Virus record (IMG/VR): IMGVR_UViG_3300024308_000016
Span: 62,001 to 126,000 of that record
Length of the DNA stretch: 64,000 nucleotides
Strand: one strand, 5' to 3'
Shown here: piece by piece, positions 1 through 64,000 of the stretch
Numbering within the stretch: position 1 is the stretch's first letter
How the letters are laid out: every line of letters starts with the position of its first letter
Translations under genes and position numbers: made by a program
The notes under the pieces: generated by a model
Databases searched by the model: none
Told to the model about the DNA's origin: nothing
What the model saw: only the letters and a program-made list of their open reading frames with translations

Positions 1-377
1 AGATTACGGCGTTCAGTCAGGACCGGTTGATTTCATACCGTCGAGACTCTGTTTACGATAATTCCTCGACCGAAGGATCGAATGCAAACGAATTCCTTCT
101 TCAACACGGAGTCATCACTACGTAGATGGCACCGTCTACGGAAGCATGCGGGATTTTGCTCGTGTGGTTTTCGTTGATCTGGTCACGATGGAATCCTGGA
201 TCGTTCAAAAGTTTCACTTCGGAAAAGGGTACTTTCGTGCTGTGGTCGAACACCATCGAGATCCAAATGTTCCCAGAGATACAGTTCCAATGCCTGTTCT
301 TGTCTGATAAATAAAGACCTAGTCTACTGACCTTGTGGTCAGTAGACTATACCCCTTTTTTGTCTAAGGAGAACACC

Positions 378-899
378 ATGAACATGGACGCTATCAAGCA
401 ACGCATCAACGACAAGATCCTCGCCCTGATGGCGGATGTGATCACCGAAGAAGAACTCAACGCGATGGTCATCGCTGCCGTCGACAAGTTCTTCGGCCGC
501 ACCAGTAATGGCGATGAATTTGATGTGAATATACGCGAAGACCGCATGGTACGTGGCGCCAAGGTGGCCTTCAAGGTGTCACCATTCGAGCTGATGGTCT
601 GGGAACTTGTCCACCCCATCGCTTATGCGGCCATCAAGCAAGTCTTCGAGAACGGCAAGAACGCTCTCCAGACCCATGCCCAAGAAATCATCGACGCCAA
701 GATCGACTCCGAGCGCCCCAAGATCCTGGCTCTGGCGACCGATCTGCAGCAGCTCCAGTGCCTGGGCGCCATCGGCAACGCTATGCAGCTCATCTCTATG
801 CACTCGATGACTGCGGTCAATGCCATGGCCCGCGGCGACACCAGCGCGGCCATCCACAGCATGGCATCGATCTCCGCTCCCCCGAACCGTCAGTACTAA
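378..899 (+). CDS. hypothetical phage protein
   Basis: ORF 333-899; ATG at 378 follows AAGGAG; strong C-ending codon bias. Confidence 0.75.
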   Translation: MNMDAIKQRINDKILALMADVITEEELNAMVIAAVDKFFGRTSNGDEFDVNIREDRMVRGAKVAFKVSPFELMVWELVHPIAYAAIKQVFENGKNALQTHAQEIIDAKIDSERPKILALATDLQQLQCLGAIGNAMQLISMHSMTAVNAMARGDTSAAIHSMASISAPPNRQY

Positions 900-960
900 C
901 TCCTCCTATAGAGTGGGTATCAGGTCTAGCGTGATCTGATCCATTCTTAGGAGGATAGTG

Positions 961-1719
961 ATGTCTTTTGATAAATACTTCAATGAAGCTGCCGTGCCGC
1001 AGGAGCTTCGAGAGCAGGCTACTGCGTCCCTGAACAAGGGCAAGGTGCAAGCTCGCAAAGCCACGCCCTATAAGGCTACGGCTTGGTTGGTGATGTTCAT
1101 CGCCCTGTTCATGTGCTGGTGGCCTCGCAAGGTCAACGGTAAGTGGCGACTGGTGCCCCTGGTTAAGTGGGAGGATGACAAACTCCCCGACTGGCTATGG
1201 AAGTGGGATAACAACATTTCCATGAACGGAGATGCGTATGGGATGATTCTAGCTGATGGAACCCACACGTACAAGTACGTCCGAGATCAGGTCGACGAGT
1301 TTGGCGGAACGCTGAAGGCAATTTCGTACACAGACCCTGCTTACAAAGGTACTGCGTACTATGCCAAGAAGTTCCATCCTCGTAGTCGGATTGCTCGGTA
1401 TGTCTGGCTGGGTTGGAGGAACAAGGCTTCTGCGTATTCAATGTACTTGGGTGAGCATATCAACCTGCACGAAGAGGTTGAAAAGTTTGGAATAACTCCG
1501 ACCAAGGGCTTTCGAACTACTCAATTCCTAAAGTCGGGAAATGTTTGGCAGATGCGCACTCAAAAACCTGTCTTTAAAGGCAAGTTTGACTTCGGCCGCA
1601 ACATCGGCTTCAAGATCAACAACGTGAGCGCCACACACCCCAAGGCGTCAGCCACCTCCGGCTATACCCTGCGCCGGATAAAAGCTGATGAAAAGGGTAA
1701 GACGGACTACGATCAATAG
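961..1719 (+). CDS. conserved phage hypothetical protein, Trp-rich, one predicted TM segment
   Basis: AGGAGG upstream; motifs LPDWLWKWDN..MNGD and YVWLGWRN resemble a widespread phage family of unknown function. Confidence 0.7.
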   Translation: MSFDKYFNEAAVPQELREQATASLNKGKVQARKATPYKATAWLVMFIALFMCWWPRKVNGKWRLVPLVKWEDDKLPDWLWKWDNNISMNGDAYGMILADGTHTYKYVRDQVDEFGGTLKAISYTDPAYKGTAYYAKKFHPRSRIARYVWLGWRNKASAYSMYLGEHINLHEEVEKFGITPTKGFRTTQFLKSGNVWQMRTQKPVFKGKFDFGRNIGFKINNVSATHPKASATSGYTLRRIKADEKGKTDYDQ

Positions 1720-1730
1720 TAATCATAGAA

Positions 1731-1766
1731 CCACTATCTTCGCCGCGTATGCGGCGGAGATAGTGG
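1731..1766. terminator. long hairpin between convergent genes, probable bidirectional terminator
   Basis: CCACTATCTTCGCCGC-GTAT-GCGGCGGAGATAGTGG. Confidence 0.7.
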
Positions 1767-1777
1767 ACTATGTTGCG

Positions 1778-2680
1778 TTACGCTGGACCGACGTATTCAT
1801 AGTAGAGGAACATCAGATTGACGCCTCCTGAGTTTACTTGATTGGACATCGTCGACACCGCCGGAGTGATGTAGTTAACTGTCCACATACAGTTCGTATC
1901 GCCCTGTACGGTCGAACCAACCAGATATCGGCCGGCGAAGTTTGGGAATCCAAAGTTTGCCTGAACCGCTTTTGTCGAAGGGACACTATTGGCGATAGAA
2001 TCACCTAGCGACAAAAACATAGCGTCCGACATTACCCGGATCCGCCACTTATATCCCCCAACAGTAACGATTGCTTCCTCCGGATTTGTCTCCAGGAACT
2101 TGTAGAACGTCTGAAGACGCTGACCGACCCAAGAACCTACCAAATTACCATTGGCAAAAGATGCTTGAGAATTTTTAGCGATTCGGATAATGCGTCCACC
2201 ATGCAGAACTGTAAAGAACTGCATGTCTCGACTTGTATTACCTGTACCAGGAGATACATCTGACAGACCAGCCGCAGTGATCATTGAGGCCATCTTGGCA
2301 TCAGTCAGTTGGGCCTGCGTCGGCAAGGAGATGCCGCTATTTTCCTTCAGAGTCCCAAGCTGCGCTGTTCCCGAAGTTACTAGGGTCCCCATCACCTTTA
2401 GATTGTCAATCATAGCGTCGGTAAACGGACCCCAATCATCACGCCATGGTACTGAGAACTGGATACTGGCTGTCTGAACTGTGTCTTTGACAAAAACTAC
2501 AGTATAGTGCCGGACTCCATAGGTACCGGTCACAAAAGAATCCTCGATCTCATCACCGATCAGGCCGGAGAAGATTTGGGTCCCTGGGAAAACCTGAGGA
2601 TTATCCGAGGCATAGACCATGGCCGAGTCATACAGACCAGGATCACTGACCATGTTCGAAAGTGAAATAACGGGTTTCAT
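1778..2680 (-). CDS. virion tail/fibre paralog-family protein, cassette 1 gene E
   Basis: ATG 2680 overlaps upstream TGA; N-terminal beta domain then WGPF motif; matches 15819-16697. Confidence 0.65.
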   Translation of the reverse strand: MKPVISLSNMVSDPGLYDSAMVYASDNPQVFPGTQIFSGLIGDEIEDSFVTGTYGVRHYTVVFVKDTVQTASIQFSVPWRDDWGPFTDAMIDNLKVMGTLVTSGTAQLGTLKENSGISLPTQAQLTDAKMASMITAAGLSDVSPGTGNTSRDMQFFTVLHGGRIIRIAKNSQASFANGNLVGSWVGQRLQTFYKFLETNPEEAIVTVGGYKWRIRVMSDAMFLSLGDSIANSVPSTKAVQANFGFPNFAGRYLVGSTVQGDTNCMWTVNYITPAVSTMSNQVNSGGVNLMFLYYEYVGPA

Positions 2681-3576
2681 TTCAGTCCCTTGTACTCTAC
2701 GACTGCAAAAGCGCAACCATTGTTTACTGTAAGCGCCGCCGTAGTGGCGCCCATATTCGGGGTCGCTAAATTAAGACTTGGAAAGGCGACTACAGAAGTC
2801 TTTGCTGAGCTGCTATAGTCAGATGTGATCAATGGGTATGACGCATTGGACGGCGCAGCGTGTCTGGCGAGACTGAAAGGAGTCACCGTCGTTGCACTCA
2901 GTGTCGAGAGCATCATGCGTGAAAAATCCATTGTCTCGGAAATGCCGAAGGGATAGTTATTCGCCGCAGACATATTGTATTTCGTCAAGTCCAGCTCAGC
3001 ATTCGCATAGTCGAACATTTTGGAAATACGAAGGGCAAAGTTGCGGCCCTCGATTGTAATGTTGTTACCTGTATCAGTGGATCCCGAATATGCGGGGATT
3101 ACTCCATTACTCCACAAGCCTCTTTGTTGAAGAGTAGCGACCGTGGCGGCGACCTGATAAAGATAGGCGACGTACATGATTCGACCTTTTCGGATAATCT
3201 TGTACCAAACACCCGTGCTACCAGTATTCCCGCTAGTCCACATATTAGCGGAGATACCAAGAACATAGTCAGGAACCTCTCCGAAGAACCCGAGGTTCAG
3301 ATCTCCCCAGGCAATAGTCTGCGGACCTGGCCCAGTGTCTGGGCGTAATTCGGCCTTAATACTTTTAGAATAGCTGACGTCGGAGCCACGGAACGAAGCA
3401 ACTACGTAGTAACGCTCGGTATCGAACGACGGCCGTGTGTCGAGGTAATAAGTGGCGTCGCCAGCAACTGTGGCCAGCACTGACGTCGAGCTTGGGTCAG
3501 TGATGGGTGAATCCGAAGACAGGATGTCGTTACGATCTGCGTCTTCGGCGCCAGCCCATTTAAGGATAAAAGTCAT
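2677..3576 (-). CDS. phiKZ gp131-like virion tail/fibre protein, cassette 1 gene D
   Basis: FN3/Ig-like N-terminus (ILKW...YYVV), then DTGPGPQTIAWGDLNLGFFGEV signature. Confidence 0.75.
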   Translation of the reverse strand: MTFILKWAGAEDADRNDILSSDSPITDPSSTSVLATVAGDATYYLDTRPSFDTERYYVVASFRGSDVSYSKSIKAELRPDTGPGPQTIAWGDLNLGFFGEVPDYVLGISANMWTSGNTGSTGVWYKIIRKGRIMYVAYLYQVAATVATLQQRGLWSNGVIPAYSGSTDTGNNITIEGRNFALRISKMFDYANAELDLTKYNMSAANNYPFGISETMDFSRMMLSTLSATTVTPFSLARHAAPSNASYPLITSDYSSSAKTSVVAFPSLNLATPNMGATTAALTVNNGCAFAVVEYKGLK

Positions 3577-3614
3577 TTTCTCTCCTGAACTCGGAGGTCT
3601 CCCTCCGAGAATGT

Positions 3615-4652
3615 TTACTTGAATACGATCGAACTAATCGCATTAACCGGTTCTTGCACGGCCGCGATCGCTCGCGGGTAGTGTCGAATAAACCTCGGGT
3701 GGCTAACAAAATCCACTGTTTCCTGGATTGCTCGGGCAGCTGGAGCCTGAGGTGTTGGGCAGTAAGTTGATATTGCAGATTCAGCCAGGCCTGCGCTGTG
3801 AATATACAGCGGGTCGACTAGGCTGTCGCTCTGTGTGTTGAGAACATAAGCGTCATCAGTGCTTGTGCTATCGGTCACTACTGGAGACGGGTCAATTGCA
3901 TACTTCGCCAACTCCGTACTGTTGATGTACTCCAGTACCGGCCACCACCGGAAGACTGTCGCTGGAGAAATGGCGTTGATCCCTCGAAGGGAGGCACCAT
4001 TCAGAGACGACGACGACATCTGGAAATTCCCAGTCGCCGCTTGCTGCATCACGAAGAACGAAGTATTAGGATTTGCGCCAACATTACCCGGAAACAGTAC
4101 CTCGGCTGGGTTACGTTTATATCCGTACGAAGACTCGATCAGTGGGTCATACATTTGACCCAGTAGGTCAAACAACTCTCCCGTAGTCATCGCGTTAATA
4201 TTGCTCGCTGTAGCGGAAGTATCCGATACCGAGAACAAACGAACGATCAAAGCTTTAGAGTTCGACGTGATGATCCTTGGCGATTTCCACATGGGTTTGC
4301 CATTGACTGTGGTCGCGGGAACTTTTGCCGTCCCGTAGTCAGTTGCGTTGAACGATACCTGCATATCGGCAATGGCATTTGCGCTCAACCCTGGAAACTG
4401 AAACAACGGGACGTAGACCGAACGGCTCTTTCTACGAAACTTCAACCAGACTCGACTACCCCATTCTGGCATAGTGTACGGGGAGTACGCTGATGCTAGC
4501 TGGAGAAGTTGTGGTTCGACCATCAACTCACTCTCTTGCACCTCCCCCATGAAACCAAGTTCATTTGTACCTACTGTCAGATACTCTGTACCTGGACCGG
4601 AGTCTGGAACAAACTCTCTGCGACCTTTGGATCGCATCAAAAGTTCAAACAT
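3615..4652 (-). CDS. virion tail/fibre protein, cassette 1 gene C
   Basis: Starts MFELLMR after GGAG; DSGPGTEYLTVGTNELGFMGEV signature. Confidence 0.75.
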   Translation of the reverse strand: MFELLMRSKGRREFVPDSGPGTEYLTVGTNELGFMGEVQESELMVEPQLLQLASAYSPYTMPEWGSRVWLKFRRKSRSVYVPLFQFPGLSANAIADMQVSFNATDYGTAKVPATTVNGKPMWKSPRIITSNSKALIVRLFSVSDTSATASNINAMTTGELFDLLGQMYDPLIESSYGYKRNPAEVLFPGNVGANPNTSFFVMQQAATGNFQMSSSSLNGASLRGINAISPATVFRWWPVLEYINSTELAKYAIDPSPVVTDSTSTDDAYVLNTQSDSLVDPLYIHSAGLAESAISTYCPTPQAPAARAIQETVDFVSHPRFIRHYPRAIAAVQEPVNAISSIVFK

Positions 4653-4662
4653 GCCTAACTCC

Positions 4663-5496
4663 TTATTGGGGTTCCAGCACAATCCCCGCAATCATGGAGT
4701 TGCCGTTTGGAGCTGTGCTAGAGTAGTAGAAGTTGCTGGCTGCTGAATCATAAACTGCGAATACCGCAGCTCCTGAATCGTTAAGCATCCAGCTATTGCC
4801 TGGTGTGCGGGTCGATACCTGATTATAGAACCTCAGCTCTTCCGCCATTCCGCCAAAGCACAACTGGTAGGAGATGAATTCTTCCTTCGTCATCGCCCGT
4901 GCTTTAAAATCAAAGACATCGGTCGAGATGGTCTTAGTCGTATCAATCAGATTGGTTTTGAAGTTTCCGATTGCTGTAGCCGACGGCCCAGTCATGTAGA
5001 AATTAGGCTCCTCGTTAAAGAACAGGACATTTCCTTTGAATGCAATCTTACTGATCTTTGGTGGAAAACCGGGGACTGCAAAGTTATCTGTCCGAGATGC
5101 CAGAGTTATGCCCGCAGAAGCCACGTACCGCTCGCTTATGGTGCGCCATATACCGACCAGAGATCCATAAGCTTCGGTATCCAGCCTTTCCATCAATCCG
5201 TCGGAGAAATTACCGGCGATGACCTGCTGAGACCCGGGACCACACTTGGCCACCACGGCTCGTCCGATCTTAGGCACCGAGTAAATCGGCCCAAGCTGAC
5301 TGTTAGCCACAAGACCGTACCAGTAAATAGTATCGTTCTCAGCAGTTTGATCCAGCATCTGTACGGACGAACCATTCAACTGGATCGGTAACTCATTTTC
5401 AACGGAATAAAGCGTCTGAGGATTTGTCGATCGATAGCCTTTGAAGCTATCGATGGTTGCCGATGGGTCATTTTCCCAAGTAACGAGAATAGACAT
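4663..5496 (-). CDS. virion tail/fibre protein, cassette 1 gene B
   Basis: FN3-like N-terminus (ILVTW..YWYGL) and CGPGSQQVIAG signature. Confidence 0.7.
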   Translation of the reverse strand: MSILVTWENDPSATIDSFKGYRSTNPQTLYSVENELPIQLNGSSVQMLDQTAENDTIYWYGLVANSQLGPIYSVPKIGRAVVAKCGPGSQQVIAGNFSDGLMERLDTEAYGSLVGIWRTISERYVASAGITLASRTDNFAVPGFPPKISKIAFKGNVLFFNEEPNFYMTGPSATAIGNFKTNLIDTTKTISTDVFDFKARAMTKEEFISYQLCFGGMAEELRFYNQVSTRTPGNSWMLNDSGAAVFAVYDSAASNFYYSSTAPNGNSMIAGIVLEPQ

Positions 5497-5499
5497 AAT

Positions 5500-6510
5500 T
5501 TATTCCTCTACAAGTTCAAGAATAGGCCAGTATTGAGGGCAATTTGGATACATACTGCTATTTACGACCGCGTTTGTCGAATAGATGCTGTATTCACCAT
5601 TGGTCGAGTAAGTTACTCCAGACGCATCCCAAGATGTGTATGGGAGTATGTTGTTAGTCGTCTGCGGCGTAACAAACTGGGCCAATGAAGTACTATCAGC
5701 AAGCGTCTCCGCAGTGAGCATCCTTGCGCGAAAAGCAGTCAGCGGCCGAACTATAGACCCAACCTGATTGGGAAAAGCCATGCCACGGTACATTGGCAGT
5801 ATCAGCTGAGCAAACTCAGTAGAATTCTTATCCCCTTTGTCACCCAGTTTAGTTCCGTCCCAATCATCTGCGAAACCACGGGCTGTCCGAATGTTGAACG
5901 TCCACCCACCGGTCGATACTACTCGGCTCTTGCGAAACGGCGCGTACTCTGGAGCGGACGTATCAAAGTTCCACGGGATTCCAGAGGCGATTCCCTTGTT
6001 CGCCATGACCCATACAGCGGATACATGGTAACCAGTTCGCCCATAGACGGGGCGGTCTGGTACAAAGTAGATTTTATTCTTACGGCAGAATTTATACCAT
6101 ATTGCGTTTGCGGACCAGTCGTTAAGAGCGCCAAGATCAGATGAACTAGCGGCCAACGCTGTCTTCAAATCAGTGATCGGATCAGGAAGATCATAATTGT
6201 TGACTTTACCCAACAGCCCGTATCGAACATCCCCTCGAAGAAAGTCCATCGACCCTGGCCCGCGTTTGCGGAGGTCTAACTGAGTCGATGGCGCGGTCTT
6301 TACGGAATTGTACGCCGTCTTTGCTTCGATCAAGTAGGTGTACTCCATGCCTACATTGGTTGTTGTGTCAGTGTAGGTGTTGACATTTCCAGCCAGAGTA
6401 ACTATCGGTACCCCGGGGGAGTTGACATTGATTGTCTTTCCTTGGTTGCGATAGATAAGTATTTGCGCATCAGCAGTGTTTCCGCCGCGCCACTTCAAAA
6501 TGATTGCCAT
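5500..6510 (-). CDS. virion tail/fibre protein, cassette 1 gene A
   Basis: True start MAIILKW at 6510 after GGAG; RGPGSMDFLRGDVRYGLLGKV; ends WPILELVEE like 20537-21535. Confidence 0.75.
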   Translation of the reverse strand: MAIILKWRGGNTADAQILIYRNQGKTINVNSPGVPIVTLAGNVNTYTDTTTNVGMEYTYLIEAKTAYNSVKTAPSTQLDLRKRGPGSMDFLRGDVRYGLLGKVNNYDLPDPITDLKTALAASSSDLGALNDWSANAIWYKFCRKNKIYFVPDRPVYGRTGYHVSAVWVMANKGIASGIPWNFDTSAPEYAPFRKSRVVSTGGWTFNIRTARGFADDWDGTKLGDKGDKNSTEFAQLILPMYRGMAFPNQVGSIVRPLTAFRARMLTAETLADSTSLAQFVTPQTTNNILPYTSWDASGVTYSTNGEYSIYSTNAVVNSSMYPNCPQYWPILELVEE

Positions 6511-6629
6511 ATTGGTTCTCCTTATGGGAAAGTCGGGTAGTACCCAAAAGATCATTGAAAGGCCGGTATCTAGAAAATAACAACGTAGACGAGGCATAAG
6601 GTGCGAGCGCAGGCAGCGCTTGTTCCATT

Positions 6630-6651
6630 CCCCCCCCCCTTTTTTTTTTTT
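6630..6651. repeat. C10-T12 homopolymer tract
   Basis: 10 C followed by 12 T immediately before the GGAG of gene 6661. Confidence 0.9.
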
Positions 6652-6660
6652 GGAGTCTAT

Positions 6661-7203
6661 ATGAACGAAACCGTCAACCTCCTGCCCGTCATCACCAACA
6701 GCAATAGCCATCTGTTCATCGAGCAGCTGGCCAGCAACACCGACACTGAGGGCGTGCGCACAGCGCCTCTGGTGATTGGCAAGCCTTTGGACCTGATCGC
6801 TCTGACCACTCCTGGCTGGACGGTACGAGCAGTTAACCAGTATGAAGGCTTCGAAGCCCTGGGTCAGCAGCTGTCCATCAAATCTCTGGTGGTGCAGGCT
6901 GGCGAGAATTTCTACGAGCACGGCCTGAACTACCCCATCGAGCTGCACGCCAGCGGCGAAGGCAATCCTGTCGAACGTGTGTTCGGTGGCTCCGTCTCCA
7001 TCACCCTTCCTGATGGCTCCGATCTGTGGCTGCGTGTGGCTGCACGGGCGAACCTGGAAACTGGCGAAGCCCAAGTGGACATCGTCACCGATGAAGCGGC
7101 CACGTTCCGTTCGCCGGCCAACCGTGACTATCGCTTCGGCGACCTCACTACCTGGGCCCCCGTAGGCTTCACCATTGCCGGCACCATCGTGAAGCCAGAC
7201 TGA
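6661..7203 (+). CDS. protein resembling a stand-alone domain of the phiKZ-like major capsid protein
   Basis: TAPLVIGKPLDLIAL...ANLETG pattern; paralogous to the next gene. Confidence 0.5.
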   Translation: MNETVNLLPVITNSNSHLFIEQLASNTDTEGVRTAPLVIGKPLDLIALTTPGWTVRAVNQYEGFEALGQQLSIKSLVVQAGENFYEHGLNYPIELHASGEGNPVERVFGGSVSITLPDGSDLWLRVAARANLETGEAQVDIVTDEAATFRSPANRDYRFGDLTTWAPVGFTIAGTIVKPD

Positions 7204-7209
7204 GTAGTC

Positions 7210-7803
7210 ATGCAGATCTACCCTATTATCACCAAAGAGACAGAGCATCTGTTTTTGTCGCCGGATCTGTACGAGCCCTTGATCGTAAACCAGGACATGG
7301 TGAGCAACAACGCCACGGCGCCTATCGAGGCAGGTCGCTCCATGAACCTGCTCAAGATGTCGCTAGACGATGCGCTACTGAGCAACCGGGCTCAGGTCAG
7401 CCGTGTGATCTCGGTCGCTGATGTGGTGCTGCGTGTCGGCAAAGACACGCTGAGTTTTAATGTGCAGGGTCAGCCCGGCGCTGAGTTCACGGCGGAAACC
7501 GTCGACGATGCGGTGCTCAACGTGAACATGCCTCTGGTGCTGTCGGTGCGAGAAGGCACCATCTGCACCAACGAGCAGCCTCTGCGCACGCTCATCATTC
7601 CCAAGGACGGCGCTGTGGTGATCCTGGGCCAGCTCACTGGTTCCGTGAATCTGGAGTCGGGCATCGCTCAATTCCAGATCCAGCTGACAGGCACCCGGGT
7701 GCTGCAAGGCGGCAAGCGCATCGAGTGCGCTGTCACCGAGCGCGATGTGCTCCAGTCCAAGGATCACTACCTGACGCTGATCATGCATACGCTCCATCCC
7801 TGA
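7210..7803 (+). CDS. protein resembling a stand-alone domain of the phiKZ-like major capsid protein
   Basis: TAPIEAGRSMNLL...VLRVGKDTLSFNV...LTGSVNLESG pattern. Confidence 0.55.
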   Translation: MQIYPIITKETEHLFLSPDLYEPLIVNQDMVSNNATAPIEAGRSMNLLKMSLDDALLSNRAQVSRVISVADVVLRVGKDTLSFNVQGQPGAEFTAETVDDAVLNVNMPLVLSVREGTICTNEQPLRTLIIPKDGAVVILGQLTGSVNLESGIAQFQIQLTGTRVLQGGKRIECAVTERDVLQSKDHYLTLIMHTLHP

Positions 7804-7811
7804 ACCATCTG

Positions 7812-7847
7812 CCCCTCTACTCCCGGACGCAAGTCCAGGAGTAGGGG
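7812..7847 (+). terminator. hairpin terminator
   Basis: CCCCTCTACTCCCGGAC-GCAA-GTCCAGGAGTAGGGG after gene 7210-7803. Confidence 0.6.
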
Positions 7848-7854
7848 AGGTCTG

Positions 7855-7892
7855 TTTGTAGATCTTCACGGTCACTTACACTTTACCTGAGG
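7855..7892 (+). promoter_or_regulatory. phage promoter copy P1
   Basis: TTTGTAG-N8-GGTCACTTACACTTTACCTGAGG; one of 8 copies. Confidence 0.75.
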
Positions 7893-7934
7893 CATCCTGC
7901 TTCATTATCTTGTCAACTCAATAGGAAAGCTCAA

Positions 7935-8258
7935 ATGCTCATCGATTTCACCATCTGCACCCATCATGGAAAAGGTGCGTCCGAGCAAGAGACGCACTCG
8001 GTGCATCAAAACGCCACACTGGCAGAGGCTTTGAACGAGCTGGGCACCGTCTTCTCGACAGTGGCGGACAAGTTCGACAACGAGTTCACCACCAGCGTGG
8101 ACGTGCAAGTGTCGATCACAGTCGACGGCGACAATCATGAAAGCGAGAACATCCGTATCACGGACCGCAATCGCGACAATGCCATCGAAGCTACCCGCGC
8201 ACTCCTGGTGCGCGTGTGGGAGAAGTTCAGCAAGACCCACCTCGAAAAGGCTCAGTAA
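7935..8258 (+). CDS. hypothetical protein
   Basis: First ORF after P1; AATAGGAAAG upstream. Confidence 0.75.
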   Translation: MLIDFTICTHHGKGASEQETHSVHQNATLAEALNELGTVFSTVADKFDNEFTTSVDVQVSITVDGDNHESENIRITDRNRDNAIEATRALLVRVWEKFSKTHLEKAQ

Positions 8259-8731
8259 TGCAGTTCAACCTTTTGGCACGAGTCACCAACCAAGGTGGTG
8301 ATTCCCGTCAGGCTCACTCCTCCATCGTCTTGCATGGCCCGAAGTCCGTCAACGAGATCGTGCAAAACATCTACGTGACAGCTCAACTCATCGACAAGGA
8401 GCGACGTGACCCGTCAAGCCGTTCCATTGAGCTGTTTGCCTCCTATGGCGTCAACGGCAACGTGGCCAATGATCGCCGCACTGTGGGCTCGCAAGCTGAC
8501 ACCAACACGTTCATGAACGTGGTCGGCTCCATGGTTCGCACAGTGTGGGATCACTGGAATGCCGGTAACAGCGTGAAGTTCAACAACTTTCAAGCGGTGG
8601 AGCTCAATGACTCCGGCGCCTTCCATGCGGACATCCAGCTCATCATGGATGTCCAAAAGGGCTACTACACCCTGGACGAGGCCAACCTGCGCGCTCGTCA
8701 TCACGTCTTCATCGAAACCATCTCGAAATAA
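8258..8731 (+). CDS. hypothetical protein
   Basis: TAATG coupling with upstream gene; typical codon bias. Confidence 0.75.
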   Translation: MQFNLLARVTNQGGDSRQAHSSIVLHGPKSVNEIVQNIYVTAQLIDKERRDPSSRSIELFASYGVNGNVANDRRTVGSQADTNTFMNVVGSMVRTVWDHWNAGNSVKFNNFQAVELNDSGAFHADIQLIMDVQKGYYTLDEANLRARHHVFIETISK

Positions 8732-8741
8732 GGAACTCATC

Positions 8742-9338
8742 ATGGACTGCATCATCATGCACTGGAGCGTCAAGGAAGGTGTGACTCCTGACCCCATCGT
8801 CGGTATCCGATCGATCGGCTGCCCGTCCCTGTCCAGTCTGCGCAAGGAAGCGCTCCCTTACCTGCACCGTCTGGCCGATGCCACTGATGCCACCTTGTGC
8901 ATGGGTATCAAGACCATCTTCTCCGGGCAGATGGGCACTTGCGTGCGCGAGGCGTTCATGGTGCCGGAGCTGCTGCCTATTCAAAACTTGGCGACAGTCT
9001 CGCATCAGCTGAACTTGACATGGGAAGAAGCCTGGGGCCTGAACAAGATTCCAGCAAACCACCGTGTCAAGCTCGAAGAATCCCTGTATCTGGTCGCCCG
9101 TGACACATTTTGGCGCCAGTTGCGGGAGACTCCCAACAGCATCGCGATGGGGACTCAGTCGTTCTCCCGCCTTCCCAATGAAAGCGACAAGGAGTTCTGG
9201 GCCCGCATCATCGGCATCTGCACCGCTCACCGGCAATGTCTCATGGCGCCCAACGCCCTGAACGAGCTGCAAGCGGGTATCCTGACTCCGGAGGAAGCCA
9301 CCTTCCAGTATCCGGGGTTTTACTTTGAGAAAGTCTGA
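8742..9338 (+). CDS. hypothetical protein
   Basis: ATG 8742 after AAGGA; operon continuity. Confidence 0.65.
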   Translation: MDCIIMHWSVKEGVTPDPIVGIRSIGCPSLSSLRKEALPYLHRLADATDATLCMGIKTIFSGQMGTCVREAFMVPELLPIQNLATVSHQLNLTWEEAWGLNKIPANHRVKLEESLYLVARDTFWRQLRETPNSIAMGTQSFSRLPNESDKEFWARIIGICTAHRQCLMAPNALNELQAGILTPEEATFQYPGFYFEKV

Positions 9339-9342
9339 CATC

Positions 9343-9753
9343 ATGACACAGAAATTCGAGACCACCAAGCGTATCGCCGAAGCCATCGAACAAGCCTTCA
9401 CGCTGACGTGCGAAGAAGGCGGCGACGGCGTCGTCATGGCCCAGCGCATGTTCGAAGAACTGGACTCGGCCTGGACGGTGGACGCCTCGTGCGCTCACAG
9501 CCTGATCACCACCACGGAAGACGGCCGCCAACACGTAGCCATGGCCAACCCGCCCGGTGAGCGCAACGGCTTCGTTGTCGTGCAGATCAACGAGATCCAC
9601 ACCCGCAGCCCCGATGGCTATGGCCCCGATCAGCTGATCAGCTCTACCATCCGCACGCGCGAGGCCACTGATGCGGAAGTCGACTACATCGAAGAGGGCA
9701 TCAAACGCGGCAACCAGGACGTGACCAACCAGCGCAACGCCCTGTTCCGCTGA
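9343..9753 (+). CDS. hypothetical protein
   Basis: ATG 9343 after GAGAAAG; typical codon bias. Confidence 0.75.
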   Translation: MTQKFETTKRIAEAIEQAFTLTCEEGGDGVVMAQRMFEELDSAWTVDASCAHSLITTTEDGRQHVAMANPPGERNGFVVVQINEIHTRSPDGYGPDQLISSTIRTREATDAEVDYIEEGIKRGNQDVTNQRNALFR

Positions 9754-9795
9754 TCCACGCATAACAGCAACCCCTTTTCTCTGGAAATCATCTCA

Positions 9796-11571
9796 ATGCA
9801 AGAAGCAACTATCGATTTGTCTGCAGTCAAGTCCGGCATCACAGCCGATGAAGTCTACGAACGCCTGCGCGCCGGTATCCGCGGCGCCTTCACCATGCTG
9901 GTGGAAAACAACCGCCCCCTGGTGATGGAACCCCAGATGCTGGCCAGCTACGATGACCTGCTGGACGCGCTGGTGGATCTGGGCGCTGACCGGCAGTACT
10001 ACGAGTGCCAGCAATGCCGCTCGTTCTGGAACTACTACAGCCGCGTCTATGGCGTCAATCCCGACTCCACGCTGACCAGCCCCGTGTACATGGTGCTGCA
10101 AAGCCTGTACGCCGAACACGGCGTGATGGTTCCTCTGCGCCATGAACCCAAGAAGACCATGAGCCGCGCCACCGTGCCGCTGCACAAGCTCAAGTACACG
10201 TTCACCACCTCGGAAGCCGGTGGCTTCACCCACTTCCACGGATGCGACCAGCAAGCCGCCAAGACCTGGACCGAAGCGCGCAAGCCCTTCGTGGACAAGA
10301 AGTTCATCGAAGCGTTCATCATCCGCATGCGTGGCGGCGTGCACTACACGGCGACCAACATCGCCATGCTGCATGCCGAACTCAAGGACAAGGTGCGTCT
10401 GCCCAAAGCCATCGGGCTGCTGACGCCCTACGCCGATCTGCTCAAGACCATCGCGGACATCAAGCCCACCAGCTTGACCACGTTCTTGCAGATCATGCTG
10501 ATGGAAGAAGCCAACAGCTGGATCTACCACCTCGATGGCTCCACTGCCGGCATGGTGCTCGACGAGCTGCGCACAGCGGGCGCCAACGATCTGACACCCC
10601 AGTGGATCGACCGCCTGCTGGGCAAAGTCAATGCGGCGCTGGATGGCGACCAGTACAAAAAGCGCACAGCCCCCACTTCGGTGTCGGCCGTGCAGCAAGC
10701 TACTGCATTCCTCAAGGACGGTGGCTGGGAGAAGGTGATCGAGCGCCGCTATGTGGGCATCGACGAAGTCGAGGGTGTGTGGGCCAAGTCCGATGTGGCC
10801 GTGGCCGAGCAAGTGGTCGAGCAAGTCGACACGCGCAGCGCGCTGGAGAAGGCGGCGGACGAGTTCGTCAACAAGAACTCCAAGCAAGATCAGTCGAGCT
10901 CCCTGGCTGCGGCCATCAGCGCCCGTCGTGAAAACACCCGTTCCATCCAGAGCGTGTCGCTGGCGGCGCTGATCAACATCCTGTCCAAGGACGACTCCAT
11001 CGCCCAGCTCAAGCTCAACATCAACCATCCGTCCGGCCACATCTATTCACTGGTCACCGATGCCATCGACGACACCGTCGACTACTCGGGCCTGCTGAAG
11101 ATCGAAAACCCGGCAACTCCCAACCTGCCGTGGTCCACCTACATTGTCTCCACCTCCCGCGTGACGGGGCAAGACGTGCGATCGGTGATCCGCGCGGAGA
11201 TGGCTCGCGAAGCTAGCGAGACCAACCACCGCGCCACACTGCCGGAGATCCCCGTCTACTTCGATGTCAAGAAGGTAACGGCCATCTTGCGCAATGACGG
11301 CAAGAGCACGCCTGCCCTGATGGCGCTGCTGGAGGAAAACCGCTACCTGCGCACCATGTTCGGCAATGCTGGCACTCTGCTGCTGGGCTCCATGATCGAA
11401 AACCAGCACTATGGCTATAGCCGCGCCATTTGTCAGCTGTCGGAGAAGATCCCGATGGCCAACACAGAAGTGGCAAGTGCTGGTGGTCTGATCATCGACG
11501 TGGGCTCGCAGCTCGACGCCGTCTACAAGGACGGCCGTCGCGTGCAGTACACGATCACTGCTGTGGAGTGA
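9796..11571 (+). CDS. large hypothetical protein with CxxC motif
   Basis: 591 aa ORF with strong codon bias; RQYYECQQCRSF, FTHFHG and ERRY motifs. Confidence 0.8.
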   Translation: MQEATIDLSAVKSGITADEVYERLRAGIRGAFTMLVENNRPLVMEPQMLASYDDLLDALVDLGADRQYYECQQCRSFWNYYSRVYGVNPDSTLTSPVYMVLQSLYAEHGVMVPLRHEPKKTMSRATVPLHKLKYTFTTSEAGGFTHFHGCDQQAAKTWTEARKPFVDKKFIEAFIIRMRGGVHYTATNIAMLHAELKDKVRLPKAIGLLTPYADLLKTIADIKPTSLTTFLQIMLMEEANSWIYHLDGSTAGMVLDELRTAGANDLTPQWIDRLLGKVNAALDGDQYKKRTAPTSVSAVQQATAFLKDGGWEKVIERRYVGIDEVEGVWAKSDVAVAEQVVEQVDTRSALEKAADEFVNKNSKQDQSSSLAAAISARRENTRSIQSVSLAALINILSKDDSIAQLKLNINHPSGHIYSLVTDAIDDTVDYSGLLKIENPATPNLPWSTYIVSTSRVTGQDVRSVIRAEMAREASETNHRATLPEIPVYFDVKKVTAILRNDGKSTPALMALLEENRYLRTMFGNAGTLLLGSMIENQHYGYSRAICQLSEKIPMANTEVASAGGLIIDVGSQLDAVYKDGRRVQYTITAVE

Positions 11572-11589
11572 TCTTCATCTGAGTTGATG

Positions 11590-11640
11590 CCGGGAGCCCT
11601 TCGGGGCTTCCGGTGTCGTGCTTGTCTCCTTTTTTGTTTT
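11590..11640 (+). terminator. intrinsic terminator
   Basis: CCGGGAGCCC-TTCG-GGGCTTCCGG followed by a T-rich run. Confidence 0.65.
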
Positions 11641-11661
11641 CTCTAATAGAAAGCCTGCATC

Positions 11662-12015
11662 ATGCCGCATATGACTGTTCGTTTCGGAGCCATTGTCCCT
11701 GTACCCGAGGGCGCCAATCCCGTAGAGGTGACTAACAAAGCCACCTTGGCTCTCCGCACCACCATCGTGGGGCACCTTAGAAGTCTGAACAATCCATTGA
11801 CCATGCAGATAGGCCGCAGGTTCGATCCAAGTATTCCAGGCATCTACTTGTCCTTTCTGAGTCTGCAGCACTCCATTGATCGGGTGTCTATCAACGCGCT
11901 GGCCAAGTCCCTGGGGACGTCGGCCATGGTGGCGCATATGCCTGATCTCGATGACTACCTCGTGGCCAGAGGCTCTGATAAGAGTCAGCTGGCATACATA
12001 TTGAAATCGCTATGA
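11662..12015 (+). CDS. hypothetical protein
   Basis: AATAGAAAG at 11645. Confidence 0.7.
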   Translation: MPHMTVRFGAIVPVPEGANPVEVTNKATLALRTTIVGHLRSLNNPLTMQIGRRFDPSIPGIYLSFLSLQHSIDRVSINALAKSLGTSAMVAHMPDLDDYLVARGSDKSQLAYILKSL

Positions 12016-12413
12016 TCAACGTCCAAGAAGATCCAGTCCACTTCCTCAAAGGGCTGGCCAACGCCGCATCCGTCAAAGGTGTGGTCCATTACACCAGCGC
12101 CCCGGACAACGAAGTGCTCGTACGCAAGGGAGGCTTTGCACTGTTCAGTGACTATGGCCCTCTCATCGAGTGCAATGAATACCCAGTGGAGCCGCCTACA
12201 GTGGTGTTCATCCGGGAAAATGAGCCCCACTCCTTGTATGGGATCGAAGTGCGTGAAGATGGCTCTATCCATCTGACGGTGCGCTCGTATGGTCTGATGG
12301 TATACCCGGCATCGTTTGATCAGTACGAGCAGATCTTCAACCAATGCAATTCCAAGAAACGCACCAAGATCGAACACATCGCAGCTTTCGAAGCCCCGAT
12401 ACTTTACAAGTAA
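12012..12413 (+). CDS. hypothetical protein
   Basis: ATGA coupling with upstream gene. Confidence 0.7.
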   Translation: MINVQEDPVHFLKGLANAASVKGVVHYTSAPDNEVLVRKGGFALFSDYGPLIECNEYPVEPPTVVFIRENEPHSLYGIEVREDGSIHLTVRSYGLMVYPASFDQYEQIFNQCNSKKRTKIEHIAAFEAPILYK

Positions 12414-12416
12414 CTC

Positions 12417-12462
12417 CACTGGTCCAGCTTCGGCTGGACCAGTGAGTGCCCCTTTCTTTTTT
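12417..12462 (+). terminator. intrinsic terminator
   Basis: CACTGGTCCAGC-TTCG-GCTGGACCAGTG plus T tract. Confidence 0.75.
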
Positions 12463-12587
12463 GTTCTTGATTTCTGGAACTGATCCTATGGCATTCTCGT
12501 AGCCATCTCCTGAAGTTCGGGAGATCTTTATGGAGGGCTCAGTTTTCTTTCTGAGCCTGCCTGCTTCTCAAACTTTCGAGGAAGAAC

Positions 12588-13046
12588 ATGCAGATTTTCA
12601 AAGTCAATGCACTGCCGTCGACTCTCGTGGCCGATGCACTGTACATCGTCAAGTCCGGCACCACCAATGCCCGTATCTACGTCGCCAACCATGATGGCAC
12701 AGGCAAGCTGGACATCACCTCCGATGTCTCCACTGCCTTCCCGCGCTATGACCTGAGCGTGGGCGCCACCACTGGCGCGATGGATCTGGCCGTCTCCCAG
12801 GTCTACACCATCGCCAACACCGCAGGCTCGGGTGTGCATCAGCTGTCGCTGACCAACGCTCCCACGGGCCGCGCTATGTGCGTGGTCGTGAAGGTCAACG
12901 GCAATGGTGGCTCCATCGCCTTCCCTTCTGGCGCCAAGGTGGCCGATGGCGTCGACACGGAACTGGGCACCACGAGCACGATCTTCGTGCTGCTGGTGAT
13001 CGGCACCGACGTCACTGTCACTTCCAACCTGCGCATCAACAACTGA
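12588..13046 (+). CDS. putative virion/tail-associated small beta protein
   Basis: GAGGA upstream; G/T/S-rich beta-strand composition; precedes a DUF4376-like gene. Confidence 0.55.
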   Translation: MQIFKVNALPSTLVADALYIVKSGTTNARIYVANHDGTGKLDITSDVSTAFPRYDLSVGATTGAMDLAVSQVYTIANTAGSGVHQLSLTNAPTGRAMCVVVKVNGNGGSIAFPSGAKVADGVDTELGTTSTIFVLLVIGTDVTVTSNLRINN

Positions 13047-13083
13047 TCCGCGGCTGACCCCCTCATCTCAAGGAGAATACCCT

Positions 13084-13776
13084 ATGACGCAAGAAAGCGC
13101 AGCAGCTGACGTGATGGTGACCGCGGAAACCCGCCTGATCCATGTCCCCACTCAGGCTTATCCGGTCACGCTGGCCACGGTCAAACTGCCGGTGCTCGTC
13201 AGTTTCGGCAAGGAAGTACCCCTGTCGTACCTGAAGGAGCAAGGCGGCTATGACATCGTGCACCTGGCCGCCGCACCCATGGGTGATGTGGTCACCGAGA
13301 CCCAGCCAGCCATGGACTCCGAAGGCCGCTGGACTCAGCAGTACCATGTACGCGACTTCGATGCCAACGAACTCAAGGATCGCCTGGACGCAGCCAAGGT
13401 CGTGGCCGATTCGGTGCGCCTGAACGAGCAAAACGAGATCCTGGCCAAGGGCGCCGAATTTGACTTCGGCGGCGAGCATGGTGTGCAACACGCGCAGATG
13501 CGCTCCATGGACCGCGTCAATGTCTCGGGTCTGGCCATCAAGGTGCTTCGCAACCCCGAACACACCGACGTGTTTTGCACCTTCGAAAACAAGGTCATCC
13601 CTGTGGACGCAGCTGCCATCACGGCGCTGAGCGACCGCGTGCTGGCCGCCTATACCCGCGTCATGGCCGAAAGCTGGACGCTGCGTGAGCTGATCGAGTC
13701 CGCCACCAAGGTCAGCGACATCCCCACTGCTGCCGACATCAAGGCGATCTTCACCGATGCTGTCAAGCTGAGCTAA
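13084..13776 (+). CDS. DUF4376-like tail fibre assembly-associated protein
   Basis: AAGGAG upstream; QQYHVRD...RNEILAKGAEFDF...DRVNVSGL pattern typical of fibre chaperones. Confidence 0.55.
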   Translation: MTQESAAADVMVTAETRLIHVPTQAYPVTLATVKLPVLVSFGKEVPLSYLKEQGGYDIVHLAAAPMGDVVTETQPAMDSEGRWTQQYHVRDFDANELKDRLDAAKVVADSVRLNEQNEILAKGAEFDFGGEHGVQHAQMRSMDRVNVSGLAIKVLRNPEHTDVFCTFENKVIPVDAAAITALSDRVLAAYTRVMAESWTLRELIESATKVSDIPTAADIKAIFTDAVKLS

Positions 13777-13787
13777 TCAGTGTGCAT

Positions 13788-13832
13788 CATACCCCACCAT
13801 CCCGGCCTTGCGGCCGGGATGGTGGGAGTATG
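13788..13832. terminator. long hairpin between convergent genes
   Basis: CCCACCATCCCGGCC-TTGC-GGCCGGGATGGTGGG, 15 bp stem. Confidence 0.75.
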
Positions 13833-13837
13833 TCGAC

Positions 13838-14986
13838 TTATGTACCGTACAGGACTTCGTGATTGACAAAATCACCAATAAACCAATTGTCAGTGGTCCG
13901 GGCCAAAGACAGCGCCCTGTATGCGTCTGGTCGACCGCGTACTTGCGTCCACTTACGTGTAGCAGTCCAGTCGGGGTTGAAGTCATAGCGCAACAGGTAG
14001 CCAGTAGTAGCGCCTGAGACATACGCCGCGATCAACATGTACGACTTATCCGCCGACATCCTGATACCGCCGCCGAAATAGCGAATCTCTCCAACGTCAG
14101 AAGGAGGTAAGATGGTTGCTTTATGTTCGAAGACATCGATGCCGTCGAACACATAAACATAAATTCCACCCGTATAGTTGGACCCGCCGTTTGTCTGGGT
14201 AGGGGCGCCTACCAGGATAACGGTACCGTCATCAGACACCTCAACAGCTGACCCAAAGTTCGACCCCGCTACAACGTTTGGCATTGTCAGCCACCCCACC
14301 AAATGCCAATCCGGATATCCTCGGAAGACTCCGATTCGATTTTGAGACGGCACACCAACGACCATTGTAGAGAGATTGCGGCTGATCTGAATGATGTTCG
14401 CAGATCCAACTGTGCCAGACAGATCAATCCGATTGAACGCAGTCCAGGAGCTGCCTAGATAAGTGAACGTATGGATGCGGCCATTGTTGGAGTTCTCCCC
14501 CGGTGCCAAAACAGCCATGTACGTGCCATCGGGGCTCAGGGCTACAGAGTTACCGAAATAGCCGTTATTGACCGGCGACGGGGAAACGGTCCTGAATTTA
14601 CTCCATGAGCCGTCACCATTTAGCGTGTACGTCATCACGAAGCCCTGGTTACCGTCGTTGTTGTAGCTTGCTCCCCCGGACACAAAGAACGTACAGTCGC
14701 TATTGCTGGCAAACGTCTTCAAGTTACCACTGTTGGCCGCAGTTGAGGAATCGGTCATCACTGACTCCTGAACCATCAGACCATTTTGAGTCTTGAATGT
14801 GTAGATAGACGCCAGAGCCTGGGTGTCGTAGGGCGCACAAAACGCAGCTCGCTGCCCATCCGCCGAGATCAGTGTCTGAGCGGGGAAGAACTGGTAGGTG
14901 CGCTTCGGGTTGAGTGCCGGTACATTGATGATCCGACCTGTTGCACCGGATTCAGCTTTGGCTGCACCTGTGAGAAGTTCCAGCAT
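13838..14986 (-). CDS. FG-GAP-like beta-propeller virion/adhesin protein
   Basis: Starts MLELLTG; repeats FGNSVALSPDG..AVLAPGE, FGSAVEVSDDG..LVGAP, FGGGIRMSAD. Confidence 0.75.
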   Translation of the reverse strand: MLELLTGAAKAESGATGRIINVPALNPKRTYQFFPAQTLISADGQRAAFCAPYDTQALASIYTFKTQNGLMVQESVMTDSSTAANSGNLKTFASNSDCTFFVSGGASYNNDGNQGFVMTYTLNGDGSWSKFRTVSPSPVNNGYFGNSVALSPDGTYMAVLAPGENSNNGRIHTFTYLGSSWTAFNRIDLSGTVGSANIIQISRNLSTMVVGVPSQNRIGVFRGYPDWHLVGWLTMPNVVAGSNFGSAVEVSDDGTVILVGAPTQTNGGSNYTGGIYVYVFDGIDVFEHKATILPPSDVGEIRYFGGGIRMSADKSYMLIAAYVSGATTGYLLRYDFNPDWTATRKWTQVRGRPDAYRALSLARTTDNWFIGDFVNHEVLYGT

Positions 14987-14993
14987 AGTTGCC

Positions 14994-15758
14994 TCATGTC
15001 GGAAGGTTGGGGACCTCATTAGGAGGTACGAACTGCAGAATTGGCAACCACAGGCACTCCTTGCTGGAGCCGCCGATCAAGTACCGACCACGACTGCCAT
15101 TGGCCGCGGAGACGACCACCGTGATCATCTGGTTGGAATCATGGGAGGGGTGTTGGCAAAACACTTCCGGATTGCGGCCTGCGTAGGCGGGCTCGAAGTC
15201 ACTCAGCGGCAGCTTCCAGGCATTGGCGTATTCGCTGGCTGGGAAATAGGGTCGGTAAATCAGATCGAGAACTTCCCCGTTTTTGACGGGATCATTGCCG
15301 GTGTACTGGATGAACTTGACACCATCTTGATCCAGCAAGTTACGGGCAAACACCGTAGAGCCGTCACTGGTGGTGAACGTTTGATTCATGGTGTATGCGG
15401 TTTTTCCGATCATCGGGAACCTGGGGATCTCCGATGACGGCAGCAGCGCGTTGTAGTACACCTTGGTGTCGAAGTTCCATGCGAACAGTGTCCGACCAAT
15501 GGGGAACTGCGGCACATAGAGCACCTTACCTTTGCGGATAAACTTGCCCCACATATTGGTCGCTGGTGCGTCAGTGAAGTCGCGCTTATTCGAAGGCAGC
15601 AAAGCAGCCAGCTTCGAGCCCATGCCCAACACGGAGTCAGGTACACGGCCAAAGTAGCCATAGTCTTCAGTGCCCAGAGTGAGTACCTTGGTGCCGGGAC
15701 CCGACCAGGGGATTGTGCCGGGGGCTGGCGAGGACTCACGGGTGATTAGTTCAAGCAT
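14994..15758 (-). CDS. virion tail/fibre paralog, gene C type, short
   Basis: Starts MLELITR; WSGPGTKVLTLGTEDYGYFGRV signature. Confidence 0.75.
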   Translation of the reverse strand: MLELITRESSPAPGTIPWSGPGTKVLTLGTEDYGYFGRVPDSVLGMGSKLAALLPSNKRDFTDAPATNMWGKFIRKGKVLYVPQFPIGRTLFAWNFDTKVYYNALLPSSEIPRFPMIGKTAYTMNQTFTTSDGSTVFARNLLDQDGVKFIQYTGNDPVKNGEVLDLIYRPYFPASEYANAWKLPLSDFEPAYAGRNPEVFCQHPSHDSNQMITVVVSAANGSRGRYLIGGSSKECLWLPILQFVPPNEVPNLPT

Positions 15759-15818
15759 AATGTTTCTCCTATCAATTTATCTCTGATCCCTGGGCTATCC
15801 TGCCCAGGGATCAGAGCT

Positions 15819-16697
15819 TTACGCAGGCCCGATGTATTTCAGAGCGATAAGGACGTAGACAGCCGAGACCGTCCCCGTGGGTTCATTGAACGTCAGCGTG
15901 GTGCCGGTGTTGTCGATGTTCACTACTTTGCCTTGCTCATTCAAGGCCACGAATGTCGATGTGCGCGACACCGAAGAAGCCGTGTATTGAATAGGCGTGG
16001 TTGCAGGTGGGTTGATCAGCCAGCTATTGCCGATACTGCGTGCCATTGGCTCTGTGATGGCCACAGCCTTGTACTTGTAGCCACCGAACGTGTAGACGTT
16101 AGCCGTGGTGGCTGGGTTGTTCAAGTAAGAGGTCAGAGCCCAGACATTGGTGAGTACATCAGCGGCGGCCATGGATGTATTGCCCACACGGAAGATGTTC
16201 TCCAGATCCCAGGGGATCAGGTAGATCTGGCCTTCGATCACCACAGGCTCCCAAGTCGCAGCAGCTCCATTGGGTGATGGGCTATCGGCTACATTGCAGC
16301 CTGTGGTCACCAGAGCTGGCCAGTTGGTGACCAACGCTTGTGTAGGCTGAGCAGGAGCCGGCAGCATCACACCAACTTGTCCGCATCCGCGCGTGGTGAT
16401 CTTACGCGTGGAGGAGAACGCCGCAGGCATCCCCGGGAAGAAGGGACCGAAGTCCTCGATGTACATGTAGCTGAACGCCTGCAGCGGGATGAAGAACTCC
16501 CCTCCCGCATGCTTGTACTCTACACGGTACCACCACAAGCCTGGGTAGATGACAGACTCATCTGTGTAGGTATCGACATATGCGCCGGTGTATACGGGGG
16601 AGCCCTTGCCAAGATCGGCCCGTGTATCAGCGCGCCAGATACGGATGCTGGTGTCCTGGGTTGCTCCAGGGATATTGAGTTTGAAGCTCGGTTTCAT
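15819..16697 (-). CDS. virion tail/fibre protein, cassette 2 gene E
   Basis: Starts MKP; FGPF motif; ends LKYIGPA versus YEYVGPA in 1778-2680. Confidence 0.7.
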   Translation of the reverse strand: MKPSFKLNIPGATQDTSIRIWRADTRADLGKGSPVYTGAYVDTYTDESVIYPGLWWYRVEYKHAGGEFFIPLQAFSYMYIEDFGPFFPGMPAAFSSTRKITTRGCGQVGVMLPAPAQPTQALVTNWPALVTTGCNVADSPSPNGAAATWEPVVIEGQIYLIPWDLENIFRVGNTSMAAADVLTNVWALTSYLNNPATTANVYTFGGYKYKAVAITEPMARSIGNSWLINPPATTPIQYTASSVSRTSTFVALNEQGKVVNIDNTGTTLTFNEPTGTVSAVYVLIALKYIGPA

Positions 16698-16703
16698 ATT
16701 CAG

Positions 16704-17591
16704 TTACTCCTGAAACAGTTCCATGATCGGGATGAAGGAGTTGTTGGCCGAAGTCAACCCCACTGTGACGATCCCCAGTCCCACCGCAGATGCGTTGGGC
16801 ACTGTGGCCCACCCGAGCATGGCCGAACGATTGGCCGCTCCATAATCCGATGTGATGGTCGGTACACTGGAGGCAAAAGTGCTGTGCGCAAACCGGAAAG
16901 GAGCTGCGGAAGAGCGAGCCAAAGCACGCACCATGATCCGGTACAGGTCCAGAAATTCGGACTGGCCGAATGGCATGCCGTCAGCGAAATTCAGGCTGTA
17001 GCTACTGGATTCCACCAGTGTGTTGTTGTAGTCGTACAGCTTGGCGATGCGAGTATAGTACTGGCGAAAGCCGACCACACGCGTGGGAGCTGGTGCCTCC
17101 GGACCATACAAAGGAGTGATGCCGCCGCGCAGCAAGTTGGCTGCTTCCAAGGCAGTGGCGTTCTTGCCGGTATTGATCACAGGCGCACCCACATACAGGA
17201 TGCGTCCGCGATATGCGATCTTGAAGTAGCGAGAGTCAGGAGCGCTGTTGTACCAGTTAGATACGGGAAAGCCCACTTCGTAGTCATTGACCACGCCATA
17301 AAAGCCCAAGAACAAATCGCCCCACAGCAGCTCCTGAGGACCTGGGCCGGTGTCGGGCACGATGCGAACATTCAGTTCACGGGAGAAGGCGCTCTTGCCG
17401 TCAGCCTCCACCTTCAGTAGGTAGTACACCTGACCGCCCAAAGGCGCGGTGGCGTCCAGATAAGACTGCTCATTGCTAGTGAGAGTGACCAGCGGAGCTG
17501 GCAGGTTTTGCTGATCGATCGGAGAGTCGGAGCGATACAGCATCAGTGTCGAAGGGTTGTTCGGATTGACCCAGCTGACAAGTGCGGACAT
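16704..17591 (-). CDS. phiKZ gp131-like virion tail/fibre protein, cassette 2 gene D
   Basis: FN3-like N-terminus; DTGPGPQELLWGDLFLGFYGVV; clearly alignable to 2677-3576. Confidence 0.75.
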   Translation of the reverse strand: MSALVSWVNPNNPSTLMLYRSDSPIDQQNLPAPLVTLTSNEQSYLDATAPLGGQVYYLLKVEADGKSAFSRELNVRIVPDTGPGPQELLWGDLFLGFYGVVNDYEVGFPVSNWYNSAPDSRYFKIAYRGRILYVGAPVINTGKNATALEAANLLRGGITPLYGPEAPAPTRVVGFRQYYTRIAKLYDYNNTLVESSSYSLNFADGMPFGQSEFLDLYRIMVRALARSSAAPFRFAHSTFASSVPTITSDYGAANRSAMLGWATVPNASAVGLGIVTVGLTSANNSFIPIMELFQE

Positions 17592-17644
17592 GTTGTTTCC
17601 TTTTGAATGAAGAGGCTGCGCCTTCGGGCGCAGCCTGTAGGCAG

Positions 17645-19639
17645 TTATGCCACGAGTTTTGTCGGATCAAACACCGACAGCTGATTACGAGGACGATTGT
17701 CGTCGTAGGCGCCGGGTCGATTGGGGTTGGTTCCGGGACCCACCCAGATCTTACCGTCATTTTGCAGACCGCACACTCCAAGCGATTGAGGCGGGATGCC
17801 CAACGCTTTGATGCGAACGCTGTTGTCCGACAGATCCAAAATCACCGCATACGCCACCGATGGGGAAACATCGCTGAAGCCGCCGATGGCCACAACTTTG
17901 TTGTTCACCACTGTCGCTTGTCCGATGGCTTTGAAGCCATACGTCGTGGGCATTGGTAAAGTGCTCCAGGTGTTGGATGCGATATCATAGACCCGGATCA
18001 CGGTGTTCCAGGTATTGGTAGAACCTGTGGTGTTGAGGCCACCGATCAAGTACACCTTGGTAGGAGTCGCGGCCAGGGCTGCATAGTACAGTCCCATCCC
18101 AGGAGGAGCGATGACGGACCAGGTGTTGGTCGCCACATCGTACAAACCCGCTTCGTTGTAAGTCGTTCCAGACAAGTTGTAGCCGCCCACCAACATGATC
18201 TTGTTTTGCGTCGGCAAAGAGCAGACATTGGTGACCACTCGAGTGGAACCCGGAGTGGCGGCATGAGCTGTCGGTGACGAGGGGTTCGCAACAGGCCAAC
18301 TGTACATGTTTTTGGTCTGGCTGCCGGCGATGTAGCCATTCATCATGTAAAAGCGGCCGTTGTGCGTGCATCCTGAGTACCAGGTAAAGCCCGAGGGAGT
18401 TCCTGGAGCGATACGGCGCTTGGTCTTGGTGACAAAGTTGAAGACCGACATGTACGCCGGATACTTATCTTCCCCACCGCCTTGCGTTCCACCCATGCCA
18501 AACGGTGTATACATCTCATTGCCGTTGACCCATCCGGAGCAGCACTGAATCGCGGTGCCTTCATAGACAGCTTCCGGACGCACAACGTCTGGAGAAACCG
18601 GGAAAGATCGGGAGATCTGACCTGGTTCATTAAACGATTGCACGCCCGTGATCATCGGTGCCACAAAGCTCATCTGAGCGTATTCTTCGAACTTGATGAC
18701 CGGACCACGCGCAGAGCGCAGAACCGGGGAACGCAGACCTTCTACAGTCATCGTTGGTAGCACGATCGACTGATCCAAAGGAGCTCGGAAGTTGTACGGC
18801 GGAAGCATAGACTCAGCGATTCCCCAGATCACGGGCTGAGAATTCACCGCATCCGACCAACTCTCCAAATTGCTGATCGGCAGTGCGAGCTTCTTCTTGT
18901 CGTCTGTTGTCAGCAGTTGCACCACCGGAAGCCAGACCGTAGTATTGCCCATGGAGGTCTGAGCAACCTTATTCATGTCCGCATTGGTGGTATCGAGTCG
19001 AAGCACTGAACCCACTGTCGAGGAGATGATCTCTACCCCGCTAGTGTTGGCTTGTTGACCGGCAGTGACGCCGTTGATGTAGCTCGCCGGCAGCCGGATC
19101 CCCTGCGGATTAGTCCAATTGGCACCGAACACAGATACGATCAGGTTGTAGGCTTCAGATTCCGTGCTGAGCACTTCATCATAGACCACTGATGTCGCAT
19201 TGGGCTTGAGGTCGATCAGGCGCGGGAACAGCAAGTCCTTATTAGGGGCTGTATACACAGGGTTCATGTCGTACATGGGGCTGCCATCCGGCAGTGTGGC
19301 TGGGGCATCAGCCGTGCCGCGCTTCAGGCCGCTGTACGTCATCTTGGCCGCTTGCAGCTGGTTATACGTCACCAGCGCCGTCTTGAACGTTGGGATGAAA
19401 ACAACCGAGCCTTTGAAGAAGAACTTCATCCACTGATTGTCCGCGCTAGCGGAGTACAGTCGGGAAGCTTCCGGGATCTGGGCGTCATCCAACATCTTGG
19501 TGAAGAAACCCAGCTCCACTTCTGGAACCAGGCCAAAGAAGCCCAGATCCGTGTTCCCCATCCGCAGGTATTTGGTACCTGGTCCGCTGTCGGAGTAGTA
19601 CGGCAGGTGGGAAGACTGCCGCATGAAGATTTCAAACAT
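17645..19639 (-). CDS. virion tail/fibre protein with C-terminal Kelch-like propeller, cassette 2 gene C
   Basis: MFEIFMR...DSGPGTKYLRMGNTDLGFFGLV; Kelch repeats IMLVGG..YDVATNTW and VYLIGG..YDIASNTW. Confidence 0.8.
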   Translation of the reverse strand: MFEIFMRQSSHLPYYSDSGPGTKYLRMGNTDLGFFGLVPEVELGFFTKMLDDAQIPEASRLYSASADNQWMKFFFKGSVVFIPTFKTALVTYNQLQAAKMTYSGLKRGTADAPATLPDGSPMYDMNPVYTAPNKDLLFPRLIDLKPNATSVVYDEVLSTESEAYNLIVSVFGANWTNPQGIRLPASYINGVTAGQQANTSGVEIISSTVGSVLRLDTTNADMNKVAQTSMGNTTVWLPVVQLLTTDDKKKLALPISNLESWSDAVNSQPVIWGIAESMLPPYNFRAPLDQSIVLPTMTVEGLRSPVLRSARGPVIKFEEYAQMSFVAPMITGVQSFNEPGQISRSFPVSPDVVRPEAVYEGTAIQCCSGWVNGNEMYTPFGMGGTQGGGEDKYPAYMSVFNFVTKTKRRIAPGTPSGFTWYSGCTHNGRFYMMNGYIAGSQTKNMYSWPVANPSSPTAHAATPGSTRVVTNVCSLPTQNKIMLVGGYNLSGTTYNEAGLYDVATNTWSVIAPPGMGLYYAALAATPTKVYLIGGLNTTGSTNTWNTVIRVYDIASNTWSTLPMPTTYGFKAIGQATVVNNKVVAIGGFSDVSPSVAYAVILDLSDNSVRIKALGIPPQSLGVCGLQNDGKIWVGPGTNPNRPGAYDDNRPRNQLSVFDPTKLVA

Positions 19640-19654
19640 ATTGGCTCCTTTGGG

Positions 19655-20533
19655 TCAATCCGCCGGAGTCATCACGTACAGCGGGTAGCAGATGGCGTTG
19701 GTTGCGAATGCGTCCGTCAACGTGGCCTCCACCGCCGTCATGATGTACGGGCGTGCTCCGACAGGCGCTCGCAAGCGGTACAGTTTTCCGTCCTTTTGAG
19801 CCAGCACATAGTGGTTGGCATATGCGGGGATGGGCTGCTCCACCGAACGGATCATCCAGCCATTGAGGTTGGTGGGGCCGCCCGAGTTCTTGCTCCAGTA
19901 CTGCATGGCGTGGTCCAGATCCATCAGCTGGATCCGAAGACGAAATCCCTGGTATTCAAAGAAGACGCCGTCATTCAAGATGGATGCGACCGTTGTATCG
20001 AACGTCTGGCGCTGAGCAGCTGATGTGAATGTTCCGTACGTCATGAAGTCCGCTGGCATGAAGTACACCTTGCCACCGATGGTCAGCTTGGAGACCAGCG
20101 ATCCGTACTGACCGGGCACGATGGAGCTGGTGGTGCGGTTGAGTACAGTCAGTTGGGTGGACAGAGCCGAGAACAGCACCGAGTTCGACGCACCGAACAG
20201 ATCGGGCATGTTGGTAGCAGACGTGGCGTCCAGCATCCCTGACTCCATGGAGCCACGGGTGACATTGATGCCACCAGGACCAGCGGAGTTCACGTACTGG
20301 ATGGCGAGGATGGGCTTGGACTGCATGGTCCCCAGTGGAGTCAGGGACTCCACACCGTAGTAGTACACGGTGTCGGGTTGAATAGTCGTATCCTCGTAGT
20401 CCAGCGTCGTAGTGGCGAACTCCTGCAGCAGGTTGGCTGCGTCGAACAAGTTGGCCTTGGTGGCGCTTCGGTAAACCCGAAAGCCGGAGACGTTGCCGTT
20501 GTAGGCGTTCGCCCATTTGAGTTTGATAGACAT
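19655..20533 (-). CDS. virion tail/fibre protein, cassette 2 gene B
   Basis: FN3-like N-terminus (KLKW..FRVYRS..YYYGVE); AGPGG signature. Confidence 0.75.
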   Translation of the reverse strand: MSIKLKWANAYNGNVSGFRVYRSATKANLFDAANLLQEFATTTLDYEDTTIQPDTVYYYGVESLTPLGTMQSKPILAIQYVNSAGPGGINVTRGSMESGMLDATSATNMPDLFGASNSVLFSALSTQLTVLNRTTSSIVPGQYGSLVSKLTIGGKVYFMPADFMTYGTFTSAAQRQTFDTTVASILNDGVFFEYQGFRLRIQLMDLDHAMQYWSKNSGGPTNLNGWMIRSVEQPIPAYANHYVLAQKDGKLYRLRAPVGARPYIMTAVEATLTDAFATNAICYPLYVMTPAD

Positions 20534-20536
20534 TGT

Positions 20537-21535
20537 TTATTCCTCGATGAGTTGCAGCACAGGCCACAGAGCTGGAGCGCCACCATTACGCCACTTTGCT
20601 AGGATTTGGTCAGCGCTGCTCGAATTGTAGGTATTGACGATGTAGTAACCCTTCACCCAGTCGGCGACGATGGCGTAATTATGGTCGTAGACACCATACT
20701 CACACATCAGTGTCTCATTGGACTGAGGAAGGGCCTCAGCAGCAATGTACCTCATGAAGGTTACACCTTGAGCCCAGATCTGAGGAGTGACCGAACCCAC
20801 CTGGTTGCCAATGATGCAGCCTTGCATCATAGACTGGATGAGCTGGTTCATCTCGGTGTCGCGCTGCAGCGTCAGGGCCGCATTGTGTACACCGTTCCAG
20901 TTGTCTGGATATGCTCGGGGAGCACGCAAGTGAAAGCGGTCTATTCCCGCTGTCAAGATCTTGGTCTTGCGATAGGGGTTGTATTTGGCCGCCGAGATGT
21001 CGAAGTTCCAGTCCAGGCCAGAAGCAATACCAGGCACATTGGCCGCCCAGATGCCACCCAACCACGGATCGTAGTCGTTGTACGTGGTGGTCATGGGGAT
21101 AGAAGGCACATACATTATCTTGCCCTTGCGTACAAACTTGTACCACTTGAGCACAGCCATTGCGGCATTAGTCTTTCCACGCTCAAAGCCCAGAGCTGTC
21201 CACACATCAGGCAGCTCATAGCTGGGAACTTGGCCCATATAACCGAACTCGCTGTCGCCGGTGAGAATGTCTACGCCACCGGGACCTACACGGCGCAGGT
21301 TGGCTGTTACCGTTGGTCGCGAGAAGCTCGAGCCCAAAGGAGCGCGGATCTCCACCAAGTAGGCATACGTTTTGCCAGGTTCAGTGGTGTTGTCGACATA
21401 GGCGACGGCGTTAGAGTCCAGAGTAGCGATCGCTGTGCCTTTGCTGGCTTCAGTGATGGTGGTGCCCTCGTTACGGTAGATATACAGGGAGTTGCCAGGA
21501 GTGTTCTGGTTGCTCCATTTCAGATGGATAGCCAT
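20537..21535 (-). CDS. virion tail/fibre protein, cassette 2 gene A
   Basis: MAIHLKW; VGPGGVDILTGDSEFGYMGQV; ends WPVLQLIEE. Confidence 0.75.
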   Translation of the reverse strand: MAIHLKWSNQNTPGNSLYIYRNEGTTITEASKGTAIATLDSNAVAYVDNTTEPGKTYAYLVEIRAPLGSSFSRPTVTANLRRVGPGGVDILTGDSEFGYMGQVPSYELPDVWTALGFERGKTNAAMAVLKWYKFVRKGKIMYVPSIPMTTTYNDYDPWLGGIWAANVPGIASGLDWNFDISAAKYNPYRKTKILTAGIDRFHLRAPRAYPDNWNGVHNAALTLQRDTEMNQLIQSMMQGCIIGNQVGSVTPQIWAQGVTFMRYIAAEALPQSNETLMCEYGVYDHNYAIVADWVKGYYIVNTYNSSSADQILAKWRNGGAPALWPVLQLIEE

Positions 21536-21808
21536 GTCGTACCTCTTTATTCATTGCCGACGAAGATGCCGACCACATGATTCCGACCATAACCCTCTGA
21601 CCGCTCCCCGTAAAAGGAGCAGGCAGAGGTCAGGTATTATGCAGTATCCATGTCCTGATAAATGAAGGGTACAAACACCCCGCTGTCAGATAAATTTGGT
21701 AGCACGCGACTCTTAACTATGTTTCGGACCACAGTTGCAGAAGACAGGCTCAAGTCATCACTCCCGGGAATTTCGATATACAGCACTACTCTAATGAATG
21801 GAGGATTT

Positions 21809-22942
21809 ATGCAACTGTGGAACCGACATACGAGACCCAAGGACATCCAGGCGACCTATATCGGGCGCGGCACTCCTTGGGGCAACCCCTTCAAAGTAAC
21901 AGAGGAGCTCCCCCGAGGAGAGGCCGCCGCCGCTTATAAGAAAATGATCGCTGACAAGCTGGCAGTCGGTGATCGAGTGACTCGTCAGTTGGTCAGCGAT
22001 CTGGCAGGTGTGGACCACATCGAATGCTCGTGCGCACCCAAGCCCTGCCATGGGGATACCTTTGTGGAGATCTGGAACAATATCCGAGATCTGGGAAGTG
22101 ATGTGAAAGCCGGTATCCGTAAGTTCGTCAAAGAAAACGGCTACCCATATGGCCCAGATACCGATGGCTCGGACCATATCAACATCTACTCCAAGGCAGC
22201 CACCAGCCTAGGGAGGGCACTCACCAACATGAGCGCGATCCCTGTGGAGATCCCAGACCACGGCAAGTTCCCCAGTATGGAGAACTACTGGCACTGGCTG
22301 GCCACAGGCTGTCAGCATGAGCAGTTTCGTACGATCGGGCCCTTCGATGCCAAAAAGCTCTCCAAGACGCTCACTCGTGTTCCCCGAGATGACTTCCAAG
22401 AGTTGATCAAACAGGCTCTCATCCAGCGCTTTTACCAGGGCCCTCCGGCCCTTATCCGGGCATTTGTCAGATCTGAAAAGCCCCTGACCCACTACTACCA
22501 CTACGGCTCCGACGCTACTGTGATGTACACCTCCCATAACTGGTTGGTTGACTTCTTGACCGAGTACCGGGAGCAAAGAAAGAAGACCTGGTACAAGGTG
22601 GTCATCGCGGGCACTCGCAGGTTCACGGACTACTCATTGTTGCAGCAAGTGATTCAGGACTCCATGTATCCGATCACAGAAGTGGTCTCTGGTGCTGAGA
22701 AATCAGGAGTGGATGCCTTAGGCGAGCGCTATGCGGCGGACAACAACCTGCCTGTGCAAAGAGCGCCTGCCGACTGGGACACCCATGGGAGGGCAGCCGG
22801 CCATATCCGAAACGCCGAGATGGCCAAGTACGCAGACGCCGCTATTGTGATCTGCGTGAACCAGTCACCTGGATCTATGAACATGATCCAACAAATGAAA
22901 AAGCTCGGCAAACCGGTGCATGAGCATCACATCACGATGTGA
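21809..22942 (+). CDS. DUF4326 + NADAR-like + YspA-like SLOG three-domain protein
   Basis: YIGRGTPWGNPF..CSCAPKPCHGD (DUF4326); DHINIYSK..LGRALTN..GKFPSMENYW (NADAR-like); VVIAGTR..VVSGA..GVD..AAGHIRNAEM (SLOG); GGAGG before ATG 21809. Confidence 0.75.
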   Translation: MQLWNRHTRPKDIQATYIGRGTPWGNPFKVTEELPRGEAAAAYKKMIADKLAVGDRVTRQLVSDLAGVDHIECSCAPKPCHGDTFVEIWNNIRDLGSDVKAGIRKFVKENGYPYGPDTDGSDHINIYSKAATSLGRALTNMSAIPVEIPDHGKFPSMENYWHWLATGCQHEQFRTIGPFDAKKLSKTLTRVPRDDFQELIKQALIQRFYQGPPALIRAFVRSEKPLTHYYHYGSDATVMYTSHNWLVDFLTEYREQRKKTWYKVVIAGTRRFTDYSLLQQVIQDSMYPITEVVSGAEKSGVDALGERYAADNNLPVQRAPADWDTHGRAAGHIRNAEMAKYADAAIVICVNQSPGSMNMIQQMKKLGKPVHEHHITM

Positions 22943-22979
22943 CCACCAGCGACCCTTATGGGTCGCTGGGGTTCATCTG

Positions 22980-23017
22980 TTTGTAAAGATTTTTGGTCAC
23001 ATATACTCTACTTGAAG
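22980..23017 (+). promoter_or_regulatory. phage promoter copy P2
   Basis: TTTGTAA-N8-GGTCACATATACTCTACTTGAAG, preceded by hairpin 22945-22970. Confidence 0.75.
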
Positions 23018-23062
23018 CAAAGCGCTTCAGTTTGTTTGTTTCAAATAGAAAGGTATCCAAAC

Positions 23063-23413
23063 ATGAACCGTATATTCGACTTTCTGGTGCTCCCGCTTTT
23101 GGCCATCGCTGTGCTGGTTGGCATCTTCCTGTTGAGTGTGCAGTCACACGAATCATTCACCATCACTCCGGAGTGCGATGTCTATGCCAGCACGTACTTC
23201 AATGAGTATGCAGTTGACTTCTCGGCTGTTCGCACTGTCACGCGCTGGAACCACACAGCGCCGAACATGACAGGTGCCGATATCACGGCCCGCGTGCTGA
23301 TCGATGGCCGTATCAAGCAGTTCAAGGAAACCTACGCCCGTGAGGAAGCCGATGAACTGATGGCCCACTTTGCTGCTTGTCGTCTGAAGCAACAAGCCAA
23401 ACTTCTGAAGTAA
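23063..23413 (+). CDS. membrane-anchored or secreted two-Cys protein, paralog 1
   Basis: Hydrophobic N-terminus; FTITPEC...HFAAC; AATAGAAAG at 23044. Confidence 0.7.
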   Translation: MNRIFDFLVLPLLAIAVLVGIFLLSVQSHESFTITPECDVYASTYFNEYAVDFSAVRTVTRWNHTAPNMTGADITARVLIDGRIKQFKETYAREEADELMAHFAACRLKQQAKLLK

Positions 23414-23431
23414 ATAGAAAGGGATTCCAAA

Positions 23432-23833
23432 ATGAAGACTGCAGCTCAACTCATCCAAGAGTACATCGCCTCCAAGATCATGGCCAGCGAGAACCCGGAC
23501 ATCGAGATCATCGAGCGTCTACGTTTGTTTGCTCCGGATGACGGCATCACCGTGACCCAAGCCTGGGGTCAGGAAAGTCTCCGGCCATTCCTCGAAAAGG
23601 AAAAGCACTGGGTGGTGATGCTCTCTCCAACGCTCTCGCCTTACATGTTCGCTTACCGCAAGCTGCCCATAAACGCGCTCGCGATCTTCAGTGAGCGGGA
23701 CTTCACCCGTGTTGCCACCGACGGCCGCAACTTCGTGCGCAAAGCTATGGTGATTGGTCCGTCGATGGAAGGATTGAACCTGATCAACACGCTGGTTCGG
23801 ATGGGCAACCCTATCGCGAACCCCAAGCCCTAA
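23432..23833 (+). CDS. hypothetical protein
   Basis: AATAGAAAG at 23413. Confidence 0.75.
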   Translation: MKTAAQLIQEYIASKIMASENPDIEIIERLRLFAPDDGITVTQAWGQESLRPFLEKEKHWVVMLSPTLSPYMFAYRKLPINALAIFSERDFTRVATDGRNFVRKAMVIGPSMEGLNLINTLVRMGNPIANPKP

Positions 23834-23852
23834 ATAGAAAGCCCTCGTTATC

Positions 23853-24530
23853 ATGACTAAGATCGAAGAACTGCGAAAGGTATTTGCGAGCCGTCTGTTG
23901 ACCGCTCCTATCACCACGACCCCTCATGTCCTGCTCACATTGGACGAAGACAACAAGAACTACATGTTTATCCGTCGCGCTACTCCTAATAGTGCCAGGA
24001 GCTCATGCGGTAACGTTCGGATGCAGCAGCACTCAGTGCAGCTGATGGAGTTTCTCAAGCGTACGGGCAAAAAGCTCAACGACCCGAGTATCTCCGTTCG
24101 CATGGACATCGGCGTGACGTTTGAGGACCTTTTGCCGTACCTGACCGGGTATGGACGGTTCGCGACGTACCGTAGCTCCAAGGTCAAGGGGTCACCAGCT
24201 TCGATCGAGTCGACGATGACGATCTTTCAGCTTACCCACAAGAGCACCCAGCTGAGGTACTACTTGGGGCGCAATGACCGCATCAAGGAGCGCACGATGA
24301 GTCGCATCATCGGCCCAATGAAGCAAAACATCCTGGGCCGTATCAAAACGGCCGACCTATCACTGCATGCGGTGGCCTACGAGATCCTCAAAGGTCAGGG
24401 GGTCGACGCCTGGGACATCAAGATCTACGACAAGGACGTCCCTGCTGAGGACTCCTTGTGCACGGTCAGTGAACTCAACGGCGAGGCCAACTGTCACAAC
24501 CTCGCTATCTTGCAACTGTTTCATACTTAA
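23853..24530 (+). CDS. hypothetical protein with possible degenerate GIY-YIG domain
   Basis: AATAGAAAG at 23833; TIFQLTHKSTQLRYYLGRNDRIKER resembles the GIY-YIG core. Confidence 0.55.
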   Translation: MTKIEELRKVFASRLLTAPITTTPHVLLTLDEDNKNYMFIRRATPNSARSSCGNVRMQQHSVQLMEFLKRTGKKLNDPSISVRMDIGVTFEDLLPYLTGYGRFATYRSSKVKGSPASIESTMTIFQLTHKSTQLRYYLGRNDRIKERTMSRIIGPMKQNILGRIKTADLSLHAVAYEILKGQGVDAWDIKIYDKDVPAEDSLCTVSELNGEANCHNLAILQLFHT

Positions 24531-24539
24531 AGATCCTCC

Positions 24540-24782
24540 ATGAACGCTATCTCCTTGCCAGTGAGCGATGATTTCATCCTCCTGATAATCCCTCTGGTGC
24601 TAGTGACTGCACTTATCTATGTCTGGGTCTTCGACAGTGACCAAGAGGCCGAGTACCCGGATGTACCCATCTACGTGCAGATGGTCGATGGCATGCTGCG
24701 CATCTTCACCTCTTTGGCCACAGCCGGCTGGATCGCCATCATGATCGTACTCGCTGGCAAGGTTATCAAGTACGTCCTCTAA
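24540..24782 (+). CDS. small two-TM membrane protein
   Basis: Two hydrophobic stretches. Confidence 0.7.
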   Translation: MNAISLPVSDDFILLIIPLVLVTALIYVWVFDSDQEAEYPDVPIYVQMVDGMLRIFTSLATAGWIAIMIVLAGKVIKYVL

Positions 24783-24799
24783 TAGAAAGGTTTCTTATC

Positions 24800-25291
24800 A
24801 TGAACCGCCGTATCAAGCGCGCAGCTGCCATGGGCCGTCGTATCTACAACGCTTATGTTGCTCGCGACAAGGCCAGCTGGGATCACTTTGACTCGCTCAT
24901 CGAAGCGCGCAAGCGTATTATAGGCTATATCCTTGTCAACACAGGTGACACCCAGATGTGGGGCTACAGCTGGGGCCTGTGGGAGACCCATGGCTTTGAA
25001 GTGTTTTGCCCGGAGATGCCGCCCGTGTTCGGGGCCTTCGTCAACCACGCCATCGCGCAGATCAAAGATCGCAGGCTGACCGAGGATCCCAACATGATCC
25101 CCAGGAACCCAGAAGAAAAACGCGCCATCTGTCTGCTCACCAAGAGCCAAGGCCACGAGTTGCCGGTCAATGTGCATCTGCTGCGTGGTGACGACCGAGG
25201 CCGCGCGATGAGTCAGATGAACGTCTTCAAGCGCAACACCAATCGCAAGCAGCGCCAAGGCGTCAAGATCTTCATGATCACACCCGCATAA
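24800..25291 (+). CDS. hypothetical protein
   Basis: AATAGAAAG at 24781. Confidence 0.75.
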   Translation: MNRRIKRAAAMGRRIYNAYVARDKASWDHFDSLIEARKRIIGYILVNTGDTQMWGYSWGLWETHGFEVFCPEMPPVFGAFVNHAIAQIKDRRLTEDPNMIPRNPEEKRAICLLTKSQGHELPVNVHLLRGDDRGRAMSQMNVFKRNTNRKQRQGVKIFMITPA

Positions 25292-25380
25292 GGTCACCTG
25301 ACCCAAGCCCCCGCAACTATGGAGGCTTGACTCAGGACTCTTAACTCCTGAAACCCGCCCCTACACACCGAGAAATTACC

Positions 25381-25608
25381 ATGATCACTATTACTATCGT
25401 TACCCTGGTCATCGCGACTGCCCTTGCCTTTACTTATGTCCTCATCACCAACAAGGAACTCATCAACCAAATCTACGATACTACGGACTTCTCTGACTCG
25501 GCATCTCTGGGCAAGTTTGCCTTGGTGTCAGTGGGCGCTGCCTCGTCTATCACTACGTACGCAGTGATCGCGATCATCGCCATCTTCCAAATCTCGCGTT
25601 GGATCTAA
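25381..25608 (+). CDS. small two-TM membrane protein
   Basis: Two hydrophobic stretches; GAGAAA upstream. Confidence 0.65.
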   Translation: MITITIVTLVIATALAFTYVLITNKELINQIYDTTDFSDSASLGKFALVSVGAASSITTYAVIAIIAIFQISRWI

Positions 25609-25609
25609 T

Positions 25610-26011
25610 ATGAAAGTTCAAAAGCTCATGGACGTCTTCTTGTGGACGTTCATAGCCGTTATGATGACGGCTGGCCCATTTTTACCGCTTCTTTTTGTGT
25701 TCTACATCTTCAGCGAAGAGACCGCGATAGTGGGCCCCAGGCTTGCTATCGCGTATCTGGGTCCTTTCTTTTTTATGGTGATGGCAGGGTACTTGTACTT
25801 TGACATCACAAAGAAGTTCGACGAGATAGGTCCATTATTTGCCTACGTGAGATCTTTGCCCTCAGCGTGTGCTGTCGCTGGAATCATCTTCTTGAGCACC
25901 TTCAGCTATAACCTATCTCAATATGTAAGGAGTTCGAATGTCAGCAGCGTTTATCATCCTCCAGATGCAACGCGAACGCCGGCGCCGCCAGCGCGAGGAG
26001 GAAGAGGCTGA
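25610..26011 (+). CDS. three-TM membrane protein
   Basis: Three hydrophobic stretches; starts right after the upstream stop. Confidence 0.6.
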   Translation: MKVQKLMDVFLWTFIAVMMTAGPFLPLLFVFYIFSEETAIVGPRLAIAYLGPFFFMVMAGYLYFDITKKFDEIGPLFAYVRSLPSACAVAGIIFLSTFSYNLSQYVRSSNVSSVYHPPDATRTPAPPARGGRG

Positions 26012-26603
26012 GGAGCGAGCCCGTAAAAGCCGTCAACGGCCCGCGGACGAGTGCGCAAGGCGCTCGACAGCATCAGAGCCATCTGTTCCATCGATGGAAT
26101 ACCCCATAGGCGGAGGCGGTGAGTGCTCCTTCGGCATGGCGACTCAGCGTCCAGAGTGGTTGATCGAGACTGCTCGGGAATCCATCTTGGCCTCGACGGG
26201 ATTGCTCGAGGCCTATTATCGTGAACTGTTTGAAGAACGTGAAAAGGAGAAAGAAAGAATGAAGCGACGTGTTACCAACTTTTGGCGCAGCCTGATAGCT
26301 GGTGCCATGTGCCTGGGGATCGTGGGAGCGCATGCCGCGTCCTCATCTGCCACCATCAGCGATAACTGCGCTGTTCACTGGAAGGACGGTAAGGGCACGG
26401 AGTTCGTGTTCATGACCGGGATGCTGGAGGCGGTGAAGATCGAGAAACCCAACCTCCAAGGCTGGCAGACGGTCACGCTCATCGTGCCTCAGCACTCCCA
26501 GATGACGACGTCCGCTGTGGGCATGTGGCCCGAAGACGCCGTCGCTTTCCGCAACCGTTACATGGCCTGCTCCGGCATGGCCCTTCCGAAAGGTTTCAAA
26601 TGA
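25938..26603 (+). CDS. charged N-terminal region fused to secreted two-Cys paralog 2 (internal start at 26259)
   Basis: TAAGGAG before 25938; second RBS AAGGAG/AGAAAG before MKRRVT signal peptide; TISDNC...RYMACSG. Confidence 0.65.
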   Translation: MSAAFIILQMQRERRRRQREEEEAEERARKSRQRPADECARRSTASEPSVPSMEYPIGGGGECSFGMATQRPEWLIETARESILASTGLLEAYYRELFEEREKEKERMKRRVTNFWRSLIAGAMCLGIVGAHAASSSATISDNCAVHWKDGKGTEFVFMTGMLEAVKIEKPNLQGWQTVTLIVPQHSQMTTSAVGMWPEDAVAFRNRYMACSGMALPKGFK

Positions 26604-26950
26604 AAGCAGTTCCTAACTGGGTCATCATCGTGCTAGCGATGGTGCTGGGCCTGATGATCGCAAATACGGCCGAGGCCTTCGAGCGTACGCAGTTTCGGGC
26701 AGCTTCGGTGGAGATCACCAAAAACTGTATGCTGCGCATCTTCTACGAGGACAACCTCGATGTGCGCACCACCAACGTCACCTGGATCGAGTCTATCCGC
26801 ACCGTCCCCATGAAGTCAGGGATGTTGAAGGTGGAAGTGGACTTTGTGGCGGCGTCTACCTTCCAAAGTCCGGTCGCCGTGATGCCAGCAGTCGATGTTC
26901 AGCGGCTGGTGGAACGCTTTAGCCGCTGCTCTGGACTGGAACTCAAATAG
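26600..26950 (+). CDS. secreted two-Cys protein, paralog 3
   Basis: Signal peptide ending AEA; EITKNC...RFSRCSG. Confidence 0.75.
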   Translation: MKAVPNWVIIVLAMVLGLMIANTAEAFERTQFRAASVEITKNCMLRIFYEDNLDVRTTNVTWIESIRTVPMKSGMLKVEVDFVAASTFQSPVAVMPAVDVQRLVERFSRCSGLELK

Positions 26951-26960
26951 AAAGCCTTCA

Positions 26961-27512
26961 ATGTCTCAATCTTTCCAAGATCAAATCTATACGCTTCATA
27001 CGGACTACTTCCTGGTCCGGATCGTCGAACATCCGTCGATCTCTGCTGGACAGACATTTCTGGACAGCATTGCCGATGGGTTTAGTCGGCGCTTCACTGT
27101 ACCACCGGTGAAGGTGTCCGGGAACTTCGACAAGTTTGAAGTGCGGATGGACATCGGCAAGTCAATCATCGTCATGCTCCATGGTGACGTCAACACCAAT
27201 ACCCTGAAAGTGGTCGTGTTCGCTAAAAAGAGCGACCCGATCGCCCATTATGCTGGCTTTCTGGGGTATGTCTACGAAGGTATTCGTGGTGTGGTGGGAC
27301 CATCCTTCTTCATCCTGGCTGATATCGTCGACAATAACAGCTACGTCCGGCATGTCCGTAACCAAAACGAGATGATCGATCTGTGCGGCTTTTGGTCCAT
27401 CTCAGACTTCGGGGACGTCGAGCGTCACGTATATCCCTGCTATGCGGTGTATGCGCCGAGCGTGGAGGAGTCACCGATCATCGTCTTCTCGCCTCACAGG
27501 CCGAACCTTTAA
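26961..27512 (+). CDS. hypothetical protein
   Basis: AATAGAAAG at 26946. Confidence 0.7.
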   Translation: MSQSFQDQIYTLHTDYFLVRIVEHPSISAGQTFLDSIADGFSRRFTVPPVKVSGNFDKFEVRMDIGKSIIVMLHGDVNTNTLKVVVFAKKSDPIAHYAGFLGYVYEGIRGVVGPSFFILADIVDNNSYVRHVRNQNEMIDLCGFWSISDFGDVERHVYPCYAVYAPSVEESPIIVFSPHRPNL

Positions 27513-27521
27513 AGAGTTTTT

Positions 27522-27869
27522 ATGCACCCCTCTCTGAACATCCTGCGACGCGCAGTGATCGCCTCCATCGCGGCGGCGGTAGTATGTACCGGCTCTCTTG
27601 TCTCAGCCGCTGGCAACGTCGAAGACATCGAAGTCAACCGCAACTGCTTCGTGCTGTACCACAACGGCACGGACACGTACATCTACGGCGCCGGTACGTT
27701 CAACTATGTGAACGTCTACCCTGGCCGTGCCACGGATACGTACGTGATGAAGTTTTCCCATCACGCTCGTGACATCTCCCTGACGGTGTCGCGGCAAAAG
27801 GCCAAGGAAGTGCTGGACCGCTACTACGCGTGCTCCGGGATGGAGCTGGACAAGAAGGTTTTCCCATGA
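27522..27869 (+). CDS. secreted two-Cys protein, paralog 4
   Basis: Signal peptide; EVNRNC...RYYACSG. Confidence 0.75.
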   Translation: MHPSLNILRRAVIASIAAAVVCTGSLVSAAGNVEDIEVNRNCFVLYHNGTDTYIYGAGTFNYVNVYPGRATDTYVMKFSHHARDISLTVSRQKAKEVLDRYYACSGMELDKKVFP

Positions 27870-28300
27870 ACCGAGCTGACATCCATCTCAACGGCGTAGA
27901 CCTCGTGGAATTCGCCTCCGACGATCCCGCTACTCCGGCGTGCGTGGTCAAATGCCGCAAGCTCATTGCTCGCCATCTGAAGACCTTCAACAAGGTGGTA
28001 GTCAGCGAGCCCTCCGTTCGCTTTGCCTGGGTCGGCCGCAACTGCATTGGCTTTACGGTCGTCGCTGATATCGAGTACTTCGACGTCACACTCAACTACG
28101 ATCTGTCGGGCATGATCGTATTCGAGGGCGAATGGAAGATCATTGCGGGGCCTCAGGTCAATCCCGAGACGTTTGAGCCCTATCCAGGTCAACCCCTGCT
28201 TCGCCCCTCGGTTGAGGACGTGCGAGCGGTGGCTGAGACCTACCAAAAGCTGTTCGAGCGCCAGCTGCGCAAAGAGCGCACCATCGTTGCAAGGAGGTAG
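27866..28300 (+). CDS. hypothetical protein
   Basis: ATGA coupling. Confidence 0.7.
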   Translation: MNRADIHLNGVDLVEFASDDPATPACVVKCRKLIARHLKTFNKVVVSEPSVRFAWVGRNCIGFTVVADIEYFDVTLNYDLSGMIVFEGEWKIIAGPQVNPETFEPYPGQPLLRPSVEDVRAVAETYQKLFERQLRKERTIVARR

Positions 28301-28302
28301 CT

Positions 28303-28701
28303 ATGAGCTTTATGGCCAATGGGCCGATCTATATCTATGAAAAGCCTGATCCTCCCGGAGACCTGAGCTCCACAGTGGAACGGATCAAGGAGTTGATCGT
28401 TCGCCACATTCTTACCAACGATGTGGATCTGAACCCTCAGCACCTGCGCCTGACTTGGATGGGGCACAAGATGCTGGGGTTTGCTTACCTTCACGAAGAC
28501 CAATTGCAGGTGGCGTACAGTGGCTACTTGGTGCATACGCCGACAGGCTGGAAGATGAATGAAGGTAAGCCCTGCTCTCGGTTCAGCTTTGAGCCTCCCC
28601 AGGACATGCACACGGAAGCCTCTGACGAAGCCGACTTGGGCAAGCTTTACAACGCGCTGTTCGCAGCTGAGCTGCACGACCGCCTCGATAAGGCCATCTG
28701 A
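28303..28701 (+). CDS. hypothetical protein
   Basis: AAGGAGG upstream. Confidence 0.7.
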   Translation: MSFMANGPIYIYEKPDPPGDLSSTVERIKELIVRHILTNDVDLNPQHLRLTWMGHKMLGFAYLHEDQLQVAYSGYLVHTPTGWKMNEGKPCSRFSFEPPQDMHTEASDEADLGKLYNALFAAELHDRLDKAI

Positions 28702-28716
28702 CTGGCCGCATAGATA

Positions 28717-28754
28717 CCACTATCCTCGATGCCTTTGGGCATCGAGGATAGTGG
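28717..28754. terminator. long hairpin between convergent genes
   Basis: CCACTATCCTCGATGCC-TTTG-GGCATCGAGGATAGTGG, 17 bp stem. Confidence 0.75.
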
Positions 28755-28761
28755 AGTTTGC

Positions 28762-29403
28762 TTAGCCTGGAGTGATGCTGAACCGCTTTATCCAGCCCTT
28801 CATGTTACCTCCGTGGCCGTTGGCCATAGAGAACAGAGCGCAAAGCTGATCGGATAGGTACGTCGAACCGATAGACTGTGTGTCTGTGATGTTTGATTCG
28901 AGCTCTCGGATTGTCATTGCCGACCCATCCCTGGTTATTCTCAACCGAACCAGTTTATTGGTTGGCGCGGCTCCCGGGAAGAACGATGTGGCGTGTCCTC
29001 CGCCGGCAAACGTCGCAAAGAATGCCCATAGCCATTTACCACCTTGGGTAATCTCGTACATGTTCCAGCCTAGTTTTGATTCGGATTGACTTCCAAAATC
29101 GAACAGTTGGGCATAGGTATTCTCTGTGACGTAGTCTATCTCCATGGAGAATTTACTCAGCATGAGAAGATTGAAGCGTTTGGTTGGTTCGAGAAATCGG
29201 ACGTTTCCATCCAAACGGTAACACTTTCCGTACGTGGGGTGATCGACGACACCGTCAGTGGGAGTGTTTTGGACAATTCGCTGAAAATTCCAAGTTTCCT
29301 TGGACTGAATATTCAATCCCAGTGTTCCGACGGGTACATCCTCGAATTGGATCAGGAAGTACGGGTTGGGATTGACATTCGTGGAAGAAAGGAGTTCGAT
29401 CAT
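28762..29403 (-). CDS. concanavalin A/LamG-like virion adhesin module
   Basis: Starts MIELLSS; FSMEID..QLFDFG..WLWAF..RLRITRDG..GWIKRFSIT pattern; lower GC. Confidence 0.6.
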   Translation of the reverse strand: MIELLSSTNVNPNPYFLIQFEDVPVGTLGLNIQSKETWNFQRIVQNTPTDGVVDHPTYGKCYRLDGNVRFLEPTKRFNLLMLSKFSMEIDYVTENTYAQLFDFGSQSESKLGWNMYEITQGGKWLWAFFATFAGGGHATSFFPGAAPTNKLVRLRITRDGSAMTIRELESNITDTQSIGSTYLSDQLCALFSMANGHGGNMKGWIKRFSITPG

Positions 29404-29550
29404 GATGTAGCCTTAGAGTATGGTCCACAGGATCAATAGTCCGGCCCAATAAATGCGACTTGTCTAAGGGCCGTGACGTCATACTAACTATTTTTACGAC
29501 CCTCTACTCGTATGGGTTGAGGACTTTAGCCTCTACTTTGGAGAACATCA

Positions 29551-30462
29551 ATGGAATACACCAAAACAACAGCGATGGTGATGGTGGCCGCGATGGCCAT
29601 GACGGGATGCGGGCCTTCGGACAACGGCCCCACCTACGACCCCAGCGCTGCGGCGCGCAACATCACTAGCCAGATGGCTCACCAGCAAACCCAGGAAACT
29701 GCTCAGCTGCTCAAGGAACTGCAAAAGCTCGACCCCACGGTGCGTTCGGTGGACTTTGTGCTGGAAGACGGCCAAAAGACCATCCAGGTGGGTCGCGAGG
29801 CCGCTGATGGCAAACTGACCATCTGGGTGATGCCGCCGGCTGACTATGCCAAGATGGCCTCGGAGACCAACAGCAAGATGGTCGCTTCCGGTCAAGGTGG
29901 CGGCAACCCGGCCAGCCCCAACTCCCCGGCTTCGGGCGGCTATAGTGGCGGCGAGATGCTGATGAGTGCGGGAGCCGGCCTGCTCGCAGGTGCACTGATG
30001 GGTTCCATGCTCAGCAACTCCTCGGGCCGCACGGCATCGTTCACCAGCCCGCAGACCTACAACAGCTATCGCCAAGCGTCCACCAGCAGCTACCGCTCGG
30101 ACCAGCACCGCCAGAGCCTTCGTCGCGAGGATGAAGAGCGCCGCCGCAGCTCCCCGGCCGTAGGCTCCAACACCGCAGCCATGATGGCTGCGCAGCAAGC
30201 GAACATGTCCGGCGCCTCCAGCGCTGCAACAGCGGCCAACCGCTCCTCGGCCGCGACTTCGTCGTTCGCCAACAGCGCTCGTTCCATCTCCGGTGCTCCG
30301 TCTCCGGCAGCGGCGGCCACCAGCGTCAACCGCTCGGCCGCGTTCTCCTCGCCCAGCAGCTCGTACGCGAGCCGTTCGGCGTCGACTAGCCAAGCATTCA
30401 GCTCCTCTTCGGTGGGACGCTCTTCGGCAGGCGGCTTCTCCGGCGGTGCTAGCGCATCCTGA
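29551..30462 (+). CDS. lipoprotein, UPF0323/DUF1190-like, with S/A-rich tail
   Basis: Lipobox MTGC at residue 20; GGYSGGEMLMSAGAGLLAGALMGSML resembles Campylobacter Cj0371; low-complexity tail ending GGFSGG. Confidence 0.7.
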   Translation: MEYTKTTAMVMVAAMAMTGCGPSDNGPTYDPSAAARNITSQMAHQQTQETAQLLKELQKLDPTVRSVDFVLEDGQKTIQVGREAADGKLTIWVMPPADYAKMASETNSKMVASGQGGGNPASPNSPASGGYSGGEMLMSAGAGLLAGALMGSMLSNSSGRTASFTSPQTYNSYRQASTSSYRSDQHRQSLRREDEERRRSSPAVGSNTAAMMAAQQANMSGASSAATAANRSSAATSSFANSARSISGAPSPAAAATSVNRSAAFSSPSSSYASRSASTSQAFSSSSVGRSSAGGFSGGASAS

Positions 30463-30498
30463 TTCCTCCTTCCCTTTTCTCTTCAATAGAAAGCACAC

Positions 30499-31788
30499 AT
30501 GCAAGCTCCATTCATCAAGAAAGCCATCCTGCAGGTTCCTTTCCTGACGGTCGACGAGATCTTCGACCGCGAGATGCCGTTCATTGCGGCATTCAGCCAA
30601 GACCCGGTGTTCCGCAGCAACATCCACACCTGGATGGAGTTCTACGGCCGCAAGCAAGACGCACTGCCCTTCTACCAAGTCGACGCCCAGTGGGGCGAGC
30701 GGCTGCGTCAAGGTTTGACGCTGTTCATGGGCCAGATGCGTGGGGCACTGCAAAACCTCTTCGACACCAGCACGGACGAAGAACTCATGGCGATGTTCCC
30801 GATGCCGGGCGTGGAGCCAGCAGTGAACCTGGCGTTCGTGCAATACGCCCGTTACACGTTCGCCAAGGACCATCCCGCGTTTGGCGGCCGCTTCGATCTG
30901 CAGGTGGACCCCAACACGGGCAAGGCGTTCATCTACGAATTCAACGGCGACACGCCCGCGATGCTGTTCGAGTCGATGAACCTGCAAAACCTCTTTGCCG
31001 TGGTCAATGAAGACGAAGAAGCGCAGCTCAACGACATGTGGGTCAAGACCGAAGAGCGCGGCCTGGTGGACAGCTCCTCCAAGGTGGCCGTGGTGGTCAA
31101 CACCAACTGGCCTGAGGATCTGGGCACCAGCGAAGCCATCGCGCAACTGCTGGAGCAGTCGGGTGCTCAGGTCTTCCTGGCCGACATGACCATGTTCCAG
31201 TTCGACAGCGCAGGCGATCCGGACCGCAATCCCTTCTTCCTGACGTCGGTGCCGTCCACGGACCTGACACACGTGCACATTATGCTGCCGTGGGAGGAAA
31301 TGGTGCAGTCCAACCCGCAGGCCATCTCCCGTTGGCGTGAATGGGGTGACAAGGTCCGTTTCTTCGAACCGGCGTGGCGCTGGTTCATGAGCCACAAGAA
31401 GTTCCTGACGCTGCCTGAGCTGCAGACCTACGGCCTGGCGCGCAGCCATGCCAACTGGGCCGACTACCAGCTCGAGCACGTCACGTTGATCGAGACACCC
31501 AGTGTGGCCGAGGGCGGCTATGTGGCCAAGCCCCAGCTGGGTCGCCAGTCGGCGTCGGTCGTGGTTCATCGTCCGGGGCAGGCGCCTGTGACCAGCCGCA
31601 ACGACAACTACGTCGACTACCCGGTCGTGTACCAGCCCTACAAGGCTCCTGGCCAGATCGAAGGCGCCAACTTCATCGCCTGCATGTGGATGGCAGGTGA
31701 AGAAGCGGCGTCGCTGGCTTTCCGTGAGTTCGACGGCCAGATCCTGGATCTGGAAAATGAACGCGTGATCTTGCACGAACTCGTGTAA
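30499..31788 (+). CDS. glutathionylspermidine synthase-like ATP-grasp ligase (YgiC/YjfC/Cj0372 type)
   Basis: GRFDL...YEFNGDTP.MLFES, FEPAW...SHK, YVAKPQLGRQSASV, VYQ, LAFRE motifs. Confidence 0.85.
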   Translation: MQAPFIKKAILQVPFLTVDEIFDREMPFIAAFSQDPVFRSNIHTWMEFYGRKQDALPFYQVDAQWGERLRQGLTLFMGQMRGALQNLFDTSTDEELMAMFPMPGVEPAVNLAFVQYARYTFAKDHPAFGGRFDLQVDPNTGKAFIYEFNGDTPAMLFESMNLQNLFAVVNEDEEAQLNDMWVKTEERGLVDSSSKVAVVVNTNWPEDLGTSEAIAQLLEQSGAQVFLADMTMFQFDSAGDPDRNPFFLTSVPSTDLTHVHIMLPWEEMVQSNPQAISRWREWGDKVRFFEPAWRWFMSHKKFLTLPELQTYGLARSHANWADYQLEHVTLIETPSVAEGGYVAKPQLGRQSASVVVHRPGQAPVTSRNDNYVDYPVVYQPYKAPGQIEGANFIACMWMAGEEAASLAFREFDGQILDLENERVILHELV

Positions 31789-31867
31789 GCATCATACCCT
31801 CTCGTCCCCTGAGCCCGCAAAGGCTCGGGGGATATCTCTTTGTGTTTCGCAATAGAAAGAACGTATC

Positions 31868-33193
31868 ATGGAAAAGATCGGCGACATCGTCAACAAGACA
31901 GAACAAGAAACTCAAGGCACTCCCGAGCAGCCGGTGCTGGGCGACATCCTCGAAAAGCTCGAACCTCTGGACGAGACCTTCCGTTTGGTAGGCGTTCAAG
32001 ATGCCGGCAGCTTCGATGGCTTTCAGCCGTCCAGTAGCGGCGACGAGTGCCTGACCGAACAGATCTTGGACGACCGCATCAAACGCCTGGAAGGCCTGGT
32101 GATGACTCCGATCCAGACGGCGTTTGCCACACAAAACTCCGCACTGGCCATGGAAGTGCGCAATCAGATCAAGCGTGCCGTGCAAAACTGCTTGATAAGT
32201 GGTCAGTACGGATCCGTCAGCGCCTTCAACAGCATCGAACAAGAGCTGAAAAGCGCTTTGGCTGTGCGTGGTGATGACGTGCAGCGGCGCACCACGCTGA
32301 TGGTGCAGTCCAAGAAGGGCATCAAACAGCTGCTGGTGAGCCAAAGCTACACCATCGCTGACGTCTACTCCAAGGACGGCCACTACCTGGCTACCCGGGA
32401 CATGAACGACACGATGACCACGCTGGTGGCTGTCCGTATCCCCCGGGTGTTCGACCACCAGCACGGCTCGGCCATTGAAGACGAGTTCACCCAGTGGGGC
32501 GAGCGGCTGTACCTGCTGCTGGAAGTGTCCATCCCGCTGAAGGAAGGCAATGCCGGCGTGTTCCTGGAATACATCGAGTCCAAGGACGACATCATCACCA
32601 ACCGCCTGCATCATCTTGCGGCTTTGATGATCAAGATCCTGCCCGATGAAGCTCTCCGGGGTTTCTTCAACCGCCACAACTTCAGCGCCGGCCTGTCCGA
32701 GTACGACAATCCCCGCGTGACCATCCACACCAAGCCGCATGTCTCCGGCTCGTGCACGGATACAGAGACCAAGCTCGTGGTGACTGCTGACCAGTTCAAG
32801 AAGGCCATCGAGGACCGCCTGTCCGGGATACCGGGCGTCAAGGTCAACGATATGTACTCCTGCGGGAAATCGTTGGTCTACCACTTCGTCAACAATAACG
32901 ACGATGTGCTGGCGCGTGCGTTCATCCGGGTGGACGACTCCATCACGGTCGCCACGGTATCTCACCGCGACACATCGGTGGAGTTGATCCATCGGTACCT
33001 GCGTGAGATGCTGGACCGGCTGCTGGCGGAGAACACTGGTAAGCTCAAGGATGTCGCCAACAAGAGCCGCGCACACGCCGTCGACACGCTGACGAAGTAC
33101 TACGCACTCACCAACCCCCGATGGCGTAAGATGCTGGGGCTGAAGCCCGTTATCACGGACAAGGACGACCGCCGTCTGCTGGGTTTGGACTGA
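31868..33193 (+). CDS. hypothetical protein
   Basis: 441 aa; AATAGAAAG at 31851. Confidence 0.8.
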   Translation: MEKIGDIVNKTEQETQGTPEQPVLGDILEKLEPLDETFRLVGVQDAGSFDGFQPSSSGDECLTEQILDDRIKRLEGLVMTPIQTAFATQNSALAMEVRNQIKRAVQNCLISGQYGSVSAFNSIEQELKSALAVRGDDVQRRTTLMVQSKKGIKQLLVSQSYTIADVYSKDGHYLATRDMNDTMTTLVAVRIPRVFDHQHGSAIEDEFTQWGERLYLLLEVSIPLKEGNAGVFLEYIESKDDIITNRLHHLAALMIKILPDEALRGFFNRHNFSAGLSEYDNPRVTIHTKPHVSGSCTDTETKLVVTADQFKKAIEDRLSGIPGVKVNDMYSCGKSLVYHFVNNNDDVLARAFIRVDDSITVATVSHRDTSVELIHRYLREMLDRLLAENTGKLKDVANKSRAHAVDTLTKYYALTNPRWRKMLGLKPVITDKDDRRLLGLD

Positions 33194-33257
33194 TCGATCA
33201 GGGGCCCTTCAGGGCCCCTGACTCTCCCCTCTTCTCTTTTTACCTGAAAGTATTCAC

Positions 33258-34517
33258 ATGCTTCCCATCATCTACAAGCCCGAAATCCCCAGCAAAGACT
33301 ATAAGGTCTCCGACAACATCGCCCTCACCTCCTTGGCGCGTGCCCAGATCCTCGTGGGTAGCGTTGAAGACTCCCTGCGTATGGTGCTGTCGCTGCGCAA
33401 CGCCGGTATATCAAGCGACCGTGAGCCGTTGTGGAATCACGAAGTCGGCATCTCTATCGTCAACCGTGAAACGCTGGTCTCCGACCTTAAAGACAAGGGC
33501 CTGGAGCTGATCCGACGCAGTGCCGACGACTGCAGCGCTTTGTTCGCTACAAGCTCTCCTGGCGTTTTCGTGACGCTGTTCGTAAGCGCTGCGAACTCGC
33601 TGGTCCACAATCTCGACGACGGGCTGTCCAAGTTCATAGGCGCGCAAGTTCAGGTATTCGAGTTCACCGACTCGGGCGTGGGTATCAGCCACTACATCGA
33701 TATTGTCAGGAGCTTCAGTGACAACCCCACCAACAAGGTCCATGGCTGGCTCAGTGCGCTTGAAGCCCAGGCGGGTCAGCTTATCGACTCGCACTACGGA
33801 CACTACTACCCCATCCACAACGCACACCTGAATCCGATCATCTACGAGACGCACGTCCAGGAAAATCCCGTGGGCCTGATAGATTCGCTGAGGATGATGG
33901 AGCGGGTAAATGCCATGCAGGTCTTTACGGACGACTCTACCAAGTATCCGGACACGATCTCAAAAGCCGTGCTGGAAGCTGTGCCGGGCGCTGTGGCCTG
34001 CGTCACCAGCGACGAGCTTCGCATCTTTTCCACCAATGGCGACCGCACCTTCATTGTCGTGCGTCGTGAGCAGCCGGATCCGTTCACCAGTGATGACCGC
34101 ATGCAATACGTGATGGACAGGGCTGTGACTGCCGTATCTCGGGTGTTGAAGGTCTCGGTCTACTCGTCCATCGAGCATACTCCGGAGCTGCTTATCAAAG
34201 TGCTCTTCATGGCCCTGGACAAGGTCGCTCGGGACTATACCAAATGGTACGTCCATGACAATGCGGAAGTTTTAGCGGATCGCAAGAGAAAGGAGAAGAT
34301 CCAAGAACTGGCAACTGGAAAGATCACCAGCACTACAGCGTCCACAGTGCCGGAAGTCGATTATACGCCGTCCGAGCTCATGGAAGATCCCGCCTGTATC
34401 GCCGGGGATCTGGAGAACACCGATATCCTGGACTTGCCAGGCTCCTCGGTCAAGGACAATCCCATTCCTGCTCCTGACCCTCAGGACCTGCACCGACCCT
34501 GGTGGAAGATCTGGTAA
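33258..34517 (+). CDS. hypothetical protein
   Basis: 419 aa; TGAAAG upstream; ends RPWWKIW. Confidence 0.8.
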   Translation: MLPIIYKPEIPSKDYKVSDNIALTSLARAQILVGSVEDSLRMVLSLRNAGISSDREPLWNHEVGISIVNRETLVSDLKDKGLELIRRSADDCSALFATSSPGVFVTLFVSAANSLVHNLDDGLSKFIGAQVQVFEFTDSGVGISHYIDIVRSFSDNPTNKVHGWLSALEAQAGQLIDSHYGHYYPIHNAHLNPIIYETHVQENPVGLIDSLRMMERVNAMQVFTDDSTKYPDTISKAVLEAVPGAVACVTSDELRIFSTNGDRTFIVVRREQPDPFTSDDRMQYVMDRAVTAVSRVLKVSVYSSIEHTPELLIKVLFMALDKVARDYTKWYVHDNAEVLADRKRKEKIQELATGKITSTTASTVPEVDYTPSELMEDPACIAGDLENTDILDLPGSSVKDNPIPAPDPQDLHRPWWKIW

Positions 34518-34553
34518 CTGCTGGCGCCTGATTGAGGCAAAAGAAAAGGCAAT

Positions 34554-34597
34554 ATACATCCCCACCTAGAGCCGCAAGGGTCTAGGTGGGGATGTAT
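34554..34597 (+). terminator. long hairpin preceding promoter P3
   Basis: ATACATCCCCACCTAGAGCC-GCAA-GGGTCTAGGTGGGGATGTAT. Confidence 0.65.
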
Positions 34598-34616
34598 GCC
34601 GTATCTAGAAACTTTC

Positions 34617-34639
34617 AGTCACATATACTCTACTTGAGG
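34617..34639 (+). promoter_or_regulatory. phage promoter copy P3
   Basis: AGTCACATATACTCTACTTGAGG; flanks nearly identical to P6. Confidence 0.75.
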
Positions 34640-34683
34640 CACACCGTTTCAATATCTTTTAACCTTCAAATAGAAAGTTTCAA

Positions 34684-35232
34684 ATGTCCAACGCCAAGAT
34701 CACCTATACCCTGCACCGCATCGTCTCCCTGGATCGCGAAAGCGCGTTCCGTCTTCTGACGCTGATCGACCACACTCCCGATGTGGACTCCCGCGGCACC
34801 ATCAAGTTCCATGGCCCCGTCAAGTGGACCAGCGCCTCTAAGCTGGTGCAGATCGAGGCAGTCGAAGAAACCAACGGCCGCATCCGCTTCACGGTGCGCC
34901 TGCGCGAAAGCGATCAGCGCAACGCCATCTACGAGTGGCTGAACCTGGTCAACCGTGCTGACAACGGCGTCAAGGGTACTGTGCGTAAATCGCTGGTGCC
35001 ACTGGCCTCGATGGTTCGCAGCCTGGGTACCAGCCCCTACTACCGTGTGCGTTCGCATGTGGAGTTCCAGGACCTGCTGAGTTTCTTCGCGATGGAAAGC
35101 CAGGATGACCCCACGTTCCCATGCCTGATCTCCTGTGCTCACCTGGAGATCAAGCGCGTGACCACTATCACTGAGTGCGACTTGTTGGCGGCTTTGTCCA
35201 TGCTGACTGGCTCTGAGTACTCCGCTCAGTAA
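34684..35232 (+). CDS. hypothetical protein
   Basis: First ORF after P3; AATAGAAAG at 34669. Confidence 0.75.
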   Translation: MSNAKITYTLHRIVSLDRESAFRLLTLIDHTPDVDSRGTIKFHGPVKWTSASKLVQIEAVEETNGRIRFTVRLRESDQRNAIYEWLNLVNRADNGVKGTVRKSLVPLASMVRSLGTSPYYRVRSHVEFQDLLSFFAMESQDDPTFPCLISCAHLEIKRVTTITECDLLAALSMLTGSEYSAQ

Positions 35233-35263
35233 GTTCTCCCCTAAATAGAAAGGAACTCGTCCC

Positions 35264-36157
35264 ATGACAACCAATGCGAAATACCGCGAGATCATCTATC
35301 AGCATCTGCTGCATTTTGACAACAGCTGCGCTGGTGATGCAGAAACATGCATGATCTTGATGACCGGCTCCCGGGGCCGGGGAGACTACCGGATGGACAG
35401 CGATGCAGATGTGGTCTTCGTGTATGACTGCCCAATGTCGGACTCGGTCAAGCTGCGCGATCGCATCCGCTTCCGTTCCAGAGAGCACAACATCGACTAC
35501 CAGGGGTTCGAGCTGAAGGTGTTCCTGCGCCTGGTCGCTGAACTCGACCCCCATATCTGGGAGTCGCTGATCAACAGCCTCCCGATCAAGGGGGTCATGA
35601 CGCGAAACATCTTCATCGACCAAATGGATAGCGACGCGTTCTTCAGGCTGATGCATCGCTTTACCAGTGCGCACAACGGTATCCGGGAAAAGGAGTGCTT
35701 GGCGATCACCGAGTACCAGCGTCAGCGCCAGGTGGCTCGGGTGAAGATGGCGATCAACTACGCGGAGATGGCGGAAATCCTGTTTTCTTTCATCAACACC
35801 AACTTTGACGAAGTCAAAGGCGAGCTGCAGACACAGGGCCGCAAGATCTTGCGTATGCGCCTGGCCAACGAAGCCGTGTACGAGAAGGCCCGCAATTTGC
35901 TGATCGCTGCAGCTCGGCCCGGCGAGCGCAAGTCGCTGGCTATGTGCAAGGTGGCTTTCGATATGATTGCCGAGTCGGTGGACAATGTTCATCGGTGTGT
36001 GGAAGGATGCATCAAGCAGATCCGTGAGCGTGAGGGCCAAGCGCATAGCCGGTTCACAGAAGACTTCAACCCCGACAATCCGGAGCTGCAGTCACTCATC
36101 ATGCTTGATGGCATCCACACCACGTACCAGTCGACGTTGTTCACTCAGACGTTCTGA
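35264..36157 (+). CDS. DNA polymerase beta-superfamily nucleotidyltransferase (RlaP/YcgL-like)
   Basis: TGSRGRGDYRMDSDADVVFVY signature, then ELKVFLRL and a helical C-terminus. Confidence 0.75.
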   Translation: MTTNAKYREIIYQHLLHFDNSCAGDAETCMILMTGSRGRGDYRMDSDADVVFVYDCPMSDSVKLRDRIRFRSREHNIDYQGFELKVFLRLVAELDPHIWESLINSLPIKGVMTRNIFIDQMDSDAFFRLMHRFTSAHNGIREKECLAITEYQRQRQVARVKMAINYAEMAEILFSFINTNFDEVKGELQTQGRKILRMRLANEAVYEKARNLLIAAARPGERKSLAMCKVAFDMIAESVDNVHRCVEGCIKQIREREGQAHSRFTEDFNPDNPELQSLIMLDGIHTTYQSTLFTQTF

Positions 36158-36227
36158 CGAGACAGGCTGGAGATCTTATGGAGCTAAGATCTTCTCCTTT
36201 CATCAACTACCTGTCCCATCTCCCCAC

Positions 36228-36452
36228 ATGTCTTCTGTGTTGAACGCATTTCAGCGAGTCCCTCCCAAGTCCGAGCCAAAACCACTGCAAGTGGTGATCC
36301 CCAAGGGCTACGTATTGGACTCCAACGGCCGACCCATCGTGCCCGTTGGTGCCCGCAAGTCGGAGGGCTACTACTCGGACCCGGCTGCTCGCTACTCCTG
36401 TCGCGACACCGCCCGTGAACGGTACTTTGCGATCGCCAAAGGCGGCATATAA
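36228..36452 (+). CDS. small hypothetical protein
   Basis: ATG 36228; followed by a terminator-like hairpin. Confidence 0.55.
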   Translation: MSSVLNAFQRVPPKSEPKPLQVVIPKGYVLDSNGRPIVPVGARKSEGYYSDPAARYSCRDTARERYFAIAKGGI

Positions 36453-36535
36453 GAATATCTTCCCCTGGAGTCCACTCAGCCTCACGGCTGGGTGGGTCTC
36501 CTTTTTTGTTTCTTCCCTAAATAGAAAGTTTTCCA

Positions 36536-37507
36536 ATGAACCTCACTCTGTCCACATTTCCGTCTTGGCACGCTGCGTTTGGCGAGCTCATCGAGTCCAG
36601 CAGCTCTGAGTCTCAGGCGGTCAACAAGATCGCTCGGGAGCTGGGCAATAGTACTGAGGCGATGGTGCGCGCACTGCTGCTGAGCTTTCAGTTCTATCAC
36701 GGAGTGACCAAACACCGCCTCAAGCACTGGAGCTCCCAAGGTTTTAAGCTCAGCCAAGGGGAAGTAGCGCTGATCAAAAAGGCCGGCGTGTCGGCTCTGC
36801 AAAAGCTCGGTGCCAGCGTAGCCAACTTCACCACCGTAGTGCCTCGGCATAATCGAGATAGCTACTCAGACAACGACGAGCTGATGCTGCGCACTACGTT
36901 CTCGTTCAACATCTTCAAAGCCCTGGACAAAGGCGTGTTAATGGAGCTCGCTGACCTGTCGCCGCTTCACAATACGCTGGTGACAAGTGAAAAGGCTCTG
37001 GGGTTGGACACCTTGTTCAAGCCCACTAGCGAGCTGATAGCTCAAATAGCTCCCGAAAACCAGGAGATGTTCAATGAGGCAAGCACTGCAATCACCTCGC
37101 ATCTTACTTGTTTTATGCAAGGCACCTATCAGGTGCGACTCAGACATATCCGAGCTATGCTGGCTGACTCGGTCCTCAGCGACCGCCGAGCTCAGTGCCT
37201 GTATATGACTGACTCCGATCTGGCTGTGCGTGTAATGCACCTGATCGGCTACATCGATTCCACGATCGATGCCCTCAATGACCGCACCAGCTCGGTCAAG
37301 TCCTTGATGGGGCGAAACCCCACCGCCAAGGATATCCGTTCCATCATCCGTGGCAATTGCGCCACCGCACGCTCTCATCTTACTGTGATCCGCAGTGAGC
37401 TCAAGGACATGATGCTGATCTATCATGCCCAGATGAACGTGCGTCGGCGCTTCCCGGAATTCTTCAAGACAATCACGGAGATCCGCACTGCCGGTCCCGA
37501 CAAATGA
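36536..37507 (+). CDS. hypothetical helical protein
   Basis: AATAGAAAG at 36520. Confidence 0.75.
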   Translation: MNLTLSTFPSWHAAFGELIESSSSESQAVNKIARELGNSTEAMVRALLLSFQFYHGVTKHRLKHWSSQGFKLSQGEVALIKKAGVSALQKLGASVANFTTVVPRHNRDSYSDNDELMLRTTFSFNIFKALDKGVLMELADLSPLHNTLVTSEKALGLDTLFKPTSELIAQIAPENQEMFNEASTAITSHLTCFMQGTYQVRLRHIRAMLADSVLSDRRAQCLYMTDSDLAVRVMHLIGYIDSTIDALNDRTSSVKSLMGRNPTAKDIRSIIRGNCATARSHLTVIRSELKDMMLIYHAQMNVRRRFPEFFKTITEIRTAGPDK

Positions 37508-38664
37508 AAGGCTCCCCTGTGTCCAAACATTACATCACCTCCGAGCTGCTGACCATTGCAGCTAACGAACTCCTGGGTAGCCAGGTATTCGCGCGCTTCA
37601 TGCGCGACTGCGACAACTCCAGTTACGGCAAGCCGCCAGCGCACATCACTGAAGGTGACCTCGCGCAGGTCAGCTACATCGTCAACAGTTCGTTCGATAC
37701 AGTCCTTGGCAGGGACCGTGCGCCCAACACACCTAGCGTGCTGTCAAACTACTCCAACGCTGCCATCCTCGATGGTTTGTGCCGCTGGAACTACCGTAAC
37801 AGCGAGGGCATCGCTCGCATTGTGTACTTTGCGATCTCCCTGATCACGAGCCCTATCGTGTTCGAGGCCCGCAAACGCGGAGTCGACCACGCAGTCAGCC
37901 TGCACAACTCGGTGGACTTGACCAACATCCGAGCAGCGATGCTCAAAGACGATCCGGTCTTCTTGGCTCAGGTGTTCCGGGAAGCTTTGATCTCCCAGCC
38001 CCTGATGGCCAAACTGCCGTTGGCCAGAGCCGGTGATGTCTACAACCAACTGACAGCGGTCTCCTCGGCCGCCAACCAGCTGATGGCTGACGGGCAGCTC
38101 GTCGAAGAATCGATGACGTTGCTCAGTCGCACGAGCTCCACCAGCGTGGTGCCCATCCGGCTCGATGGAGCAGAAGCGCGGGAGTCGGCTATCCGACGAC
38201 TGTTCCAGACGGTGCATGCGATCGCTGAGTACAAGACCGAAAAGAGTCACTCGGAGCTTCGCAGCTTCCTGAACACGGCAAGTACCGTTACCAGTTTGGT
38301 ACGCTTCATGAGCGCGGACTACAATGAAGCGGTCAGCGATGTGCTCAGCACACTGCTGCCCGTGGAAAAGCTGATCCAGAACTACTCGTTCACCGCCGGT
38401 GTGCTGCTGCAGCGCGCCCACGCCGGACAGCTGGTGTACGCCGAGATGCTCAACCTGTGCACCCAGTGGTACAGTTTGATCAACGCCGATCTGATGCTCG
38501 TGTTCAAGGTGTTCGCTCACCTGCTGGTCCATGTTGAAGAAGAACTGCCCTCCACTGGAAGTGACGTCACCCGTGACATCTATCGAGTCACTACCGAGTC
38601 GATGCTCAAGCGCGCAGATCTGCCCAAGGTCTACGCGACGACGCACATGCAGCAGTTCCACTGA
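37504..38664 (+). CDS. hypothetical helical protein
   Basis: ATGA coupling; 386 aa. Confidence 0.75.
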   Translation: MKGSPVSKHYITSELLTIAANELLGSQVFARFMRDCDNSSYGKPPAHITEGDLAQVSYIVNSSFDTVLGRDRAPNTPSVLSNYSNAAILDGLCRWNYRNSEGIARIVYFAISLITSPIVFEARKRGVDHAVSLHNSVDLTNIRAAMLKDDPVFLAQVFREALISQPLMAKLPLARAGDVYNQLTAVSSAANQLMADGQLVEESMTLLSRTSSTSVVPIRLDGAEARESAIRRLFQTVHAIAEYKTEKSHSELRSFLNTASTVTSLVRFMSADYNEAVSDVLSTLLPVEKLIQNYSFTAGVLLQRAHAGQLVYAEMLNLCTQWYSLINADLMLVFKVFAHLLVHVEEELPSTGSDVTRDIYRVTTESMLKRADLPKVYATTHMQQFH

Positions 38665-38669
38665 CACAC

Positions 38670-38718
38670 CACTGGCCGGGCTCCTTCGGGAGTCCGGCTG
38701 GTGAGTGCTTTATTTTTT
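38670..38718 (+). terminator. intrinsic terminator
   Basis: TGGCCGGGCTCC-TTCG-GGAGTCCGGCTG plus T tract. Confidence 0.75.
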
Positions 38719-38723
38719 GCCTC

Positions 38724-38760
38724 TTTGTAAACCGATAAGGTCACTTACACCTTACTTGAG
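38724..38760 (+). promoter_or_regulatory. phage promoter copy P4
   Basis: TTTGTAA-N8-GGTCACTTACACCTTACTTGAG. Confidence 0.75.
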
Positions 38761-38830
38761 ATAGACCTGTGTTCTATTTATAGCATGCCGGTTTATCGGG
38801 TGTAGAGTACGCTAAATTGAAAGGAGTCCA

Positions 38831-39484
38831 ATGCAAATTGAGATGCAGTCCGTCGCTTCTATCCGATCGATGGACCACGAGTTCTCTCCTGTAGACGATA
38901 CCCGGTATCGGGGGTATCTGAGGGAGAGGTTCAACAAGACGATGGAACACCTGAGCCGGGCTACGGGCCGTGTGGCTACGGAATTCATGGAGCGCTCCAG
39001 TCGGCTGTTTGAGAAAGTCAACAGCCATGAAGCACTTCGCAAGGTGCGCGCGATCTCTCGCAACGTCAAAGGCTCTCGCCGGGGTAACATCATCCACTAT
39101 GTGCGGGATCTGGAAGACTGCAGAAGTGCTGGCTTTGCGATGCAGCGGTGGTTGATGACTTCCGTGGCACTACGGGAAGCATTCCTCAAACAGCGCATTG
39201 ACGGCTATCACGCCACGTATGACAACCTGCATGGCGAGGACATCGGTGAAAAGCACTATGACTTCCGCCGAGCTACTAACGGCATGCTGCGCAGCGCGCT
39301 CAATGAAAATGGTGAGCGGGAGTATTTCGTGATGGAGTACTTTGAACATCTTCTGGAAGGCGACCGAGAGCTGGAGATCGACGAAAAGGAAACTATCGCC
39401 GATGCCGTCTGGATCGCCGAGATGATGCTTGCGGCGGGCTTTGACCCGACCGACGCTGGAGCAGGCCGCGAGACCATCCAGTAA
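38831..39484 (+). CDS. conserved phiKZ-like core protein (gp59-like by position)
   Basis: MQRWLM..RIDGYHATY..IGEKHYDFRRATNG..DPT motifs recalled from phiKZ-like phages; first gene of the core block. Confidence 0.55.
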   Translation: MQIEMQSVASIRSMDHEFSPVDDTRYRGYLRERFNKTMEHLSRATGRVATEFMERSSRLFEKVNSHEALRKVRAISRNVKGSRRGNIIHYVRDLEDCRSAGFAMQRWLMTSVALREAFLKQRIDGYHATYDNLHGEDIGEKHYDFRRATNGMLRSALNENGEREYFVMEYFEHLLEGDRELEIDEKETIADAVWIAEMMLAAGFDPTDAGAGRETIQ

Positions 39485-39513
39485 CCTTCAACCTTTATTA
39501 CCGAGATACAGAT

Positions 39514-39732
39514 ATGGCCACCTCCACTTCCTTCAAGATACAGCACCGCTGGTTTTGCAAGAAATGCGACGCCCTGGTGCGTGAAGGCGACACAACGGAA
39601 CACACCTTTCCTGAAAAGGAAATGCAAGCGTCGTCTGCGCGGCTCGACGGCCTGGAGGTGTTCACCACCAAGGAAGGCCCTGACTTGGTGACGGTGATCG
39701 GGCACTCGGACGAGTCCTGCCGTACCTGCTGA
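39514..39732 (+). CDS. small Cys/His protein, possible zinc finger
   Basis: CKKC...H...H..SCRTC. Confidence 0.6.
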   Translation: MATSTSFKIQHRWFCKKCDALVREGDTTEHTFPEKEMQASSARLDGLEVFTTKEGPDLVTVIGHSDESCRTC

Positions 39733-39826
39733 TGCACTCACTCCCGCTGGCCTTCGGGCTGGCGGGAGTAGAGTCCTTTTTTTGTCCTCGATGCTATGGC
39801 GCGTATAGCAGTATGAGGATTGAACA

Positions 39827-40225
39827 ATGGCTAAAGTGATATACTACCCGTCCATCGACTTGGACGGTTGGGTAGCGGAAGTGGGCAAAAAGCTCGATTC
39901 CCTGCTATCGGACTTTTACTGTGCTGAGTACTCTCAGGACTACGTCTTTTATGGCTCTATCTCTTCATTGCCCTGGATCATCCAGCAAAACAACGGACAA
40001 ATGACGGAAACTGCGGACAAGATCCGCTCGTCACTCCAGCAGTACCTCATGAAGTACTTCGAGAACGTCTACGTTGAATGCTCGGAAGTGCCCAGTGACA
40101 ATGAAGTGCAAGGTATCCTGAACCTCTATTTAGAGGTCTCGGATAATGGAGAAACGATGAAGTTGCGTAACCTTTTGAAGGTGGACGGCACTTACCTTTC
40201 TGAAGTCATGAAAATCTTAGCCTAG
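39827..40225 (+). CDS. conserved phiKZ-like core protein (gp61/62-like)
   Basis: GWV..KLD.LLSDF..SQ..F.GSISSLPWIIQ pattern; position in the core block. Confidence 0.55.
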   Translation: MAKVIYYPSIDLDGWVAEVGKKLDSLLSDFYCAEYSQDYVFYGSISSLPWIIQQNNGQMTETADKIRSSLQQYLMKYFENVYVECSEVPSDNEVQGILNLYLEVSDNGETMKLRNLLKVDGTYLSEVMKILA

Positions 40226-40236
40226 GAGCACTCATC

Positions 40237-40932
40237 ATGAGACCCCCCGCATCCCGTCCCACGGACGACCCCAGCGTGACCATCAAGCGCATGAAGACCC
40301 ATGAGCTGGGCAAAGCCAAGCGCGACATCCTGGAGGAAAACGAGAAGCGCCTGATCACCCAGGCCATCCTCAAGGATCAAGAAGCGATCAGCGCTTTGAT
40401 CGACGATCCGGAAAACGATCCCACCCGCATCCGGTTTCCCGAACGCATCTTCCGCGAGAACTTCCTGCCGGTGATCACGGGCGAGGCGCAAACGAAGCTG
40501 CCGCCCGGTGTCACCAGCGAAGCCATCGAACAGCAGGCTCGCCAAAAGTGGCTGGCTGTGTCTCGCGGCAACCTCAACGAAGTCGATGTGGTGGACGACG
40601 ACAACAAAGTCGTCTTCACGATGCCGGCGTTGTTTCCCACCGGCAACTTCCATACCCTGCAAGACCGGGAAGGCGGCTCTGCGCCCCTGAAGGTCTACGC
40701 CAAGGACTACCGCGACCATCTGCAAACGCTGCCCACTGTGGGCATGCAAAAGCTCAAGTTCGGGCTGGACCAACACCTGGAGCGGATGTTCGCCAATGGC
40801 GAAGACAACACCGTCAAAGAGAAGATCAACAAGATGCTGGACTACTATGGGATTGACCTCGGCAACAAGCCTGCACAAGGAGCACAAGCTCAAGCCGACG
40901 ACGGCGGCCTGGGAGAGATGTTCTACGATTGA
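40237..40932 (+). CDS. conserved phiKZ-like core protein
   Basis: PERIFRENFLP..WLAVSRGNLNEVDVVDD..VFTMPAL pattern; AGGAG upstream. Confidence 0.6.
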   Translation: MRPPASRPTDDPSVTIKRMKTHELGKAKRDILEENEKRLITQAILKDQEAISALIDDPENDPTRIRFPERIFRENFLPVITGEAQTKLPPGVTSEAIEQQARQKWLAVSRGNLNEVDVVDDDNKVVFTMPALFPTGNFHTLQDREGGSAPLKVYAKDYRDHLQTLPTVGMQKLKFGLDQHLERMFANGEDNTVKEKINKMLDYYGIDLGNKPAQGAQAQADDGGLGEMFYD

Positions 40933-42076
40933 GTTCGCTAAGAACATCTCGTATCTGGTCATCTCCGATATCCACCTGTTTCATACCCAAAACCCCACAG
41001 AGTCGATAGTACGCAACCTGTCGATCTTCTTCGATGACTTCGCGCCCAGCTCCCGGTTCGCCAAGTTGGACATCATCTTCATCGCAGGAGACATCTTCGA
41101 GACGCTGCTGTACTTCAAGCACCCGGCGGTGGTATGTGTGATCGAGTTCTTCAGGCGCTTGATGAAGTTTTGTGCTGTGCACGGCATCATCTTGCGGATA
41201 CTGGAGGGCACACCCAGCCACGACTACAAGCAAGCAGTGAATTTCCAGCCTTTGGCCGATGCATTTGGCCCAGAGCTGGACTACCGGTATGTGCAGTCCC
41301 TGAGCATTGAGCGCATCTCACGGCTGAATCTCTCGGTGCTGTATGTTCCCGATGAATGGGGAGGCTCAGCTGAAGAATGCCACCGCCAACTGGAGATCAT
41401 GCTCCAGGAAGAAGGTATGGAGCAGGTGGATATCGCCATCATGCACGGGATGTTCGAGCACCAGCTCCCAGAAGTGGGCAATGACCCGCTGGTGCACTCG
41501 AGTGCTTACTATCTTGGCATCGTCAAGTACTTCATCAACATAGGCCATGTGCACACGGCCTCTGTGATGCTGCGAATACTGGCACAGGGCTCCTTTGACC
41601 GTACCGCCCACGGTCAGGAGGAGAAAAAGGGCGCCTTCTTGGTGCACCTGCGCCTCAATGGACAGCACAGCTTTGAGTTTGTCGAGAACAAACATGCGAT
41701 GGTCTTCAAAACGTTCGACATCCCGGACCAAGACCTTGACAAAGCTGTCGCTAAGCTGCGATCGAATCTGGAGTCGGTGCCCGACAACAGTCATGTACGA
41801 GTGAGGGCTCCTCGGGGCTCTCCGATCTTCAGTGTCTTCGATACCTTCAAGCGTGACTACATCCGTATCACGTTCAAAAAGGAGATAGAAGATGAGAAAG
41901 ACCACAAGAAGGATCAGCTCCAGGAGTTGATCAGTCTTGAAAGCGAGTTCACTCCAGTGTACCTACCCAAGGAAGCCATCGTTGGCATGATCTTGAAGGA
42001 AGTCACCTCTGTTCACGTCCTGAGTCCTCAGGAACTGGAGGAGCTGACCGGGGAGCTGGACAGTCTTCACGTTTAA
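40928..42076 (+). CDS. sbcD: SbcD/Mre11-like metallophosphoesterase nuclease (phiKZ gp65-like); start uncertain, possibly ATT
   Basis: SDIH, AGD, EGTPSHD, MHG and GHVH calcineurin-like motifs. Confidence 0.8.
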   Translation: MEFAKNISYLVISDIHLFHTQNPTESIVRNLSIFFDDFAPSSRFAKLDIIFIAGDIFETLLYFKHPAVVCVIEFFRRLMKFCAVHGIILRILEGTPSHDYKQAVNFQPLADAFGPELDYRYVQSLSIERISRLNLSVLYVPDEWGGSAEECHRQLEIMLQEEGMEQVDIAIMHGMFEHQLPEVGNDPLVHSSAYYLGIVKYFINIGHVHTASVMLRILAQGSFDRTAHGQEEKKGAFLVHLRLNGQHSFEFVENKHAMVFKTFDIPDQDLDKAVAKLRSNLESVPDNSHVRVRAPRGSPIFSVFDTFKRDYIRITFKKEIEDEKDHKKDQLQELISLESEFTPVYLPKEAIVGMILKEVTSVHVLSPQELEELTGELDSLHV

Positions 42077-42091
42077 AAGAGAGCTTACACC

Positions 42092-42946
42092 ATGGCAGCC
42101 ACACTTGTGGACAGAACTGTCTCTGGTTTTCCGCTCAGTATCTCTACGGGACTTGCGTTTGAGTCGTTGTTTCCGCCCAGACAGGCGGTCTACGATGATA
42201 GTCGCAAGATCCCGCAGAAGATCGCCCTGGCTGAGTACAACCAGATATGGATCAACGTCGATACGTTGTTTCGCAACATGATTCAGTCCTCGTCCAAGGA
42301 GATCATCCACTCGACCAGCTACCAAGAAGCTGCCATCGTGCTGGACGGAGAGATGGAAACTATCCGAAGCATCCTCAAAAACGAAGGTCGGGGCCGTACG
42401 GCTCCGATCTTCTATTTGTGTGATTATCAAAAAGCTTTGGAGAAGAGACACAAAGCAATCGATCTGAGGCGCGACAACAGTCCCACTCAGACCTACATCG
42501 AGACGATGCGCCGGGAGACCATGAAGATCCTCATCGAGGAAGTCGAGGGTCTACACAACTTCAAGGGTGCTATCGAGAGCATCGGAGTACCCACCTCCGC
42601 ATTGATGCTCACCCATTACCCGTATGACTTGCTGTCTCGAAAGCTGTTCACCAAGCTGGACTTGCTGGAGAGCAATACTGGTAAGCTGAAGACGCCCCGG
42701 CAGTGGAACAGCAAATACTACCCGCTTCCGGGAAAAGACATGAGTATATTGCCGTGGTATCGGTTCATGCTCATGACGTTTGGTGATAAGGTGCTCATCG
42801 TGCCTCAGCCCAAGAAGCTACGCGACTCAATCTACGAGACCGCCGTCAAGCGCCAATGGACACCACTGACTACCATGGACAAATGCATGCTGGATCTGTC
42901 GATAGACCTGAACCCGTATGACTATGCCGTGATCCGGACGTTCTAA
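42092..42946 (+). CDS. conserved phiKZ-like core protein (gp66-like)
   Basis: GFPLSISTGLAFES..WINVDTLFRN..LTHYPYDLL..LDLLESNTG.LK..WNSKY pattern; synteny. Confidence 0.65.
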   Translation: MAATLVDRTVSGFPLSISTGLAFESLFPPRQAVYDDSRKIPQKIALAEYNQIWINVDTLFRNMIQSSSKEIIHSTSYQEAAIVLDGEMETIRSILKNEGRGRTAPIFYLCDYQKALEKRHKAIDLRRDNSPTQTYIETMRRETMKILIEEVEGLHNFKGAIESIGVPTSALMLTHYPYDLLSRKLFTKLDLLESNTGKLKTPRQWNSKYYPLPGKDMSILPWYRFMLMTFGDKVLIVPQPKKLRDSIYETAVKRQWTPLTTMDKCMLDLSIDLNPYDYAVIRTF

Positions 42947-43069
42947 AAAGACGTCGTAAAGTCATAAAGTGCTGAAGCAGTGGGGCTTTAAGGAGTCAGC
43001 TTCAGCGCTGTGGCTCCTTTTGGTCCTTTTCACAAACCCAAATCTCATCTGTACAGAAAGCAACCCCCA

Positions 43070-43774
43070 ATGTCCAATCAGAACAACTTCGCCAATCGCG
43101 GGCCACTGGACGTCCTTGAATTCCCGATGGCGGCTTTGTACACACAAGCCCCCGGCAGCGACCGCGATCGTGCCTCCTTCAACGTCTCCATCCTGAATGG
43201 AAACCCGCGATTTGGCGTCTGGACGCGCGTGCAGGGCGAGAAGTCCCCCATCCAGGGCGGCATCGGTGGTGTGGCCATGGAGGCGCTGCTCGACGACATG
43301 GAAGACTGCTTCCAGGGCAATGGTGTCAGTGCCCGCAAATTCGCGGTGATGACCCGTCCCAAGACCGATGACGGCTCCACCACGGGCGACTACCGCAAAG
43401 TGCTGGGCGCCACCGTCAAGTACGGCATCGACCAAGAAGACAACCACCGCTGGGTGATGCTGGAGTCGGCTGACGAATCGCGCGCCAAGATCGTCTTCAA
43501 GTTCCGGGCCTTCGAATGGCACCCGATGGCTACGGCCGAAGGCTCGTACACCGACGAGCAAGCTTCCAAGATCCATGCGCTGGCCTGGGTGCGCTATCTG
43601 CGCAAGATCTTCATCCAACACAGCAAGGGCCAGACCGTGGAAGAACGCAAGGCACGTGCTGAACAGTTCAAGAAGGGCAAGAGCGGCGGCCAAGGTGGCG
43701 GGCAGCGTCCCGCACAGCGCTCGTCTGACCCGATGGGTAACTTCAGCTTCGACGACGACGTCGGCGGCTTCTAA
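43070..43774 (+). CDS. chmC: ChmC/gp67-like nucleic-acid-binding protein with disordered acidic tail
   Basis: Follows the gp66-like gene; NGNPRFGVWT; G/Q-rich tail ending FSFDDDVGGF; inferred from synteny and architecture. Confidence 0.5.
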   Translation: MSNQNNFANRGPLDVLEFPMAALYTQAPGSDRDRASFNVSILNGNPRFGVWTRVQGEKSPIQGGIGGVAMEALLDDMEDCFQGNGVSARKFAVMTRPKTDDGSTTGDYRKVLGATVKYGIDQEDNHRWVMLESADESRAKIVFKFRAFEWHPMATAEGSYTDEQASKIHALAWVRYLRKIFIQHSKGQTVEERKARAEQFKKGKSGGQGGGQRPAQRSSDPMGNFSFDDDVGGF

Positions 43775-43843
43775 GCACAAGAAACCCCAAGTCCCCGGGG
43801 GTGTTATCGGGGACACTACTTCGTCATCATGAAAGACTGAGAC

Positions 43844-44359
43844 ATGCCTGCTTTGTATTCCGCCCAAGCCAAGTTCCTCTCGGACAAGGCCATCGACCTG
43901 ATCACCCACCGCAAGACCGGCGCTTTGATTGCTGGCTGTCGGTTCATCCTGAGCCGTCACCATGAGCATGAAAGTGCGGTCGACGGATCGCCTGAAACCG
44001 TCAAGCGAGCGATGGACAAGCTGGGGTTCGTGAAGATGTCTGAATCCGCGGATCCATTCGTCGACAGCATCTACGACCGCTGGCTGTATACGCGCCCCAT
44101 CACTGATGGAGACAACTACATAGGGATCCGGCTGGTATCGATCCTGGGCCCCCGTGTGGATGGCCGACTGACAGTGGCTCGGCCCAACCTGATCACAGTG
44201 GTGGACTACACTATCACCGACGGCACGAACATGGAAACTGAAGTCATGGCCGCTCAGCTCGCCCGTGTCGAACACGGTATCGTGGAACGCCAGTATGGCT
44301 TTACTGCGGCAGAAACCCGTGAAACGTTCCAACGCGCCATTGCCAACGCTCGCCTGTAA
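43844..44359 (+). CDS. hypothetical protein
   Basis: TGAAAG upstream; typical codon bias. Confidence 0.7.
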   Translation: MPALYSAQAKFLSDKAIDLITHRKTGALIAGCRFILSRHHEHESAVDGSPETVKRAMDKLGFVKMSESADPFVDSIYDRWLYTRPITDGDNYIGIRLVSILGPRVDGRLTVARPNLITVVDYTITDGTNMETEVMAAQLARVEHGIVERQYGFTAAETRETFQRAIANARL

Positions 44360-44422
44360 CAGGTAACCCACTACCCCAGCTCCAGCCTTTGTGCTGGGGT
44401 TGGGGGCTATGAAAGCATCCAT

Positions 44423-44785
44423 ATGTTCGAAGCAGATATAGAGTTACCCCAGGGCTTCACAGAGCAGCAAGCGGCTGCTCGCCAGATCGCTCTCCAGTAT
44501 CTGGGGGTCGTCAGCAAGGTCACCGCCAACACTGACGGAGAGATCATTGCTCCCGAGCTATTGTGTCGCCTAGAGTCCGAGCTTGCCAAGGAAGTAGCCA
44601 TGCTATCCCTGCGGTACGGTGCCCAATCCTGGATGAATGACTTCGGTCATCGGTTCCGGTTCTCCGTCACATCCAACATGGATGCCATCGTGATCGATGA
44701 GACCAGCGGTCGTCTGTTCAGTATGTACCGCGGCCACGAGAGTGTCCTCAAGCATCACCAGTTCACCCCTATAACCGAGTCCTAA
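44423..44785 (+). CDS. hypothetical protein
   Basis: TGAAAG upstream. Confidence 0.65.
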   Translation: MFEADIELPQGFTEQQAAARQIALQYLGVVSKVTANTDGEIIAPELLCRLESELAKEVAMLSLRYGAQSWMNDFGHRFRFSVTSNMDAIVIDETSGRLFSMYRGHESVLKHHQFTPITES

Positions 44786-44799
44786 GTAGAAAGCCTGTC

Positions 44800-45399
44800 A
44801 TGAATCTGGAAACCATAGCCGTATCCCGCCAGTACGTGGAAACCCAAGCACTGGAGATGATCAACAAAGCCGTCACCTCCAATAACAACAAGGATCTGAA
44901 CCTGGAGGAGTCGATCCGTCTGTTTTGGCCTTCGGTCACGCGGATGCCGTCAGCATTCATTGTTTTGAAGGACGGCGCCTTCCAGTATTGCAGCGATCAT
45001 CCTACCACCACTCGGCGCCTGATGAGCGAGGAGGGGTTCTCCGAGTACAGTGCAGGTCACGATTACTGGAACCGGGAAAACCGTCAACGCTATTTGAAGC
45101 TACTGTACTCTACGTATCCGTCGGGGACGCAGTATTTAGCGGGTGTGGGCATCGTGACGATCGATCATGACTCCAATTTCGGAATCAGTGATCACGATAT
45201 CCGCTCGATCACTGTCCAATCGCGTGTTTACACCTTCAGCGAGAAGGCCGAGATGATGGTGCCCTACAAGGCGCTGCAAACTCTGGGCACTCCGGACCCA
45301 GAAGCCTATATCCGGGAGAGGCTCAAAGAAAAGGATGAAGTCATGATCGAATCGGTGATCAATAACTATCGCCATATGCGGTGCGAGTTCGCGACATAA
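44800..45399 (+). CDS. hypothetical protein
   Basis: TAGAAAG upstream; followed by hairpin 45403-45438. Confidence 0.7.
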   Translation: MNLETIAVSRQYVETQALEMINKAVTSNNNKDLNLEESIRLFWPSVTRMPSAFIVLKDGAFQYCSDHPTTTRRLMSEEGFSEYSAGHDYWNRENRQRYLKLLYSTYPSGTQYLAGVGIVTIDHDSNFGISDHDIRSITVQSRVYTFSEKAEMMVPYKALQTLGTPDPEAYIRERLKEKDEVMIESVINNYRHMRCEFAT

Positions 45400-45443
45400 A
45401 GCTCCGCTGTCTCAGCCCCTTGTAGGGGCTGAGATGGAGGGTC

Positions 45444-45481
45444 TTTGTAGATTACTGAGGTCACTTACACTTTACTTGAGG
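45444..45481 (+). promoter_or_regulatory. phage promoter copy P5
   Basis: TTTGTAG-N8-GGTCACTTACACTTTACTTGAGG. Confidence 0.8.
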
Positions 45482-45531
45482 ATGGCGTTTACGACCGATC
45501 CATATTTTATCGTTCAAATAGAAAGCTCTAT

Positions 45532-46074
45532 ATGTCAGGCATGTACGGGAAGATGAATATATCGAGTTGGCCGAGAATGGGGATATATGCGATCATTCCG
45601 ATGGGTGATGGTCGGATGTGGTGCAAGAAGGACTATAGCGTCAGCTGTCACGACTACTCTGAGAGATACGTAGCAACGAACCACTCTGCTGGATTGCTAG
45701 CTTCAAAAGCTGTACACACAGCGGCAATATGTAAGAAGATGGTCCACTCACAGGAGATACTTCGAGACATGGTCCAGGGTTCGACTGAGGTGCTGGATAT
45801 TCCCAGAAACCGAGCAGCCTTTGATGCCGTCGGTAACCTGCAGATGTTCATCGGGCTTTATTGTGAGTTGCCCGATGGCGATGAGCCGATCTACTCGACG
45901 TTCACTACTATGAGTCGAGGAGAAGTGTACAACCCCCTGTATGGTTGCCGAAACTCCGATGTGACACTGGCGCAGTTCCATCATCAGCTCGACCTCATCA
46001 TCAAGCTTGGCTTGTTTCGGTATGTCGACCATTTGCTCAACATATACATGAACGCACGCAAACGACTGGGGTAA
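45532..46074 (+). CDS. NPxYGK-family paralog 1
   Basis: YNPLYGCRNSDVT; AATAGAAAG at 45517. Confidence 0.75.
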   Translation: MSGMYGKMNISSWPRMGIYAIIPMGDGRMWCKKDYSVSCHDYSERYVATNHSAGLLASKAVHTAAICKKMVHSQEILRDMVQGSTEVLDIPRNRAAFDAVGNLQMFIGLYCELPDGDEPIYSTFTTMSRGEVYNPLYGCRNSDVTLAQFHHQLDLIIKLGLFRYVDHLLNIYMNARKRLG

Positions 46075-46077
46075 CGG

Positions 46078-46701
46078 ATGTCAAAAGTATACGGAGAAGT
46101 GGATCTGGCTGACGGGATCATGACAATAGGAGAGGAGACGGATGCGGGAGCTCAGATCTATCTGACCCACAAGCCAACGTATCGCTTTGAACAAGTCAAC
46201 GAGTATGACAGCCAGCATCACGACAATTCTAAGAGAGACGTCGAGAAAAGCGTCTGGACCGACAACAACGATGTTGAGGATAGTGTCTCTGTGACGCTGT
46301 CTGCATCAGTGGACCGCATGGTCAAAGCTTTGAAGAGTGGCACGCACATGCTGCTGTTTCAGGCCAGTGGCTGGGAGTTGATGAATCTGGTCAAGGAACC
46401 CGACTGGGCGTGGCCGGACGATGTGTTCTCAGTTATCCCTAGGCGTGATATGGGAGAATTCATTAACGCTCGCCGTCAGCTGTACCTGAGCCTGGAGGCT
46501 AGCGAGGTATACAGACTCGCTGAGATGATCACGTTTCGGGGTATGGACATCGACGACTATAGTCCAATCTTCGGCAAGAAGTACTATGCTGTCGATCTCG
46601 ATGAGTACGTAGGGTTATTGCGCCAAGCCCAGAGCCGGGGCATATGGTGGCTGCAAGACTACGTTAGACACAAACTAAGACAGGGACGCAAAAATGAGTA
46701 A
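46078..46701 (+). CDS. NPxYGK-family paralog 2
   Basis: Starts MSKVYGE; YSPIFGKKYYAVDLDEY. Confidence 0.75.
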   Translation: MSKVYGEVDLADGIMTIGEETDAGAQIYLTHKPTYRFEQVNEYDSQHHDNSKRDVEKSVWTDNNDVEDSVSVTLSASVDRMVKALKSGTHMLLFQASGWELMNLVKEPDWAWPDDVFSVIPRRDMGEFINARRQLYLSLEASEVYRLAEMITFRGMDIDDYSPIFGKKYYAVDLDEYVGLLRQAQSRGIWWLQDYVRHKLRQGRKNE

Positions 46702-47275
46702 GCGATACGGAGAGATCAACTACAACAATGGTGATTATGGATTCTACACGAACCGACCTGTATGCGACTTCAAGGAGATCAATGCCCGAGAAGATATGTA
46801 CGGTGATAGCGGCCGCAGTAGACGCAATATAAAAGGAATAGCTACGTTCAGGGGATCTGTCGTCACACTGACTGCATCAATCGACATGATGGTCAAGGCA
46901 CTTAAGACTCCTGCGTATATGGGAATGATCGGCATGAGCTCCTGGGAGCTTGTGGCTGCTTCCTCCGTGGACAGGGGTTGGTTCAGCGATGACGACCCGA
47001 TGGCATGCATCCCCTCTGAGGACATCCGCCGCTACAATGACGCGATCGACTGGTTTACCTCGTGTCTGCGGGGGGTGTGTTGGCCAGTTATCATACCGCT
47101 GCTGACGTTCGAGGATCTCGACCGCAATGAGCACAATCCCCTGTTTGGCAAACGGATCTTCGAGATCACGCACGTCGAGTACATCGCTCTGTTGCGTCAG
47201 ATCCAAGCCAAAGGTCCTTACTGGCTCAATGACCATGTCAGGGCCACTCTAAGAAAGGCAAGAAAAAGTGAGTAA
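46694..47275 (+). CDS. NPxYGK-family paralog 3
   Basis: Starts MSKRYGE; HNPLFGKRIFEITHVEY. Confidence 0.75.
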   Translation: MSKRYGEINYNNGDYGFYTNRPVCDFKEINAREDMYGDSGRSRRNIKGIATFRGSVVTLTASIDMMVKALKTPAYMGMIGMSSWELVAASSVDRGWFSDDDPMACIPSEDIRRYNDAIDWFTSCLRGVCWPVIIPLLTFEDLDRNEHNPLFGKRIFEITHVEYIALLRQIQAKGPYWLNDHVRATLRKARKSE

Positions 47276-47822
47276 GCGATATGGAGAAGTGGAGCACGGA
47301 GTCATACGAAGTGGGGCATGCGAGGACATAACGCATATGCGTATCAAAAGAAATATTCGTGTGCTCCAAAATCGACGTAAGGAAGGTGCTCATAAGACGC
47401 GCCTACGCTCAGAAGAAAGTCACCTGCAGTACGAGGGCACCATCTACTGTCATATCTCCCGGCTAATTAAGTTACTGGCTACTGACCTTGACTTCAAGAT
47501 CGCTATGCAGGGAAATGCACTCGAAGAAGGTGACTTTCGAGCAGCTGACTATTCGAATGAACGCATGTCTGCTATCGAAGAAACTGCTGAAGAGATATAC
47601 ACGCACATATACGCCTTTAGCTATTTTTATGCTTTTGATTTATATGCGCGCCTGGCTCTCCTGTATGCTGACACAATGGATTATAATCCGATATTCCAAA
47701 AGCGCAATTGCGAGATTACTCGATTGGAATATATCGCGTTTTTAAAGCAATTGCAAAGGGAGGGTATTCAGTCATATATTAACCGGGCAATTAAACTGAT
47801 AATGAATTCGAGAAAGGGGTAG
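47268..47822 (+). CDS. NPxYGK-family paralog 4
   Basis: GTG start, SKRYGE; YNPIFQKRNCEITRLEY. Confidence 0.75.
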   Translation: MSKRYGEVEHGVIRSGACEDITHMRIKRNIRVLQNRRKEGAHKTRLRSEESHLQYEGTIYCHISRLIKLLATDLDFKIAMQGNALEEGDFRAADYSNERMSAIEETAEEIYTHIYAFSYFYAFDLYARLALLYADTMDYNPIFQKRNCEITRLEYIAFLKQLQREGIQSYINRAIKLIMNSRKG

Positions 47823-47826
47823 GTTT

Positions 47827-48255
47827 ATGGGACTTATGTTTTCTGATCTGCCAGACCATCCGAATGACATCTCCTTAAAAACCGATCGGCGACTGTCTCG
47901 CTTATTTTGGCGTCTGTGCAATATCCTCGACACCGAGCAAGCGTTTGCACGCTATGTACGATACTGGGGCCATAAGAACAGCGGGCTTTACCGGATAGCA
48001 AGTCAGTTCTATGACCCATGCTACCTGACTGGGAACTGGATAACTAACGCCATGACTGTATCCGGCGCTGATGCCAGAGTAGTCAACTCTGTCTTGATGC
48101 GCGATAACCGAGGCGGTATTAATCCGCTATACGGTCGCAACTCCCGTCTGGTGACTCGCCAGATGCACCATACGCTGATGCTGGACCTGGCCAAGCTCAG
48201 TGACGGGGAGATCATCCGAGAGCTCACTAGGCGAGTTTTAGGGAGCACACCATGA
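47827..48255 (+). CDS. NPxYGK-family paralog 5
   Basis: INPLYGRNSRLVT. Confidence 0.7.
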   Translation: MGLMFSDLPDHPNDISLKTDRRLSRLFWRLCNILDTEQAFARYVRYWGHKNSGLYRIASQFYDPCYLTGNWITNAMTVSGADARVVNSVLMRDNRGGINPLYGRNSRLVTRQMHHTLMLDLAKLSDGEIIRELTRRVLGSTP

Positions 48256-48752
48256 GTGGACGTGGAGCAAGGATCGCATTACTGGAGTACGATGATGACG
48301 CACATGGCTTTACGCGCCGTCGTTATGACTACCTGACGCTGGAGCGCACGCTCGATCGGCTGCTGAGCAAGCCCGAGGCTGTGAAGTTCATGCTCAACAG
48401 TGCTCTTCTCAAAATCGGGGAGTATCGGGATAGGTCTCTTTCCTGGGACCAGATCACTCGCCCTGATCAATCTTTGGCCATCAAGGGCTATCGGGAAAAG
48501 CAGCGAGCGGTCTATTCTGACATGGACCGATTATGTCGCATATTCAACGATATAGTCGGTTATAATAAGGCCGGGTATTGGATTTTAGGAGTATTGAATT
48601 CCAAAGATTTTAATCCTTATTACGGAAAGGCAAATATATCAGTAAAACCAATTGAAATAATCGAAGAGTTACAGTTAATGCGCTCAATAGGTGGTAAAGC
48701 CTCTATTAACCGTATTCGAGCAAATCCCGCTATCGTTAGTTTATTCAAGTAA
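48252..48752 (+). CDS. NPxYGK-family paralog 6
   Basis: FNPYYGKANISVKPIE. Confidence 0.7.
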   Translation: MSGRGARIALLEYDDDAHGFTRRRYDYLTLERTLDRLLSKPEAVKFMLNSALLKIGEYRDRSLSWDQITRPDQSLAIKGYREKQRAVYSDMDRLCRIFNDIVGYNKAGYWILGVLNSKDFNPYYGKANISVKPIEIIEELQLMRSIGGKASINRIRANPAIVSLFK

Positions 48753-48767
48753 GAAAGCTTTATTGTC

Positions 48768-49139
48768 ATGACAGAACAAATCTCCTCTCCCCTGGACAAC
48801 TTCCACGCTGAGCTCAACAAGCTCAAGAGCAGTGTGGGTTCCTCCAAAGACCACCCCATCCGCAACCTGTCAGCCAAAACCGCTGACCCCAGCTTGTCTC
48901 AGCACTACCGCCAGATGGCTGCTGTGGTGCGTACGGGCACTGCCGCCGAGGTGCTGCCTGGCGTATGCCTGGCACTGATGGCGGTGAAGATGGACGATAT
49001 CCCCGTCAATCCCATCTACGGCAAGGTCACCGCACTGATCACTCACACGGAGGTGCTCGCCAAGATCGATGAGTTCCTGCGCTCCACCCCCAAACAGCTC
49101 AATGCCAAGTACGGCAAAGACCTCACCATCAAGGCGTAA
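48768..49139 (+). CDS. NPxYGK-family paralog 7
   Basis: VNPIYGKVTALITHTE; higher GC than paralogs 1-6. Confidence 0.7.
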   Translation: MTEQISSPLDNFHAELNKLKSSVGSSKDHPIRNLSAKTADPSLSQHYRQMAAVVRTGTAAEVLPGVCLALMAVKMDDIPVNPIYGKVTALITHTEVLAKIDEFLRSTPKQLNAKYGKDLTIKA

Positions 49140-49145
49140 TTCATC

Positions 49146-49757
49146 ATGACTCACTATTACAAACTGGCCGATCTCCAGGAGATCGCCAAGCACAATGCAG
49201 GGGGTTACTTCACTGGCGAGTGTGTCCAAGTCTGGACGGGTCTGAGTGTGATGTTGTCGGGCTATCCAGAGGTGCAGTCTCTGTCTACGGAAAACGGGCT
49301 GCTCGTGCGTCCCAAAGGTCGGACTGCTTACCGCATCATGGTGCTGAACGTTCGCTACTACGCCGATGGCGAATGGCACACCAAGGAGATCCGTTACAAC
49401 CGCTACCGTCCCATCGACGGAGGCTTTCCAGCCAGTGGGGAAGATACCGTCGTGCCGCTGCGGATACTGGACTACCTGCAAGGCCAGGGCGTGGGAAAGC
49501 CCGGTGAGTACGATGAGCTCAGGTTGTTCTTCAAGCGATTCATGGGCCGGGAGTACAGACTGGGGGACTTCCGTGCTCTGATGGAAGTATGGTGGGGCTG
49601 CAAGTACTTCGACCACCACTACTGGGCGATCGATGGCAGCAGCTACTCCTTTCACCGGGATCGTCATGTCCGCATGATGCAGATGGCCAAGACCAATCCC
49701 GTTGCCAAGGAGATGATGCTGCACCACAAAGTACCCATCACGGAGGAACGCAAGTGA
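49146..49757 (+). CDS. hypothetical protein
   Basis: 203 aa; operon continuity. Confidence 0.7.
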   Translation: MTHYYKLADLQEIAKHNAGGYFTGECVQVWTGLSVMLSGYPEVQSLSTENGLLVRPKGRTAYRIMVLNVRYYADGEWHTKEIRYNRYRPIDGGFPASGEDTVVPLRILDYLQGQGVGKPGEYDELRLFFKRFMGREYRLGDFRALMEVWWGCKYFDHHYWAIDGSSYSFHRDRHVRMMQMAKTNPVAKEMMLHHKVPITEERK

Positions 49758-50005
49758 AAGATGTGCTCCTAAAGCGTATGAGCCTGCGGGCTGCTGCTAA
49801 TGCGGTTCTCATCGCGTACGACCCCGAGTCTGATGCGCCAGATGCTCCCATCCAGGGAGTATCCCGGCAGCTCGACCGCAAGATCAAGGAAGCATTCGGG
49901 GAGACGCCTCAAGTAGAGGCTGACCCACTGCCTCCGCCTATCCGACCCAAGCGCGGAATCCCGTTGTCGGGACGAGAGCCTTGGTATCACAGCTACCGTC
50001 GATAG
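49754..50005 (+). CDS. small hypothetical protein
   Basis: GTGA coupling; GGAGG upstream. Confidence 0.6.
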   Translation: MKDVLLKRMSLRAAANAVLIAYDPESDAPDAPIQGVSRQLDRKIKEAFGETPQVEADPLPPPIRPKRGIPLSGREPWYHSYRR

Positions 50006-50034
50006 TTGTGTCATAAGCCAGACAAAGCACATCC

Positions 50035-50070
50035 CCTACACTCCCAGACCGCGAGGTCTGGGAGTGTAGG
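50035..50070 (+). terminator. long hairpin
   Basis: CCTACACTCCCAGACC-GCGA-GGTCTGGGAGTGTAGG, perfect 16 bp stem. Confidence 0.65.
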
Positions 50071-50162
50071 TTTGGATTGGATGCGTAGGTAAGCGTGTTT
50101 CCACACGCCCACCCCGCCAGTGACCACTGGCTAAAGTTGCTTGTACTTTATTTTTTGTCCCC

Positions 50163-50200
50163 TTTGTGGAAGTTTTCAGTCACATATACTCTACTTGAGG
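50163..50200 (+). promoter_or_regulatory. phage promoter copy P6
   Basis: TTTGTGG-N8-AGTCACATATACTCTACTTGAGG. Confidence 0.75.
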
Positions 50201-50242
50201 CACACCGCTTCAATATCTTTGTTCGCTAACTGAAAGACTCAA

Positions 50243-50851
50243 ATGACCAGCAAGCCCCTGAACATCGCAGCTGCCCAGATTCCTGCCCCTGATACGACTC
50301 CCACTCGTTCGCGCTTTAACTTCCCGCGGGTGGCCGAGGACGCCCGCTACGATGACCGCGACTACTGTGGCCGTGACCATGAACGTGAAGAGCGTACCCG
50401 TGAACGCGAAGACCTGGCCCGTGAACGTGACCTCGAACGCGCTGACCGCGATCGTGAACGCGCAGACCGTGCTCGTGCTCGTGACGACCGCCGCCGCGAA
50501 CGTGACTACGGCCGCTCCAGCGACGCCTATCGCTGTGCCCGCATCTCGGCACCCAGTCGCCATACGCCCGTGCTCAACGGCGTAGACTTGAGTATCGCTG
50601 AGCAGCGCTTCCTCAACGATCGCGTCCAGGCCATGAGCGAAGAGATCCTGGACCTGATGGCCTATGCCGAGAACACCCGTGAGCGCATTGCCCGTGAGCA
50701 GCGTCTGCTGGCTGATCGTCTGGTTGAGATCAAGGAGTTGACTGTGCTTCGTGACGCCGGACTGGAGCGCCTGAGCGCGATGCTGACCAAGCCGGCTCCC
50801 GCTCCTGCTCCTGCTGCTCCGCTTGAAGTCCCGACGTCCGATACACCTTGA
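50243..50851 (+). CDS. R/D/E mixed-charge low-complexity and coiled-coil protein
   Basis: RDHEREERTREREDLARERDLERADRDRER segment, then a helical region and a PAPAPA tail. Confidence 0.75.
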   Translation: MTSKPLNIAAAQIPAPDTTPTRSRFNFPRVAEDARYDDRDYCGRDHEREERTREREDLARERDLERADRDRERADRARARDDRRRERDYGRSSDAYRCARISAPSRHTPVLNGVDLSIAEQRFLNDRVQAMSEEILDLMAYAENTRERIAREQRLLADRLVEIKELTVLRDAGLERLSAMLTKPAPAPAPAAPLEVPTSDTP

Positions 50852-50891
50852 TAGTGGCCGATATCCGATGGCCTAGTACAAAGGAGTAGTT

Positions 50892-51089
50892 ATGCCATCG
50901 ACTTCGAAGAAGCAAGAGAACTTCATGCGGGCTGTGGCCCACAACAAGGAGTTCGCTGACAAAGTGGGAGTTGACCAAAAGGTCGGCGAAGACTTTGAAG
51001 CCGCCGATAAGGCGCAATCGCCCCAAAAGCGGGCAGCCAAGCCTGAAAAGGCCAAGAGCTCCAACGAGAGCTTCCTCAAACGCTGGTGA
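50892..51089 (+). CDS. small conserved phage protein
   Basis: AAGGAG upstream; MPSTSKKQENFMRAVAHNKEFADKVGV matches a widespread phage family of unknown function. Confidence 0.7.
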   Translation: MPSTSKKQENFMRAVAHNKEFADKVGVDQKVGEDFEAADKAQSPQKRAAKPEKAKSSNESFLKRW

Positions 51090-51170
51090 TCCCAGCTCCC
51101 TCATCTCCGGCAGCCTTCGGGCTGTCGGAGGTATTGTTTTTTGTCGTCCTCTAATAGAAAGTCCCTGATC

Positions 51171-51422
51171 ATGTCCGCTGCTGACAACAAGACCTCCATC
51201 TCCAAGATCGAACCCAACACCTACACGCTGTACTGGCTCGACGGCGTGCGCGAAGTGATCCGCGGCGATGACATCGCCCAGGCCTTCGTGAATGCAGGCT
51301 ATGGCGACGGCTCCCTGCGCGCTGTGGATATGTGGCGCTGGGGCAATGATACCGAATATGTCTGGGACAAGGCCAAGCGCGTCTGGGTGCGTGACATCAA
51401 CTCCTTGGTGGGTGCCGAATGA
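51171..51422 (+). CDS. small conserved phage protein
   Basis: AATAGAAAG at 51153; YTLYWLDG..AQAF..AGYG.G motif. Confidence 0.7.
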   Translation: MSAADNKTSISKIEPNTYTLYWLDGVREVIRGDDIAQAFVNAGYGDGSLRAVDMWRWGNDTEYVWDKAKRVWVRDINSLVGAE

Positions 51423-51697
51423 TGGAACGCAAGACAGCCAAGCAAATGCGCGAAGAACTTCACCAGCTGGAGGACTTTTACTCAGACGCATTCTTCACCG
51501 TGATGTCGGTGATTTTTCTCGGATTCATCGCCTTCATGGGGGCGATGATCTGGTTCGGTATCCAAGAAGTCCAGGAAAAAGGCATGCGCTCTGGACTTCT
51601 GGTAGTGTTCGTCCTTGGTCCGATCACGATCAGCGCATGCCTGAAAGCTTTATGGGACCATTGGCGCGTGGTCTTCCGTCGTCTCTTTACCCGTTAA
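51419..51697 (+). CDS. small two-TM membrane protein
   Basis: ATGA coupling; two hydrophobic helices. Confidence 0.7.
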   Translation: MMERKTAKQMREELHQLEDFYSDAFFTVMSVIFLGFIAFMGAMIWFGIQEVQEKGMRSGLLVVFVLGPITISACLKALWDHWRVVFRRLFTR

Positions 51698-51730
51698 CTT
51701 CTCATCTCTATATAGAAAGGTCTATCCACC

Positions 51731-52948
51731 ATGGTCAATCCCGCTACCGCCATCCCCCGCAGCCAATGGAAGTTCCCCATCGGTCCTGATCGCGACACGA
51801 ATGCGTTCTTCTTGTTTCACTCTGTGCGGTCCGTGACTGCCGACGAGAACCGCGCCGCAGAAGTGGTGCTGCTCGACGCGCTGGTGCAGCACGCTAAAAA
51901 TGAGCTCAAGGAGGCTGAGGCCGTCGCTACTTTGCGCATCATCCAGACCTACGGCACCACGGAGCTGTGGGCGGGCGAGTCCGTCCGCAGCCTGGTGCTC
52001 CTCGTGCGGGAATACATGGACGCCAAAGTAAATGCTGCGCCTGCGAACTCCGAGTTCGACCGATACAAAACGCGGGTCATCGCCATGGCGCGCATCAAGA
52101 GCCCTCAGGACGTCCTGCATGAGATGCGCAAGTGGAGTGCTCGCCACATCGCGGTCGCCAGTGTAACGATCCAGCATCTGAAGGTGGTACGTGACGCCTT
52201 TTGCCTGACGGTGGGATTTTCCCAGTACCTGGAGGCGTTCAACGAGGAGATGGAGCGCATCTGCAAAGACGCCGGCATCGTCAACCGCGCTCCGGCCCTG
52301 TTCAAGACCGAGGACAAGGAGTTCCACGCGAGCTACAAGAATATCGATCACCTCTTGACGGTCGACTTCCTGACTAAGGTGCCCCTGGTTCTGCAAAAGC
52401 TCAGCCATTCTACCGATCCCCAGTTCTCGGACATCATGGTGCTGGTCGATTCGTTCAAGCGCACGATAGGCTACCAGGAGCTGCAAGGCAGTCTGCTGCC
52501 CCTGATCATCGGGCACGTCGATTACCTCAAGAGTCAGGGCGCCTGGATCGACAATGACCGTGGCGTGCCTGGCCCTCCTGTGGAAATCCCTGAACGCCTG
52601 GCCAAACAGCTGTACGCGTTCAACGAAGCGCTGGTCACCAAAAAGCCAGCCTGGGCGCTGAGTGTGTTTCGGATCATCAGCAAGTCCATCGCTGAGCAGC
52701 CGGCAGATGTTCAGGCGGCTGCGTTCACCAAGCTCAAGGCTCTGAGTGTGGACTTCCCCACGTTCACACGCCTGAACCTGGCTATGGCGCGCCGTCGCGC
52801 TACAGGTGAGCTCTTCAAGGCCATCGACACCATGAGTCGCACGCTGGGCCTGGATCCTCACCTGAGTGATGCTGAGGCCGGTATGGGGCTGGATCGGGAG
52901 ATCGAAGCGACTGTGGAGTTCATCATCGAGACCTTCAACCGCCGTTGA
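51731..52948 (+). CDS. hypothetical helical protein
   Basis: 405 aa; TAGAAAGG upstream. Confidence 0.8.
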   Translation: MVNPATAIPRSQWKFPIGPDRDTNAFFLFHSVRSVTADENRAAEVVLLDALVQHAKNELKEAEAVATLRIIQTYGTTELWAGESVRSLVLLVREYMDAKVNAAPANSEFDRYKTRVIAMARIKSPQDVLHEMRKWSARHIAVASVTIQHLKVVRDAFCLTVGFSQYLEAFNEEMERICKDAGIVNRAPALFKTEDKEFHASYKNIDHLLTVDFLTKVPLVLQKLSHSTDPQFSDIMVLVDSFKRTIGYQELQGSLLPLIIGHVDYLKSQGAWIDNDRGVPGPPVEIPERLAKQLYAFNEALVTKKPAWALSVFRIISKSIAEQPADVQAAAFTKLKALSVDFPTFTRLNLAMARRRATGELFKAIDTMSRTLGLDPHLSDAEAGMGLDREIEATVEFIIETFNRR

Positions 52949-53010
52949 TCGGCTTCATGCCTGGGGCACCTGCTCCAGGCACTTCCCAACCCTCTAATAG
53001 AAAGTTCGAT

Positions 53011-54048
53011 ATGTCCAAAGACCGCAAGACCGCCATCAGTGAGATGATCGCTCGCTTCGATCTCTATAAGACCGAGGCGGGGATTATCCCTGTCCATCTG
53101 TCGCTGTTGATCATCTCCACGGCCTCGATACGTGGGCAGCTGCGCCGTTGGGTCGACAGCCAAGAGCCCTCCCAGGCTTTCCTGGCTGCCGTCGAAGCAT
53201 TCAAGGTCGAAGCCAACAATCTGAGCGACGGCTTTCGCAAAATCGTCGAGACGGCTATCTCAGCTCGGGCTAATCCCTCGGTTGATTCCCTGGAATACCT
53301 GCAGCGGGACCTGCAGGCTTTGGCCTCGGATGTCTATCACTTCAAGTGGACGATCCCTCACCTGCTGATCACGGCTTTGGGGATCAACTACACCGTGCTT
53401 GAGTCTGTGACTCAGGTCAGCAATGACATCAACTGCTGTGTGCGGGCGATCGAGACTGAAGGTGTGACAGGGTGCTCGTTCATGGAGGACGCTAGCTTCG
53501 GTGCTAAGCGTCTGAGCCAAGAGCGCGAAAAGCTGCGTATCATCATCTCTGGCATCATCGACCACCTCAATCGCTACCTGACCAACAAGTCCGAGGGCTA
53601 CAGCGGCACTCCCAGGCAGCGTACGGACGCACTGCTCGCCCGTATCCATCAGCTGCCGACGGAGCAAGGCAAGTTCGTCAAGGAGTACCTTCGATGGGCA
53701 GCTACGGGCTTTCACACGTTCCATGGAAGGATCGAAGATGTATTGCGGGCTCTGAACCCAGGCCGTGAGCACTATCGCCAGGACTTCACTGCGTTGACGG
53801 GAATAACCACCCAGCAGCTGGGGTTGCTGAAGGAGCGTTACAGCCAAAGGGAAAAGGCTGCCGATGAGCTCGAAGCCTTCAGCCAGTTGGGTGGAGTGCG
53901 GGCTCCTGGTCTGACGGGCATTGAAGCTCGCTACTGGCGCGATCAGATCAACCAGCTCAGTGCACTCATCCAGGCCCAGGTGTCTGACTCTTTGCTGTGG
54001 GCTCAAAGCCAGCCCATGTACCAGGGATTGGATCCGACCGCTCTGTAG
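53011..54048 (+). CDS. hypothetical helical protein
   Basis: AATAGAAAG at 52996. Confidence 0.75.
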   Translation: MSKDRKTAISEMIARFDLYKTEAGIIPVHLSLLIISTASIRGQLRRWVDSQEPSQAFLAAVEAFKVEANNLSDGFRKIVETAISARANPSVDSLEYLQRDLQALASDVYHFKWTIPHLLITALGINYTVLESVTQVSNDINCCVRAIETEGVTGCSFMEDASFGAKRLSQEREKLRIIISGIIDHLNRYLTNKSEGYSGTPRQRTDALLARIHQLPTEQGKFVKEYLRWAATGFHTFHGRIEDVLRALNPGREHYRQDFTALTGITTQQLGLLKERYSQREKAADELEAFSQLGGVRAPGLTGIEARYWRDQINQLSALIQAQVSDSLLWAQSQPMYQGLDPTAL

Positions 54049-54051
54049 ACC

Positions 54052-54394
54052 GAAGGTGTAAACTAAAGATACACTTTTGTATATAGAGTGGCGGTGATAG
54101 CACCTGACCAAAAGACCCGGGCACCCGAAAGGGAGCTCGGGCCCCCACTCCCAGCAGCACTCGAAGAACACTCCGAACACTCCAGCTCACTCCAGTCACT
54201 CCAATCCTAGCGTAGCTTTACTCTGTAAAGCGAAGCTCTGATTAGCTAGAGCAGGGAACCATGCTCTAGCAACTGTGGTGTGCTCGCTAGTGAGCGTAGA
54301 TCTCAAGAGTACACACTACAGCCTGAGGATCAACTTTGAGCTGTAATAGCTGATGAGCAAAGGACTCAACCTACAACACAAGGAACTCGTACCC
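54052..54394. ncRNA. candidate structured non-coding RNA or leader with six CACTC(C/G) repeats
   Basis: No convincing ORF; consecutive hairpins, one with a GAAA tetraloop; repeats at 54146, 54158, 54169, 54178, 54188, 54197. Confidence 0.45.
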
Positions 54395-54508
54395 ATGACT
54401 CGTATCCTGCAGATCGCCGATGCGATCTTCTCCCCTATCTGCCTGATCATCGTAGCTGGCGCTGGCTTGGCCATGTGCTACGCTTTGGGACAGCTCATGC
54501 GTTTGTAA
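54395..54508 (+). CDS. 37-aa single-TM peptide (below the ORF-track cutoff)
   Basis: AAGGA upstream; MTRILQIADAIFSPICLIIVAGAGLAMCYALGQLMRL; followed by two hairpins. Confidence 0.6.
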   Translation: MTRILQIADAIFSPICLIIVAGAGLAMCYALGQLMRL

Positions 54509-54629
54509 GCGCCTAGGCCATCGACTTGCCGTATACACTACGGCAGTACCTCCACCACAGTCCCCTACTAAGAGGGGACTGTGGTGGGTGTATGTTGTGT
54601 ACTTAAATAGAAAGGTAAGGTAGAGTGTT

Positions 54630-54899
54630 ATGCAGGCAATTATAATCGCTGTATGTGCGGCGGTGGGACTTATGGTCTCTGTGGGGTGTGCGTTTATGCC
54701 CGCTTACAGCAAAGCTGCTGGTCTGATGATCGATGGCAAGATAAGCCACGAGCAGTTCGATCGGGTGATACTGAAGTACAAAGTACTGTACTCTGCGCTG
54801 GGCTGGCCTGTATATACAGGTGTGGTGGGTTCATTGGTGCTGGCTTTTCTGTATATCGCTGACTTGTTTGATCAAGTCGGTATGTTGATTGGAGGATAA
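54630..54899 (+). CDS. small two-TM membrane protein
   Basis: AATAGAAAG at 54606; two hydrophobic helices. Confidence 0.65.
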   Translation: MQAIIIAVCAAVGLMVSVGCAFMPAYSKAAGLMIDGKISHEQFDRVILKYKVLYSALGWPVYTGVVGSLVLAFLYIADLFDQVGMLIGG

Positions 54900-54903
54900 G
54901 AAA

Positions 54904-55182
54904 ATGGCTGTACATGTGTTTTGGGTGCTTATAAGCATCGTAGGCGCTATAGTGGCAGTGATGGGTGTATGGATGGGGTATATGCAGGCTGGGCACTATC
55001 GGCGTGACCTGAGCCTGCAGTACGGTCACTGGCACGTATTGAGCCGTGAGCAAGAGCGCAGGGCTTTGTGGATATGGATCAAAGGCACTATCGGCGGGGG
55101 CGTGGTGATAGCGTTGATGGCTGCGGTGACTCTGTGGCCTATACTGCTGACTGAATATAACCGCATGGTAACTGGGGGATAA
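54904..55182 (+). CDS. small two-TM membrane protein
   Basis: GGAGG upstream; two hydrophobic helices. Confidence 0.65.
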   Translation: MAVHVFWVLISIVGAIVAVMGVWMGYMQAGHYRRDLSLQYGHWHVLSREQERRALWIWIKGTIGGGVVIALMAAVTLWPILLTEYNRMVTGG

Positions 55183-55186
55183 GAAG

Positions 55187-55474
55187 ATGACTGATTACGA
55201 CAAGGCGATAGTATTGGTGGTGATGTGGTGCACGGGAGTGACGGTGCTCGCCTTCATGATAGCCTATATGGTCAATGGCTCGGCGTATGTGGAGCGCTGC
55301 AAACGTCGCGATGGCGGGGGCTACTTCTACGAGATGCATGAGCGCGACCAGCCGGGCAAGCTGCTGTACTGCGCCAAGTGGGTGCCGGTATGGTGGGTGG
55401 CGATCGCTGTCATCTACATCGGTCTGTTTGCCAGTGAGGCGATGTTTGTATACCGGACACTGACCGCTGGATAA
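55187..55474 (+). CDS. small two-TM membrane protein
   Basis: Two hydrophobic helices flanking a loop with two Cys. Confidence 0.65.
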   Translation: MTDYDKAIVLVVMWCTGVTVLAFMIAYMVNGSAYVERCKRRDGGGYFYEMHERDQPGKLLYCAKWVPVWWVAIAVIYIGLFASEAMFVYRTLTAG

Positions 55475-55513
55475 AGGCAGCTAGACAAGCTCCTCCTAAA
55501 TAGAAAGGACTAA

Positions 55514-55939
55514 GTGTATATGGTATCGGTCTATGTGCCGCTCTCAGTGGAGCGTAATGATCGCACATGTATGCATGTGCAGATACTGGAGCATGACTGC
55601 AAAAGCGAGAAGCTTATCGGTCTGACCGTACAGGAGAAGGGCCCAGTGGCAGGGAGATGGTTCAAACTTCCCACTACTGGACGGATGTACAGGTTCAATG
55701 AGGAAGATCGGGAAACATACATGGGTCAGAAACTCATGTTCCGCTCTCCCATGACGTGCTCGACTGAAGGAGGCTTTTGCACAGTGTGCACAGGCGCTCC
55801 TATGGGCGTGATCGAGAGATCGGTCGAGCCCAACCGCTGGGACCAGCGCTACAGTAGCATACGGCAAGAACGCCTGCAGATGCTCGAATCCAACCGCAAA
55901 TTCAAACGTGTAATCAAGAAAGACAGGAAACAATCATGA
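55514..55939 (+). CDS. stand-alone RNA polymerase beta-prime zinc-binding domain homolog
   Basis: EHDC...GR...RSPMTCSTEGGFCTVCTG reproduces the beta-prime DC...RS.x.C-x6-C-x2-C.G Zn site; AATAGAAAG at 55499. Confidence 0.65.
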   Translation: MYMVSVYVPLSVERNDRTCMHVQILEHDCKSEKLIGLTVQEKGPVAGRWFKLPTTGRMYRFNEEDRETYMGQKLMFRSPMTCSTEGGFCTVCTGAPMGVIERSVEPNRWDQRYSSIRQERLQMLESNRKFKRVIKKDRKQS

Positions 55940-56487
55940 AGAAGATCCATCGCACCATCGCTCAACTGCAAGCATCGGCCATCTTGCGTGGCCTCAAATA
56001 CCGGGACCGTAAGCGTCAAGCGCCGGTATACCGTGATGAGCACGGCAAGCGCTTCATACCGCAGAAGATCGTCTCGCCTGCGTTCATCAACAAGCAAGAC
56101 AACGCGTGGAACCAGATGCGTGATATGGCCAAGCATGCCAGTATCTACCAGCTCGCCCGCATGTTCCGCTACCTGTATAATAGCGACCGGAGCATGATGG
56201 CCTTGTGCAGCTACACGCCGGATCCGGAGACTGCGTATTGCTATCACCGCAAGGGCGCACTGATGCGGGTTCCGGGCAAGAGCGTGCTGGACAGCGTGTT
56301 CTTTTCCAACTGCAAGGATGCCATGGCCATTGCAATGCTGGGTACGGGCTGGTACGACAAGGTACAAATGCTGCGCCGAGAGAACTGGGAGAGCTATGAC
56401 ATACTAGTCACAGATGACTCTCCTGATGTCGACTGGTCCGAGATCAGCGTAAAGAAGGCCGCTATCGCGGCTCAAGAGCAGGCATAA
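55936..56487 (+). CDS. hypothetical protein
   Basis: ATGA coupling; followed by hairpin and T tract 56494-56540. Confidence 0.7.
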   Translation: MKKIHRTIAQLQASAILRGLKYRDRKRQAPVYRDEHGKRFIPQKIVSPAFINKQDNAWNQMRDMAKHASIYQLARMFRYLYNSDRSMMALCSYTPDPETAYCYHRKGALMRVPGKSVLDSVFFSNCKDAMAIAMLGTGWYDKVQMLRRENWESYDILVTDDSPDVDWSEISVKKAAIAAQEQA

Positions 56488-56593
56488 CTGACCCTCCCAG
56501 ACCCTCACGGGTCTGGGAGTGGTGTACCTTCTTTTTTTGTCTGCAATAGGATATACAAAAACAAACACACAACTTTATAGATTGTGCGGGGCC

Positions 56594-56631
56594 TTTGTAA
56601 CGCGCCATGGTCACTTAAACCTTACTTGAGG
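56594..56631 (+). promoter_or_regulatory. phage promoter copy P7, heading the nvRNAP gp68/PicA operon
   Basis: TTTGTAA-N8-GGTCACTTAAACCTTACTTGAGG. Confidence 0.75.
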
Positions 56632-56648
56632 AAAGACCCTCGGTTTAA

Positions 56649-57098
56649 ATGAAAGCTGTTATGAACCGCAACAAGATTTCGGAAGTTGAAGTGACTGTTT
56701 TGACCCAGTTGTTGACAACTGCCATGCAAGACGCCATCGATAACACGACGTCCATGGGGTATGCCCATCTTCGCTGTGTGGAGGAAGACATCGAGAAAGC
56801 GTGGGTGCGCCGCCAGGCATTTGCTATCGATGTGTTTCGCAAGATGCGGCAAGCCGAGGGTTTGAGCGCAACCATCGAGATTGCGCAAGACAACATCTCC
56901 GGCGTTCGCATCAACGTCTTGGAGACGGAAAGCGGGGAGTTCTACTATGAGGTCGTCTATCTTCTCGACGGAGCTAAGAACGTCCTCAAGCCTCCTTCGT
57001 ATTGGGAGATGAACGAGACGGTGAATATGGCGGACTTGCTGCATGACGCCCAACTCGACATCCAGCAAAGAGCAAGCAACGAGAAAGGAAAGACATGA
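56649..57098 (+). CDS. hypothetical protein
   Basis: First ORF after P7; ATGA-coupled to the next gene. Confidence 0.7.
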   Translation: MKAVMNRNKISEVEVTVLTQLLTTAMQDAIDNTTSMGYAHLRCVEEDIEKAWVRRQAFAIDVFRKMRQAEGLSATIEIAQDNISGVRINVLETESGEFYYEVVYLLDGAKNVLKPPSYWEMNETVNMADLLHDAQLDIQQRASNEKGKT

Positions 57099-58651
57099 AG
57101 ATTGAGTCGGATTCTGGCACTATCTTGAGCCAGGATAAAAGTGTGCGTATCTCGCACACCGAGGATGGCGTCAAGCGTGGGGTGACTTTTCCGATCACCC
57201 TGTACAAGCAAGACTACTTCAAAAGCGACGAGACGTTCTCCAGCATCAACAGCTATTGGGCCCAGCTGCCCCAGGCTGACCAAGATGAGATCTTCCGGAT
57301 CTACGAGAACATCCGTGAGCTGTTTGACTCGGTCAATGGGATCAAGGAGCTCAATGACGAACTGAAGGTGTATGTGGCCAACCTCATGGCTTTCCACAGC
57401 GCCCCAGATGTCGAGCGATGGATCCGCACTACCTCTGGGCTGGAAGTGCCCAAGAGCGTGCAGCAAGAGTACAGCTTTGACGTGGACAAGAACACGACGC
57501 GGGACCAGACCTACATCTACTCCGACTACCTGGGGTTGATGAGCCTGTCGGTGATCCTGCGTGCGATGATCCCGATCTGGGCCGTCTACAACAAGACCAT
57601 ACGCAGTGACAGCGGCAAGTCCTCCAAGGACACGCACTCGTTCCAATTGCTGGAGAAGTCCAGCATCTACAAGTGCGAGCCTATGGAGCGGCTGCGCCGG
57701 TATATCCAGGCCAACCTCAATAAGAGCTCCCACACCGGCAACCACACGCTGGAGTTGCTGTGCTCGGACGACATGCCCGAGATCAACCTGGCGCTGGTAT
57801 GCGTGAGAAAGCTGTGCCTGGGAGAGCTCAGGGTCGATGATCCCAAGCAAAACCTGGCGGCGCTGGTGTACAACTACATCGTGGACAGACCTCCTCCACA
57901 GGGCCAGGACTTCTCCAAGCGCGTGCTGGAGAAGAAGATCCCCACTGAAGGTGGCGGGGAATCCGGGGAAAACAATGGATCGACCCTGGAACTGTACAAG
58001 GCCCGTTCGACCGTCACCGTCGGTCGGATCGCCGAAATGGAGTACGCGTGGAAGGATCCCCACAACCTGGCCAGGTATCTGTGCCCTGAATACGTACCCA
58101 GTCATCTGGATCGAGCACTGGAGACGACCCAAGAGCTGTACACGCATACCGTGCATCCGTGCATGTTGACGCTGGCTCAGTGGGTACTGGCTCCGGTATT
58201 CCCACCGATGGGTCTGTTCTATATGGACACCAACCTGATCCTGCGGGCATTCGCAGTGACCGAGACCGTGTTGCGCGGACGAGGTTTCAAGTCTTTGGCT
58301 CTGCTGTCGTCGGCGTATTCGCTCGATGACGAGGACGAAGGCATGCGAGTGACACCTGTGGGCTCCAAGAGCCATATCGGAGCAGAGATTCAGGAGCGGA
58401 TGCTGGGACCCTTCCCCTACGCCCGTGAACAAAGAAAGCGCACGGCTACTCCTGTGCGCACCTGCTTTGTCACGGAAGACATCAAGGACTTGTCGTCGAA
58501 GTTCTTGGAGCACACCTGGCGCGCTACTGCAGACATCGAGTTGGTCACTGAGGTGCTGCGCACCTCCAGCGTTCGACGGATCCCCATCCCTCCGAACTTG
58601 AGAAGTGAACTGGCTCTGATGCTGCTGGACGCTGAAGAGCGGTTCGAGTAA
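57095..58651 (+). CDS. non-virion RNA polymerase specificity subunit (phiKZ gp68-like)
   Basis: 518 aa; INSYWAQLP..QDEIF.IY, TY..SDY.GL..LS..LRAMIPIW and QW.L..VFPP patterns; synteny. Confidence 0.7.
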   Translation: MKIESDSGTILSQDKSVRISHTEDGVKRGVTFPITLYKQDYFKSDETFSSINSYWAQLPQADQDEIFRIYENIRELFDSVNGIKELNDELKVYVANLMAFHSAPDVERWIRTTSGLEVPKSVQQEYSFDVDKNTTRDQTYIYSDYLGLMSLSVILRAMIPIWAVYNKTIRSDSGKSSKDTHSFQLLEKSSIYKCEPMERLRRYIQANLNKSSHTGNHTLELLCSDDMPEINLALVCVRKLCLGELRVDDPKQNLAALVYNYIVDRPPPQGQDFSKRVLEKKIPTEGGGESGENNGSTLELYKARSTVTVGRIAEMEYAWKDPHNLARYLCPEYVPSHLDRALETTQELYTHTVHPCMLTLAQWVLAPVFPPMGLFYMDTNLILRAFAVTETVLRGRGFKSLALLSSAYSLDDEDEGMRVTPVGSKSHIGAEIQERMLGPFPYAREQRKRTATPVRTCFVTEDIKDLSSKFLEHTWRATADIELVTEVLRTSSVRRIPIPPNLRSELALMLLDAEERFE

Positions 58652-58700
58652 TCGAACACTACTACCCTTTCCTCCAACCTCTATAAGAAAGCAATTGAAC

Positions 58701-60155
58701 ATGTCCCAATCTCGCGAAAAGATCGAAGTGCGTCGCCTGATGTTCCAGGAAACCGGCATCTTCCGTGATGTCTATTCCCGGCCGCTGGAACTGATGATGA
58801 GCGACAATGCCGACGAGAAGATCCGCAATCGCCTGATGAATGCGCACCGTGACGGCAAGCTCAATGCGTCTGCTTTCAAGGGCGTGGCCTCCCGTATCCT
58901 GACACCTTCTATGAACGTGTCCGAGCGTGACCGCATCATCGTTCCCAATGGCTGGGACCGCCCACGGTGCCGCTTCTCGATGGAGCTTGGTATCACCAAT
59001 CGCATCGGTGGCGAGGAGACCATGTTTGTCCAGGGCTTCACGGACCACCTGGGCTTGTCGGGCGCCAACAGCGTCGACCCGGACATGCGGCTGTATATCA
59101 ACGGCTTCATCCGGGTGGGCTATGGCGTTCGCCACACATCGTTCGGCCGTGAGCAAGTACCGCTGATCAAAGAAATGGCCCAGGTCATCTCCGGGCGCCT
59201 GGTCTACGACCGCGACTACGACACCCATGCCATCCGGCCGGTCGATATGTTCTCGCGCATCCAGACCAACTTCTACGACCTGGGCTCTTCGGAGCCGCTG
59301 CGTGATACGCGGTCCATGGTGTCGTCGCCAGCCACTGCTTTGTTCTCGCGGCGCAAGCACGTGCTGCCAGCGGAGTATCTGGCCAACACCTTGCAGTCGT
59401 TCAGGTCTGCGTCCGACACCGCGGACTTCGCTCAAGGCGCTACCGACATCATCGGCCATGCCCAGCAAGACCTGAGCGCGGACATCGAGATGATGCGCGA
59501 CAACCCGTTCGTGCGTCGAATCAGCGCCATCCAAGGCGTGATCGAGTCTGTGGAGTTCACCATCAAGGACTTGTTGGAAGTTGATCCAGACGCAGGTCGC
59601 CCTGGCCGCATCCGTGGCTCGGTGCTGGAAACCTCGGCTCGTCGAGAGCTGGCCACGATCGAGAACTGCTCTCGCTGGGACGATCGTACTGCCCAGGCGC
59701 AGTGGGCCGTGCAGATGAGCAACGGCATAGCCGCGATCATGATGAAGTACTACCACCGGGAGCTGCAGTTCACAGCGACCAACATGACCACCGGTGGCGT
59801 GGTGGTCAGTATTATCGAGACCACACCGGTGGCCGACGGTATGCCACTGTCGTTCATCGACTCCATGGTCGACGAGATCGAGGACTTGCTCCTGGACCTG
59901 AGCAACAACAACGAGATCCTCTTCGACACCATCGTCGAGGCAAACCTCTATGATCAGACCCGTATCGAGGTCGGCCTGGAAAGCGACCCCATGGAGCTGT
60001 TCTATGTGCCGAGTTTCGCAGACTCGCTCATGAATTCCATGTACACGCGAGATCGCGATGCTGTCGACGATATCGTTTCCGATTTCCAGTCCATCATCAA
60101 CGACATGACGGGTGAGCTGTCGGGCAGCGCTCACGATCTGGGCAACGCTCTGTAA
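58701..60155 (+). CDS. picA: phage-nucleus protein import factor (phiKZ gp69 / PicA / Imp1-like)
   Basis: ETG....VYSRP, IVPNGW..PRCRF.M, GFTD..G.S, RP.D.F and P.FADSL motifs; directly after the gp68-like gene. Confidence 0.65.
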   Translation: MSQSREKIEVRRLMFQETGIFRDVYSRPLELMMSDNADEKIRNRLMNAHRDGKLNASAFKGVASRILTPSMNVSERDRIIVPNGWDRPRCRFSMELGITNRIGGEETMFVQGFTDHLGLSGANSVDPDMRLYINGFIRVGYGVRHTSFGREQVPLIKEMAQVISGRLVYDRDYDTHAIRPVDMFSRIQTNFYDLGSSEPLRDTRSMVSSPATALFSRRKHVLPAEYLANTLQSFRSASDTADFAQGATDIIGHAQQDLSADIEMMRDNPFVRRISAIQGVIESVEFTIKDLLEVDPDAGRPGRIRGSVLETSARRELATIENCSRWDDRTAQAQWAVQMSNGIAAIMMKYYHRELQFTATNMTTGGVVVSIIETTPVADGMPLSFIDSMVDEIEDLLLDLSNNNEILFDTIVEANLYDQTRIEVGLESDPMELFYVPSFADSLMNSMYTRDRDAVDDIVSDFQSIINDMTGELSGSAHDLGNAL

Positions 60156-60212
60156 GCAAAAGGACCACACCCAGGACTCCCATCAAGGGGTCCTGGGCAT
60201 AGAAAGGTATAG

Positions 60213-62003
60213 ATGACACAAGAAACTATTGACGACTTCTACAAGTCGCTCATCCGCTCCACGGGGTGTGACGTAAACGAAGACGGCGTGATGACCGTCA
60301 CCACCAAGGGAAAGACCGAGGACGTCACACTCAACACCAATGGCACCGAGCGTGTGGTGATGCTGCCGACATATGAGAACTTGCGCGACCCCAGGCCCGA
60401 GACGCACATGTTCTTTCACCCGCTGGCCGAGAACTTGGAGCGAGGCAAGTCCGAAGTCTTCGACATGTTCCATCGACGCATGATGAGCAAGCTCAACAGC
60501 GTCATCACCATCGCTGGCGTGGGACTGCTGACGCTTCAGCTCAGCCCCAATCTGCACTCCAAGTTCAACAAGGAGCAAATGGAGATCATGCGCATGATCT
60601 CCGAGTCCAATGACAAGAGCGCCGTCAACTGGACTATGATCGCCATGCATCCGGTGCTCAAGATGTCCGACCGCCTCGATCGCTGGGGTGTGAACGTCTT
60701 CATCAAGAAGAAGGGCAAGTACAAAGGCCAGGAGTACAAGCGCGTGGGTGTGACGGGATTCCCGGCATACGAGGAGATCGTCAAGGGCGAACGCTACTAC
60801 AAGACCGAAGGCAAGGATGCCAAGATGGTCGGCCGTCATGGGGACTACAAGACCTACACACAGGTCATGGAAGCCCTGTTTCCGGACATCAAGGAGCTGG
60901 GCGCTTATGATGCTGGGTTTGACGGCGGCATCGCTCCGAACCTGATCGCCTTCCTCAAAGCGGTGCAAAAGATCGCTGAGCGCATCAACTTCGTGACCGA
61001 CACGATGGCGGAGTTCTTCCAGCAAGTGGGGGTTGATCCGGCTTTGAGTCGCATCGATCTGAGCTGGAGCAAGTTCATCGACGATGACCACGCTTCGACC
61101 CTGAGCGCATGGCTGCGCAAGATCCCATCCCTGGAAGGCAATGCTGGTCGTCCCGATCTGCGTGGCCTCAAAGAAGACCGGGAACCCGAGCGTCGGGAAG
61201 AGCGCAGGGAAGAAAGGCGTGAAGAGCGCCGAGAACCCGAGCGCGCCAAGGACGCCCTTCCCTGGGAAGACGAAGAAGCGCCTACCAACAAGTATGGCCT
61301 GAAGGTCTCCTGGGCCAAGAAGGGTGGCGGCAACTTCAAGGATCTGGACGCTGAGCGTCGGGCCCGTGAAGACGCCGAGATCGAGGAGGAAGAGCGCCGC
61401 CGCGCTCGTATCCGCCGAGAGCGTGAGGAAGAAGAGCGCGATCGTGAGGCTCGCCGCCAACGCCTGCGCAATGACGATCGTGATGACGAAGAAGCGCGCC
61501 GCAAGGAGCGCCAACGTCTGCGCGATGAAGAAGAGCGTGCAGCTCGGGGTGACTCCCGAGATCCGGAACCCACTCGCAGTGTGACTACGGAAAACGGCAA
61601 GCTCAACTTCGCAGAAGCTCTGCGCCAAAAGCCCGAGATCGCCAGGGGCACCCGCACTGAAGAAGAAGCGCGTGAGCGTGACCGCGGCCGCCGTGGACGT
61701 GGGCGCTATCGGGACGACTACGATGATGACTATGACGACGACCGTGACTATCGCCGTCGTGACCGTTATCGCGACGATCGCGATGACCGGGACTATCGGG
61801 ATCGTTATCGTGATGACCGCGACGATCGTGACTATCGCAGCCGTTATCGCGACGATGACCGTGACTACCGGGATCGCTACCGCGATGATCGGGATCGGGA
61901 CTACCGTGACCGCGATCGCGACCGCTATCGTGATGACGACCGTGACTACCGCGGTCGTGATCGGGGCCGTGGCTCTGGCGCTCGCCGACTGGGCTGGGGT
62001 TAA
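60213..62003 (+). CDS. phiKZ gp70-like core protein with R/E- and RD/RY-rich low-complexity C-terminus
   Basis: FFHPLAEN..RGKSEV motif; synteny between the PicA-like gene and nvRNAP beta. Confidence 0.65.
   Translation: MTQETIDDFYKSLIRSTGCDVNEDGVMTVTTKGKTEDVTLNTNGTERVVMLPTYENLRDPRPETHMFFHPLAENLERGKSEVFDMFHRRMMSKLNSVITIAGVGLLTLQLSPNLHSKFNKEQMEIMRMISESNDKSAVNWTMIAMHPVLKMSDRLDRWGVNVFIKKKGKYKGQEYKRVGVTGFPAYEEIVKGERYYKTEGKDAKMVGRHGDYKTYTQVMEALFPDIKELGAYDAGFDGGIAPNLIAFLKAVQKIAERINFVTDTMAEFFQQVGVDPALSRIDLSWSKFIDDDHASTLSAWLRKIPSLEGNAGRPDLRGLKEDREPERREERREERREERREPERAKDALPWEDEEAPTNKYGLKVSWAKKGGGNFKDLDAERRAREDAEIEEEERRRARIRREREEEERDREARRQRLRNDDRDDEEARRKERQRLRDEEERAARGDSRDPEPTRSVTTENGKLNFAEALRQKPEIARGTRTEEEARERDRGRRGRGRYRDDYDDDYDDDRDYRRRDRYRDDRDDRDYRDRYRDDRDDRDYRSRYRDDDRDYRDRYRDDRDRDYRDRDRDRYRDDDRDYRGRDRGRGSGARRLGWG
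61670..61975 (+). repeat. coding imperfect tandem repeat (RDYRDRYRDD-type)
   Basis: Repeated CGTGACTATCG / CGCGACGATCG units encoding RD/RY repeats. Confidence 0.85.
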
Positions 62004-62067
62004 CAGCCTGGCATAGGGACCTGTCCCGAGCTCCCGGCGGGGAGCTCAGGATGGGACTCTTTTTCTT

Positions 62068-62436
62068 TTACCTTTGGGTATCAGGCAGGCGCAGCTTGTT
62101 GCGGGCAGTCATGTACACGGAGGTAATAGCCTCCAGCACCTGGATATCGGGCAGCAGCACGTCCATGGACTGCCCCGAGTAGTCCGCTGGAGACTTCAGT
62201 CCGTTCAACAGCATGATCACCCGGTGATACTTCGGAGGGATGGAGAAATGGGTCAGCACCGCGAAGAAGTCACCCCTGGCATTGTCGAGAATGCTGTCAG
62301 GGATAGGCCGATACTCGGGGCGGCCGGCTCGCTTGAACCATTCCAGGTGAGAGTCCTGCACCTGGATCAGGTCTTTGTCAAAGTACAGCGTCGCATCTGT
62401 ATTGAAGATGGAGCCTTGGAAGATTTTCATAGCCAT
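62068..62436 (-). CDS. LysM-like small virion protein (T4 gp53-type baseplate wedge-like)
   Basis: GDFFAVL..FSIP.KYH..IM.LNG..SP.DY..V.LPD pattern. Confidence 0.5.
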   Translation of the reverse strand: MAMKIFQGSIFNTDATLYFDKDLIQVQDSHLEWFKRAGRPEYRPIPDSILDNARGDFFAVLTHFSIPPKYHRVIMLLNGLKSPADYSGQSMDVLLPDIQVLEAITSVYMTARNKLRLPDTQR

Positions 62437-62460
62437 AAGAGCTGTTCCCAATAATAAATA

Positions 62461-62480
62461 GGCACTTACACTTTACTTGG
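62461..62480 (+). promoter_or_regulatory. phage promoter copy P8, upstream of nvRNAP beta
   Basis: GGCACTTACACTTTACTTGG, core of the repeated motif. Confidence 0.65.
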
Positions 62481-62525
62481 AAACCACGTCAAAGGTTTTC
62501 GAGTTTCACTTGAAAGGAAGAAGGT

Positions 62526-64000
62526 ATGGAGAATCTGGCAGCACAGATTATGCGTGGGGAGTTGCCGCCTCACCTGATCAATGAGCTGCGTCCTGAGTTC
62601 GTGGGCGTACACGCCCTGAATCCGGGACTCGCCAGTAACAGCCCATCTCGCTCGACGATGATGAGCTCGCACATCTCTCAGCATTTGGTGACCGAGCACA
62701 TGGATATTCCGCTGACCATAGCGGGACCCGAGGTGGAGTACAGCAAATACACCACTGCCAGCCGCATACCCTGCGACTGTACTGTGTTCGACACCATCGA
62801 CCGCTATCCGCGCGGCATGAGCGAGAACTCTCTGAAGTTCAATCCGGAAACCCTGGTGTTTTACTGCGATGAAAACACCGGCGAGTACAACTTCATCAGT
62901 GTGCCCTACCACGTCAGCCTGCATCAGTATTTCGGCTATAAGAATGTCAAAACTGATGCCATCAACCGATTGACGCCAGGCGCCTTCCTCAAAGAAGGCA
63001 CCGTGTTGGCCGATACACCCGGTAATGTGGGTAAGTTCTATACCGCGACGACCAACCTGAACGTGATGCTGGCCTCGGACGCCGGTGTGGCTGAGGACGG
63101 CATCATCGCATGTCGGGAGTCGTTGGACAAGCTCGCCTACAAGGTGTACGAAAAGCGAACAGCCTCCGTGGGTCTGAAGAAGTTCCCTGTGAACATCGGC
63201 GGGCCCGACGAGTACAAGTGCTTTTACGACATCGGTGACGAAGTTCCCATCTCCGGGGAATTGATGTACCTGCGCGAATATGTGCCGGGCTTGTCGCCCG
63301 TCATGATGAGTCGCAGGGCCACCCGAGAGGTGGACTATACGTTCGACGAAATTGTCTATGCGCGCCAAGGTGCCGTGGGCAAGGTCGTCGACATCCAAGT
63401 CATCGGCAATGCGGACACCATCCGCGCACTGCCGACGGAAATGACTGCGCAGTTCGAGAAGTATCGGCAAGCCGGTATTCGCTTCAATAAAGCGATCCTC
63501 GAGTTGGAAAAGCGCATGATCCGGGACAGTCGCCAACGCTTTGGCACTGAGTATCCCAAGATCAACTCTGCCTTGCAGCGCCTGTTGGTAGACGCTCGTG
63601 CGTTGACTAACCATGACGAAGCTCGCATGGGTAAGAGCCTGCAGCTTCTGATGAACCGAAATGTGCTCGACGAGTATCAAATCGAGTTCACGATCGAGTA
63701 CACCATTGTTCCCGATATCGGGTTCAAACTGACCAGTATTTCGGGCGATAAGGGAGTGATCACCTCGATCCTTCCCAAAAGCCAAATGCCTCGTGATGCC
63801 GACGGAAACATCGCCGATCTCGTCATGGCCCCAGATGGCACTGTAGCGCGGACCAACTATGCGCGCGGCTACCTCATGTATCTGGGTGGCGCTGCCCGCG
63901 ACATGAGCAAGAGACTGTACACGATGACCGGGCTTGATGCGCGCTGCTCGCCTGATGACGTCGAGTACATGGATGACGGACGCTTCAACCACGTGTGGTC
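62526..64000 (+). CDS. non-virion RNA polymerase beta subunit, C-terminal half (phiKZ gp71-73-like), 3-prime truncated by the window; absent from the ORF track
   Basis: ATG 62526; NSPSRSTMMSSHISQ, AEDG and GFKLTSISGDKGVI..LP..MP.D.DG..ADLVM.P.G..RTN correspond to RpoB DANRALMGSNMQRQ, EDS and GDK..GRHGNKGV motifs. Confidence 0.9.
   Translation, partial: MENLAAQIMRGELPPHLINELRPEFVGVHALNPGLASNSPSRSTMMSSHISQHLVTEHMDIPLTIAGPEVEYSKYTTASRIPCDCTVFDTIDRYPRGMSENSLKFNPETLVFYCDENTGEYNFISVPYHVSLHQYFGYKNVKTDAINRLTPGAFLKEGTVLADTPGNVGKFYTATTNLNVMLASDAGVAEDGIIACRESLDKLAYKVYEKRTASVGLKKFPVNIGGPDEYKCFYDIGDEVPISGELMYLREYVPGLSPVMMSRRATREVDYTFDEIVYARQGAVGKVVDIQVIGNADTIRALPTEMTAQFEKYRQAGIRFNKAILELEKRMIRDSRQRFGTEYPKINSALQRLLVDARALTNHDEARMGKSLQLLMNRNVLDEYQIEFTIEYTIVPDIGFKLTSISGDKGVITSILPKSQMPRDADGNIADLVMAPDGTVARTNYARGYLMYLGGAARDMSKRLYTMTGLDARCSPDDVEYMDDGRFNHVW

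What the first reader, a model, noticed from the sequence alone, without database searches (positions are those of the whole stretch)
23063..27869. Four divergent exported ~115-aa paralogs with a conserved cysteine pair
23063, 26259, 26600 and 27522 each have a signal or anchor sequence, an early (I/V)xx(N/E)C strand, several beta strands and a final helix ending (R/H)(Y/F)xxC(SG). This suggests a PH-like fold closed by one disulfide. They are interleaved with three small membrane proteins in the P2 operon. Inference: a periplasmic effector family for superinfection exclusion, receptor masking or inhibition of envelope defences.
Basis: partly seen in the sequence, partly recalled or inferred. 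Interest (0 to 1): 0.6.

Follow-up and report, generated by a model that had tools for sequence, protein, structure and literature searches.

The report
Exported PH-like two-cysteine phage protein family
A 272-kb jumbo phage encodes four small proteins that are predicted to be sent into the host cell envelope and to share a PH-like fold with two invariant cysteines; they form a new, rare family whose job, most likely binding something in the envelope of the infected cell, is still unknown.

Summary
The four ORFs are real genes under purifying selection (dN/dS 0.02-0.22) and are syntenic in two related metagenomic phage contigs.

B, C and D are true paralogs (BLASTP 3e-7 and 4e-4; a joint profile finds about a dozen relatives among 1.84 billion proteins). 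A is its own small family. It links to B/C/D only weakly by sequence (hhalign E 4e-4 to 7e-5, probability 34-64%).

AlphaFold2 gives A and D the same six-strand plus C-terminal-helix architecture (pLDDT 79 and 86). For both models, all 50 best PDB matches are PH/PTB/FERM-F3 domains (Z up to 8.0-8.1).

All 20 family members have exactly two cysteines in the exported domain, 61-68 residues apart, at equivalent predicted positions. I could not measure the Cys-Cys distance because no coordinates are returned.

Corrections: B is most likely a 221-aa bitopic membrane protein starting at 25938, not 26259. A looks like an uncleaved signal anchor. Only C and D look like cleaved Sec substrates.

There is no Pfam, PHROGs or PDB sequence match, so the function is inferred only. 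I take them to be non-enzymatic periplasmic binding modules in a probable early-gene envelope block. Superinfection exclusion is plausible but untested.

The parts
23063..23413 (+). A (116 aa): N-terminal signal anchor (about 23 uncharged residues, no canonical -3/-1 cleavage site in the orthologs) plus a PH-like domain with Cys38 and Cys106
   Evidence: dN/dS 0.06
25938..26603 (+). B (221 aa, long form): charged cytoplasmic N-terminal region of about 115 aa, one TM segment (about residues 118-131, followed by a conserved A-H-A), and a periplasmic PH-like domain (residues 131-221, nt 26328-26600) with Cys144 and Cys211.
   Evidence: (conserved SD before 25938; N-terminal dN/dS 0.25)
26600..26950 (+). 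C (116 aa): Sec-type signal peptide (A-E-A then F) plus a PH-like domain with Cys43 and Cys110. Its start overlaps B's stop (ATGA).
   Evidence: dN/dS 0.02
27522..27869 (+). D (115 aa): Sec-type signal peptide plus a PH-like domain with Cys42 and Cys104. Its stop overlaps the start of the next gene (ATGA).
   Evidence: dN/dS 0.11
24540..24782 (+). m1: 80-aa protein with two hydrophobic segments
   Evidence: ortholog 41-49% identical in L003/L005
25381..25608 (+). m2: 75-aa protein with two hydrophobic segments
25610..26011 (+). m3: 133-aa polytopic membrane protein. Its poorly conserved tail overlaps the start of B.
23432..23833 (+). g2: 133-aa soluble ORFan of the block
23853..24530 (+). g3: 225-aa soluble ORFan, 59-60% identical in relatives
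24800..25291 (+). g4: 163-aa soluble ORFan, first gene of the unit g4-m2-m3-B-C
26961..27512 (+). g5: 183-aa soluble ORFan, first gene of the unit g5-D-g6-g7
27866..28300 (+). g6: 144-aa soluble protein, paralog of g7. A gene of this family follows the D-type gene directly in four genomes.
28303..28701 (+). g7: 132-aa paralog of g6 (BLASTP 2.5e-7)
29551..30462 (+). 303-aa predicted lipoprotein (lipobox M-T-G-C at residue 20) with a Gly-rich hydrophobic segment and a Ser-rich tail. It is conserved downstream of the D/g6 genes in relatives.
23044..23052 (+). AATAGAAAG motif 10 nt before the start of A. Further copies lie at 23413, 23833, 24781 and 26946 and head the units [g2], [g3 m1], [g4 m2 m3 B C] and [g5 D g6 g7].

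Best explanation
A to D are members of a rare, clade-restricted family of jumbo-phage envelope proteins. Each is built on a minimal (~85-residue) PH-like domain of six beta strands capped by a C-terminal helix, placed on the periplasmic side of the inner membrane.

C and D are soluble periplasmic proteins with cleavable Sec signal peptides. A is tethered by an N-terminal signal anchor. B is tethered by a single TM segment that follows a ~115-residue charged cytoplasmic region.

Two invariant cysteines, one just before strand 2 and one 13 residues into the terminal helix, most likely form a periplasmic (DsbA-type) disulfide that staples the helix to the sheet.

The domains carry no conserved catalytic-looking residues. 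I take them to be binding modules. They are co-expressed with three small polytopic membrane proteins and a lipoprotein. The units are headed by a conserved AATAGAAAG element, probably the early promoter of the virion RNA polymerase.

The most likely role is to bind host or phage envelope components early in infection and so change the envelope of the infected cell. Exclusion of superinfecting phage or blocking of a receptor or entry route is the leading guess.

Shown: the genes are real and constrained; B/C/D are paralogs; the Cys pair is conserved; a PH-like architecture is predicted. Inferred: export, the disulfide, binding rather than catalysis, early timing, and the biological role.
For: - Genes real: purifying selection on all four and synteny in L003 and L005. 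The locus is intact, with no frame-disrupting indels, in an independent metagenome contig about 98% identical.
- Family.
- Fold.
- Equivalent Cys positions: D mature C14 and C76 (helix 63-77); A mature C12 and C80 (helix 67-89). Exactly two Cys per exported domain, spaced 61-68 residues, in 20 sequences.
- Topology: positive charge before the hydrophobic segment and negative or neutral after it. A-x-A sites are conserved in C-type, D-type and B-type proteins.
- No enzyme family matches.
- Context: membrane proteins and a lipoprotein lie in the same block. The AATAGAAAG motif has 34 copies, all on the + strand. In 33 of them it sits 2-15 nt before an ORF start, none of them among the minus-strand structural genes. 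The phage encodes a multisubunit RNAP beta-like gene. Such phages have ~10-nt conserved motifs marking early promoters (PMC7598289).
- The block evolves faster (34-60% identity to L003) than the flanking enzymes (74-78%). This fits host-interface genes.
Against: - No experimental or homology-based link to any function.
- Fold-match Z scores (at most 8.1) are in the range the tool itself calls 'middling'. Foldseek E-values are weak (0.02-0.1).
- The A model rests on four sequences, and its homology to B/C/D is marginal (probability 34-64%; best of 30 column shuffles scored 20.0 against 24.8).
- The Cys-Cys distance was not measured. The cysteines could instead form intermolecular bonds or bind a metal.
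- No dedicated signal-peptide predictor was available.
- Gene-wide dN/dS shows constraint, not the diversifying selection often seen in exclusion or receptor-binding proteins.
- The motif lies only 5-11 nt from start codons, so it may be a translation or leader element rather than a promoter. Early timing is then unsupported.
Confidence: 0.55

Rival explanations
1. Lysis control. The exported PH-like proteins and the small membrane proteins are holin, antiholin or spanin-like accessories. They would set lysis timing or sense superinfection, as T4 RI binds the periplasmic domain of holin T. The cysteines might form intermolecular disulfides, as in spanins.
For: The block has small 2-4 TM proteins, one bitopic and one signal-anchored protein, secreted proteins and a lipoprotein. 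This inventory resembles lysis cassettes. B could carry a periplasmic signal to its cytoplasmic region.
Against: The only endolysin-like candidates (SLT domains) lie about 80 kb and 140 kb away, at genome 2431-2694 and 230108-230365. No match was found to the Phage_lysozyme, PG_binding_1 or Glyco_hydro_19 families anywhere in the genome. The predicted domains are beta-rich PH-like, not coiled-coil like i-spanins or helical like RI. None of A to D has a lipobox. No holin or spanin family hits were found. If the motif marks early genes, the timing fits lysis poorly.
Confidence: 0.12
2. Counter-defence or enzyme inhibition in the envelope. The domains bind and neutralise a host periplasmic or inner-membrane factor. 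Candidates are membrane-embedded anti-phage systems acting at the injection site, periplasmic proteases, or cell-wall hydrolases. On this reading they do not exclude other phages.
For: The structural and topological evidence is the same as for the best explanation. Envelope-located defences that act during genome injection exist (SNIPE, Kiwa: PMC13190303). Several diverged paralogs are compatible with several targets. The block diverges quickly between relatives.
Against: There is no similarity to any known inhibitor. The host is unknown. Proteins made after injection cannot protect the incoming genome itself.
Confidence: 0.15
3. A is not a paralog. The family has three members in this genome (B, C, D). 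A is an unrelated small membrane-anchored beta-plus-helix protein whose two cysteines and fold resemble them by convergence or by chance.
For: BLASTP finds nothing between A and B, C or D. The B/C/D HMM scores A at 6.7 bits, E 1.1. hhalign probability falls to 34% without the hydrophobic N-termini. An unrelated fifth ORF elsewhere in the genome also meets the Cys and hydrophobic pattern.
Against: The hhalign alignment is end-to-end and colinear, with both Cys aligned. It beats the reversed control and all 30 shuffled controls. The order of secondary-structure elements is identical, and the second Cys has the same offset (13) into the helix. Both models recover largely the same PH-like PDB entries. 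A lies in the same conserved block, 2.5 kb from B.
Confidence: 0.3
4. Not exported. The hydrophobic segments are ordinary membrane anchors that leave the PH-like domain in the cytoplasm. Most bacterial PH (bPH) proteins are arranged this way, with the domain forming membrane-proximal oligomers.
For: The nearest structural neighbours in the ESM Atlas are bPH families. On my own knowledge (Xu et al. 2010, J Mol Biol), members of those families are commonly TM-anchored and cytoplasmic.
Against: The charge distribution follows the positive-inside rule for an N-in/C-out topology in all 20 sequences. The D- and C-type N-termini are typical short cleavable signal peptides with A-x-A sites. There are exactly two invariant Cys in the domain and no others.
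Confidence: 0.07

Closest known systems
Bacterial PH (bPH) domain proteins (Pfam bPH_1 to bPH_7, YdbS/YdbT, YcxB; PDB 3HSA, 3DCX, 3B77)
   Same: They share a small beta-sandwich capped by a C-terminal helix and are often attached to a membrane anchor. They are the nearest clusters by structure in the ESM Atlas (bPH_7, bPH_3/DUF7115, YcxB-like). They also appear in the PDB hit lists (3b77, 3hsa, 3dcx).
   Different: No sequence match to any bPH Pfam model, even at E up to 5, for any of 13 members. Here the domain has six strands. It is predicted to face the periplasm behind a signal peptide or N-in anchor, and it carries an invariant Cys pair. On my own knowledge, bPH proteins are generally cytoplasmic and lack a disulfide.
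Eukaryotic PH / PTB / FERM-F3 / GRAM domains (e.g. Avo1/Sin1 PH 3ULB/3VOQ, MTMR6 2YF0, Rtt106 3GYO, SNX17 F3 4TKN)
   Same: They are the best structural matches for both models: Z 6-8.1, rmsd 2.4-3.7 A over 72-84 residues.
   Different: Sequence identity is 3-15%. Those domains are cytosolic or nuclear lipid or peptide binders. No phosphoinositide-binding basic motif is evident here. The similarity is at the superfold level only and shows no function.
Phage superinfection-exclusion proteins acting in the envelope (T4 Sp and Imm, T5 Llp, phi80/N15 Cor, P1 Sim, HK97 gp15)
   Same: They are small, phage-encoded proteins targeted to the envelope by a signal peptide, lipobox or TM segment. They are non-enzymatic binders and are expressed before the late genes. 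This comparison rests on my own knowledge and HK97 gp15 as cited in PMC13190303.
   Different: No sequence similarity (PHROGs and tblastn are blank). A to D are not lipoproteins. No fold match to any of these proteins appeared in the PDB searches. The exclusion function is untested here.
T4 RI antiholin / spanin components
   Same: These are membrane-tethered or secreted small proteins with a periplasmic domain. Cysteines matter in spanins (own knowledge).
   Different: The predicted fold is beta-rich PH-like, not helical or coiled-coil. There is no lipobox and no adjacent endolysin.

Membership tests
PH-like superfold (structural class) | Antiparallel beta-sandwich of about 7 strands closed at one end by a C-terminal alpha helix | tested here: met
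   The AF2 models of D and A have six strands plus a C-terminal helix. All 50 top VIA-align rows for each model are PH/PTB/FERM-F3/GRAM/bPH domains, with Z up to 8.1 and 8.0 covering about 75-85 of 87-90 residues. Caveats: there are six rather than seven strands, the Z values are middling, and these are predicted models.
Pfam bacterial PH families (bPH_1 to bPH_7) | Sequence match to the family HMM above the gathering score | tested here: not met
   No bPH family was reported for any of the four proteins at E up to 1, or for any of 13 family members at E up to 5.
Sec (SPase I) secreted proteins | Positively charged n-region, 7-15-residue h-region, small residues at -3/-1 (A-x-A) | tested here: inconclusive
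   A home-made rule check gave these results (alignments). C- and D-type proteins fit well (AEA/AKA, ISA/SAA/ALA). B has the A-H-A site but after an internal TM. A-type orthologs lack a canonical site and have 19-23-residue h-segments, so they are probably uncleaved anchors. No SignalP or DeepTMHMM was available.
Bacterial lipoproteins (SPase II) | Lipobox [LVI][ASTVI][GAS]C at the end of the signal peptide | tested here: not met
   A to D have no lipobox. The Cys residues inside the signal peptides of B, C-orthologs and D are not preceded by G, A or S in the right register. The neighbouring 303-aa protein does have one (M-T-G-C).
Disulfide-stapled periplasmic domain | The two conserved Cys lie within bonding distance in the fold and are oxidised in vivo | not testable with these tools
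   Model coordinates are not returned. Indirect support: the Cys pair is invariant in 20 sequences, each exported domain has exactly two Cys, and the positions are equivalent in the two independent models.
Known superinfection-exclusion families (T4 Sp/Imm, T5 Llp, Cor, Sim, SieA) | Sequence or fold homology to a characterised member, or a demonstrated exclusion phenotype | tested here: not met
   Homology: there were no PHROGs or Pfam hits and no tblastn hits in 50,697 phage records. None of these proteins appeared among the PDB fold matches. Phenotype: not testable here.
Spanins / antiholins | i-spanin: N-terminal TM plus a coiled-coil periplasmic domain. o-spanin: lipoprotein. Both lie in a lysis cassette next to the endolysin or holin. 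| tested here: not met
   The predicted domains are beta-rich. There is no lipobox. The SLT-domain candidates lie at genome 2.4 kb and 230 kb, not near 85-90 kb.
One paralogous family comprising A, B, C and D | Statistically significant sequence relationship among all four | tested here: inconclusive
   B-D scored 3e-7 and C-D 4e-4. A against B/C/D gave nothing by BLASTP. The HMM scored A at E 1.1. hhalign gave E 6.6e-5 and probability 64% with the N-termini, and E 4.2e-4 and probability 34% without them. The real score of 24.8 compares with a best of 20.0 in 30 shuffles.

The most novel reading that the evidence does not exclude
The block may encode a previously undescribed envelope-spanning phage system. 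It would be built from periplasmic, disulfide-stapled PH-like modules: two soluble (C, D) and two inner-membrane-tethered (A, B). These would act with three small polytopic membrane proteins and an outer-membrane lipoprotein. B's cytoplasmic region would couple a periplasmic binding event, such as the arrival of a second phage or envelope damage, to the inside of the cell. This would be the first periplasmic PH-domain family with a defined role, in an RNAP-encoding (phiKZ-type) jumbo phage. Almost nothing is known about superinfection exclusion or lysis control in such phages.
Probability: 0.1. Interest if true: 0.7.

Novelty: new variant of a known kind. Interest (0 to 1): 0.42.

Why it matters
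Jumbo phages that carry their own RNA polymerases have large blocks of genes with no known function. How they manipulate the host envelope is poorly understood. This covers exclusion of competitors, control of lysis and evasion of membrane-located defences.

This family gives a concrete, testable set of candidates. It consists of small, probably early, envelope-targeted binding modules with a recognisable fold and a simple Cys pair to mutate.

It would also extend the PH-like superfold to an exported, disulfide-stabilised form in bacterial viruses. PH-like domains in bacteria are usually thought of as cytoplasmic.

The practical value is limited for now. The phage and its host are known only from metagenomes, and the family is very rare: about a dozen representatives among 1.84 billion proteins.

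Tried and rejected
- **Family scans.** Pfam and PHROGs scans of A to D and of ten neighbours found nothing beyond DUF4326/YAcAr in the upstream gene and a virion-protein PHROG on the minus-strand gene 28762-29403.
- **Sequence searches.** tblastn of B and D against 50,697 phage records found no match. Megablast of 10 kb gave only a 64-bp hit. The word-index protein search with D found only itself. The pattern scan of IMG/VR with the B/C/D alignment found no confirmed relative. The PDB sequence profile search found nothing.
- **Giant repeat proteins.** The big profile search also listed giant repeat proteins (P0010, P0014-16). I rejected them as compositional or repeat matches. P0010 is a Thr/Ser/Cys-rich tandem-repeat protein without Pfam domains, and P0015 is an LRR/PKD/Y_Y_Y protein.
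- **Ea35-70.** The region around the DUF4326 homolog of Erwinia phage Ea35-70 is not syntenic.
- **BFVD fold search.** It gave only weak hits to uncharacterised proteins.
- **ESM Atlas.** The feature search for D found no usable hit. The search with g7 rested on a low-confidence model and gave nothing.
- **Complex prediction.** Complex prediction of the B and C periplasmic domains returned no verdict (score 0.08, mark 0.32).
- **Read laying.** Contigs from four runs confirmed an intact, about 98% identical locus. The printed variant table stops at 25858, so I could make no per-gene polymorphism analysis of B, C and D.
- **Fifth candidate.** A fifth ORF with the same Cys and signal pattern (genome 50783-51118) shows no profile similarity to either family. 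I did not add it.
- **Lysis families.** Searches for lysis enzymes next to the block were negative.
- **Literature.** Searches found no description of phage periplasmic PH-like proteins.
- **Rejected idea, P0020.** P0020 looks like a B-C fusion and could have served as a Rosetta-stone link. It is a single 710-bp contig, and the fusion would put C on the wrong side of the membrane. It is more likely an assembly error or a deletion variant.

Full report
**Setting**

The window is bases 62,001-126,000 of a 272,393-bp virus record from IMG/VR that CheckV rates as complete. The phage carries a multisubunit RNA polymerase beta-like gene at the end of the window. It also has a weak beta-prime-like match. 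It therefore belongs among the RNAP-encoding jumbo phages.

No cultured phage is close. Megablast of 10 kb found only a 64-bp hit. The neighbouring glutathionylspermidine-synthase-like gene is 32-35% identical to genes of Pseudomonas phages and Delftia phage PhiW-14. The upstream DUF4326/YAcAr gene is 33-40% identical to genes of Erwinia, Salmonella and Pseudomonas phages. A Gram-negative (proteobacterial) host is therefore likely but not shown.

**The observation**

The four ORFs are present as described:

| Name | Coordinates | Length |
|---|---|---|
| A | 23063-23413 | 116 aa |
| C | 26600-26950 | 116 aa |
| D | 27522-27869 | 115 aa |

Each has a hydrophobic segment ahead of the domain. Each has an I-x-x-(N/E)-C motif, and a C-terminal (R/H)(Y/F)-x-A-C motif.

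BLASTP relates B to D (3e-7) and C to D (4e-4). It does not relate B to C, or A to any of the others. A profile of B, C and D run over every six-frame ORF of the whole genome scores those three at 1e-38 to 1e-43. Nothing else is significant, and A is second among the noise hits (6.7 bits, E 1.1).

I also scanned all 1,776 Met-initiated ORFs of 85-240 aa in the genome with a simple pattern. The pattern needs a hydrophobic segment shortly before the first of two last cysteines, the two cysteines 58-72 residues apart, and the last one 5-14 residues from the C-terminus. It matches five loci, and four of them are A to D. The arrangement is therefore well beyond chance.

The three interleaved small membrane proteins are also confirmed. 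They lie at 24540-24782, 25381-25608 and 25610-26011.

**Relatives and gene reality**

The following searches found nothing for these proteins:
- Pfam and PHROGs
- tblastn against 50,697 phage records
- the word-index protein search
- a pattern scan of IMG/VR

Because the claim rests partly on rarity, I ran the exhaustive HMMER search of 1.84 billion representatives with the B/C/D profile. It returned only seven small relatives besides the window's own proteins. Two are B-like (207 and 195 aa), one is C-like (117 aa), and four are D-like or intermediate (102-109 aa). It also returned four giant repeat proteins. I reject those as compositional matches. A second word search with the enlarged alignment added four more B-like sequences. 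A has three orthologs of its own.

Two contigs carry the whole block in the same order. L003 comes from a 182.5-kb contig and L005 from a 38.9-kb contig. The order is DUF4326/YAcAr, A, two soluble ORFs, m1, a soluble ORF, m2, m3, B, C, a 180-aa ORF, D, two g6/g7-type ORFs, a lipoprotein, and GSP synthase.

Amino-acid identity between the window and L003:

| Gene | Identity |
|---|---|
| A | 51% |
| B | 38% |
| C | 51% |
| D | 45% |
| Flanking enzymes | 74-78% |

The block therefore evolves fast.

dN/dS between the two closer relatives, L003 and L005:

| Gene | dN/dS |
|---|---|
| A | 0.06 |
| B | 0.22 |
| C | 0.02 |
| D | 0.11 |

All four are therefore translated genes under purifying selection.

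Contigs from other studies hold near-identical sequence. One 27.6-kb contig from an independent study covers the whole stretch. It has 99 substitutions and a single 1-nt insertion, which lies in the g5-D spacer.

**Correcting B and refining topology**

All B-type relatives were called as long proteins. Their N-terminal regions are conserved: an M-S-x-x-A-x-I start, an Arg/Glu-rich stretch, a P-(I/V)-G-G-G-G-E motif and an A-(R/K)-E-S-I motif.

- The window has GTAAGGAG 7 nt before the ATG at 25938. L003, L005 and L006 have AAGGAA at the same place.
- L003 and L005 have no comparable Shine-Dalgarno sequence before the internal Met.
- One ortholog (P0007) has no Met at that position at all.
- The N-terminal 97 codons have dN/dS 0.25.

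B is therefore most likely a 221-aa bitopic protein running from 25938 to 26603. It has a charged cytoplasmic region, one TM segment and the PH-like domain outside. A conserved A-H-A follows the TM, so cleavage there remains possible.

In all 20 sequences the charge before the hydrophobic segment is positive, and after it neutral or negative. This predicts an N-in/C-out orientation.

- C- and D-type proteins have short, typical signal peptides with A-x-A sites.
- A-type proteins have 19-23-residue hydrophobic segments, and their orthologs lack a canonical cleavage site. They are probably signal anchors.
- None of the four has a lipobox.

I had no dedicated signal-peptide predictor, so export remains an inference from sequence rules.

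**Fold**

AlphaFold2 on the mature part of D, with a 17-row alignment, gave pLDDT 86.1 and pTM 0.75. The model has strands at 6-10, 15-20, 23-28, 34-39, 45-51 and 56-62, and a helix at 63-77. The mature part of A, with only four rows, gave pLDDT 79.1 and pTM 0.67. It has the same order of elements: six strands, then a helix at 67-89.

- Foldseek against the PDB puts the Avo1 PH domain first for both models, though with weak E-values of 0.02 and 0.11.
- The exhaustive VIA-align search gives best Z of 8.1 for D and 8.0 for A.
- More tellingly, every one of the 50 listed rows for each model is a PH, PTB, FERM-F3, GRAM, RanBD or bacterial PH domain. Many entries are shared between the two lists (3ulb, 3voq, 4tkn, 3u12, 2yf0, 4khb, 1zc4).
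- The ESM Atlas neighbours of D's own Atlas model are bPH_7, bPH_3/DUF7115, YcxB-like and helicase-IV N-terminal clusters.

The tool warns that Z below 8 can reflect a common arrangement only. No sequence model of any bPH family matches.

**The cysteines**

In D's model the first Cys (mature residue 14) sits one residue before strand 2. The second (76) sits 13 residues into the helix. In A's independent model the first (12) sits two residues before strand 2, and the second (80) again sits 13 residues into the helix.

Every family member has exactly two Cys in the exported part, spaced 61-68 residues apart. Any other Cys lies in the signal or TM segment, or in B's cytoplasmic region.

This pattern is what an intramolecular periplasmic disulfide would give. 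Intermolecular bonds or metal binding are not excluded.

**Is A a paralog?**

Profile-profile comparison of the A family with the B/C/D family gives E 6.6e-5 and probability 64% over 79 columns, with both Cys aligned. Without the hydrophobic N-termini it gives E 4.2e-4, probability 34% and score 24.8. The reversed control scores 10.2, and the best of 30 column shuffles scores 20.0.

Taking this with the matching architecture, the equivalent Cys positions and the location in the same conserved block, I put distant homology at roughly two in three.

**Expression context**

The 9-mer AATAGAAAG occurs 16 times in the window, against 0.18 expected. It occurs 34 times in the genome, always on the + strand. 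In 33 of the 34 cases it lies 2-15 nt before an ORF start, usually 5-11 nt before an ATG.

It heads the units [A], [g2], [g3 m1], [g4 m2 m3 B C] and [g5 D g6 g7]. It is absent from the minus-strand structural genes. It is conserved at two equivalent sites in L003 and L005.

A review of RNAP-encoding jumbo phages states that each has a ~10-nt conserved motif upstream of early operons. This motif is the early promoter of the virion RNAP (PMC7598289). The motif here fits that description. Its tight spacing to start codons means a leader or ribosome-binding role cannot be excluded.

**Function**

Nothing links these proteins to a known activity. The invariant positions are few: I, C, R, A, C, S, G and L. 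They cluster in the C-terminal R-(Y/F)-x-A-C-S-G-M-x-L motif. That looks structural or like a binding surface rather than catalytic.

PH-like domains are binding modules. The block also encodes three small polytopic membrane proteins and a lipoprotein. The g6/g7 gene family is translationally coupled to the D-type gene in four genomes.

The candidate endolysin-like SLT domains lie far away. This weakens a lysis-cassette reading.

I therefore commit to non-enzymatic periplasmic binding modules used early in infection to alter the envelope. Superinfection exclusion or entry blocking is the leading role, at perhaps 30-35% on its own. Counter-defence or enzyme inhibition, and lysis control, are the rivals.

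Gene-wide dN/dS shows constraint rather than an arms-race signature. This does not favour any of these options. The one complex prediction I ran (B domain with C) gave no verdict and is not evidence either way.

**Verdict**

This is a real, conserved and very rare sequence family. It is new by sequence, it is predicted to be a periplasmic, Cys-stapled variant of the PH-like superfold, and it sits in a jumbo-phage envelope gene block.

Noticed in passing
window 11645, 23044, 23413, 23833, 24781, 26946, 30485, 31851, 34669, 35244, 36520, 45517, 51153, 52996, 54606, 55499 (all + strand): The exact 9-mer AATAGAAAG has 16 copies in the window (0.18 expected) and 34 in the genome, none on the minus strand. 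In 33 of the 34 copies it lies 2-15 nt upstream of an ORF start. It is often preceded by a T-rich tract and C-T-(A/C). It may be the early (virion RNAP) promoter of this RNAP-encoding jumbo phage, or a leader or RBS element. Two sites are conserved in L003 and L005.
   Followed up: partly
window 30499-31788, 31868-33193, 33258-34517 (+): A glutathionylspermidine-synthase-like (ATP-grasp) gene is 32-35% identical to genes of PhiW-14 and Pseudomonas phages. PhiW-14 has putrescinyl-thymine DNA (own knowledge). Two ORFan genes of similar size follow it, and these diverge strongly between relatives (18-23% identity). This may be a DNA hypermodification module.
   Followed up: partly
G000:C1:50783-51118 (+), 11 kb upstream of the window: A fifth small (111 aa) ORF has a textbook signal peptide and two Cys 58 residues apart, the last 8 residues from the C-terminus. 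It has no profile similarity to either family.
   Followed up: partly
window 21662-22942 (+): A 426-aa fusion of DUF4326 with a YAcAr/SLOG domain sits directly upstream of the block. It is 74-76% identical in L003 and L005 and is widespread in jumbo and other phages.
   Followed up: partly
window 27866-28300 and 28303-28701 (+): g6 and g7 are tandem paralogs (BLASTP 2.5e-7). A gene of this family follows the D-type gene directly in four genomes, with the start codon overlapping D's stop. Function unknown. The Atlas model has low confidence.
   Followed up: partly
window 27512-27591 (start of D): Contigs of two otherwise near-identical strains (runs X4 and X6) stop aligning exactly over D's signal-peptide region. 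Run X2 has a 1-nt insertion in the g5-D spacer at 27516. This is a local hypervariable spot.
   Followed up: no
L006:1-294 and 886-1464; P0020: In one short relative contig the B ortholog is preceded by an ORF that has a B-like N-terminal region and a TM but no PH-like domain. It is followed by an unrelated 192-aa ORF instead of C. Another 710-bp contig encodes an apparent in-frame B-C fusion.
   Followed up: no
window 29551-30462 (+): A 303-aa predicted lipoprotein has a lipobox Cys at residue 20, a Gly-zipper-like hydrophobic segment near residue 140 and a long Ser/Ala-rich tail. It is 66-67% identical in relatives and has no Pfam match.
   Followed up: partly
window 62526-63998 (+); G000:C1:2431-2694 and 230108-230365: An RNAP beta-like gene lies at the window's end. 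Two SLT lytic-transglycosylase domains occur elsewhere in the genome. One is in a 249-aa ORF (candidate endolysin) and one in a 2,519-aa ORF (probably a virion-associated lysin).
   Followed up: no
window 19655-20533 and 20537-21535 (-): Two adjacent minus-strand ORFs begin with similar fibronectin-like N-termini (I-x-L-K-W ... Y-R). They lie next to genes matching virion-structural PHROGs. They are probably tail-fibre or decoration paralogs.
   Followed up: no

What the first reader, a model, noticed from the sequence alone, without database searches (positions are those of the whole stretch)
29551..31788. Phage copy of the lipoprotein + glutathionylspermidine-synthase-like module
A UPF0323/DUF1190-like lipoprotein is followed by a GspS-like ATP-grasp ligase, mirroring bacterial Cj0371-Cj0372 and YgiB-YgiC pairs, whose real substrates are unresolved. 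Codon usage is fully phage-like. Inference: the ligase modifies polyamines, peptides or the lipoprotein's S/A-rich tail to alter envelope stress or polyamine-based anti-phage responses.
Basis: partly seen in the sequence, partly recalled or inferred. Interest (0 to 1): 0.6.

Follow-up and report, generated by a model that had tools for sequence, protein, structure and literature searches.

The report
Phage membrane-anchor plus peptide–polyamine ligase pair
A jumbo phage carries a two-gene cassette, a membrane-anchored lipoprotein with a long floppy tail followed by a YgiC/YjfC-type ATP-dependent ligase. The same pairing recurs in many phages and bacteria, and a structure model suggests the ligase grips the tail, which hints at what this enzyme family's unknown natural substrate may be.

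Summary
Window 29551-30462 (+) encodes a 303-aa protein with a lipobox. Window 30499-31788 (+) encodes a 429-aa GSP_synth ATP-grasp ligase (Pfam 1.1e-33) whose best solved relatives are E. coli YjfC and YgiC. The pair looks like one transcription unit, bounded by a divergent upstream gene and a terminator-like hairpin.

The pairing is not special to this phage. All 31 IMG/VR loci, all GenBank phages inspected and 16 of 18 bacterial loci have the same lipoprotein type just upstream of the ligase. The bacterial set includes YgiB-YgiC, YjfM-YjfC and the Campylobacter/Helicobacter UPF0323 pairs.

The lipoprotein is not a Pfam DUF1190 member. It belongs to a mostly phage-borne sister family (phrog_13808) with a different ectodomain but the same layout: anchor, ectodomain, Gly/Ala/Met helix, basic stretch, and an acid-free Ser/Gly tail ending in Gly or Ser.

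The ligase keeps every catalytic residue of GspS but carries YgiC-type substrate-pocket residues. A controlled complex prediction (score 0.84, best control 0.01) places tail residues 274-286, the most conserved tail block, against the ligase's substrate-pocket subdomain.

My best reading is that the ligase docks on the cytoplasmic tail and probably amidates its C-terminus with a host polyamine. This is inferred, not shown. The purpose of the cassette in infection is unknown.

The parts
29404..29550 (+). Intergenic region between the minus-strand gene 28762-29403 and the lipoprotein gene. The promoter of the unit is presumed to lie here. GGAG sits at 29540-29543, 7 nt before the ATG.
   Evidence: The sigma-70 consensus scan found no promoter, so the promoter is inferred from gene arrangement only.
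29551..30462 (+). Lipoprotein gene (P0001, 303 aa), a member of phrog_13808. I call this family 'type A'; it is the counterpart of DUF1190/UPF0323.
   Evidence: Variant sites are 2 synonymous and 1 conservative.
29551..29610 (+). Signal peptide and lipobox (residues 1-20, A-M-T-G-C20).
   Evidence: Sequence. The Cys is conserved across the family alignments. Paenalcaligenes homologues lack the Cys.
29641..29889 (+). Small exported alpha/beta domain (residues 31-113): helix 31-60, three strands, helix 96-113. It holds the family's invariant D61-P62.
   Evidence: AlphaFold2 pLDDT 80-94 in this part and alignment A5. There is no clear fold match: Foldseek finds nothing at E<=0.001 and the best VIA Z is 4.4.
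29956..30012 (+). Gly/Ala/Met-rich hydrophobic helix (residues 136-154), the presumed transmembrane segment.
   Evidence: Kyte-Doolittle mean 1.61 over 19 residues. Flanks are net acidic before and basic after across 51 homologues. Modelled as helix 135-154 at low confidence.
30013..30459 (+). Disordered Ser/Ala/Gly-rich tail (residues 155-303), presumed cytoplasmic. A basic block (RREDEERRR) follows the helix. The last 20 residues contain no acidic residue.
30370..30408 (+). Conserved tail block S274-S286 (SRSASTSQAFSSS, centred on F283), the predicted docking site for the ligase.
   Evidence: Complex prediction interface. It is the best-conserved part of the tail among the closest relatives.
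30484..30493 (+). CAATAGAAAG, the phage's own gene-start motif, 5 nt before the ligase ATG.
   Evidence: 17 copies, all on the + strand, against 2.6 expected.
30499..31788 (+). YgiC/YjfC-type ATP-grasp carboxylate-amine ligase (P0002, 429 aa).
30889..30957 (+). Catalytic core motifs R131-x-D133 and E147-F-N149-G-D151-T-P153.
   Evidence: These columns are invariant in alignments A2 and A4 and map to GspS R316, D318, E330, N332 and D334.
31114..31119 (+). E206-D207, equivalent to GspS E391-E392. E391 is the key spermidine-binding residue.
   Evidence: role of E391 from PMC6272389.
31186..31323 (+). Ligase residues 230-275, the main predicted contact surface for the tail. It lies in the central subdomain next to the P264-W-E266 motif.
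   Evidence: These residues are not more conserved than average.
31804..31843 (+). Terminator-like hairpin (12-bp stem, 8 G-C pairs) with a T-rich tail, 16 nt after the ligase stop.

Best explanation
The two genes form one self-contained membrane-associated module carried by a distant phiKZ-like jumbo phage.

Shown:
- Gene 1 encodes a lipobox protein with a small exported domain, one Gly/Ala/Met-rich hydrophobic helix and a long disordered tail.
- Gene 2 encodes a signal-less ATP-grasp ligase of the YgiC/YjfC (peptide-spermidine ligase) branch with all catalytic residues intact.
- This pairing is conserved across phages and bacteria.

Inferred:
- The helix spans the inner membrane, so the tail lies in the cytoplasm.
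- The ligase docks on the conserved block around F283 near the tail's end.
- As GspS does with the C-terminal glycine of glutathione, the ligase phosphorylates the tail's free C-terminal carboxylate and joins it to a host polyamine (spermidine or putrescine). That carboxylate is the only carboxylate in the last 20 residues.
- The product would be a membrane-tethered, polyamine-capped tail. At the least, the ligase would be held at the inner face of the membrane.

What this does for the infection is not known. Candidates include membrane maintenance or local polyamine handling.
For: - Family and fold of the ligase: Pfam GSP_synth 1.1e-33. The nearest solved sequences are YjfC and YgiC. The AlphaFold2 model has pLDDT 90, and its best Foldseek match is YjfC 7uk6 at E 4.8e-22 with TM 0.72/0.79.
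- Catalytic residues of GspS are kept: R316, D318, E330, N332, E391, K498, K533, R538 and R598.
- YgiC and YjfC are reported as peptide-spermidine ligases with an unknown physiological peptide. The GspS mechanism acts on a C-terminal Gly carboxylate.
- Co-occurrence: the lipoprotein lies directly upstream in 31 of 31 viral loci and 16 of 18 bacterial loci, in three closer relatives and in all GenBank phages inspected. All 18 phage records holding the lipoprotein also hold the ligase.
- Co-variation: ligase subclades match lipoprotein subtypes.
- Docking: ipSAE 0.85, 0.84 and 0.02, median 0.84, best control 0.01. That mark was reached by 58 of 80 solved complexes and 2 of 110 mismatched pairs. 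The runs agree in at least 20% of contacts and the partner's pLDDT is at least 42. The interface is tail 274-286 against ligase 201, 230-240, 246-247, 261-275.
- That tail block is the most conserved part of the tail. The last 33 residues are identical in a relative that is 69% identical overall, and the motif persists at 27% identity.
- None of 54 homologues has Asp or Glu in the last 20 residues, and the last residue is Gly or Ser in 49 of 54.
- Charges follow the positive-inside rule.
- The unit is bounded by a divergent gene and a hairpin.
Against: - No experiment, and no direct evidence of topology. The hydrophobic segment is only borderline as a transmembrane helix in much of the family (Kyte-Doolittle 0.7-1.8; E. 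coli YgiB 0.72). YgiB is predicted in the literature to be an outer-membrane lipoprotein.
- One of three complex runs failed (0.02). The partner's pLDDT is only 42-47. The model places residues 274-286, not the C-terminus itself.
- The ligase's interface residues are not more conserved than average.
- A tail-motif HMM could not separate the other subfamilies from shuffled tails.
- This protein ends in ...GGASAS, not the -GG of most relatives.
- RNA evidence is limited to short contigs on the ligase gene in two metatranscriptome runs. None bridges the two genes, and DNA carry-over is not excluded.
Confidence: 0.42

Rival explanations
1. The ligase is a soluble auxiliary metabolic enzyme. It makes a small-molecule conjugate (glutathionylspermidine or another short peptide-polyamine amide) to buffer thiols or polyamines in the infected cell, possibly blunting polyamine-based host responses. 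The lipoprotein merely regulates or localises it, or is only a co-transcribed neighbour.
For: The protein is in Pfam GSP_synth and is annotated in PHROGs as glutathionylspermidine synthase. E206, equivalent to the spermidine-binding E391 of GspS, is kept. YgiC and YjfC were shown to act on free peptides in vitro.
Against: The CHAP amidase domain is absent, and the GspS equivalog model scores 14 bits against a cut-off of 882. GspS pocket residues S337, C338, D387, D389 and D610 are replaced as in YgiC, which lacks Gsp synthetase activity according to the review read. This reading does not explain the near-absolute linkage and co-variation with the lipoprotein or the predicted docking. The phage has no polyamine-synthesis genes.
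Confidence: 0.3
2. The lipoprotein works on its own in the envelope, for example in superinfection exclusion, lysis timing or receptor masking. The ligase would be functionally independent, and the linkage would reflect shared regulation only.
For: Phage lipoproteins often serve in exclusion. A Cor-like exclusion gene lies near the pair in Lu11, and rI lies near it in Aes012. The ectodomain is the part that differs between subfamilies, as expected for a surface-facing function.
Against: The same pairing is kept in chromosomal, non-prophage contexts in bacteria. It is also kept across three ectodomain types, while the helix, the tail layout and the ligase stay constant. The tail-ligase docking prediction passes its controls.
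Confidence: 0.12
3. The ligase serves DNA chemistry or packaging. It could supply or attach polyamines for hypermodified DNA, as with the putrescinyl-thymine of PhiW-14, or for charge neutralisation of a very large genome.
For: PhiW-14, known from the literature (my own knowledge) for putrescinylated thymine, carries a close homologue. Many carriers are jumbo phages.
Against: The pair also occurs in T4-like Aeromonas phages, in roughly 95-kb Pseudomonas phages and in bacterial chromosomes. It is always joined to a membrane protein, which DNA chemistry does not need. I did not search for hypermodification genes here.
Confidence: 0.05

Closest known systems
E. coli YgiB-YgiC (tolC-ygiBC operon) and YjfM-YjfC (yjfIJKLMC operon): a DUF1190 lipoprotein plus a peptide-spermidine ligase
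   Same: Gene order is the same, with the lipoprotein directly upstream of the ligase. The ligase fold and catalytic residues match, and YjfC is the best structural match. The lipoprotein layout matches: lipobox, ectodomain, Gly/Met-rich hydrophobic segment, basic stretch, and an acid-free Ser/Gly tail ending in small residues.
   Different: The ectodomain is unrelated in sequence and lacks the four Cys of DUF1190, and the Pfam DUF1190 model does not match. The ligase is only about 20% identical to YgiC. The tail is about twice as long. None of the PspA, DUF350 or DUF2491 partners of the yjf operon is present in the phage.
Campylobacter/Helicobacter UPF0323 lipoprotein (Cj0371/HP0232 type, NCBIfam NF003146) plus the adjacent GspS-like ligase
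   Same: Same pairing and layout. The helix and the segment after it resemble the window protein. A 53%-identical relative of the window protein (P0006) and PhiW-14 gp89 hit NF003146 weakly, at 8e-4 and 6.5e-4.
   Different: The window protein itself does not hit NF003146. Profile-profile probability is only 58%. The ectodomain differs, and the ligases belong to the other main branch of the tree.
Phage lipoprotein + ligase pairs: Delftia phage PhiW-14 gp89-gp91, Pseudomonas phages phiPMW gp104-gp102, Lu11 gp278-gp277 and vB_PpS_SYP, and Vibrio phage VPMCC14 (phrog_13808 + phrog_6215)
   Same: Same two families and the same order. The window pair groups with PhiW-14 and the Alcaligenaceae pairs in both the ligase tree and the lipoprotein insert.
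   Different: The window ligase sits on a long branch and is 33-36% identical to these. Its only close relatives are uncultured: 78% and 40-43% identical. The tail is longer and ends in GGASAS. In those phages the ligase is annotated as glutathionylspermidine synthase and the lipoprotein as hypothetical.
E. coli bifunctional glutathionylspermidine synthetase/amidase (Gss)
   Same: ATP-grasp fold, catalytic residues and the acyl-phosphate chemistry on a C-terminal carboxylate.
   Different: There is no CHAP amidase domain, and the substrate-pocket residues differ. NCBIfam NF007801 scores 14 bits against a cut-off of 882.
[quoted passage not shown]
   Same: It is a precedent for an ATP-grasp enzyme acting on the C-terminal carboxylate of a specific protein (title and abstract of PMC10375531).
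   Different: It is a different ATP-grasp family that adds glutamate, not an amine, and its substrate is not membrane-bound. This is an analogy only and was not tested here.

Membership tests
GSP_synth (PF03738), YgiC/YjfC-type peptide-polyamine ligases | Match to the family HMM above the curated threshold | tested here: met
   117.4 bits against a cut-off of 29.3, E 1.1e-33. phrog_6215 at 4.4e-67.
GSP_synth (PF03738), YgiC/YjfC-type peptide-polyamine ligases | ATP-grasp fold of the GspS/YgiC type | tested here: met
   AlphaFold2 pLDDT 90, pTM 0.90. Foldseek top matches are YjfC 7uk6 at E 4.8e-22 with TM 0.72/0.79, then GspS 2io8 and YgiC 7uk8.
GSP_synth (PF03738), YgiC/YjfC-type peptide-polyamine ligases | Catalytic, ATP/Mg-binding and amine-binding residues (GspS R316, D318, E330, N332, E391, K498, K533, R538, R598) | tested here: met
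   They map to R131, D133, E147, N149, E206, K300, K344, R349 and R409. These columns are invariant in alignments A2 and A4.
GSP_synth (PF03738), YgiC/YjfC-type peptide-polyamine ligases | ATP-dependent ligation of a peptide carboxylate to spermidine | not testable with these tools
   This needs an enzyme assay. The activity is known for E. coli YgiC and YjfC only, through citation of Pederick et al. 2023. I could not read that paper.
Bifunctional glutathionylspermidine synthetase/amidase (Gss, NF007801) | N-terminal CHAP amidase domain and a full-length match to the equivalog model | tested here: not met
   14.1 bits against a cut-off of 882, matching the C-terminal part only. The protein is 429 aa against 619 aa for Gss.
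Bifunctional glutathionylspermidine synthetase/amidase (Gss, NF007801) | Substrate-pocket residues S337, D387 and D389 (PMC6272389), and C338 and D610 (my recollection) | tested here: not met
   They are replaced by A154, T202, W204, M155 and R422, the same pattern as in YgiC-type enzymes.
DUF1190 (PF06693; YgiB/YjfM) | Match to the Pfam model | tested here: not met
   No hit at E<=0.1 for the protein and none at E<=10 in the whole phage genome. Of the 12 lipoproteins scanned, only YgiB, YjfM and the two Aeromonas-phage proteins match.
DUF1190 (PF06693; YgiB/YjfM) | Cys-rich ectodomain (four conserved Cys) | tested here: not met
   The only Cys in P0001 is the lipobox Cys20.
DUF1190 (PF06693; YgiB/YjfM) | Remote homology by profile comparison, and shared layout and gene context | tested here: inconclusive
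   hhalign of the type-A profile against a 4-sequence DUF1190 profile gives 95.6% and E 1.3e-8, collinear, against 0.7% for the reversed control. The confident core is the hydrophobic helix. Two type-A members hit NF008655 at 2e-5 and 4.7e-5, far below the cut-off.
UPF0323 (NF003146; Cj0371/HP0232) | Match to the NCBIfam model | tested here: not met
   P0001 has no hit at E<=0.1. Its relative P0006 scores 18.9 bits against a cut-off of 194. hhalign gives 58%.
phrog_13808 (phage proteins of unknown function) | Match to the family profile | tested here: met
   E 1.5e-16, residues 3-233 on profile positions 4-197 of 206. The protein aligns with 27 relatives, sharing the invariant D61-P62.
Bacterial lipoproteins | Signal peptide ending in a lipobox with an invariant Cys | tested here: met
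   MEYTKTTAMVMVAAMAMTG-C20. The sequence fits the usual lipobox pattern (sequence; the pattern is from my own knowledge). No dedicated predictor was run.

The most novel reading that the evidence does not exclude
DUF1190, UPF0323 and phrog_13808 proteins are the long-sought physiological substrates of YgiC/YjfC-type ligases. The enzyme docks on a conserved motif near the end of the protein's cytoplasmic tail and caps the protein's C-terminal carboxylate with a polyamine. That would be a protein C-terminal polyamination not described in bacteria or phages, and phages would have adopted it as a portable two-gene cassette.
Probability: 0.3. Interest if true: 0.8.

Novelty: new variant of a known kind. 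Interest (0 to 1): 0.5.

Why it matters
YgiC and YjfC have a demonstrated chemistry (peptide-spermidine ligation) but no known natural substrate. Their lipoprotein partners, including Cj0371, which is linked to Campylobacter virulence and chemotaxis, have no known mechanism. The phage copies add many independent examples of the pair stripped of all other operon partners. That argues that the two proteins are sufficient for the function. The conserved, acid-free tail end and the predicted docking give a concrete hypothesis that can be tested cheaply. If it is confirmed, it defines a new protein modification at the inner membrane and explains a gene that phage annotations currently mislabel as glutathionylspermidine synthase. 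If the hypothesis fails, the finding is an ordinary, already-annotated auxiliary gene pair.

Tried and rejected
- tblastn of P0001 against GenBank phages found nothing at 1e-5, because of the low-complexity tail. The less biased phiPMW homologue as query worked.
- The word-based protein search with P0001 returned only one relative. The search for related loci with P0002 alone found nothing. The alignment query worked.
- A motif HMM of the tail end did not separate the window protein, the UPF0323 group or most of the DUF1190 group from shuffled controls. This was inconclusive because of compositional bias.
- Fold searches of the lipoprotein model gave no credible match: Foldseek found nothing at E<=0.001 and the best VIA Z was 4.4.
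- Partner genes of the E. coli yjf operon (PspA, DUF350, DUF2491, DUF2170), a K+ channel and Band_7 were not found in the phage by tblastn. Pfam searches found no PspA, Orn/Arg decarboxylase or spermidine synthase.
- The sigma-70 consensus scan found no promoter for the unit.
- Conservation of the ligase's predicted interface residues is not above average. I report this as neutral to slightly negative.
- The careful maximum-likelihood tree did not finish, so only the quick tree (SH-aLRT support) is reported. The window ligase is a long branch there.
- I could not read Pederick et al. 2023. I therefore cannot say whether its authors already proposed YgiB or YjfM as substrates.
- I considered and rejected the 742-aa antisense ORF (29548-31776, minus strand) as a gene. 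It has no homology support, and the variant sites are synonymous in the plus-strand frames.
- I did not run the large representative-protein search, because the family scans had already settled the proteins' identity.
Full report
**What is there**

The window is bases 62001-126000 of a 272,393-bp IMG/VR virus record that CheckV rates complete. A conserved 518-aa protein in the window (57095-58648) has its best GenBank matches in phiKZ-like jumbo phages of Burkholderia, Ralstonia and Xanthomonas at 26-30% identity. The record is therefore a distant jumbo phage, plausibly of a betaproteobacterium. That host assignment is an inference.

At the coordinates given there are two plus-strand ORFs: 29551-30462 (303 aa, P0001) and 30499-31788 (429 aa, P0002). 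The gene upstream (28762-29403) is on the other strand. A GGAG lies 7 nt before the first ATG. A 12-bp G+C-rich hairpin with a T-rich tail follows the second stop at 31804-31833. The pair therefore looks like a bicistronic unit. This rests on arrangement only, because the consensus scan found no promoter.

The ligase start is preceded by CAATAGAAAG. With one mismatch allowed, that motif occurs 17 times in the window, all on the plus strand, against 2.6 expected, and the copies checked lie just upstream of start codons. Synonymous codon usage of both genes falls inside the range of the phage's other long ORFs (34th and 94th percentile). G+C is high because of the amino-acid composition.

A 27.6-kb contig from an unrelated invertebrate-gut study carries the same stretch with 14 differences in 2501 bases. 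The 12 listed differences all fall in the two genes; 9 are synonymous and 3 conservative in these frames. Both genes are thus real and under purifying selection. The 742-aa antisense ORF is not a gene.

**The ligase**

P0002 matches Pfam GSP_synth (117 bits, cut-off 29.3) and phrog_6215. Its nearest solved sequences are E. coli YjfC (7uk6) and YgiC (7uk8), followed by trypanothione synthetase. An AlphaFold2 model (pLDDT 90, pTM 0.90) is closest to YjfC (Foldseek E 4.8e-22, TM 0.72/0.79), then to GspS and YgiC.

I aligned it with E. coli Gss, taken from the K-12 record. The catalytic and nucleotide/Mg residues are all kept:
- R316, D318, E330, N332, D334, K498, K533, R538 and R598 are kept (as R131, D133, E147, N149, D151, K300, K344, R349 and R409).
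- The acidic pair E391-E392 is kept as E206-D207. A review names E391 as the key spermidine-binding residue.

Pocket residues S337, C338, D387, D389 and D610 are replaced by A154, M155, T202, W204 and R422, following the YgiC pattern. There is no CHAP amidase domain, and the Gss equivalog model scores 14 bits against a cut-off of 882.

The enzyme therefore appears to be an intact ATP-dependent carboxylate-amine ligase of the YgiC/YjfC branch, not a glutathionylspermidine synthetase. RefSeq now names YgiC and YjfC 'peptide--spermidine ligase'. A 2025 review states that they lack Gsp synthetase activity, possess peptide-spermidine ligase activity, and have no known physiological substrate.

**The lipoprotein**

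P0001 has these parts in order:
- a signal peptide ending in A-M-T-G-C20;
- a confidently modelled small alpha/beta domain at residues 31-113 (pLDDT 80-94), with no credible fold match;
- a Gly/Ala/Met-rich hydrophobic helix at 136-154 (Kyte-Doolittle 1.61);
- a basic block;
- a tail of about 150 residues that is disordered and Ser/Ala/Gly-rich.

It hits phrog_13808 (1.5e-16). It does not hit Pfam DUF1190 (no hit at E<=0.1, and none in the genome at E<=10) or the UPF0323 model NF003146.

Other members of its family give weak, full-length, sub-threshold hits to one or the other model:
- phiPMW gp104 and VPMCC14_094 hit the DUF1190 model NF008655 at 2e-5 and 4.7e-5.
- PhiW-14 gp89 and P0006 (a 53%-identical relative of P0001) hit NF003146 at 6.5e-4 and 8e-4.

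A 40-sequence profile of the family, which I call type A, aligns collinearly with small profiles of the other two families:
- DUF1190 (4 sequences): 95.6%, E 1.3e-8, reversed control 0.7%.
- UPF0323 (6 sequences): 58%, reversed control 4.9%.

The confident core of these alignments is the hydrophobic helix. The ectodomains are unrelated in sequence, and type A has none of the four Cys of DUF1190. I therefore file the protein as a sister family with the same layout, not as a member of DUF1190 or UPF0323.

**The pairing is general**

Every GenBank phage I inspected that carries the ligase has such a lipoprotein just upstream. In PhiW-14, phiPMW, SYP, Lu11, HRDY3 and VPMCC14 it is type A. In the Aeromonas phages LAh_9 and Aes012 it is classical DUF1190, and in Aes012 two small ORFs intervene.

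A search with a ligase alignment returned 31 IMG/VR loci and 18 bacterial loci. After correcting my ORF picker, 31 of 31 viral and 16 of 18 bacterial loci have the lipoprotein directly upstream. The bacterial loci include Alcaligenaceae, Azotobacter/Azomonas, Algicola and a Flavobacteriaceae MAG, all type A. Six of the seven Campylobacter/Helicobacter loci carry the UPF0323 type. The exceptions are one masked Campylobacterota locus and the cases noted under 'noticed in passing'.

Three closer uncultured relatives of the window ligase (78%, 42% and 40% identical) also have the lipoprotein upstream. Conversely, all 18 phage records that hold a type-A lipoprotein also hold the ligase. In Alcaligenes endophyticus the pair sits alone among ordinary chromosomal genes. 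The phage has no PspA, DUF350, DUF2491, Band_7 or polyamine-synthesis genes detectable here.

In a quick maximum-likelihood tree, the ligases split into a YgiC/Aeromonas-phage/Campylobacterota branch and a type-A branch. The window ligase is a long branch and joins PhiW-14 plus the Alcaligenaceae with SH-aLRT 94. Those are the same taxa whose lipoproteins share the extra helix that follows the strands. The two genes therefore travel and diverge together.

**How it probably works**

Three observations point to the tail as the ligase's partner.

First, the layout suggests the tail is cytoplasmic. Across 51 homologues, the 15 residues before the helix hold on average 1.0 Lys+Arg against 2.65 Asp+Glu. 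The 45 residues after it hold 6.8 against 2.4, which fits the positive-inside rule. Paenalcaligenes versions lack the lipobox Cys, so the lipid anchor is dispensable. The ligase has no signal peptide and needs ATP.

Second, the end of the tail is peculiar in all three subfamilies. None of 54 sequences has Asp or Glu in the last 20 residues (0 of 1080 residues, against 4.2% in the membrane-proximal tail). The last residue is Gly (27) or Ser (22) in 49 of 54. Gly+Ser+Ala make up 81% of the last five residues against 43% elsewhere in the tail. Many of these sequences are related, so the counts are not independent. The only carboxylate near the end is the C-terminal one, which is the group GspS activates on glutathione's glycine.

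Third, I ran a controlled complex prediction: ligase with alignment, tail residues 244-303, ATP and Mg.
- It scored ipSAE 0.85, 0.84 and 0.02, median 0.84, against a best control of 0.01.
- That mark was reached by 58 of 80 solved complexes and 2 of 110 mismatched pairs. These counts hold only roughly here, because I supplied my own alignment and small molecules rode along.
- The runs agree in at least 20% of contacts, and the partner's pLDDT is at least 42.
- The confident interface is tail S274-S286 (SRSASTSQAFSSS), with F283 at its centre. It contacts ligase residues 201, 230-240, 246-247, 252, 261, 263 and 267-275.
- That surface lies in the central subdomain that also carries E206/D207 and the invariant P264-W-E266. 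Residue 201 adjoins the positions equivalent to GspS D387/D389.

No solved entry of this family listed by title contains such a peptide, so a pass from memory is unlikely. Independently, this block is the best-conserved part of the tail. The last 33 residues are identical between the window protein and a relative that is 69% identical overall. The motif (R.AST.QAFSS) also persists in relatives at 27% identity whose tails otherwise differ in length and sequence.

About 10-24 residues usually separate the motif's aromatic residue from the C-terminus, judged by eye. One Helicobacter group has 33.

**Caveats**

- Nothing here is experimental.
- The hydrophobic segment is only marginal as a transmembrane helix in many homologues (YgiB 0.72), and YgiB is predicted in the literature to be an outer-membrane lipoprotein. 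A periplasmic tail modified before export, or not modified at all, remains possible.
- One of three complex runs failed. The C-terminus itself was not confidently placed.
- The ligase's interface residues are not more conserved than average (0.53 against 0.59).
- The tail-motif HMM test was inconclusive.
- Expression evidence is thin. Short contigs from two wastewater metatranscriptome runs of one study cover parts of the ligase gene at 99-100% identity. None bridges the two genes, and DNA carry-over cannot be excluded.
- The role in infection is open.

**Known or new**

GspS-like genes in phages have been reported since 2006 (phage 44RR). They were called 'unusual' with 'unclear' function in phiPMW, Lu11 and PhiW-14. 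The DUF1190 plus ATP-grasp association in bacterial PspA-type operons has been noted.

In the paper library I searched, I found three things not described:
- that the phage genes always come with a lipoprotein;
- that this phage lipoprotein family (phrog_13808) is the counterpart of DUF1190/UPF0323;
- any proposal that the lipoprotein tail is the ligase's substrate.

I could not read the primary YgiC/YjfC paper, so I cannot be sure of priority for the last point.

I rate the window's module as a new variant of a known kind. Overall interest is moderate and rests on the testable substrate hypothesis.

Noticed in passing
window, 17 sites, e.g. 23043, 23412, 23832, 26945, 30484, 31850, 34668, 35243, 36519: The motif (A/C/T)AATAGAAAG occurs 17 times, only on the + strand (2.6 expected, maximum 6 in shuffles). 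The copies I checked lie 5-10 nt before start codons. It looks like this phage's own translation-start or gene-start signal.
   Followed up: partly
window 29548-31776, minus strand: A 742-aa open frame runs antisense across both genes. It has no homology support, and variant sites are synonymous in the plus-strand frames. It is a by-product of G+C-rich codon usage and could mislead gene callers.
   Followed up: yes
window 34684-35229 (+): A 182-aa ORF three genes downstream gives a weak, sub-threshold hit to YbjN (PF10722, E 0.0036, 18 bits against 22). Chaperone-like CesT/Tir-type proteins accompany the bacterial yjf-type operons, so this may or may not be connected.
   Followed up: no
L063 5511-6398 and L064 5511-6398; L008 412-1335 (Aeromonas phage Aes012): A Band_7/SPFH gene lies directly downstream of the ligase in two uncultured relatives and near it in Aeromonas T4-like phages. 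This echoes the Band_7 variants of the bacterial PspA/polyamine operons.
   Followed up: partly
L046, L047, L048, L053 (Paenalcaligenes): The partner protein has a signal peptide but no lipobox Cys, so lipidation is not essential to the module.
   Followed up: partly
L055 2900-3826 (Campylobacterota MAG): The one ligase locus without a visible lipoprotein has a stretch of masked N. Its upstream gene has sequence motifs that look agmatinase/arginase-like (by eye, not scanned), which would be a polyamine-pathway neighbour.
   Followed up: no
L009 1785-2159 (Aeromonas phage LAh_9): A small K+-channel-like membrane protein, annotated as a Kef-type transporter, sits just upstream of the DUF1190-ligase pair. 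This recalls the potassium channel described in the bacterial operons.
   Followed up: no
window 28717-28754: A strong 17-bp-stem hairpin lies between the convergent genes 28303-28701 (+) and 28762-29403 (-). It is probably a bidirectional terminator.
   Followed up: no
window 57095-58648 (+) and the window as a whole: A conserved phrog_3209 protein links this phage distantly (26-30% identity) to phiKZ-like jumbo phages, with best hits in Burkholderia FLC9 and Ralstonia RSF1. No tRNA genes are found in the window. Most neighbours of the module have no family match.
   Followed up: partly
window 29400-31900 in public runs: Near-identical sequence occurs in a subsurface metagenome (the likely source), in invertebrate-gut metagenomes and in wastewater libraries from several studies. 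The phage or close kin is therefore environmentally widespread.
   Followed up: partly

What the first reader, a model, noticed from the sequence alone, without database searches (positions are those of the whole stretch)
45444..49139. Seven-gene tandem array with a conserved NP(L/I)(Y/F)GK C-terminal domain and variable N-termini
Seven consecutive coupled genes under promoter P5 end in the same ~55-aa module: YNPLYGCR, YSPIFGKK, HNPLFGKR, YNPIFQKR, INPLYGRN, FNPYYGKA, VNPIYGKV, each followed by (V/I)T/D..(E/Q) and two amphipathic helices. Genes 1-4 also begin MS(G/K)xYG(K/E). Genes 3 and 4 share DNA-level starts (ATGAGTAAGCGATACGGAGA / GTGAGTAAGCGATATGGAGA). The middles are highly diverged and genes 1-6 are AT-richer than the flanks. 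I do not recognise the domain. Inference: a diversifying effector family in which a constant module docks on a common partner and variable parts engage different host or defence targets.
Basis: partly seen in the sequence, partly recalled or inferred. Interest (0 to 1): 0.75.

Follow-up and report, generated by a model that had tools for sequence, protein, structure and literature searches.

The report
Fast-evolving gene family in a jumbo phage
Seven neighbouring small genes of an uncultured giant bacteriophage are real, very diverged copies of one previously undescribed gene, probably switched on early in infection and reshuffled quickly between related phages, as expected for proteins that act on the host; their actual job is still unknown.

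Summary
Seven consecutive + strand ORFs (45532-49139) share a C-terminal module of about 45 aa, consensus Y-N-P-x-[FY]-x-K-x4-[VI]-T-x2-E-x9-G.

- **Significance:** the short motif occurs in 10 of 3451 ORFs of the genome. Seven of those are these genes, always 43-47 residues from the C-terminus.
- **Scope of homology:** g1-g4 are homologous over their full length, not only at the C-terminus.
- **Known families:** none match in Pfam, PHROGs, NCBIfam, PADLOC, PDB, AlphaFold DB, BFVD or the ESM Atlas.
- **Distribution:** an exhaustive search of 1.84 billion proteins found the family only in three or four related metagenomic phages, at the same position, with 7, 8 or 9 copies.
- **Evolution:** g1-g6 are 22-34% identical between phages whose flanking genes are 50-89% identical. 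Closer relatives show a mosaic of replaced and recently exchanged alleles. g7 is conserved (66%, dN/dS 0.05).
- **Expression:** the operon sits behind one of 24 copies of a phage-specific promoter that also precedes homologs of phiKZ gp68 (non-virion RNA polymerase subunit) and gp69, so early expression is inferred.

Best reading: an orphan early accessory family evolving by gene birth and death. The family is new, but tandem paralog arrays in jumbo phages are a known kind.

The parts
45411..45433 (+). G+C-rich hairpin closing the upstream transcription unit, just before the promoter. A hairpin at the same place precedes the arrays of the relatives.
   Evidence: Sequence read. The equivalent hairpin is seen in L002 and L008. 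It was not reported by the terminator scan (no T run).
45444..45483 (+). Inferred to be of the early (virion RNA polymerase) class.
   Evidence: 24 copies in the genome, all on the + strand and upstream of gene starts. One copy (window 56609) precedes the homologs of phiKZ gp68 and gp69. The element is conserved upstream of the arrays in L002 and L008. The early class is inferred by analogy with PMC7598289.
45484..45531 (+). 5' leader with a conserved start (GGCGTT(T)ACGACCGATCC) and the recurrent AAATAGAAAG translation-initiation region.
   Evidence: The leader is nearly identical in L002 and L008 although g1 is only 26% identical at protein level. AAATAGAAAG occurs 20 times in the genome and its 9-mer AATAGAAAG 33 times.
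45532..46074 (+). g1, 180 aa, family group A (orthologs of 186 and 188 aa in relatives).
46078..46701 (+). g2, 207 aa, group B. Full-length paralog of g3 (33% identity).
   Evidence: (blastp 2e-33).
46694..47275 (+). g3, 193 aa, group B. AlphaFold2 model with pLDDT 72.7 and pTM 0.70.
47268..47822 (+). g4, 184 aa, GTG start, group C (orthologs of 192 aa). Lowest GC of the array (0.438).
47827..48255 (+). g5, 142 aa, group D (orthologs of 157 aa). The weakest member by sequence.
   Evidence: leave-one-out E 0.6; E 1e-4; D-C 92%, D-B 87%.
48252..48752 (+). g6, 166 aa. Sister to the relatives' two groups of 150-155 aa and 160-164 aa.
   Evidence: (A-g6 89%, F-g6 71%).
48768..49139 (+). g7, 123 aa, group G. 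The short, slowly evolving member (66-68% identity to orthologs; dN/dS 0.05 between L002 and L008).
   Evidence: (D-G 60%).
46648..46713 (+). First copy of the 66-nt junction repeat. It covers the end of one gene (...RK-x-E-stop) and the overlapping start of the next (MSKRYGE).
   Evidence: family D1, 74% identity, spacing 574 nt.
47222..47287 (+). Second copy of the 66-nt junction repeat (g3/g4 junction).
49146..49757 (+). Co-operonic conserved gene, 203 aa, not a family member. His/Cys/Asp-rich conserved motifs, 53-54% identical to relatives, always directly after g7.
   Evidence: (control, no link to the family).
50035..50070 (+). Strong terminator-like hairpin (16 pairs, 10 G-C) that closes the operon. 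The next promoter copy is at 50178.

Best explanation
The seven genes are diverged tandem duplicates of one ancestral gene.

Shown here:
- They encode small (123-207 aa), soluble, mostly helical proteins of an orphan family. The family is restricted to one small clade of uncultured phiKZ-like jumbo phages.
- Members share, as I read the alignment, an N-proximal helix; a middle part that varies in sequence and length; and a basic C-terminal module.
- The module is a turn/hairpin at Y-N-P-x-[FY]-x-K, a Thr-capped 14-residue helix, a Gly, and a second helix.
- The family changes by gene birth and death, by wholesale allele replacement and by recombination inside the array.
- g1-g6 evolve far faster than the neighbouring genes but stay intact (dN/dS 0.06-0.46 where measurable). 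g7 is conserved like a core gene.
- The repeated 8-nt stop/start overlaps lie within a 66-nt junction repeat.

Inferred:
- The seven genes are expressed together with a conserved 203-aa protein as one tightly packed operon, running from a phage-specific promoter to a strong terminator.
- That promoter most likely belongs to the early class read by the virion RNA polymerase.
- The junction repeat offers a substrate for unequal crossing-over.
- The proteins are early accessory factors made in the host cytoplasm that act on changeable targets: host takeover, anti-defence or competition with other phages.
- The conserved module provides the common fold and possibly a common contact (its +3 to +6 charge would suit a nucleic acid or an acidic surface). 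The variable part would set the specificity.
For: **Family is real:** leave-one-out and independent profiles, profile-profile links with negative flank controls, and motif count and position.

**Orphan:**
- No Pfam, PHROG, NCBIfam or PADLOC hit.
- Only 14 hits at E<=1e-3 among 1.84e9 proteins: the seven window genes, six proteins of the relatives, and one weak hit (E 1e-4) to a tandem-repeat contig.
- Nothing in five cultured jumbo phages at per-genome E<=1, with a positive control on the own genome.

**Synteny and copy number:** arrays of 9 (L002) and 8 (L008) genes at the same place.

**Rates:**
- Window against L002: flanks 50-89% identity, g1-g6 22-34%, g7 66%.
- L002 against L008: flanks dS 0.6-0.8 and dN/dS 0.02-0.08. 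Group A is 38% identical. Groups B1 and B2 have dS 0.10-0.13 with dN/dS 0.44 and 0.21. Group F has dN/dS 0.46 and group G 0.05.
- Tree: lineage-specific duplications, and L003 is a recombinant.
- GC3 is depressed in g1-g6 and in their orthologs.

**Operon and promoter class:**

**Structure and charge:**

**No hypermutation machinery or signature:** no reverse transcriptase in the genome. Between near-identical strains the array differs by 0-0.7% while the flanks differ by 2.7-4.7%.
Against: - No functional evidence of any kind. There is no homolog of known function, no expression data, and the host is unknown.
- Early expression rests on an analogy (motif class and the genes it precedes), not on RNA data.
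- dN/dS never exceeds 1, so the fast change could be relaxed constraint plus recombination rather than an arms race.
- The g7 model is poor (pLDDT 53.5). The shared fold of the module therefore rests on one decent model (g3) and on matching secondary-structure strings derived from overlapping alignments.
- g5 and g7 are linked to the family only by moderate statistics plus position.
- The complex prediction gave no answer.
Confidence: 0.5

Rival explanations
1. The family is real, but the conserved C-terminus is only the folding core of a single-domain helical protein. There is no common partner and no division into a constant and a variable module. The copies are redundant or dose-adding versions of one activity, or subunits that assemble with each other.
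For: - g1-g4 types align over their full length.
- In my reading of the alignment, all groups share an N-proximal helix as well.
- The g3 model has pTM 0.70, which suits one compact domain.
- The tight packing and overlaps of the genes would suit subunits made in fixed ratios.
Against: - Redundant copies would be expected to homogenise or be lost. Instead seven to nine very different lineages are kept at fixed positions in phages that differ by 50% or more in these genes.
- The charge of the non-module part ranges from -14 to +9, while the module stays at +3 to +6.
Confidence: 0.22
2. The basic C-terminal module is a nucleic-acid-binding, dimerising element, similar to a ribbon-helix-helix or another strand-helix-helix unit. 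On this reading the family is a set of early regulators of transcription, RNA stability or translation.
For: - The module carries +3 to +6 charge in nearly all members, and groups A-C end in a basic N-[AS]-R-K tail.
- The layout is a short strand ending in a hydrophobic residue, a capping Thr, a 14-residue helix, a Gly and a second helix.
- The Thr-to-Gly spacing of 15 equals that of Arc, Mnt and CopG as I recall them. That recollection is a lead from memory, not a test.
Against: - The Pfam RHH_1 and Arc models find nothing in the genome even at per-genome E<=10.
- A profile of the module finds no ribbon-helix-helix chain in the PDB at E<=10.
- AlphaFold2 pairs the strand within the same chain, as a hairpin.
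- The putative core-facing strand positions are not consistently hydrophobic.
Confidence: 0.15
3. The genes encode virion-packaged, injected proteins, as in the T4 internal-protein locus. The shared MS-x-x-YG-[EK] N-terminus would be a packaging or cleavage tag.
For: - A conserved, predicted-disordered N-terminal peptide occurs in groups A-C, including g1, whose start overlaps no upstream gene.
- The T4 internal-protein locus is also hypervariable (own knowledge).
Against: - The operon carries the promoter class that also precedes the gp68 and gp69 homologs.
- The one virion-protein homolog checked in the window (17645-19639) lies on the opposite strand, which carries no copy of this motif. 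The 5500-7248 gene on that strand also has a weak secondary PHROG hit to a virion structural family.
- Groups D-G lack the N-terminal peptide.
- Y-G-E does not fit the S/A/G-x-E cleavage motif of phiKZ-type prohead proteases as I recall it.
Confidence: 0.05
4. The ORFs are decaying duplicates or chance ORFs without function.
For: Low GC3, very fast divergence, and no homologs outside the clade.
Against: - All seven frames are intact and tightly packed.
- Orthologs are kept at the same positions in at least three further lineages.
- dN/dS is below 1 in every measurable pair.
- Near-identical strains carry the whole array collinear, with no gain or loss of genes.
Confidence: 0.03

Closest known systems
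[quoted passage not shown]
   Same: A head-to-tail array of paralogs in a jumbo phage genome. Copy number differs between relatives, and DNA-level junction repeats remain.
   Different: - The copies here are not highly similar. Most pairs share only the module of about 45 aa, and even orthologs are 22-34% identical.
- The array is small (7-9 genes) and positionally stable.
Hyperplastic internal-protein (IP) locus of T4-like phages: diverse small genes with a shared N-terminal capsid-targeting sequence (own knowledge, not checked in a paper here)
   Same: A cluster of small, quickly replaced genes that share short conserved terminal segments while the rest differs. The general idea is a common address plus variable cargo.
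   Different: - No sequence similarity.
- The main conserved part is C-terminal and is a folded module, not a leader peptide.
- The promoter class points to early expression, not late.
- There is no evidence of packaging.
PHROG 889 / Pseudomonas phage PaP2 gp51-like proteins (function unknown), with four paralogs elsewhere in this genome
   Same: - Their C-termini read [FY]-x-K-x4-[IV]-T-x2-D-h-I-x2-L.
- They align to the array module in the same register: hhalign P 3.7e-4, probability 36%.
- Six of seven array subgroups align at that register, with P from 1e-3 to 0.1.
   Different: - The phrog_889 model does not hit any array gene.
- The array proteins lack the family's C-G-[NT]-T-A-C-x-A-G motif and its N-terminal helix.
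- PaP2 gp51 stops after one helix.
- The shared segment is short and partly a generic helix cap (T-x-x-E/D).
Ribbon-helix-helix DNA-binding domains (Arc, Mnt, CopG)
   Same: Strand, capping residue, 14-residue helix, Gly and second helix, with basic character. The spacing comparison comes from memory.
   Different: - No profile match.
- The strand is predicted to pair within the chain.
- The module is C-terminal to a larger helical body.

Membership tests
The array family itself (seven window genes as one family) | Shared C-terminal module recognisable by a profile that did not include the tested gene | tested here: met
   - Leave-one-out E-values: g1 2e-5, g2 4e-5, g3 5e-12, g4 1e-9, g7 5e-4, g6 0.04, g5 0.6.
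- A relatives-only profile, which includes orthologs of each gene, ranks all seven on top, E 2e-19 to 1e-4.
- Group-to-group hhalign links are 60-98%, against at most 2.7% for flank controls.
- g5 and g7 are the weakest.
The array family itself | Same fold of the module in different members | tested here: inconclusive
   The g3 model (pLDDT 72.7) and the g7 model (pLDDT 53.5) give the same secondary-structure string over the module. However, the g7 model is of low confidence and the two alignments overlap.
PHROG 889 (PaP2 gp51-like, unknown function) | Match to the family profile | tested here: not met
   The phrog_889 model hits no array gene at E<=1. In the whole genome it hits only 8303-8509, at E<=10.
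PHROG 889 (PaP2 gp51-like, unknown function) | Central C-G-[NT]-T-A-C-x-A-G motif and N-terminal M-(A)-N-[IL]-E helix | tested here: not met
   Both are absent from all array proteins in the alignments.
PHROG 889 (PaP2 gp51-like, unknown function) | C-terminal aromatic-x-K-x4-[IV]T-x2-[DE]-helix segment | tested here: inconclusive
   hhalign P 3.7e-4, probability 36%, in a consistent register. The segment is short and of low information.
Ribbon-helix-helix (Pfam RHH_1, Arc) | Match to the family profiles | tested here: not met
   No match in the genome at per-genome E<=10, with positive controls in 10-14 reference genomes. No RHH chain among PDB profile hits at E<=10.
Ribbon-helix-helix (Pfam RHH_1, Arc) | Dimer with an intermolecular two-stranded ribbon that binds DNA | not testable with these tools
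ADP-ribosyltransferases (lead from the ESM Atlas feature search) | Beta-rich ART fold with an H-Y-E or R-S-E catalytic triad | tested here: not met
   - Atlas scores of 0.56-0.63 are at noise level.
- The models are almost all helical.
- The only nearly invariant residue is the Asn of Y-N-P; there is no invariant His, Arg or Glu.
T4-type internal proteins with capsid-targeting sequence | Conserved N-terminal leader in all members, late expression, presence in virions | tested here: inconclusive
   The leader-like peptide occurs only in groups A-C. The promoter class points to early expression. Virion content cannot be tested here.
Diversity-generating retroelement targets | Reverse transcriptase plus template repeat, and adenine-directed hypermutation of a variable region | tested here: not met
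   No RVT_1 match in the genome. Near-identical strains differ less in the array than in its flanks.

The most novel reading that the evidence does not exclude
The conserved C-terminal module (with the N-terminal MS-x-x-YG-[EK] peptide in groups A-C) could be a portable address domain. It would dock a changing set of cargo domains onto one fixed hub early in infection. Candidate hubs are the early-infection vesicle or nascent phage nucleus, the ribosome, or the conserved co-operonic 203-aa protein. That would be a modular effector system in a nucleus-forming phage. In these phages import is currently thought to depend on surface patches of the folded cargo rather than on terminal signals (PMC12908238).
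Probability: 0.12. Interest if true: 0.8.

Novelty: new member of a known kind. Interest (0 to 1): 0.42.

Why it matters
**Why it could matter**
- Jumbo phages of the phiKZ type carry hundreds of genes of unknown function, and more than half are dispensable under laboratory conditions (PMC13282480).
- Loci that change much faster than their surroundings, while staying intact and probably early-expressed, are the most likely places to find proteins that meet host defences or rival phages.
- This locus is a clean, well-delimited example. It has a defined operon, a defined family profile, positional orthologs in several lineages, and one slow-evolving member (g7) that could reveal the ancestral activity.
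- If the shared module proves to be a docking or nucleic-acid-binding unit, it would give a handle for finding the targets of a whole set of proteins at once.

**Limits**
- The phage is known only from metagenomes.
- The host is not identified.
- Nothing here shows what the proteins do.

Tried and rejected
**Homology searches that found nothing**
- Pfam, PHROGs, NCBIfam and PADLOC scans of all seven proteins: no usable hit.
- Megablast and tblastn against 50,697 phage records: nothing for the array or for three flanking genes.
- Word-indexed search of 5.8 billion proteins with g3, and with the outside candidate at genome 8276-8914: only self.
- IMG/VR and JGI metagenome scans with g3, with the family alignment, with a flanking gene and with the downstream protein: only the window's own contig.
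- Family profile against five cultured jumbo phages: nothing at per-genome E<=1.

**Fold searches**
- Profile searches of PDB sequences: noise only.

**Other attempts**
- ESM Atlas feature search: whole-protein hits at chance level. The C-terminal part pointed to ADP-ribosyltransferase families at 0.56-0.63. I rejected this because the models are helical and no catalytic residues are conserved.
- A second AlphaFold2 job on g7 with 29 sequences gave a poor model (pLDDT 53.5), so no fold search was run on it.
- Complex prediction of g3 + g7 + the 203-aa neighbour: 'no answer'. It is evidence neither for nor against binding.
- Ribbon-helix-helix idea: not supported by profiles.
- Diversity-generating retroelement: no reverse transcriptase and no strain-level hypermutation.
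- The weak hit P0013 is a 925-bp contig made of 2.9 copies of a 315-nt unit. Its score is inflated by repetition, so it was set aside.
- phiKZ gp54 (chimallin) as a single query found no match in the genome. Given how fast chimallin diverges, this is inconclusive.
- Sigma-70 promoter and terminator scans were at shuffle level, apart from the hairpin at 50035-50070.

Full report
**1. The observation**

The seven ORFs are as described: g1 45532-46074, g2 46078-46701, g3 46694-47275, g4 47268-47822 (GTG start), g5 47827-48255, g6 48252-48752 and g7 48768-49139, all on the + strand.

- So are the MS-x-x-YG-[KE] starts of g1-g4 and the nearly identical first 20 bases of g3 and g4.
- Those bases are part of a 66-nt direct repeat spanning the g2/g3 and g3/g4 junctions (46648-46713 and 47222-47287, 74% identity, spacing 574 nt).
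- At both junctions the stop of one gene and the start of the next share eight bases (ATGAGTAA or GTGAGTAA). This ties the C-terminal ...RK-x-E to the next gene's MSK.
- g1-g6 are poorer in G+C than the genome (0.44-0.52 against 0.559). The effect is strongest at third codon positions: 0.45-0.63, against 0.69-0.77 in g7 and the flanks.

**2. Is it more than chance?**

- The pattern [NS]P[LIYF][YF]x[KRC] occurs in 10 of the 3451 six-frame ORFs of at least 40 aa in the 272-kb genome. Seven are the array genes, each with the motif 43-47 residues from the C-terminus.
- HMMs of the C-termini built without the tested gene recover g3 (5e-12), g4 (1e-9), g1 (2e-5), g2 (4e-5) and g7 (5e-4). g6 is marginal (0.04) and g5 fails (0.6).
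- A profile built only from the proteins of related phages places all seven genes at ranks 1-7 (E 2e-19 to 1e-4; next ORF 0.04). This profile includes orthologs of each gene, so it shows orthology as well as the shared module.
- Profile-profile comparison of ortholog groups gives the following:
  - A-B 95%, A-C 97% and B-C 98%, each over the full length.
  - D-C 92%, D-B 87%, E-F 95%, A-g6 89%, F-g6 71% and D-G 60%, mostly over the C-terminal part at the motif register.
  - The upstream 199-aa and downstream 203-aa genes, used as controls, never exceed 2.7%.
- As I read the 29-sequence alignment, it also shows a second shared block, an N-proximal amphipathic helix. The Asn of Y-N-P is the only nearly invariant residue.

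The family is therefore real. g1-g4 types are full-length homologs rather than unrelated N-termini on a constant module. g5 and g7 are the least secure members.

**3. Genome and operon**

- The window is bases 62001-126000 of a single 272,393-bp virus record. The record comes from a subsurface metagenome.
- It is a distant relative of phiKZ-like jumbo phages:
  - a virion protein is 24-30% identical to proteins of Erwinia and Pseudomonas jumbo phages;
  - window 57095-58651 is a homolog of phiKZ gp68, annotated in one phage record as a putative non-virion RNA polymerase subunit;
  - window 58716-60101 matches phiKZ gp69 (E 3e-30). I know gp69 as the import factor PicA/Imp1 (own knowledge). The review PMC12908238 calls PicA a core gene found only in nucleus-forming phages;
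  - a tubulin-like ORF with a GGTG motif lies at genome 11378-12511 (my reading).
- phiKZ gp54 as a single query found nothing, which is inconclusive.
- A conserved element (TTTGTA, about 10 nt, then a 25-mer) occurs 24 times in the genome, always on the + strand and upstream of gene starts. The window copies start at 7870, 22995, 34617, 38739, 45459, 50178, 56609 and 62460.
- The copy at 56609 precedes the gp68 and gp69 homologs.
- According to PMC7598289, the one motif that can be found bioinformatically in RNA-polymerase-encoding jumbo phages has each time proved to be the early promoter read by the virion polymerase. PMC12908238 lists PicA among the early genes. I therefore infer, but have not shown, that the array is an early operon.
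- The inferred operon runs from 45484 through g1-g7 and the 203-aa gene (49146-49757) to a 16-bp hairpin at 50035-50070.
- The hairpin-promoter-leader arrangement is conserved in the relatives. Part of the leader is nearly identical there, although g1 itself is only 26% identical.

**4. Relatives**

- No match was found in 50,697 phage records or in IMG/VR. The word-indexed protein search found only self.
- The exhaustive HMMER search of 1.84 billion representative proteins found 14 hits. Seven are the window's own genes, six belong to relatives, and one is a repeat artefact.
- The relatives are metagenome contigs:
  - L002/L004 carries nine family genes of 186, 202, 196, 200, 192, 157, 150, 160 and 123 aa.
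  - L008 carries eight, of 188, 202, 196, 192, 157, 155, 161 and 123 aa.
  - L003/L005, L006 and L017 are variants.
- The arrays are always at the same place, between the same upstream gene and the 203-aa gene.
- A maximum-likelihood tree groups the genes by position:
  - g1 groups with the 186/188-aa genes, g4 with the 192-aa genes and g7 with the 123-aa genes; each of these branches is well supported.
  - g2 and g3 lie outside the relatives' 202/196/200 triplet.
  - g6 is sister to the relatives' 150-aa and 160-aa groups.
- Duplications or losses are therefore lineage-specific.
- L003 carries L008-like alleles at some positions and L002-like alleles at others, so it is a recombinant within the array.

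**5. Rates**

- Window against L002: flanking genes are 50-89% identical in protein. The two upstream genes (43844-44359 and 44800-45399) are 36-37%, g1-g6 are 22-34%, g7 is 66% and the 203-aa gene is 54%.
- L002 against L008:
  - Flanks have dS 0.6-0.8 and dN/dS 0.02-0.08.
  - Group A is only 38% identical, with saturated dS. This looks like allele replacement.
  - B1 and B2 have dS of only 0.10-0.13, younger than the flanks. This looks like recent exchange. Their dN/dS is 0.44 and 0.21.
  - C, D, E and F are 51-72% identical, and F has dN/dS 0.46.
  - G is 93.5% identical, with dN/dS 0.05.
- Contigs of four other metagenomes laid on 44300-50100 show near-identical strains:
  - One contig spans the whole stretch collinearly, with 118 differences.
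  - In another run the array pieces differ by 0-0.7%, while 44300-45501 differs by 4.7% and 49238-49802 by 2.7%.
  - One run carries a g1 segment (45730-45965) that is 18% diverged.
- The genome has no reverse transcriptase.
- The diversity thus comes from duplication, replacement and recombination, not from local hypermutation. No pair shows dN/dS above 1.

**6. Structure and chemistry**

- AlphaFold2 on g3 with the seven paralogs gave pLDDT 72.7 and pTM 0.70:
  - the N-terminus is disordered (residues 1-22);
  - the body is helical;
  - the module has short strands at H-N and K-R around the N-P-L-F-G turn, a helix at 160-173 capped by Thr159, Gly174, and a helix at 175-191.
- g7 with 29 sequences gave a poor model (pLDDT 53.5), but the same secondary-structure string over the module.
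- No library returned a fold match.
- The last 45 residues are basic in nearly all members (+3 to +6 in the window genes). The rest ranges from -14 to +9.

**7. What it most likely does**

The features are:
- an inferred early promoter class;
- small soluble proteins;
- intact frames with dN/dS below 1;
- atypical codon composition;
- lineage-specific duplication;
- allele replacement and exchange;
- one conserved member.

This is the pattern of phage accessory genes that act on variable targets. I commit to that reading with moderate confidence (0.5).

Whether the module docks on a common partner, binds nucleic acid, or is simply the folding core cannot be decided here. The complex prediction with the co-operonic 203-aa protein returned 'no answer'. 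The ribbon-helix-helix idea failed its profile tests.

**8. Comparison with what is known**

- Tandem arrays of duplicated genes are a recognised feature of jumbo phages (PMC13282480). Fast-changing accessory loci are familiar from T4-like phages (own knowledge). The kind of thing is therefore known.
- The protein family itself matches nothing described.
- The only lead is a short C-terminal resemblance to PHROG 889 proteins of unknown function.
  - That family includes PaP2 gp51 and four paralogs elsewhere in this genome.
  - hhalign gives P 3.7e-4, probability 36%, in a consistent register.
  - The array proteins fail the family profile and lack its central Cys motif, so they are not members.

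**9. Verdict**

The finding is real and well delimited. It is moderately interesting: a new orphan family of a known kind. The "constant module on variable N-termini" needs correction to one fold with a fast-evolving middle. The "effector with a common partner" reading is untested.

Noticed in passing
window 7870, 22995, 34617, 38739, 45459, 50178, 56609, 62460 (25-mer starts); 16 more copies elsewhere in the genome: A promoter-like element of about 40 nt (TTTGTA, about 10 nt, then GGTCACTTACACTTTACTTGAGGAT and variants) occurs 24 times, all on the + strand upstream of gene starts. It is probably the early promoter of this phage.
   Followed up: partly
window 45484-45505; L002 9383-9403; L008 9953-9973: The first 20 nt or so of the array's leader (GGCGTT(T)ACGACCGATCC) are nearly identical between phages whose first array gene is only 26% identical. 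Together with the end of the promoter 25-mer, the segment could form a small 5' stem-loop.
   Followed up: no
L001 3316-4158, 6519-7421, 8276-8914; genome 44792-45397 (outside the window): A second paralog family: four members in the genome, found by a local jackhmmer run. Only the 8276-8914 member matches PHROG 889, through its N-terminal part, and it has homologs in Pseudomonas podophages (PaP2 gp51). The four share a C-terminal Y-x-K-x4-[IV]T-x2-D-helix segment that resembles the array module.
   Followed up: partly
window 43844-44359, 44423-44785, 44800-45399: The three genes just upstream of the array, in a separate transcription unit, also evolve fast: 36-37% identity to relatives, and no counterpart for the 120-aa gene. 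The first 14 residues of the 199-aa protein resemble the N-terminus of the PHROG 889-like paralogs (hhalign P 0.003). The hypervariable island therefore starts at about 43.8 kb.
   Followed up: partly
L001 8946-9590, 9610-10242, 10254-10889: Three consecutive ORFs of 214, 210 and 211 aa look like another tandem paralog trio.
   Followed up: no
L001 11378-12511: An ORF with a tubulin-like GGTGLN motif, probably a PhuZ-type tubulin.
   Followed up: no
window 57095-58651 and 58695-60155: Homologs of phiKZ gp68 (annotated elsewhere as a non-virion RNA polymerase subunit) and of phiKZ gp69 (PicA/Imp1 by my own knowledge) lie side by side behind a copy of the promoter element.
   Followed up: partly
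window 30499-31788: A 429-aa protein matches the PHROG for glutathionylspermidine synthase (E 4e-67). This is a possible auxiliary metabolic gene.
   Followed up: no
L004 12938-17527 against window 51731-54048: The relatives carry a 1529-aa gene downstream of the array that has no counterpart in the window. The window has two genes of 405 and 367 aa there, without any database match.
   Followed up: no
window 50243-50851: A 202-aa protein with a long Arg/Asp/Glu-rich low-complexity stretch (RDRE repeats), first gene behind the next promoter copy. It is only 35% identical to its relative over 74 residues.
   Followed up: no
window 45730-45965 (run X4): One metagenome carries a g1 segment 18% diverged from the window, while neighbouring pieces of the same run differ by 2% or less. 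This suggests a second g1 allele circulating among close strains.
   Followed up: no
L009 1-922: A 925-bp JGI contig made of 2.9 copies of a 315-nt unit. Its repeated ORF contains V-P-I-F-N-R-K-x4-V-T-x2-E-I-L, which looks like the module. It may be an assembly artefact, or a small repeated or circular element.
   Followed up: partly
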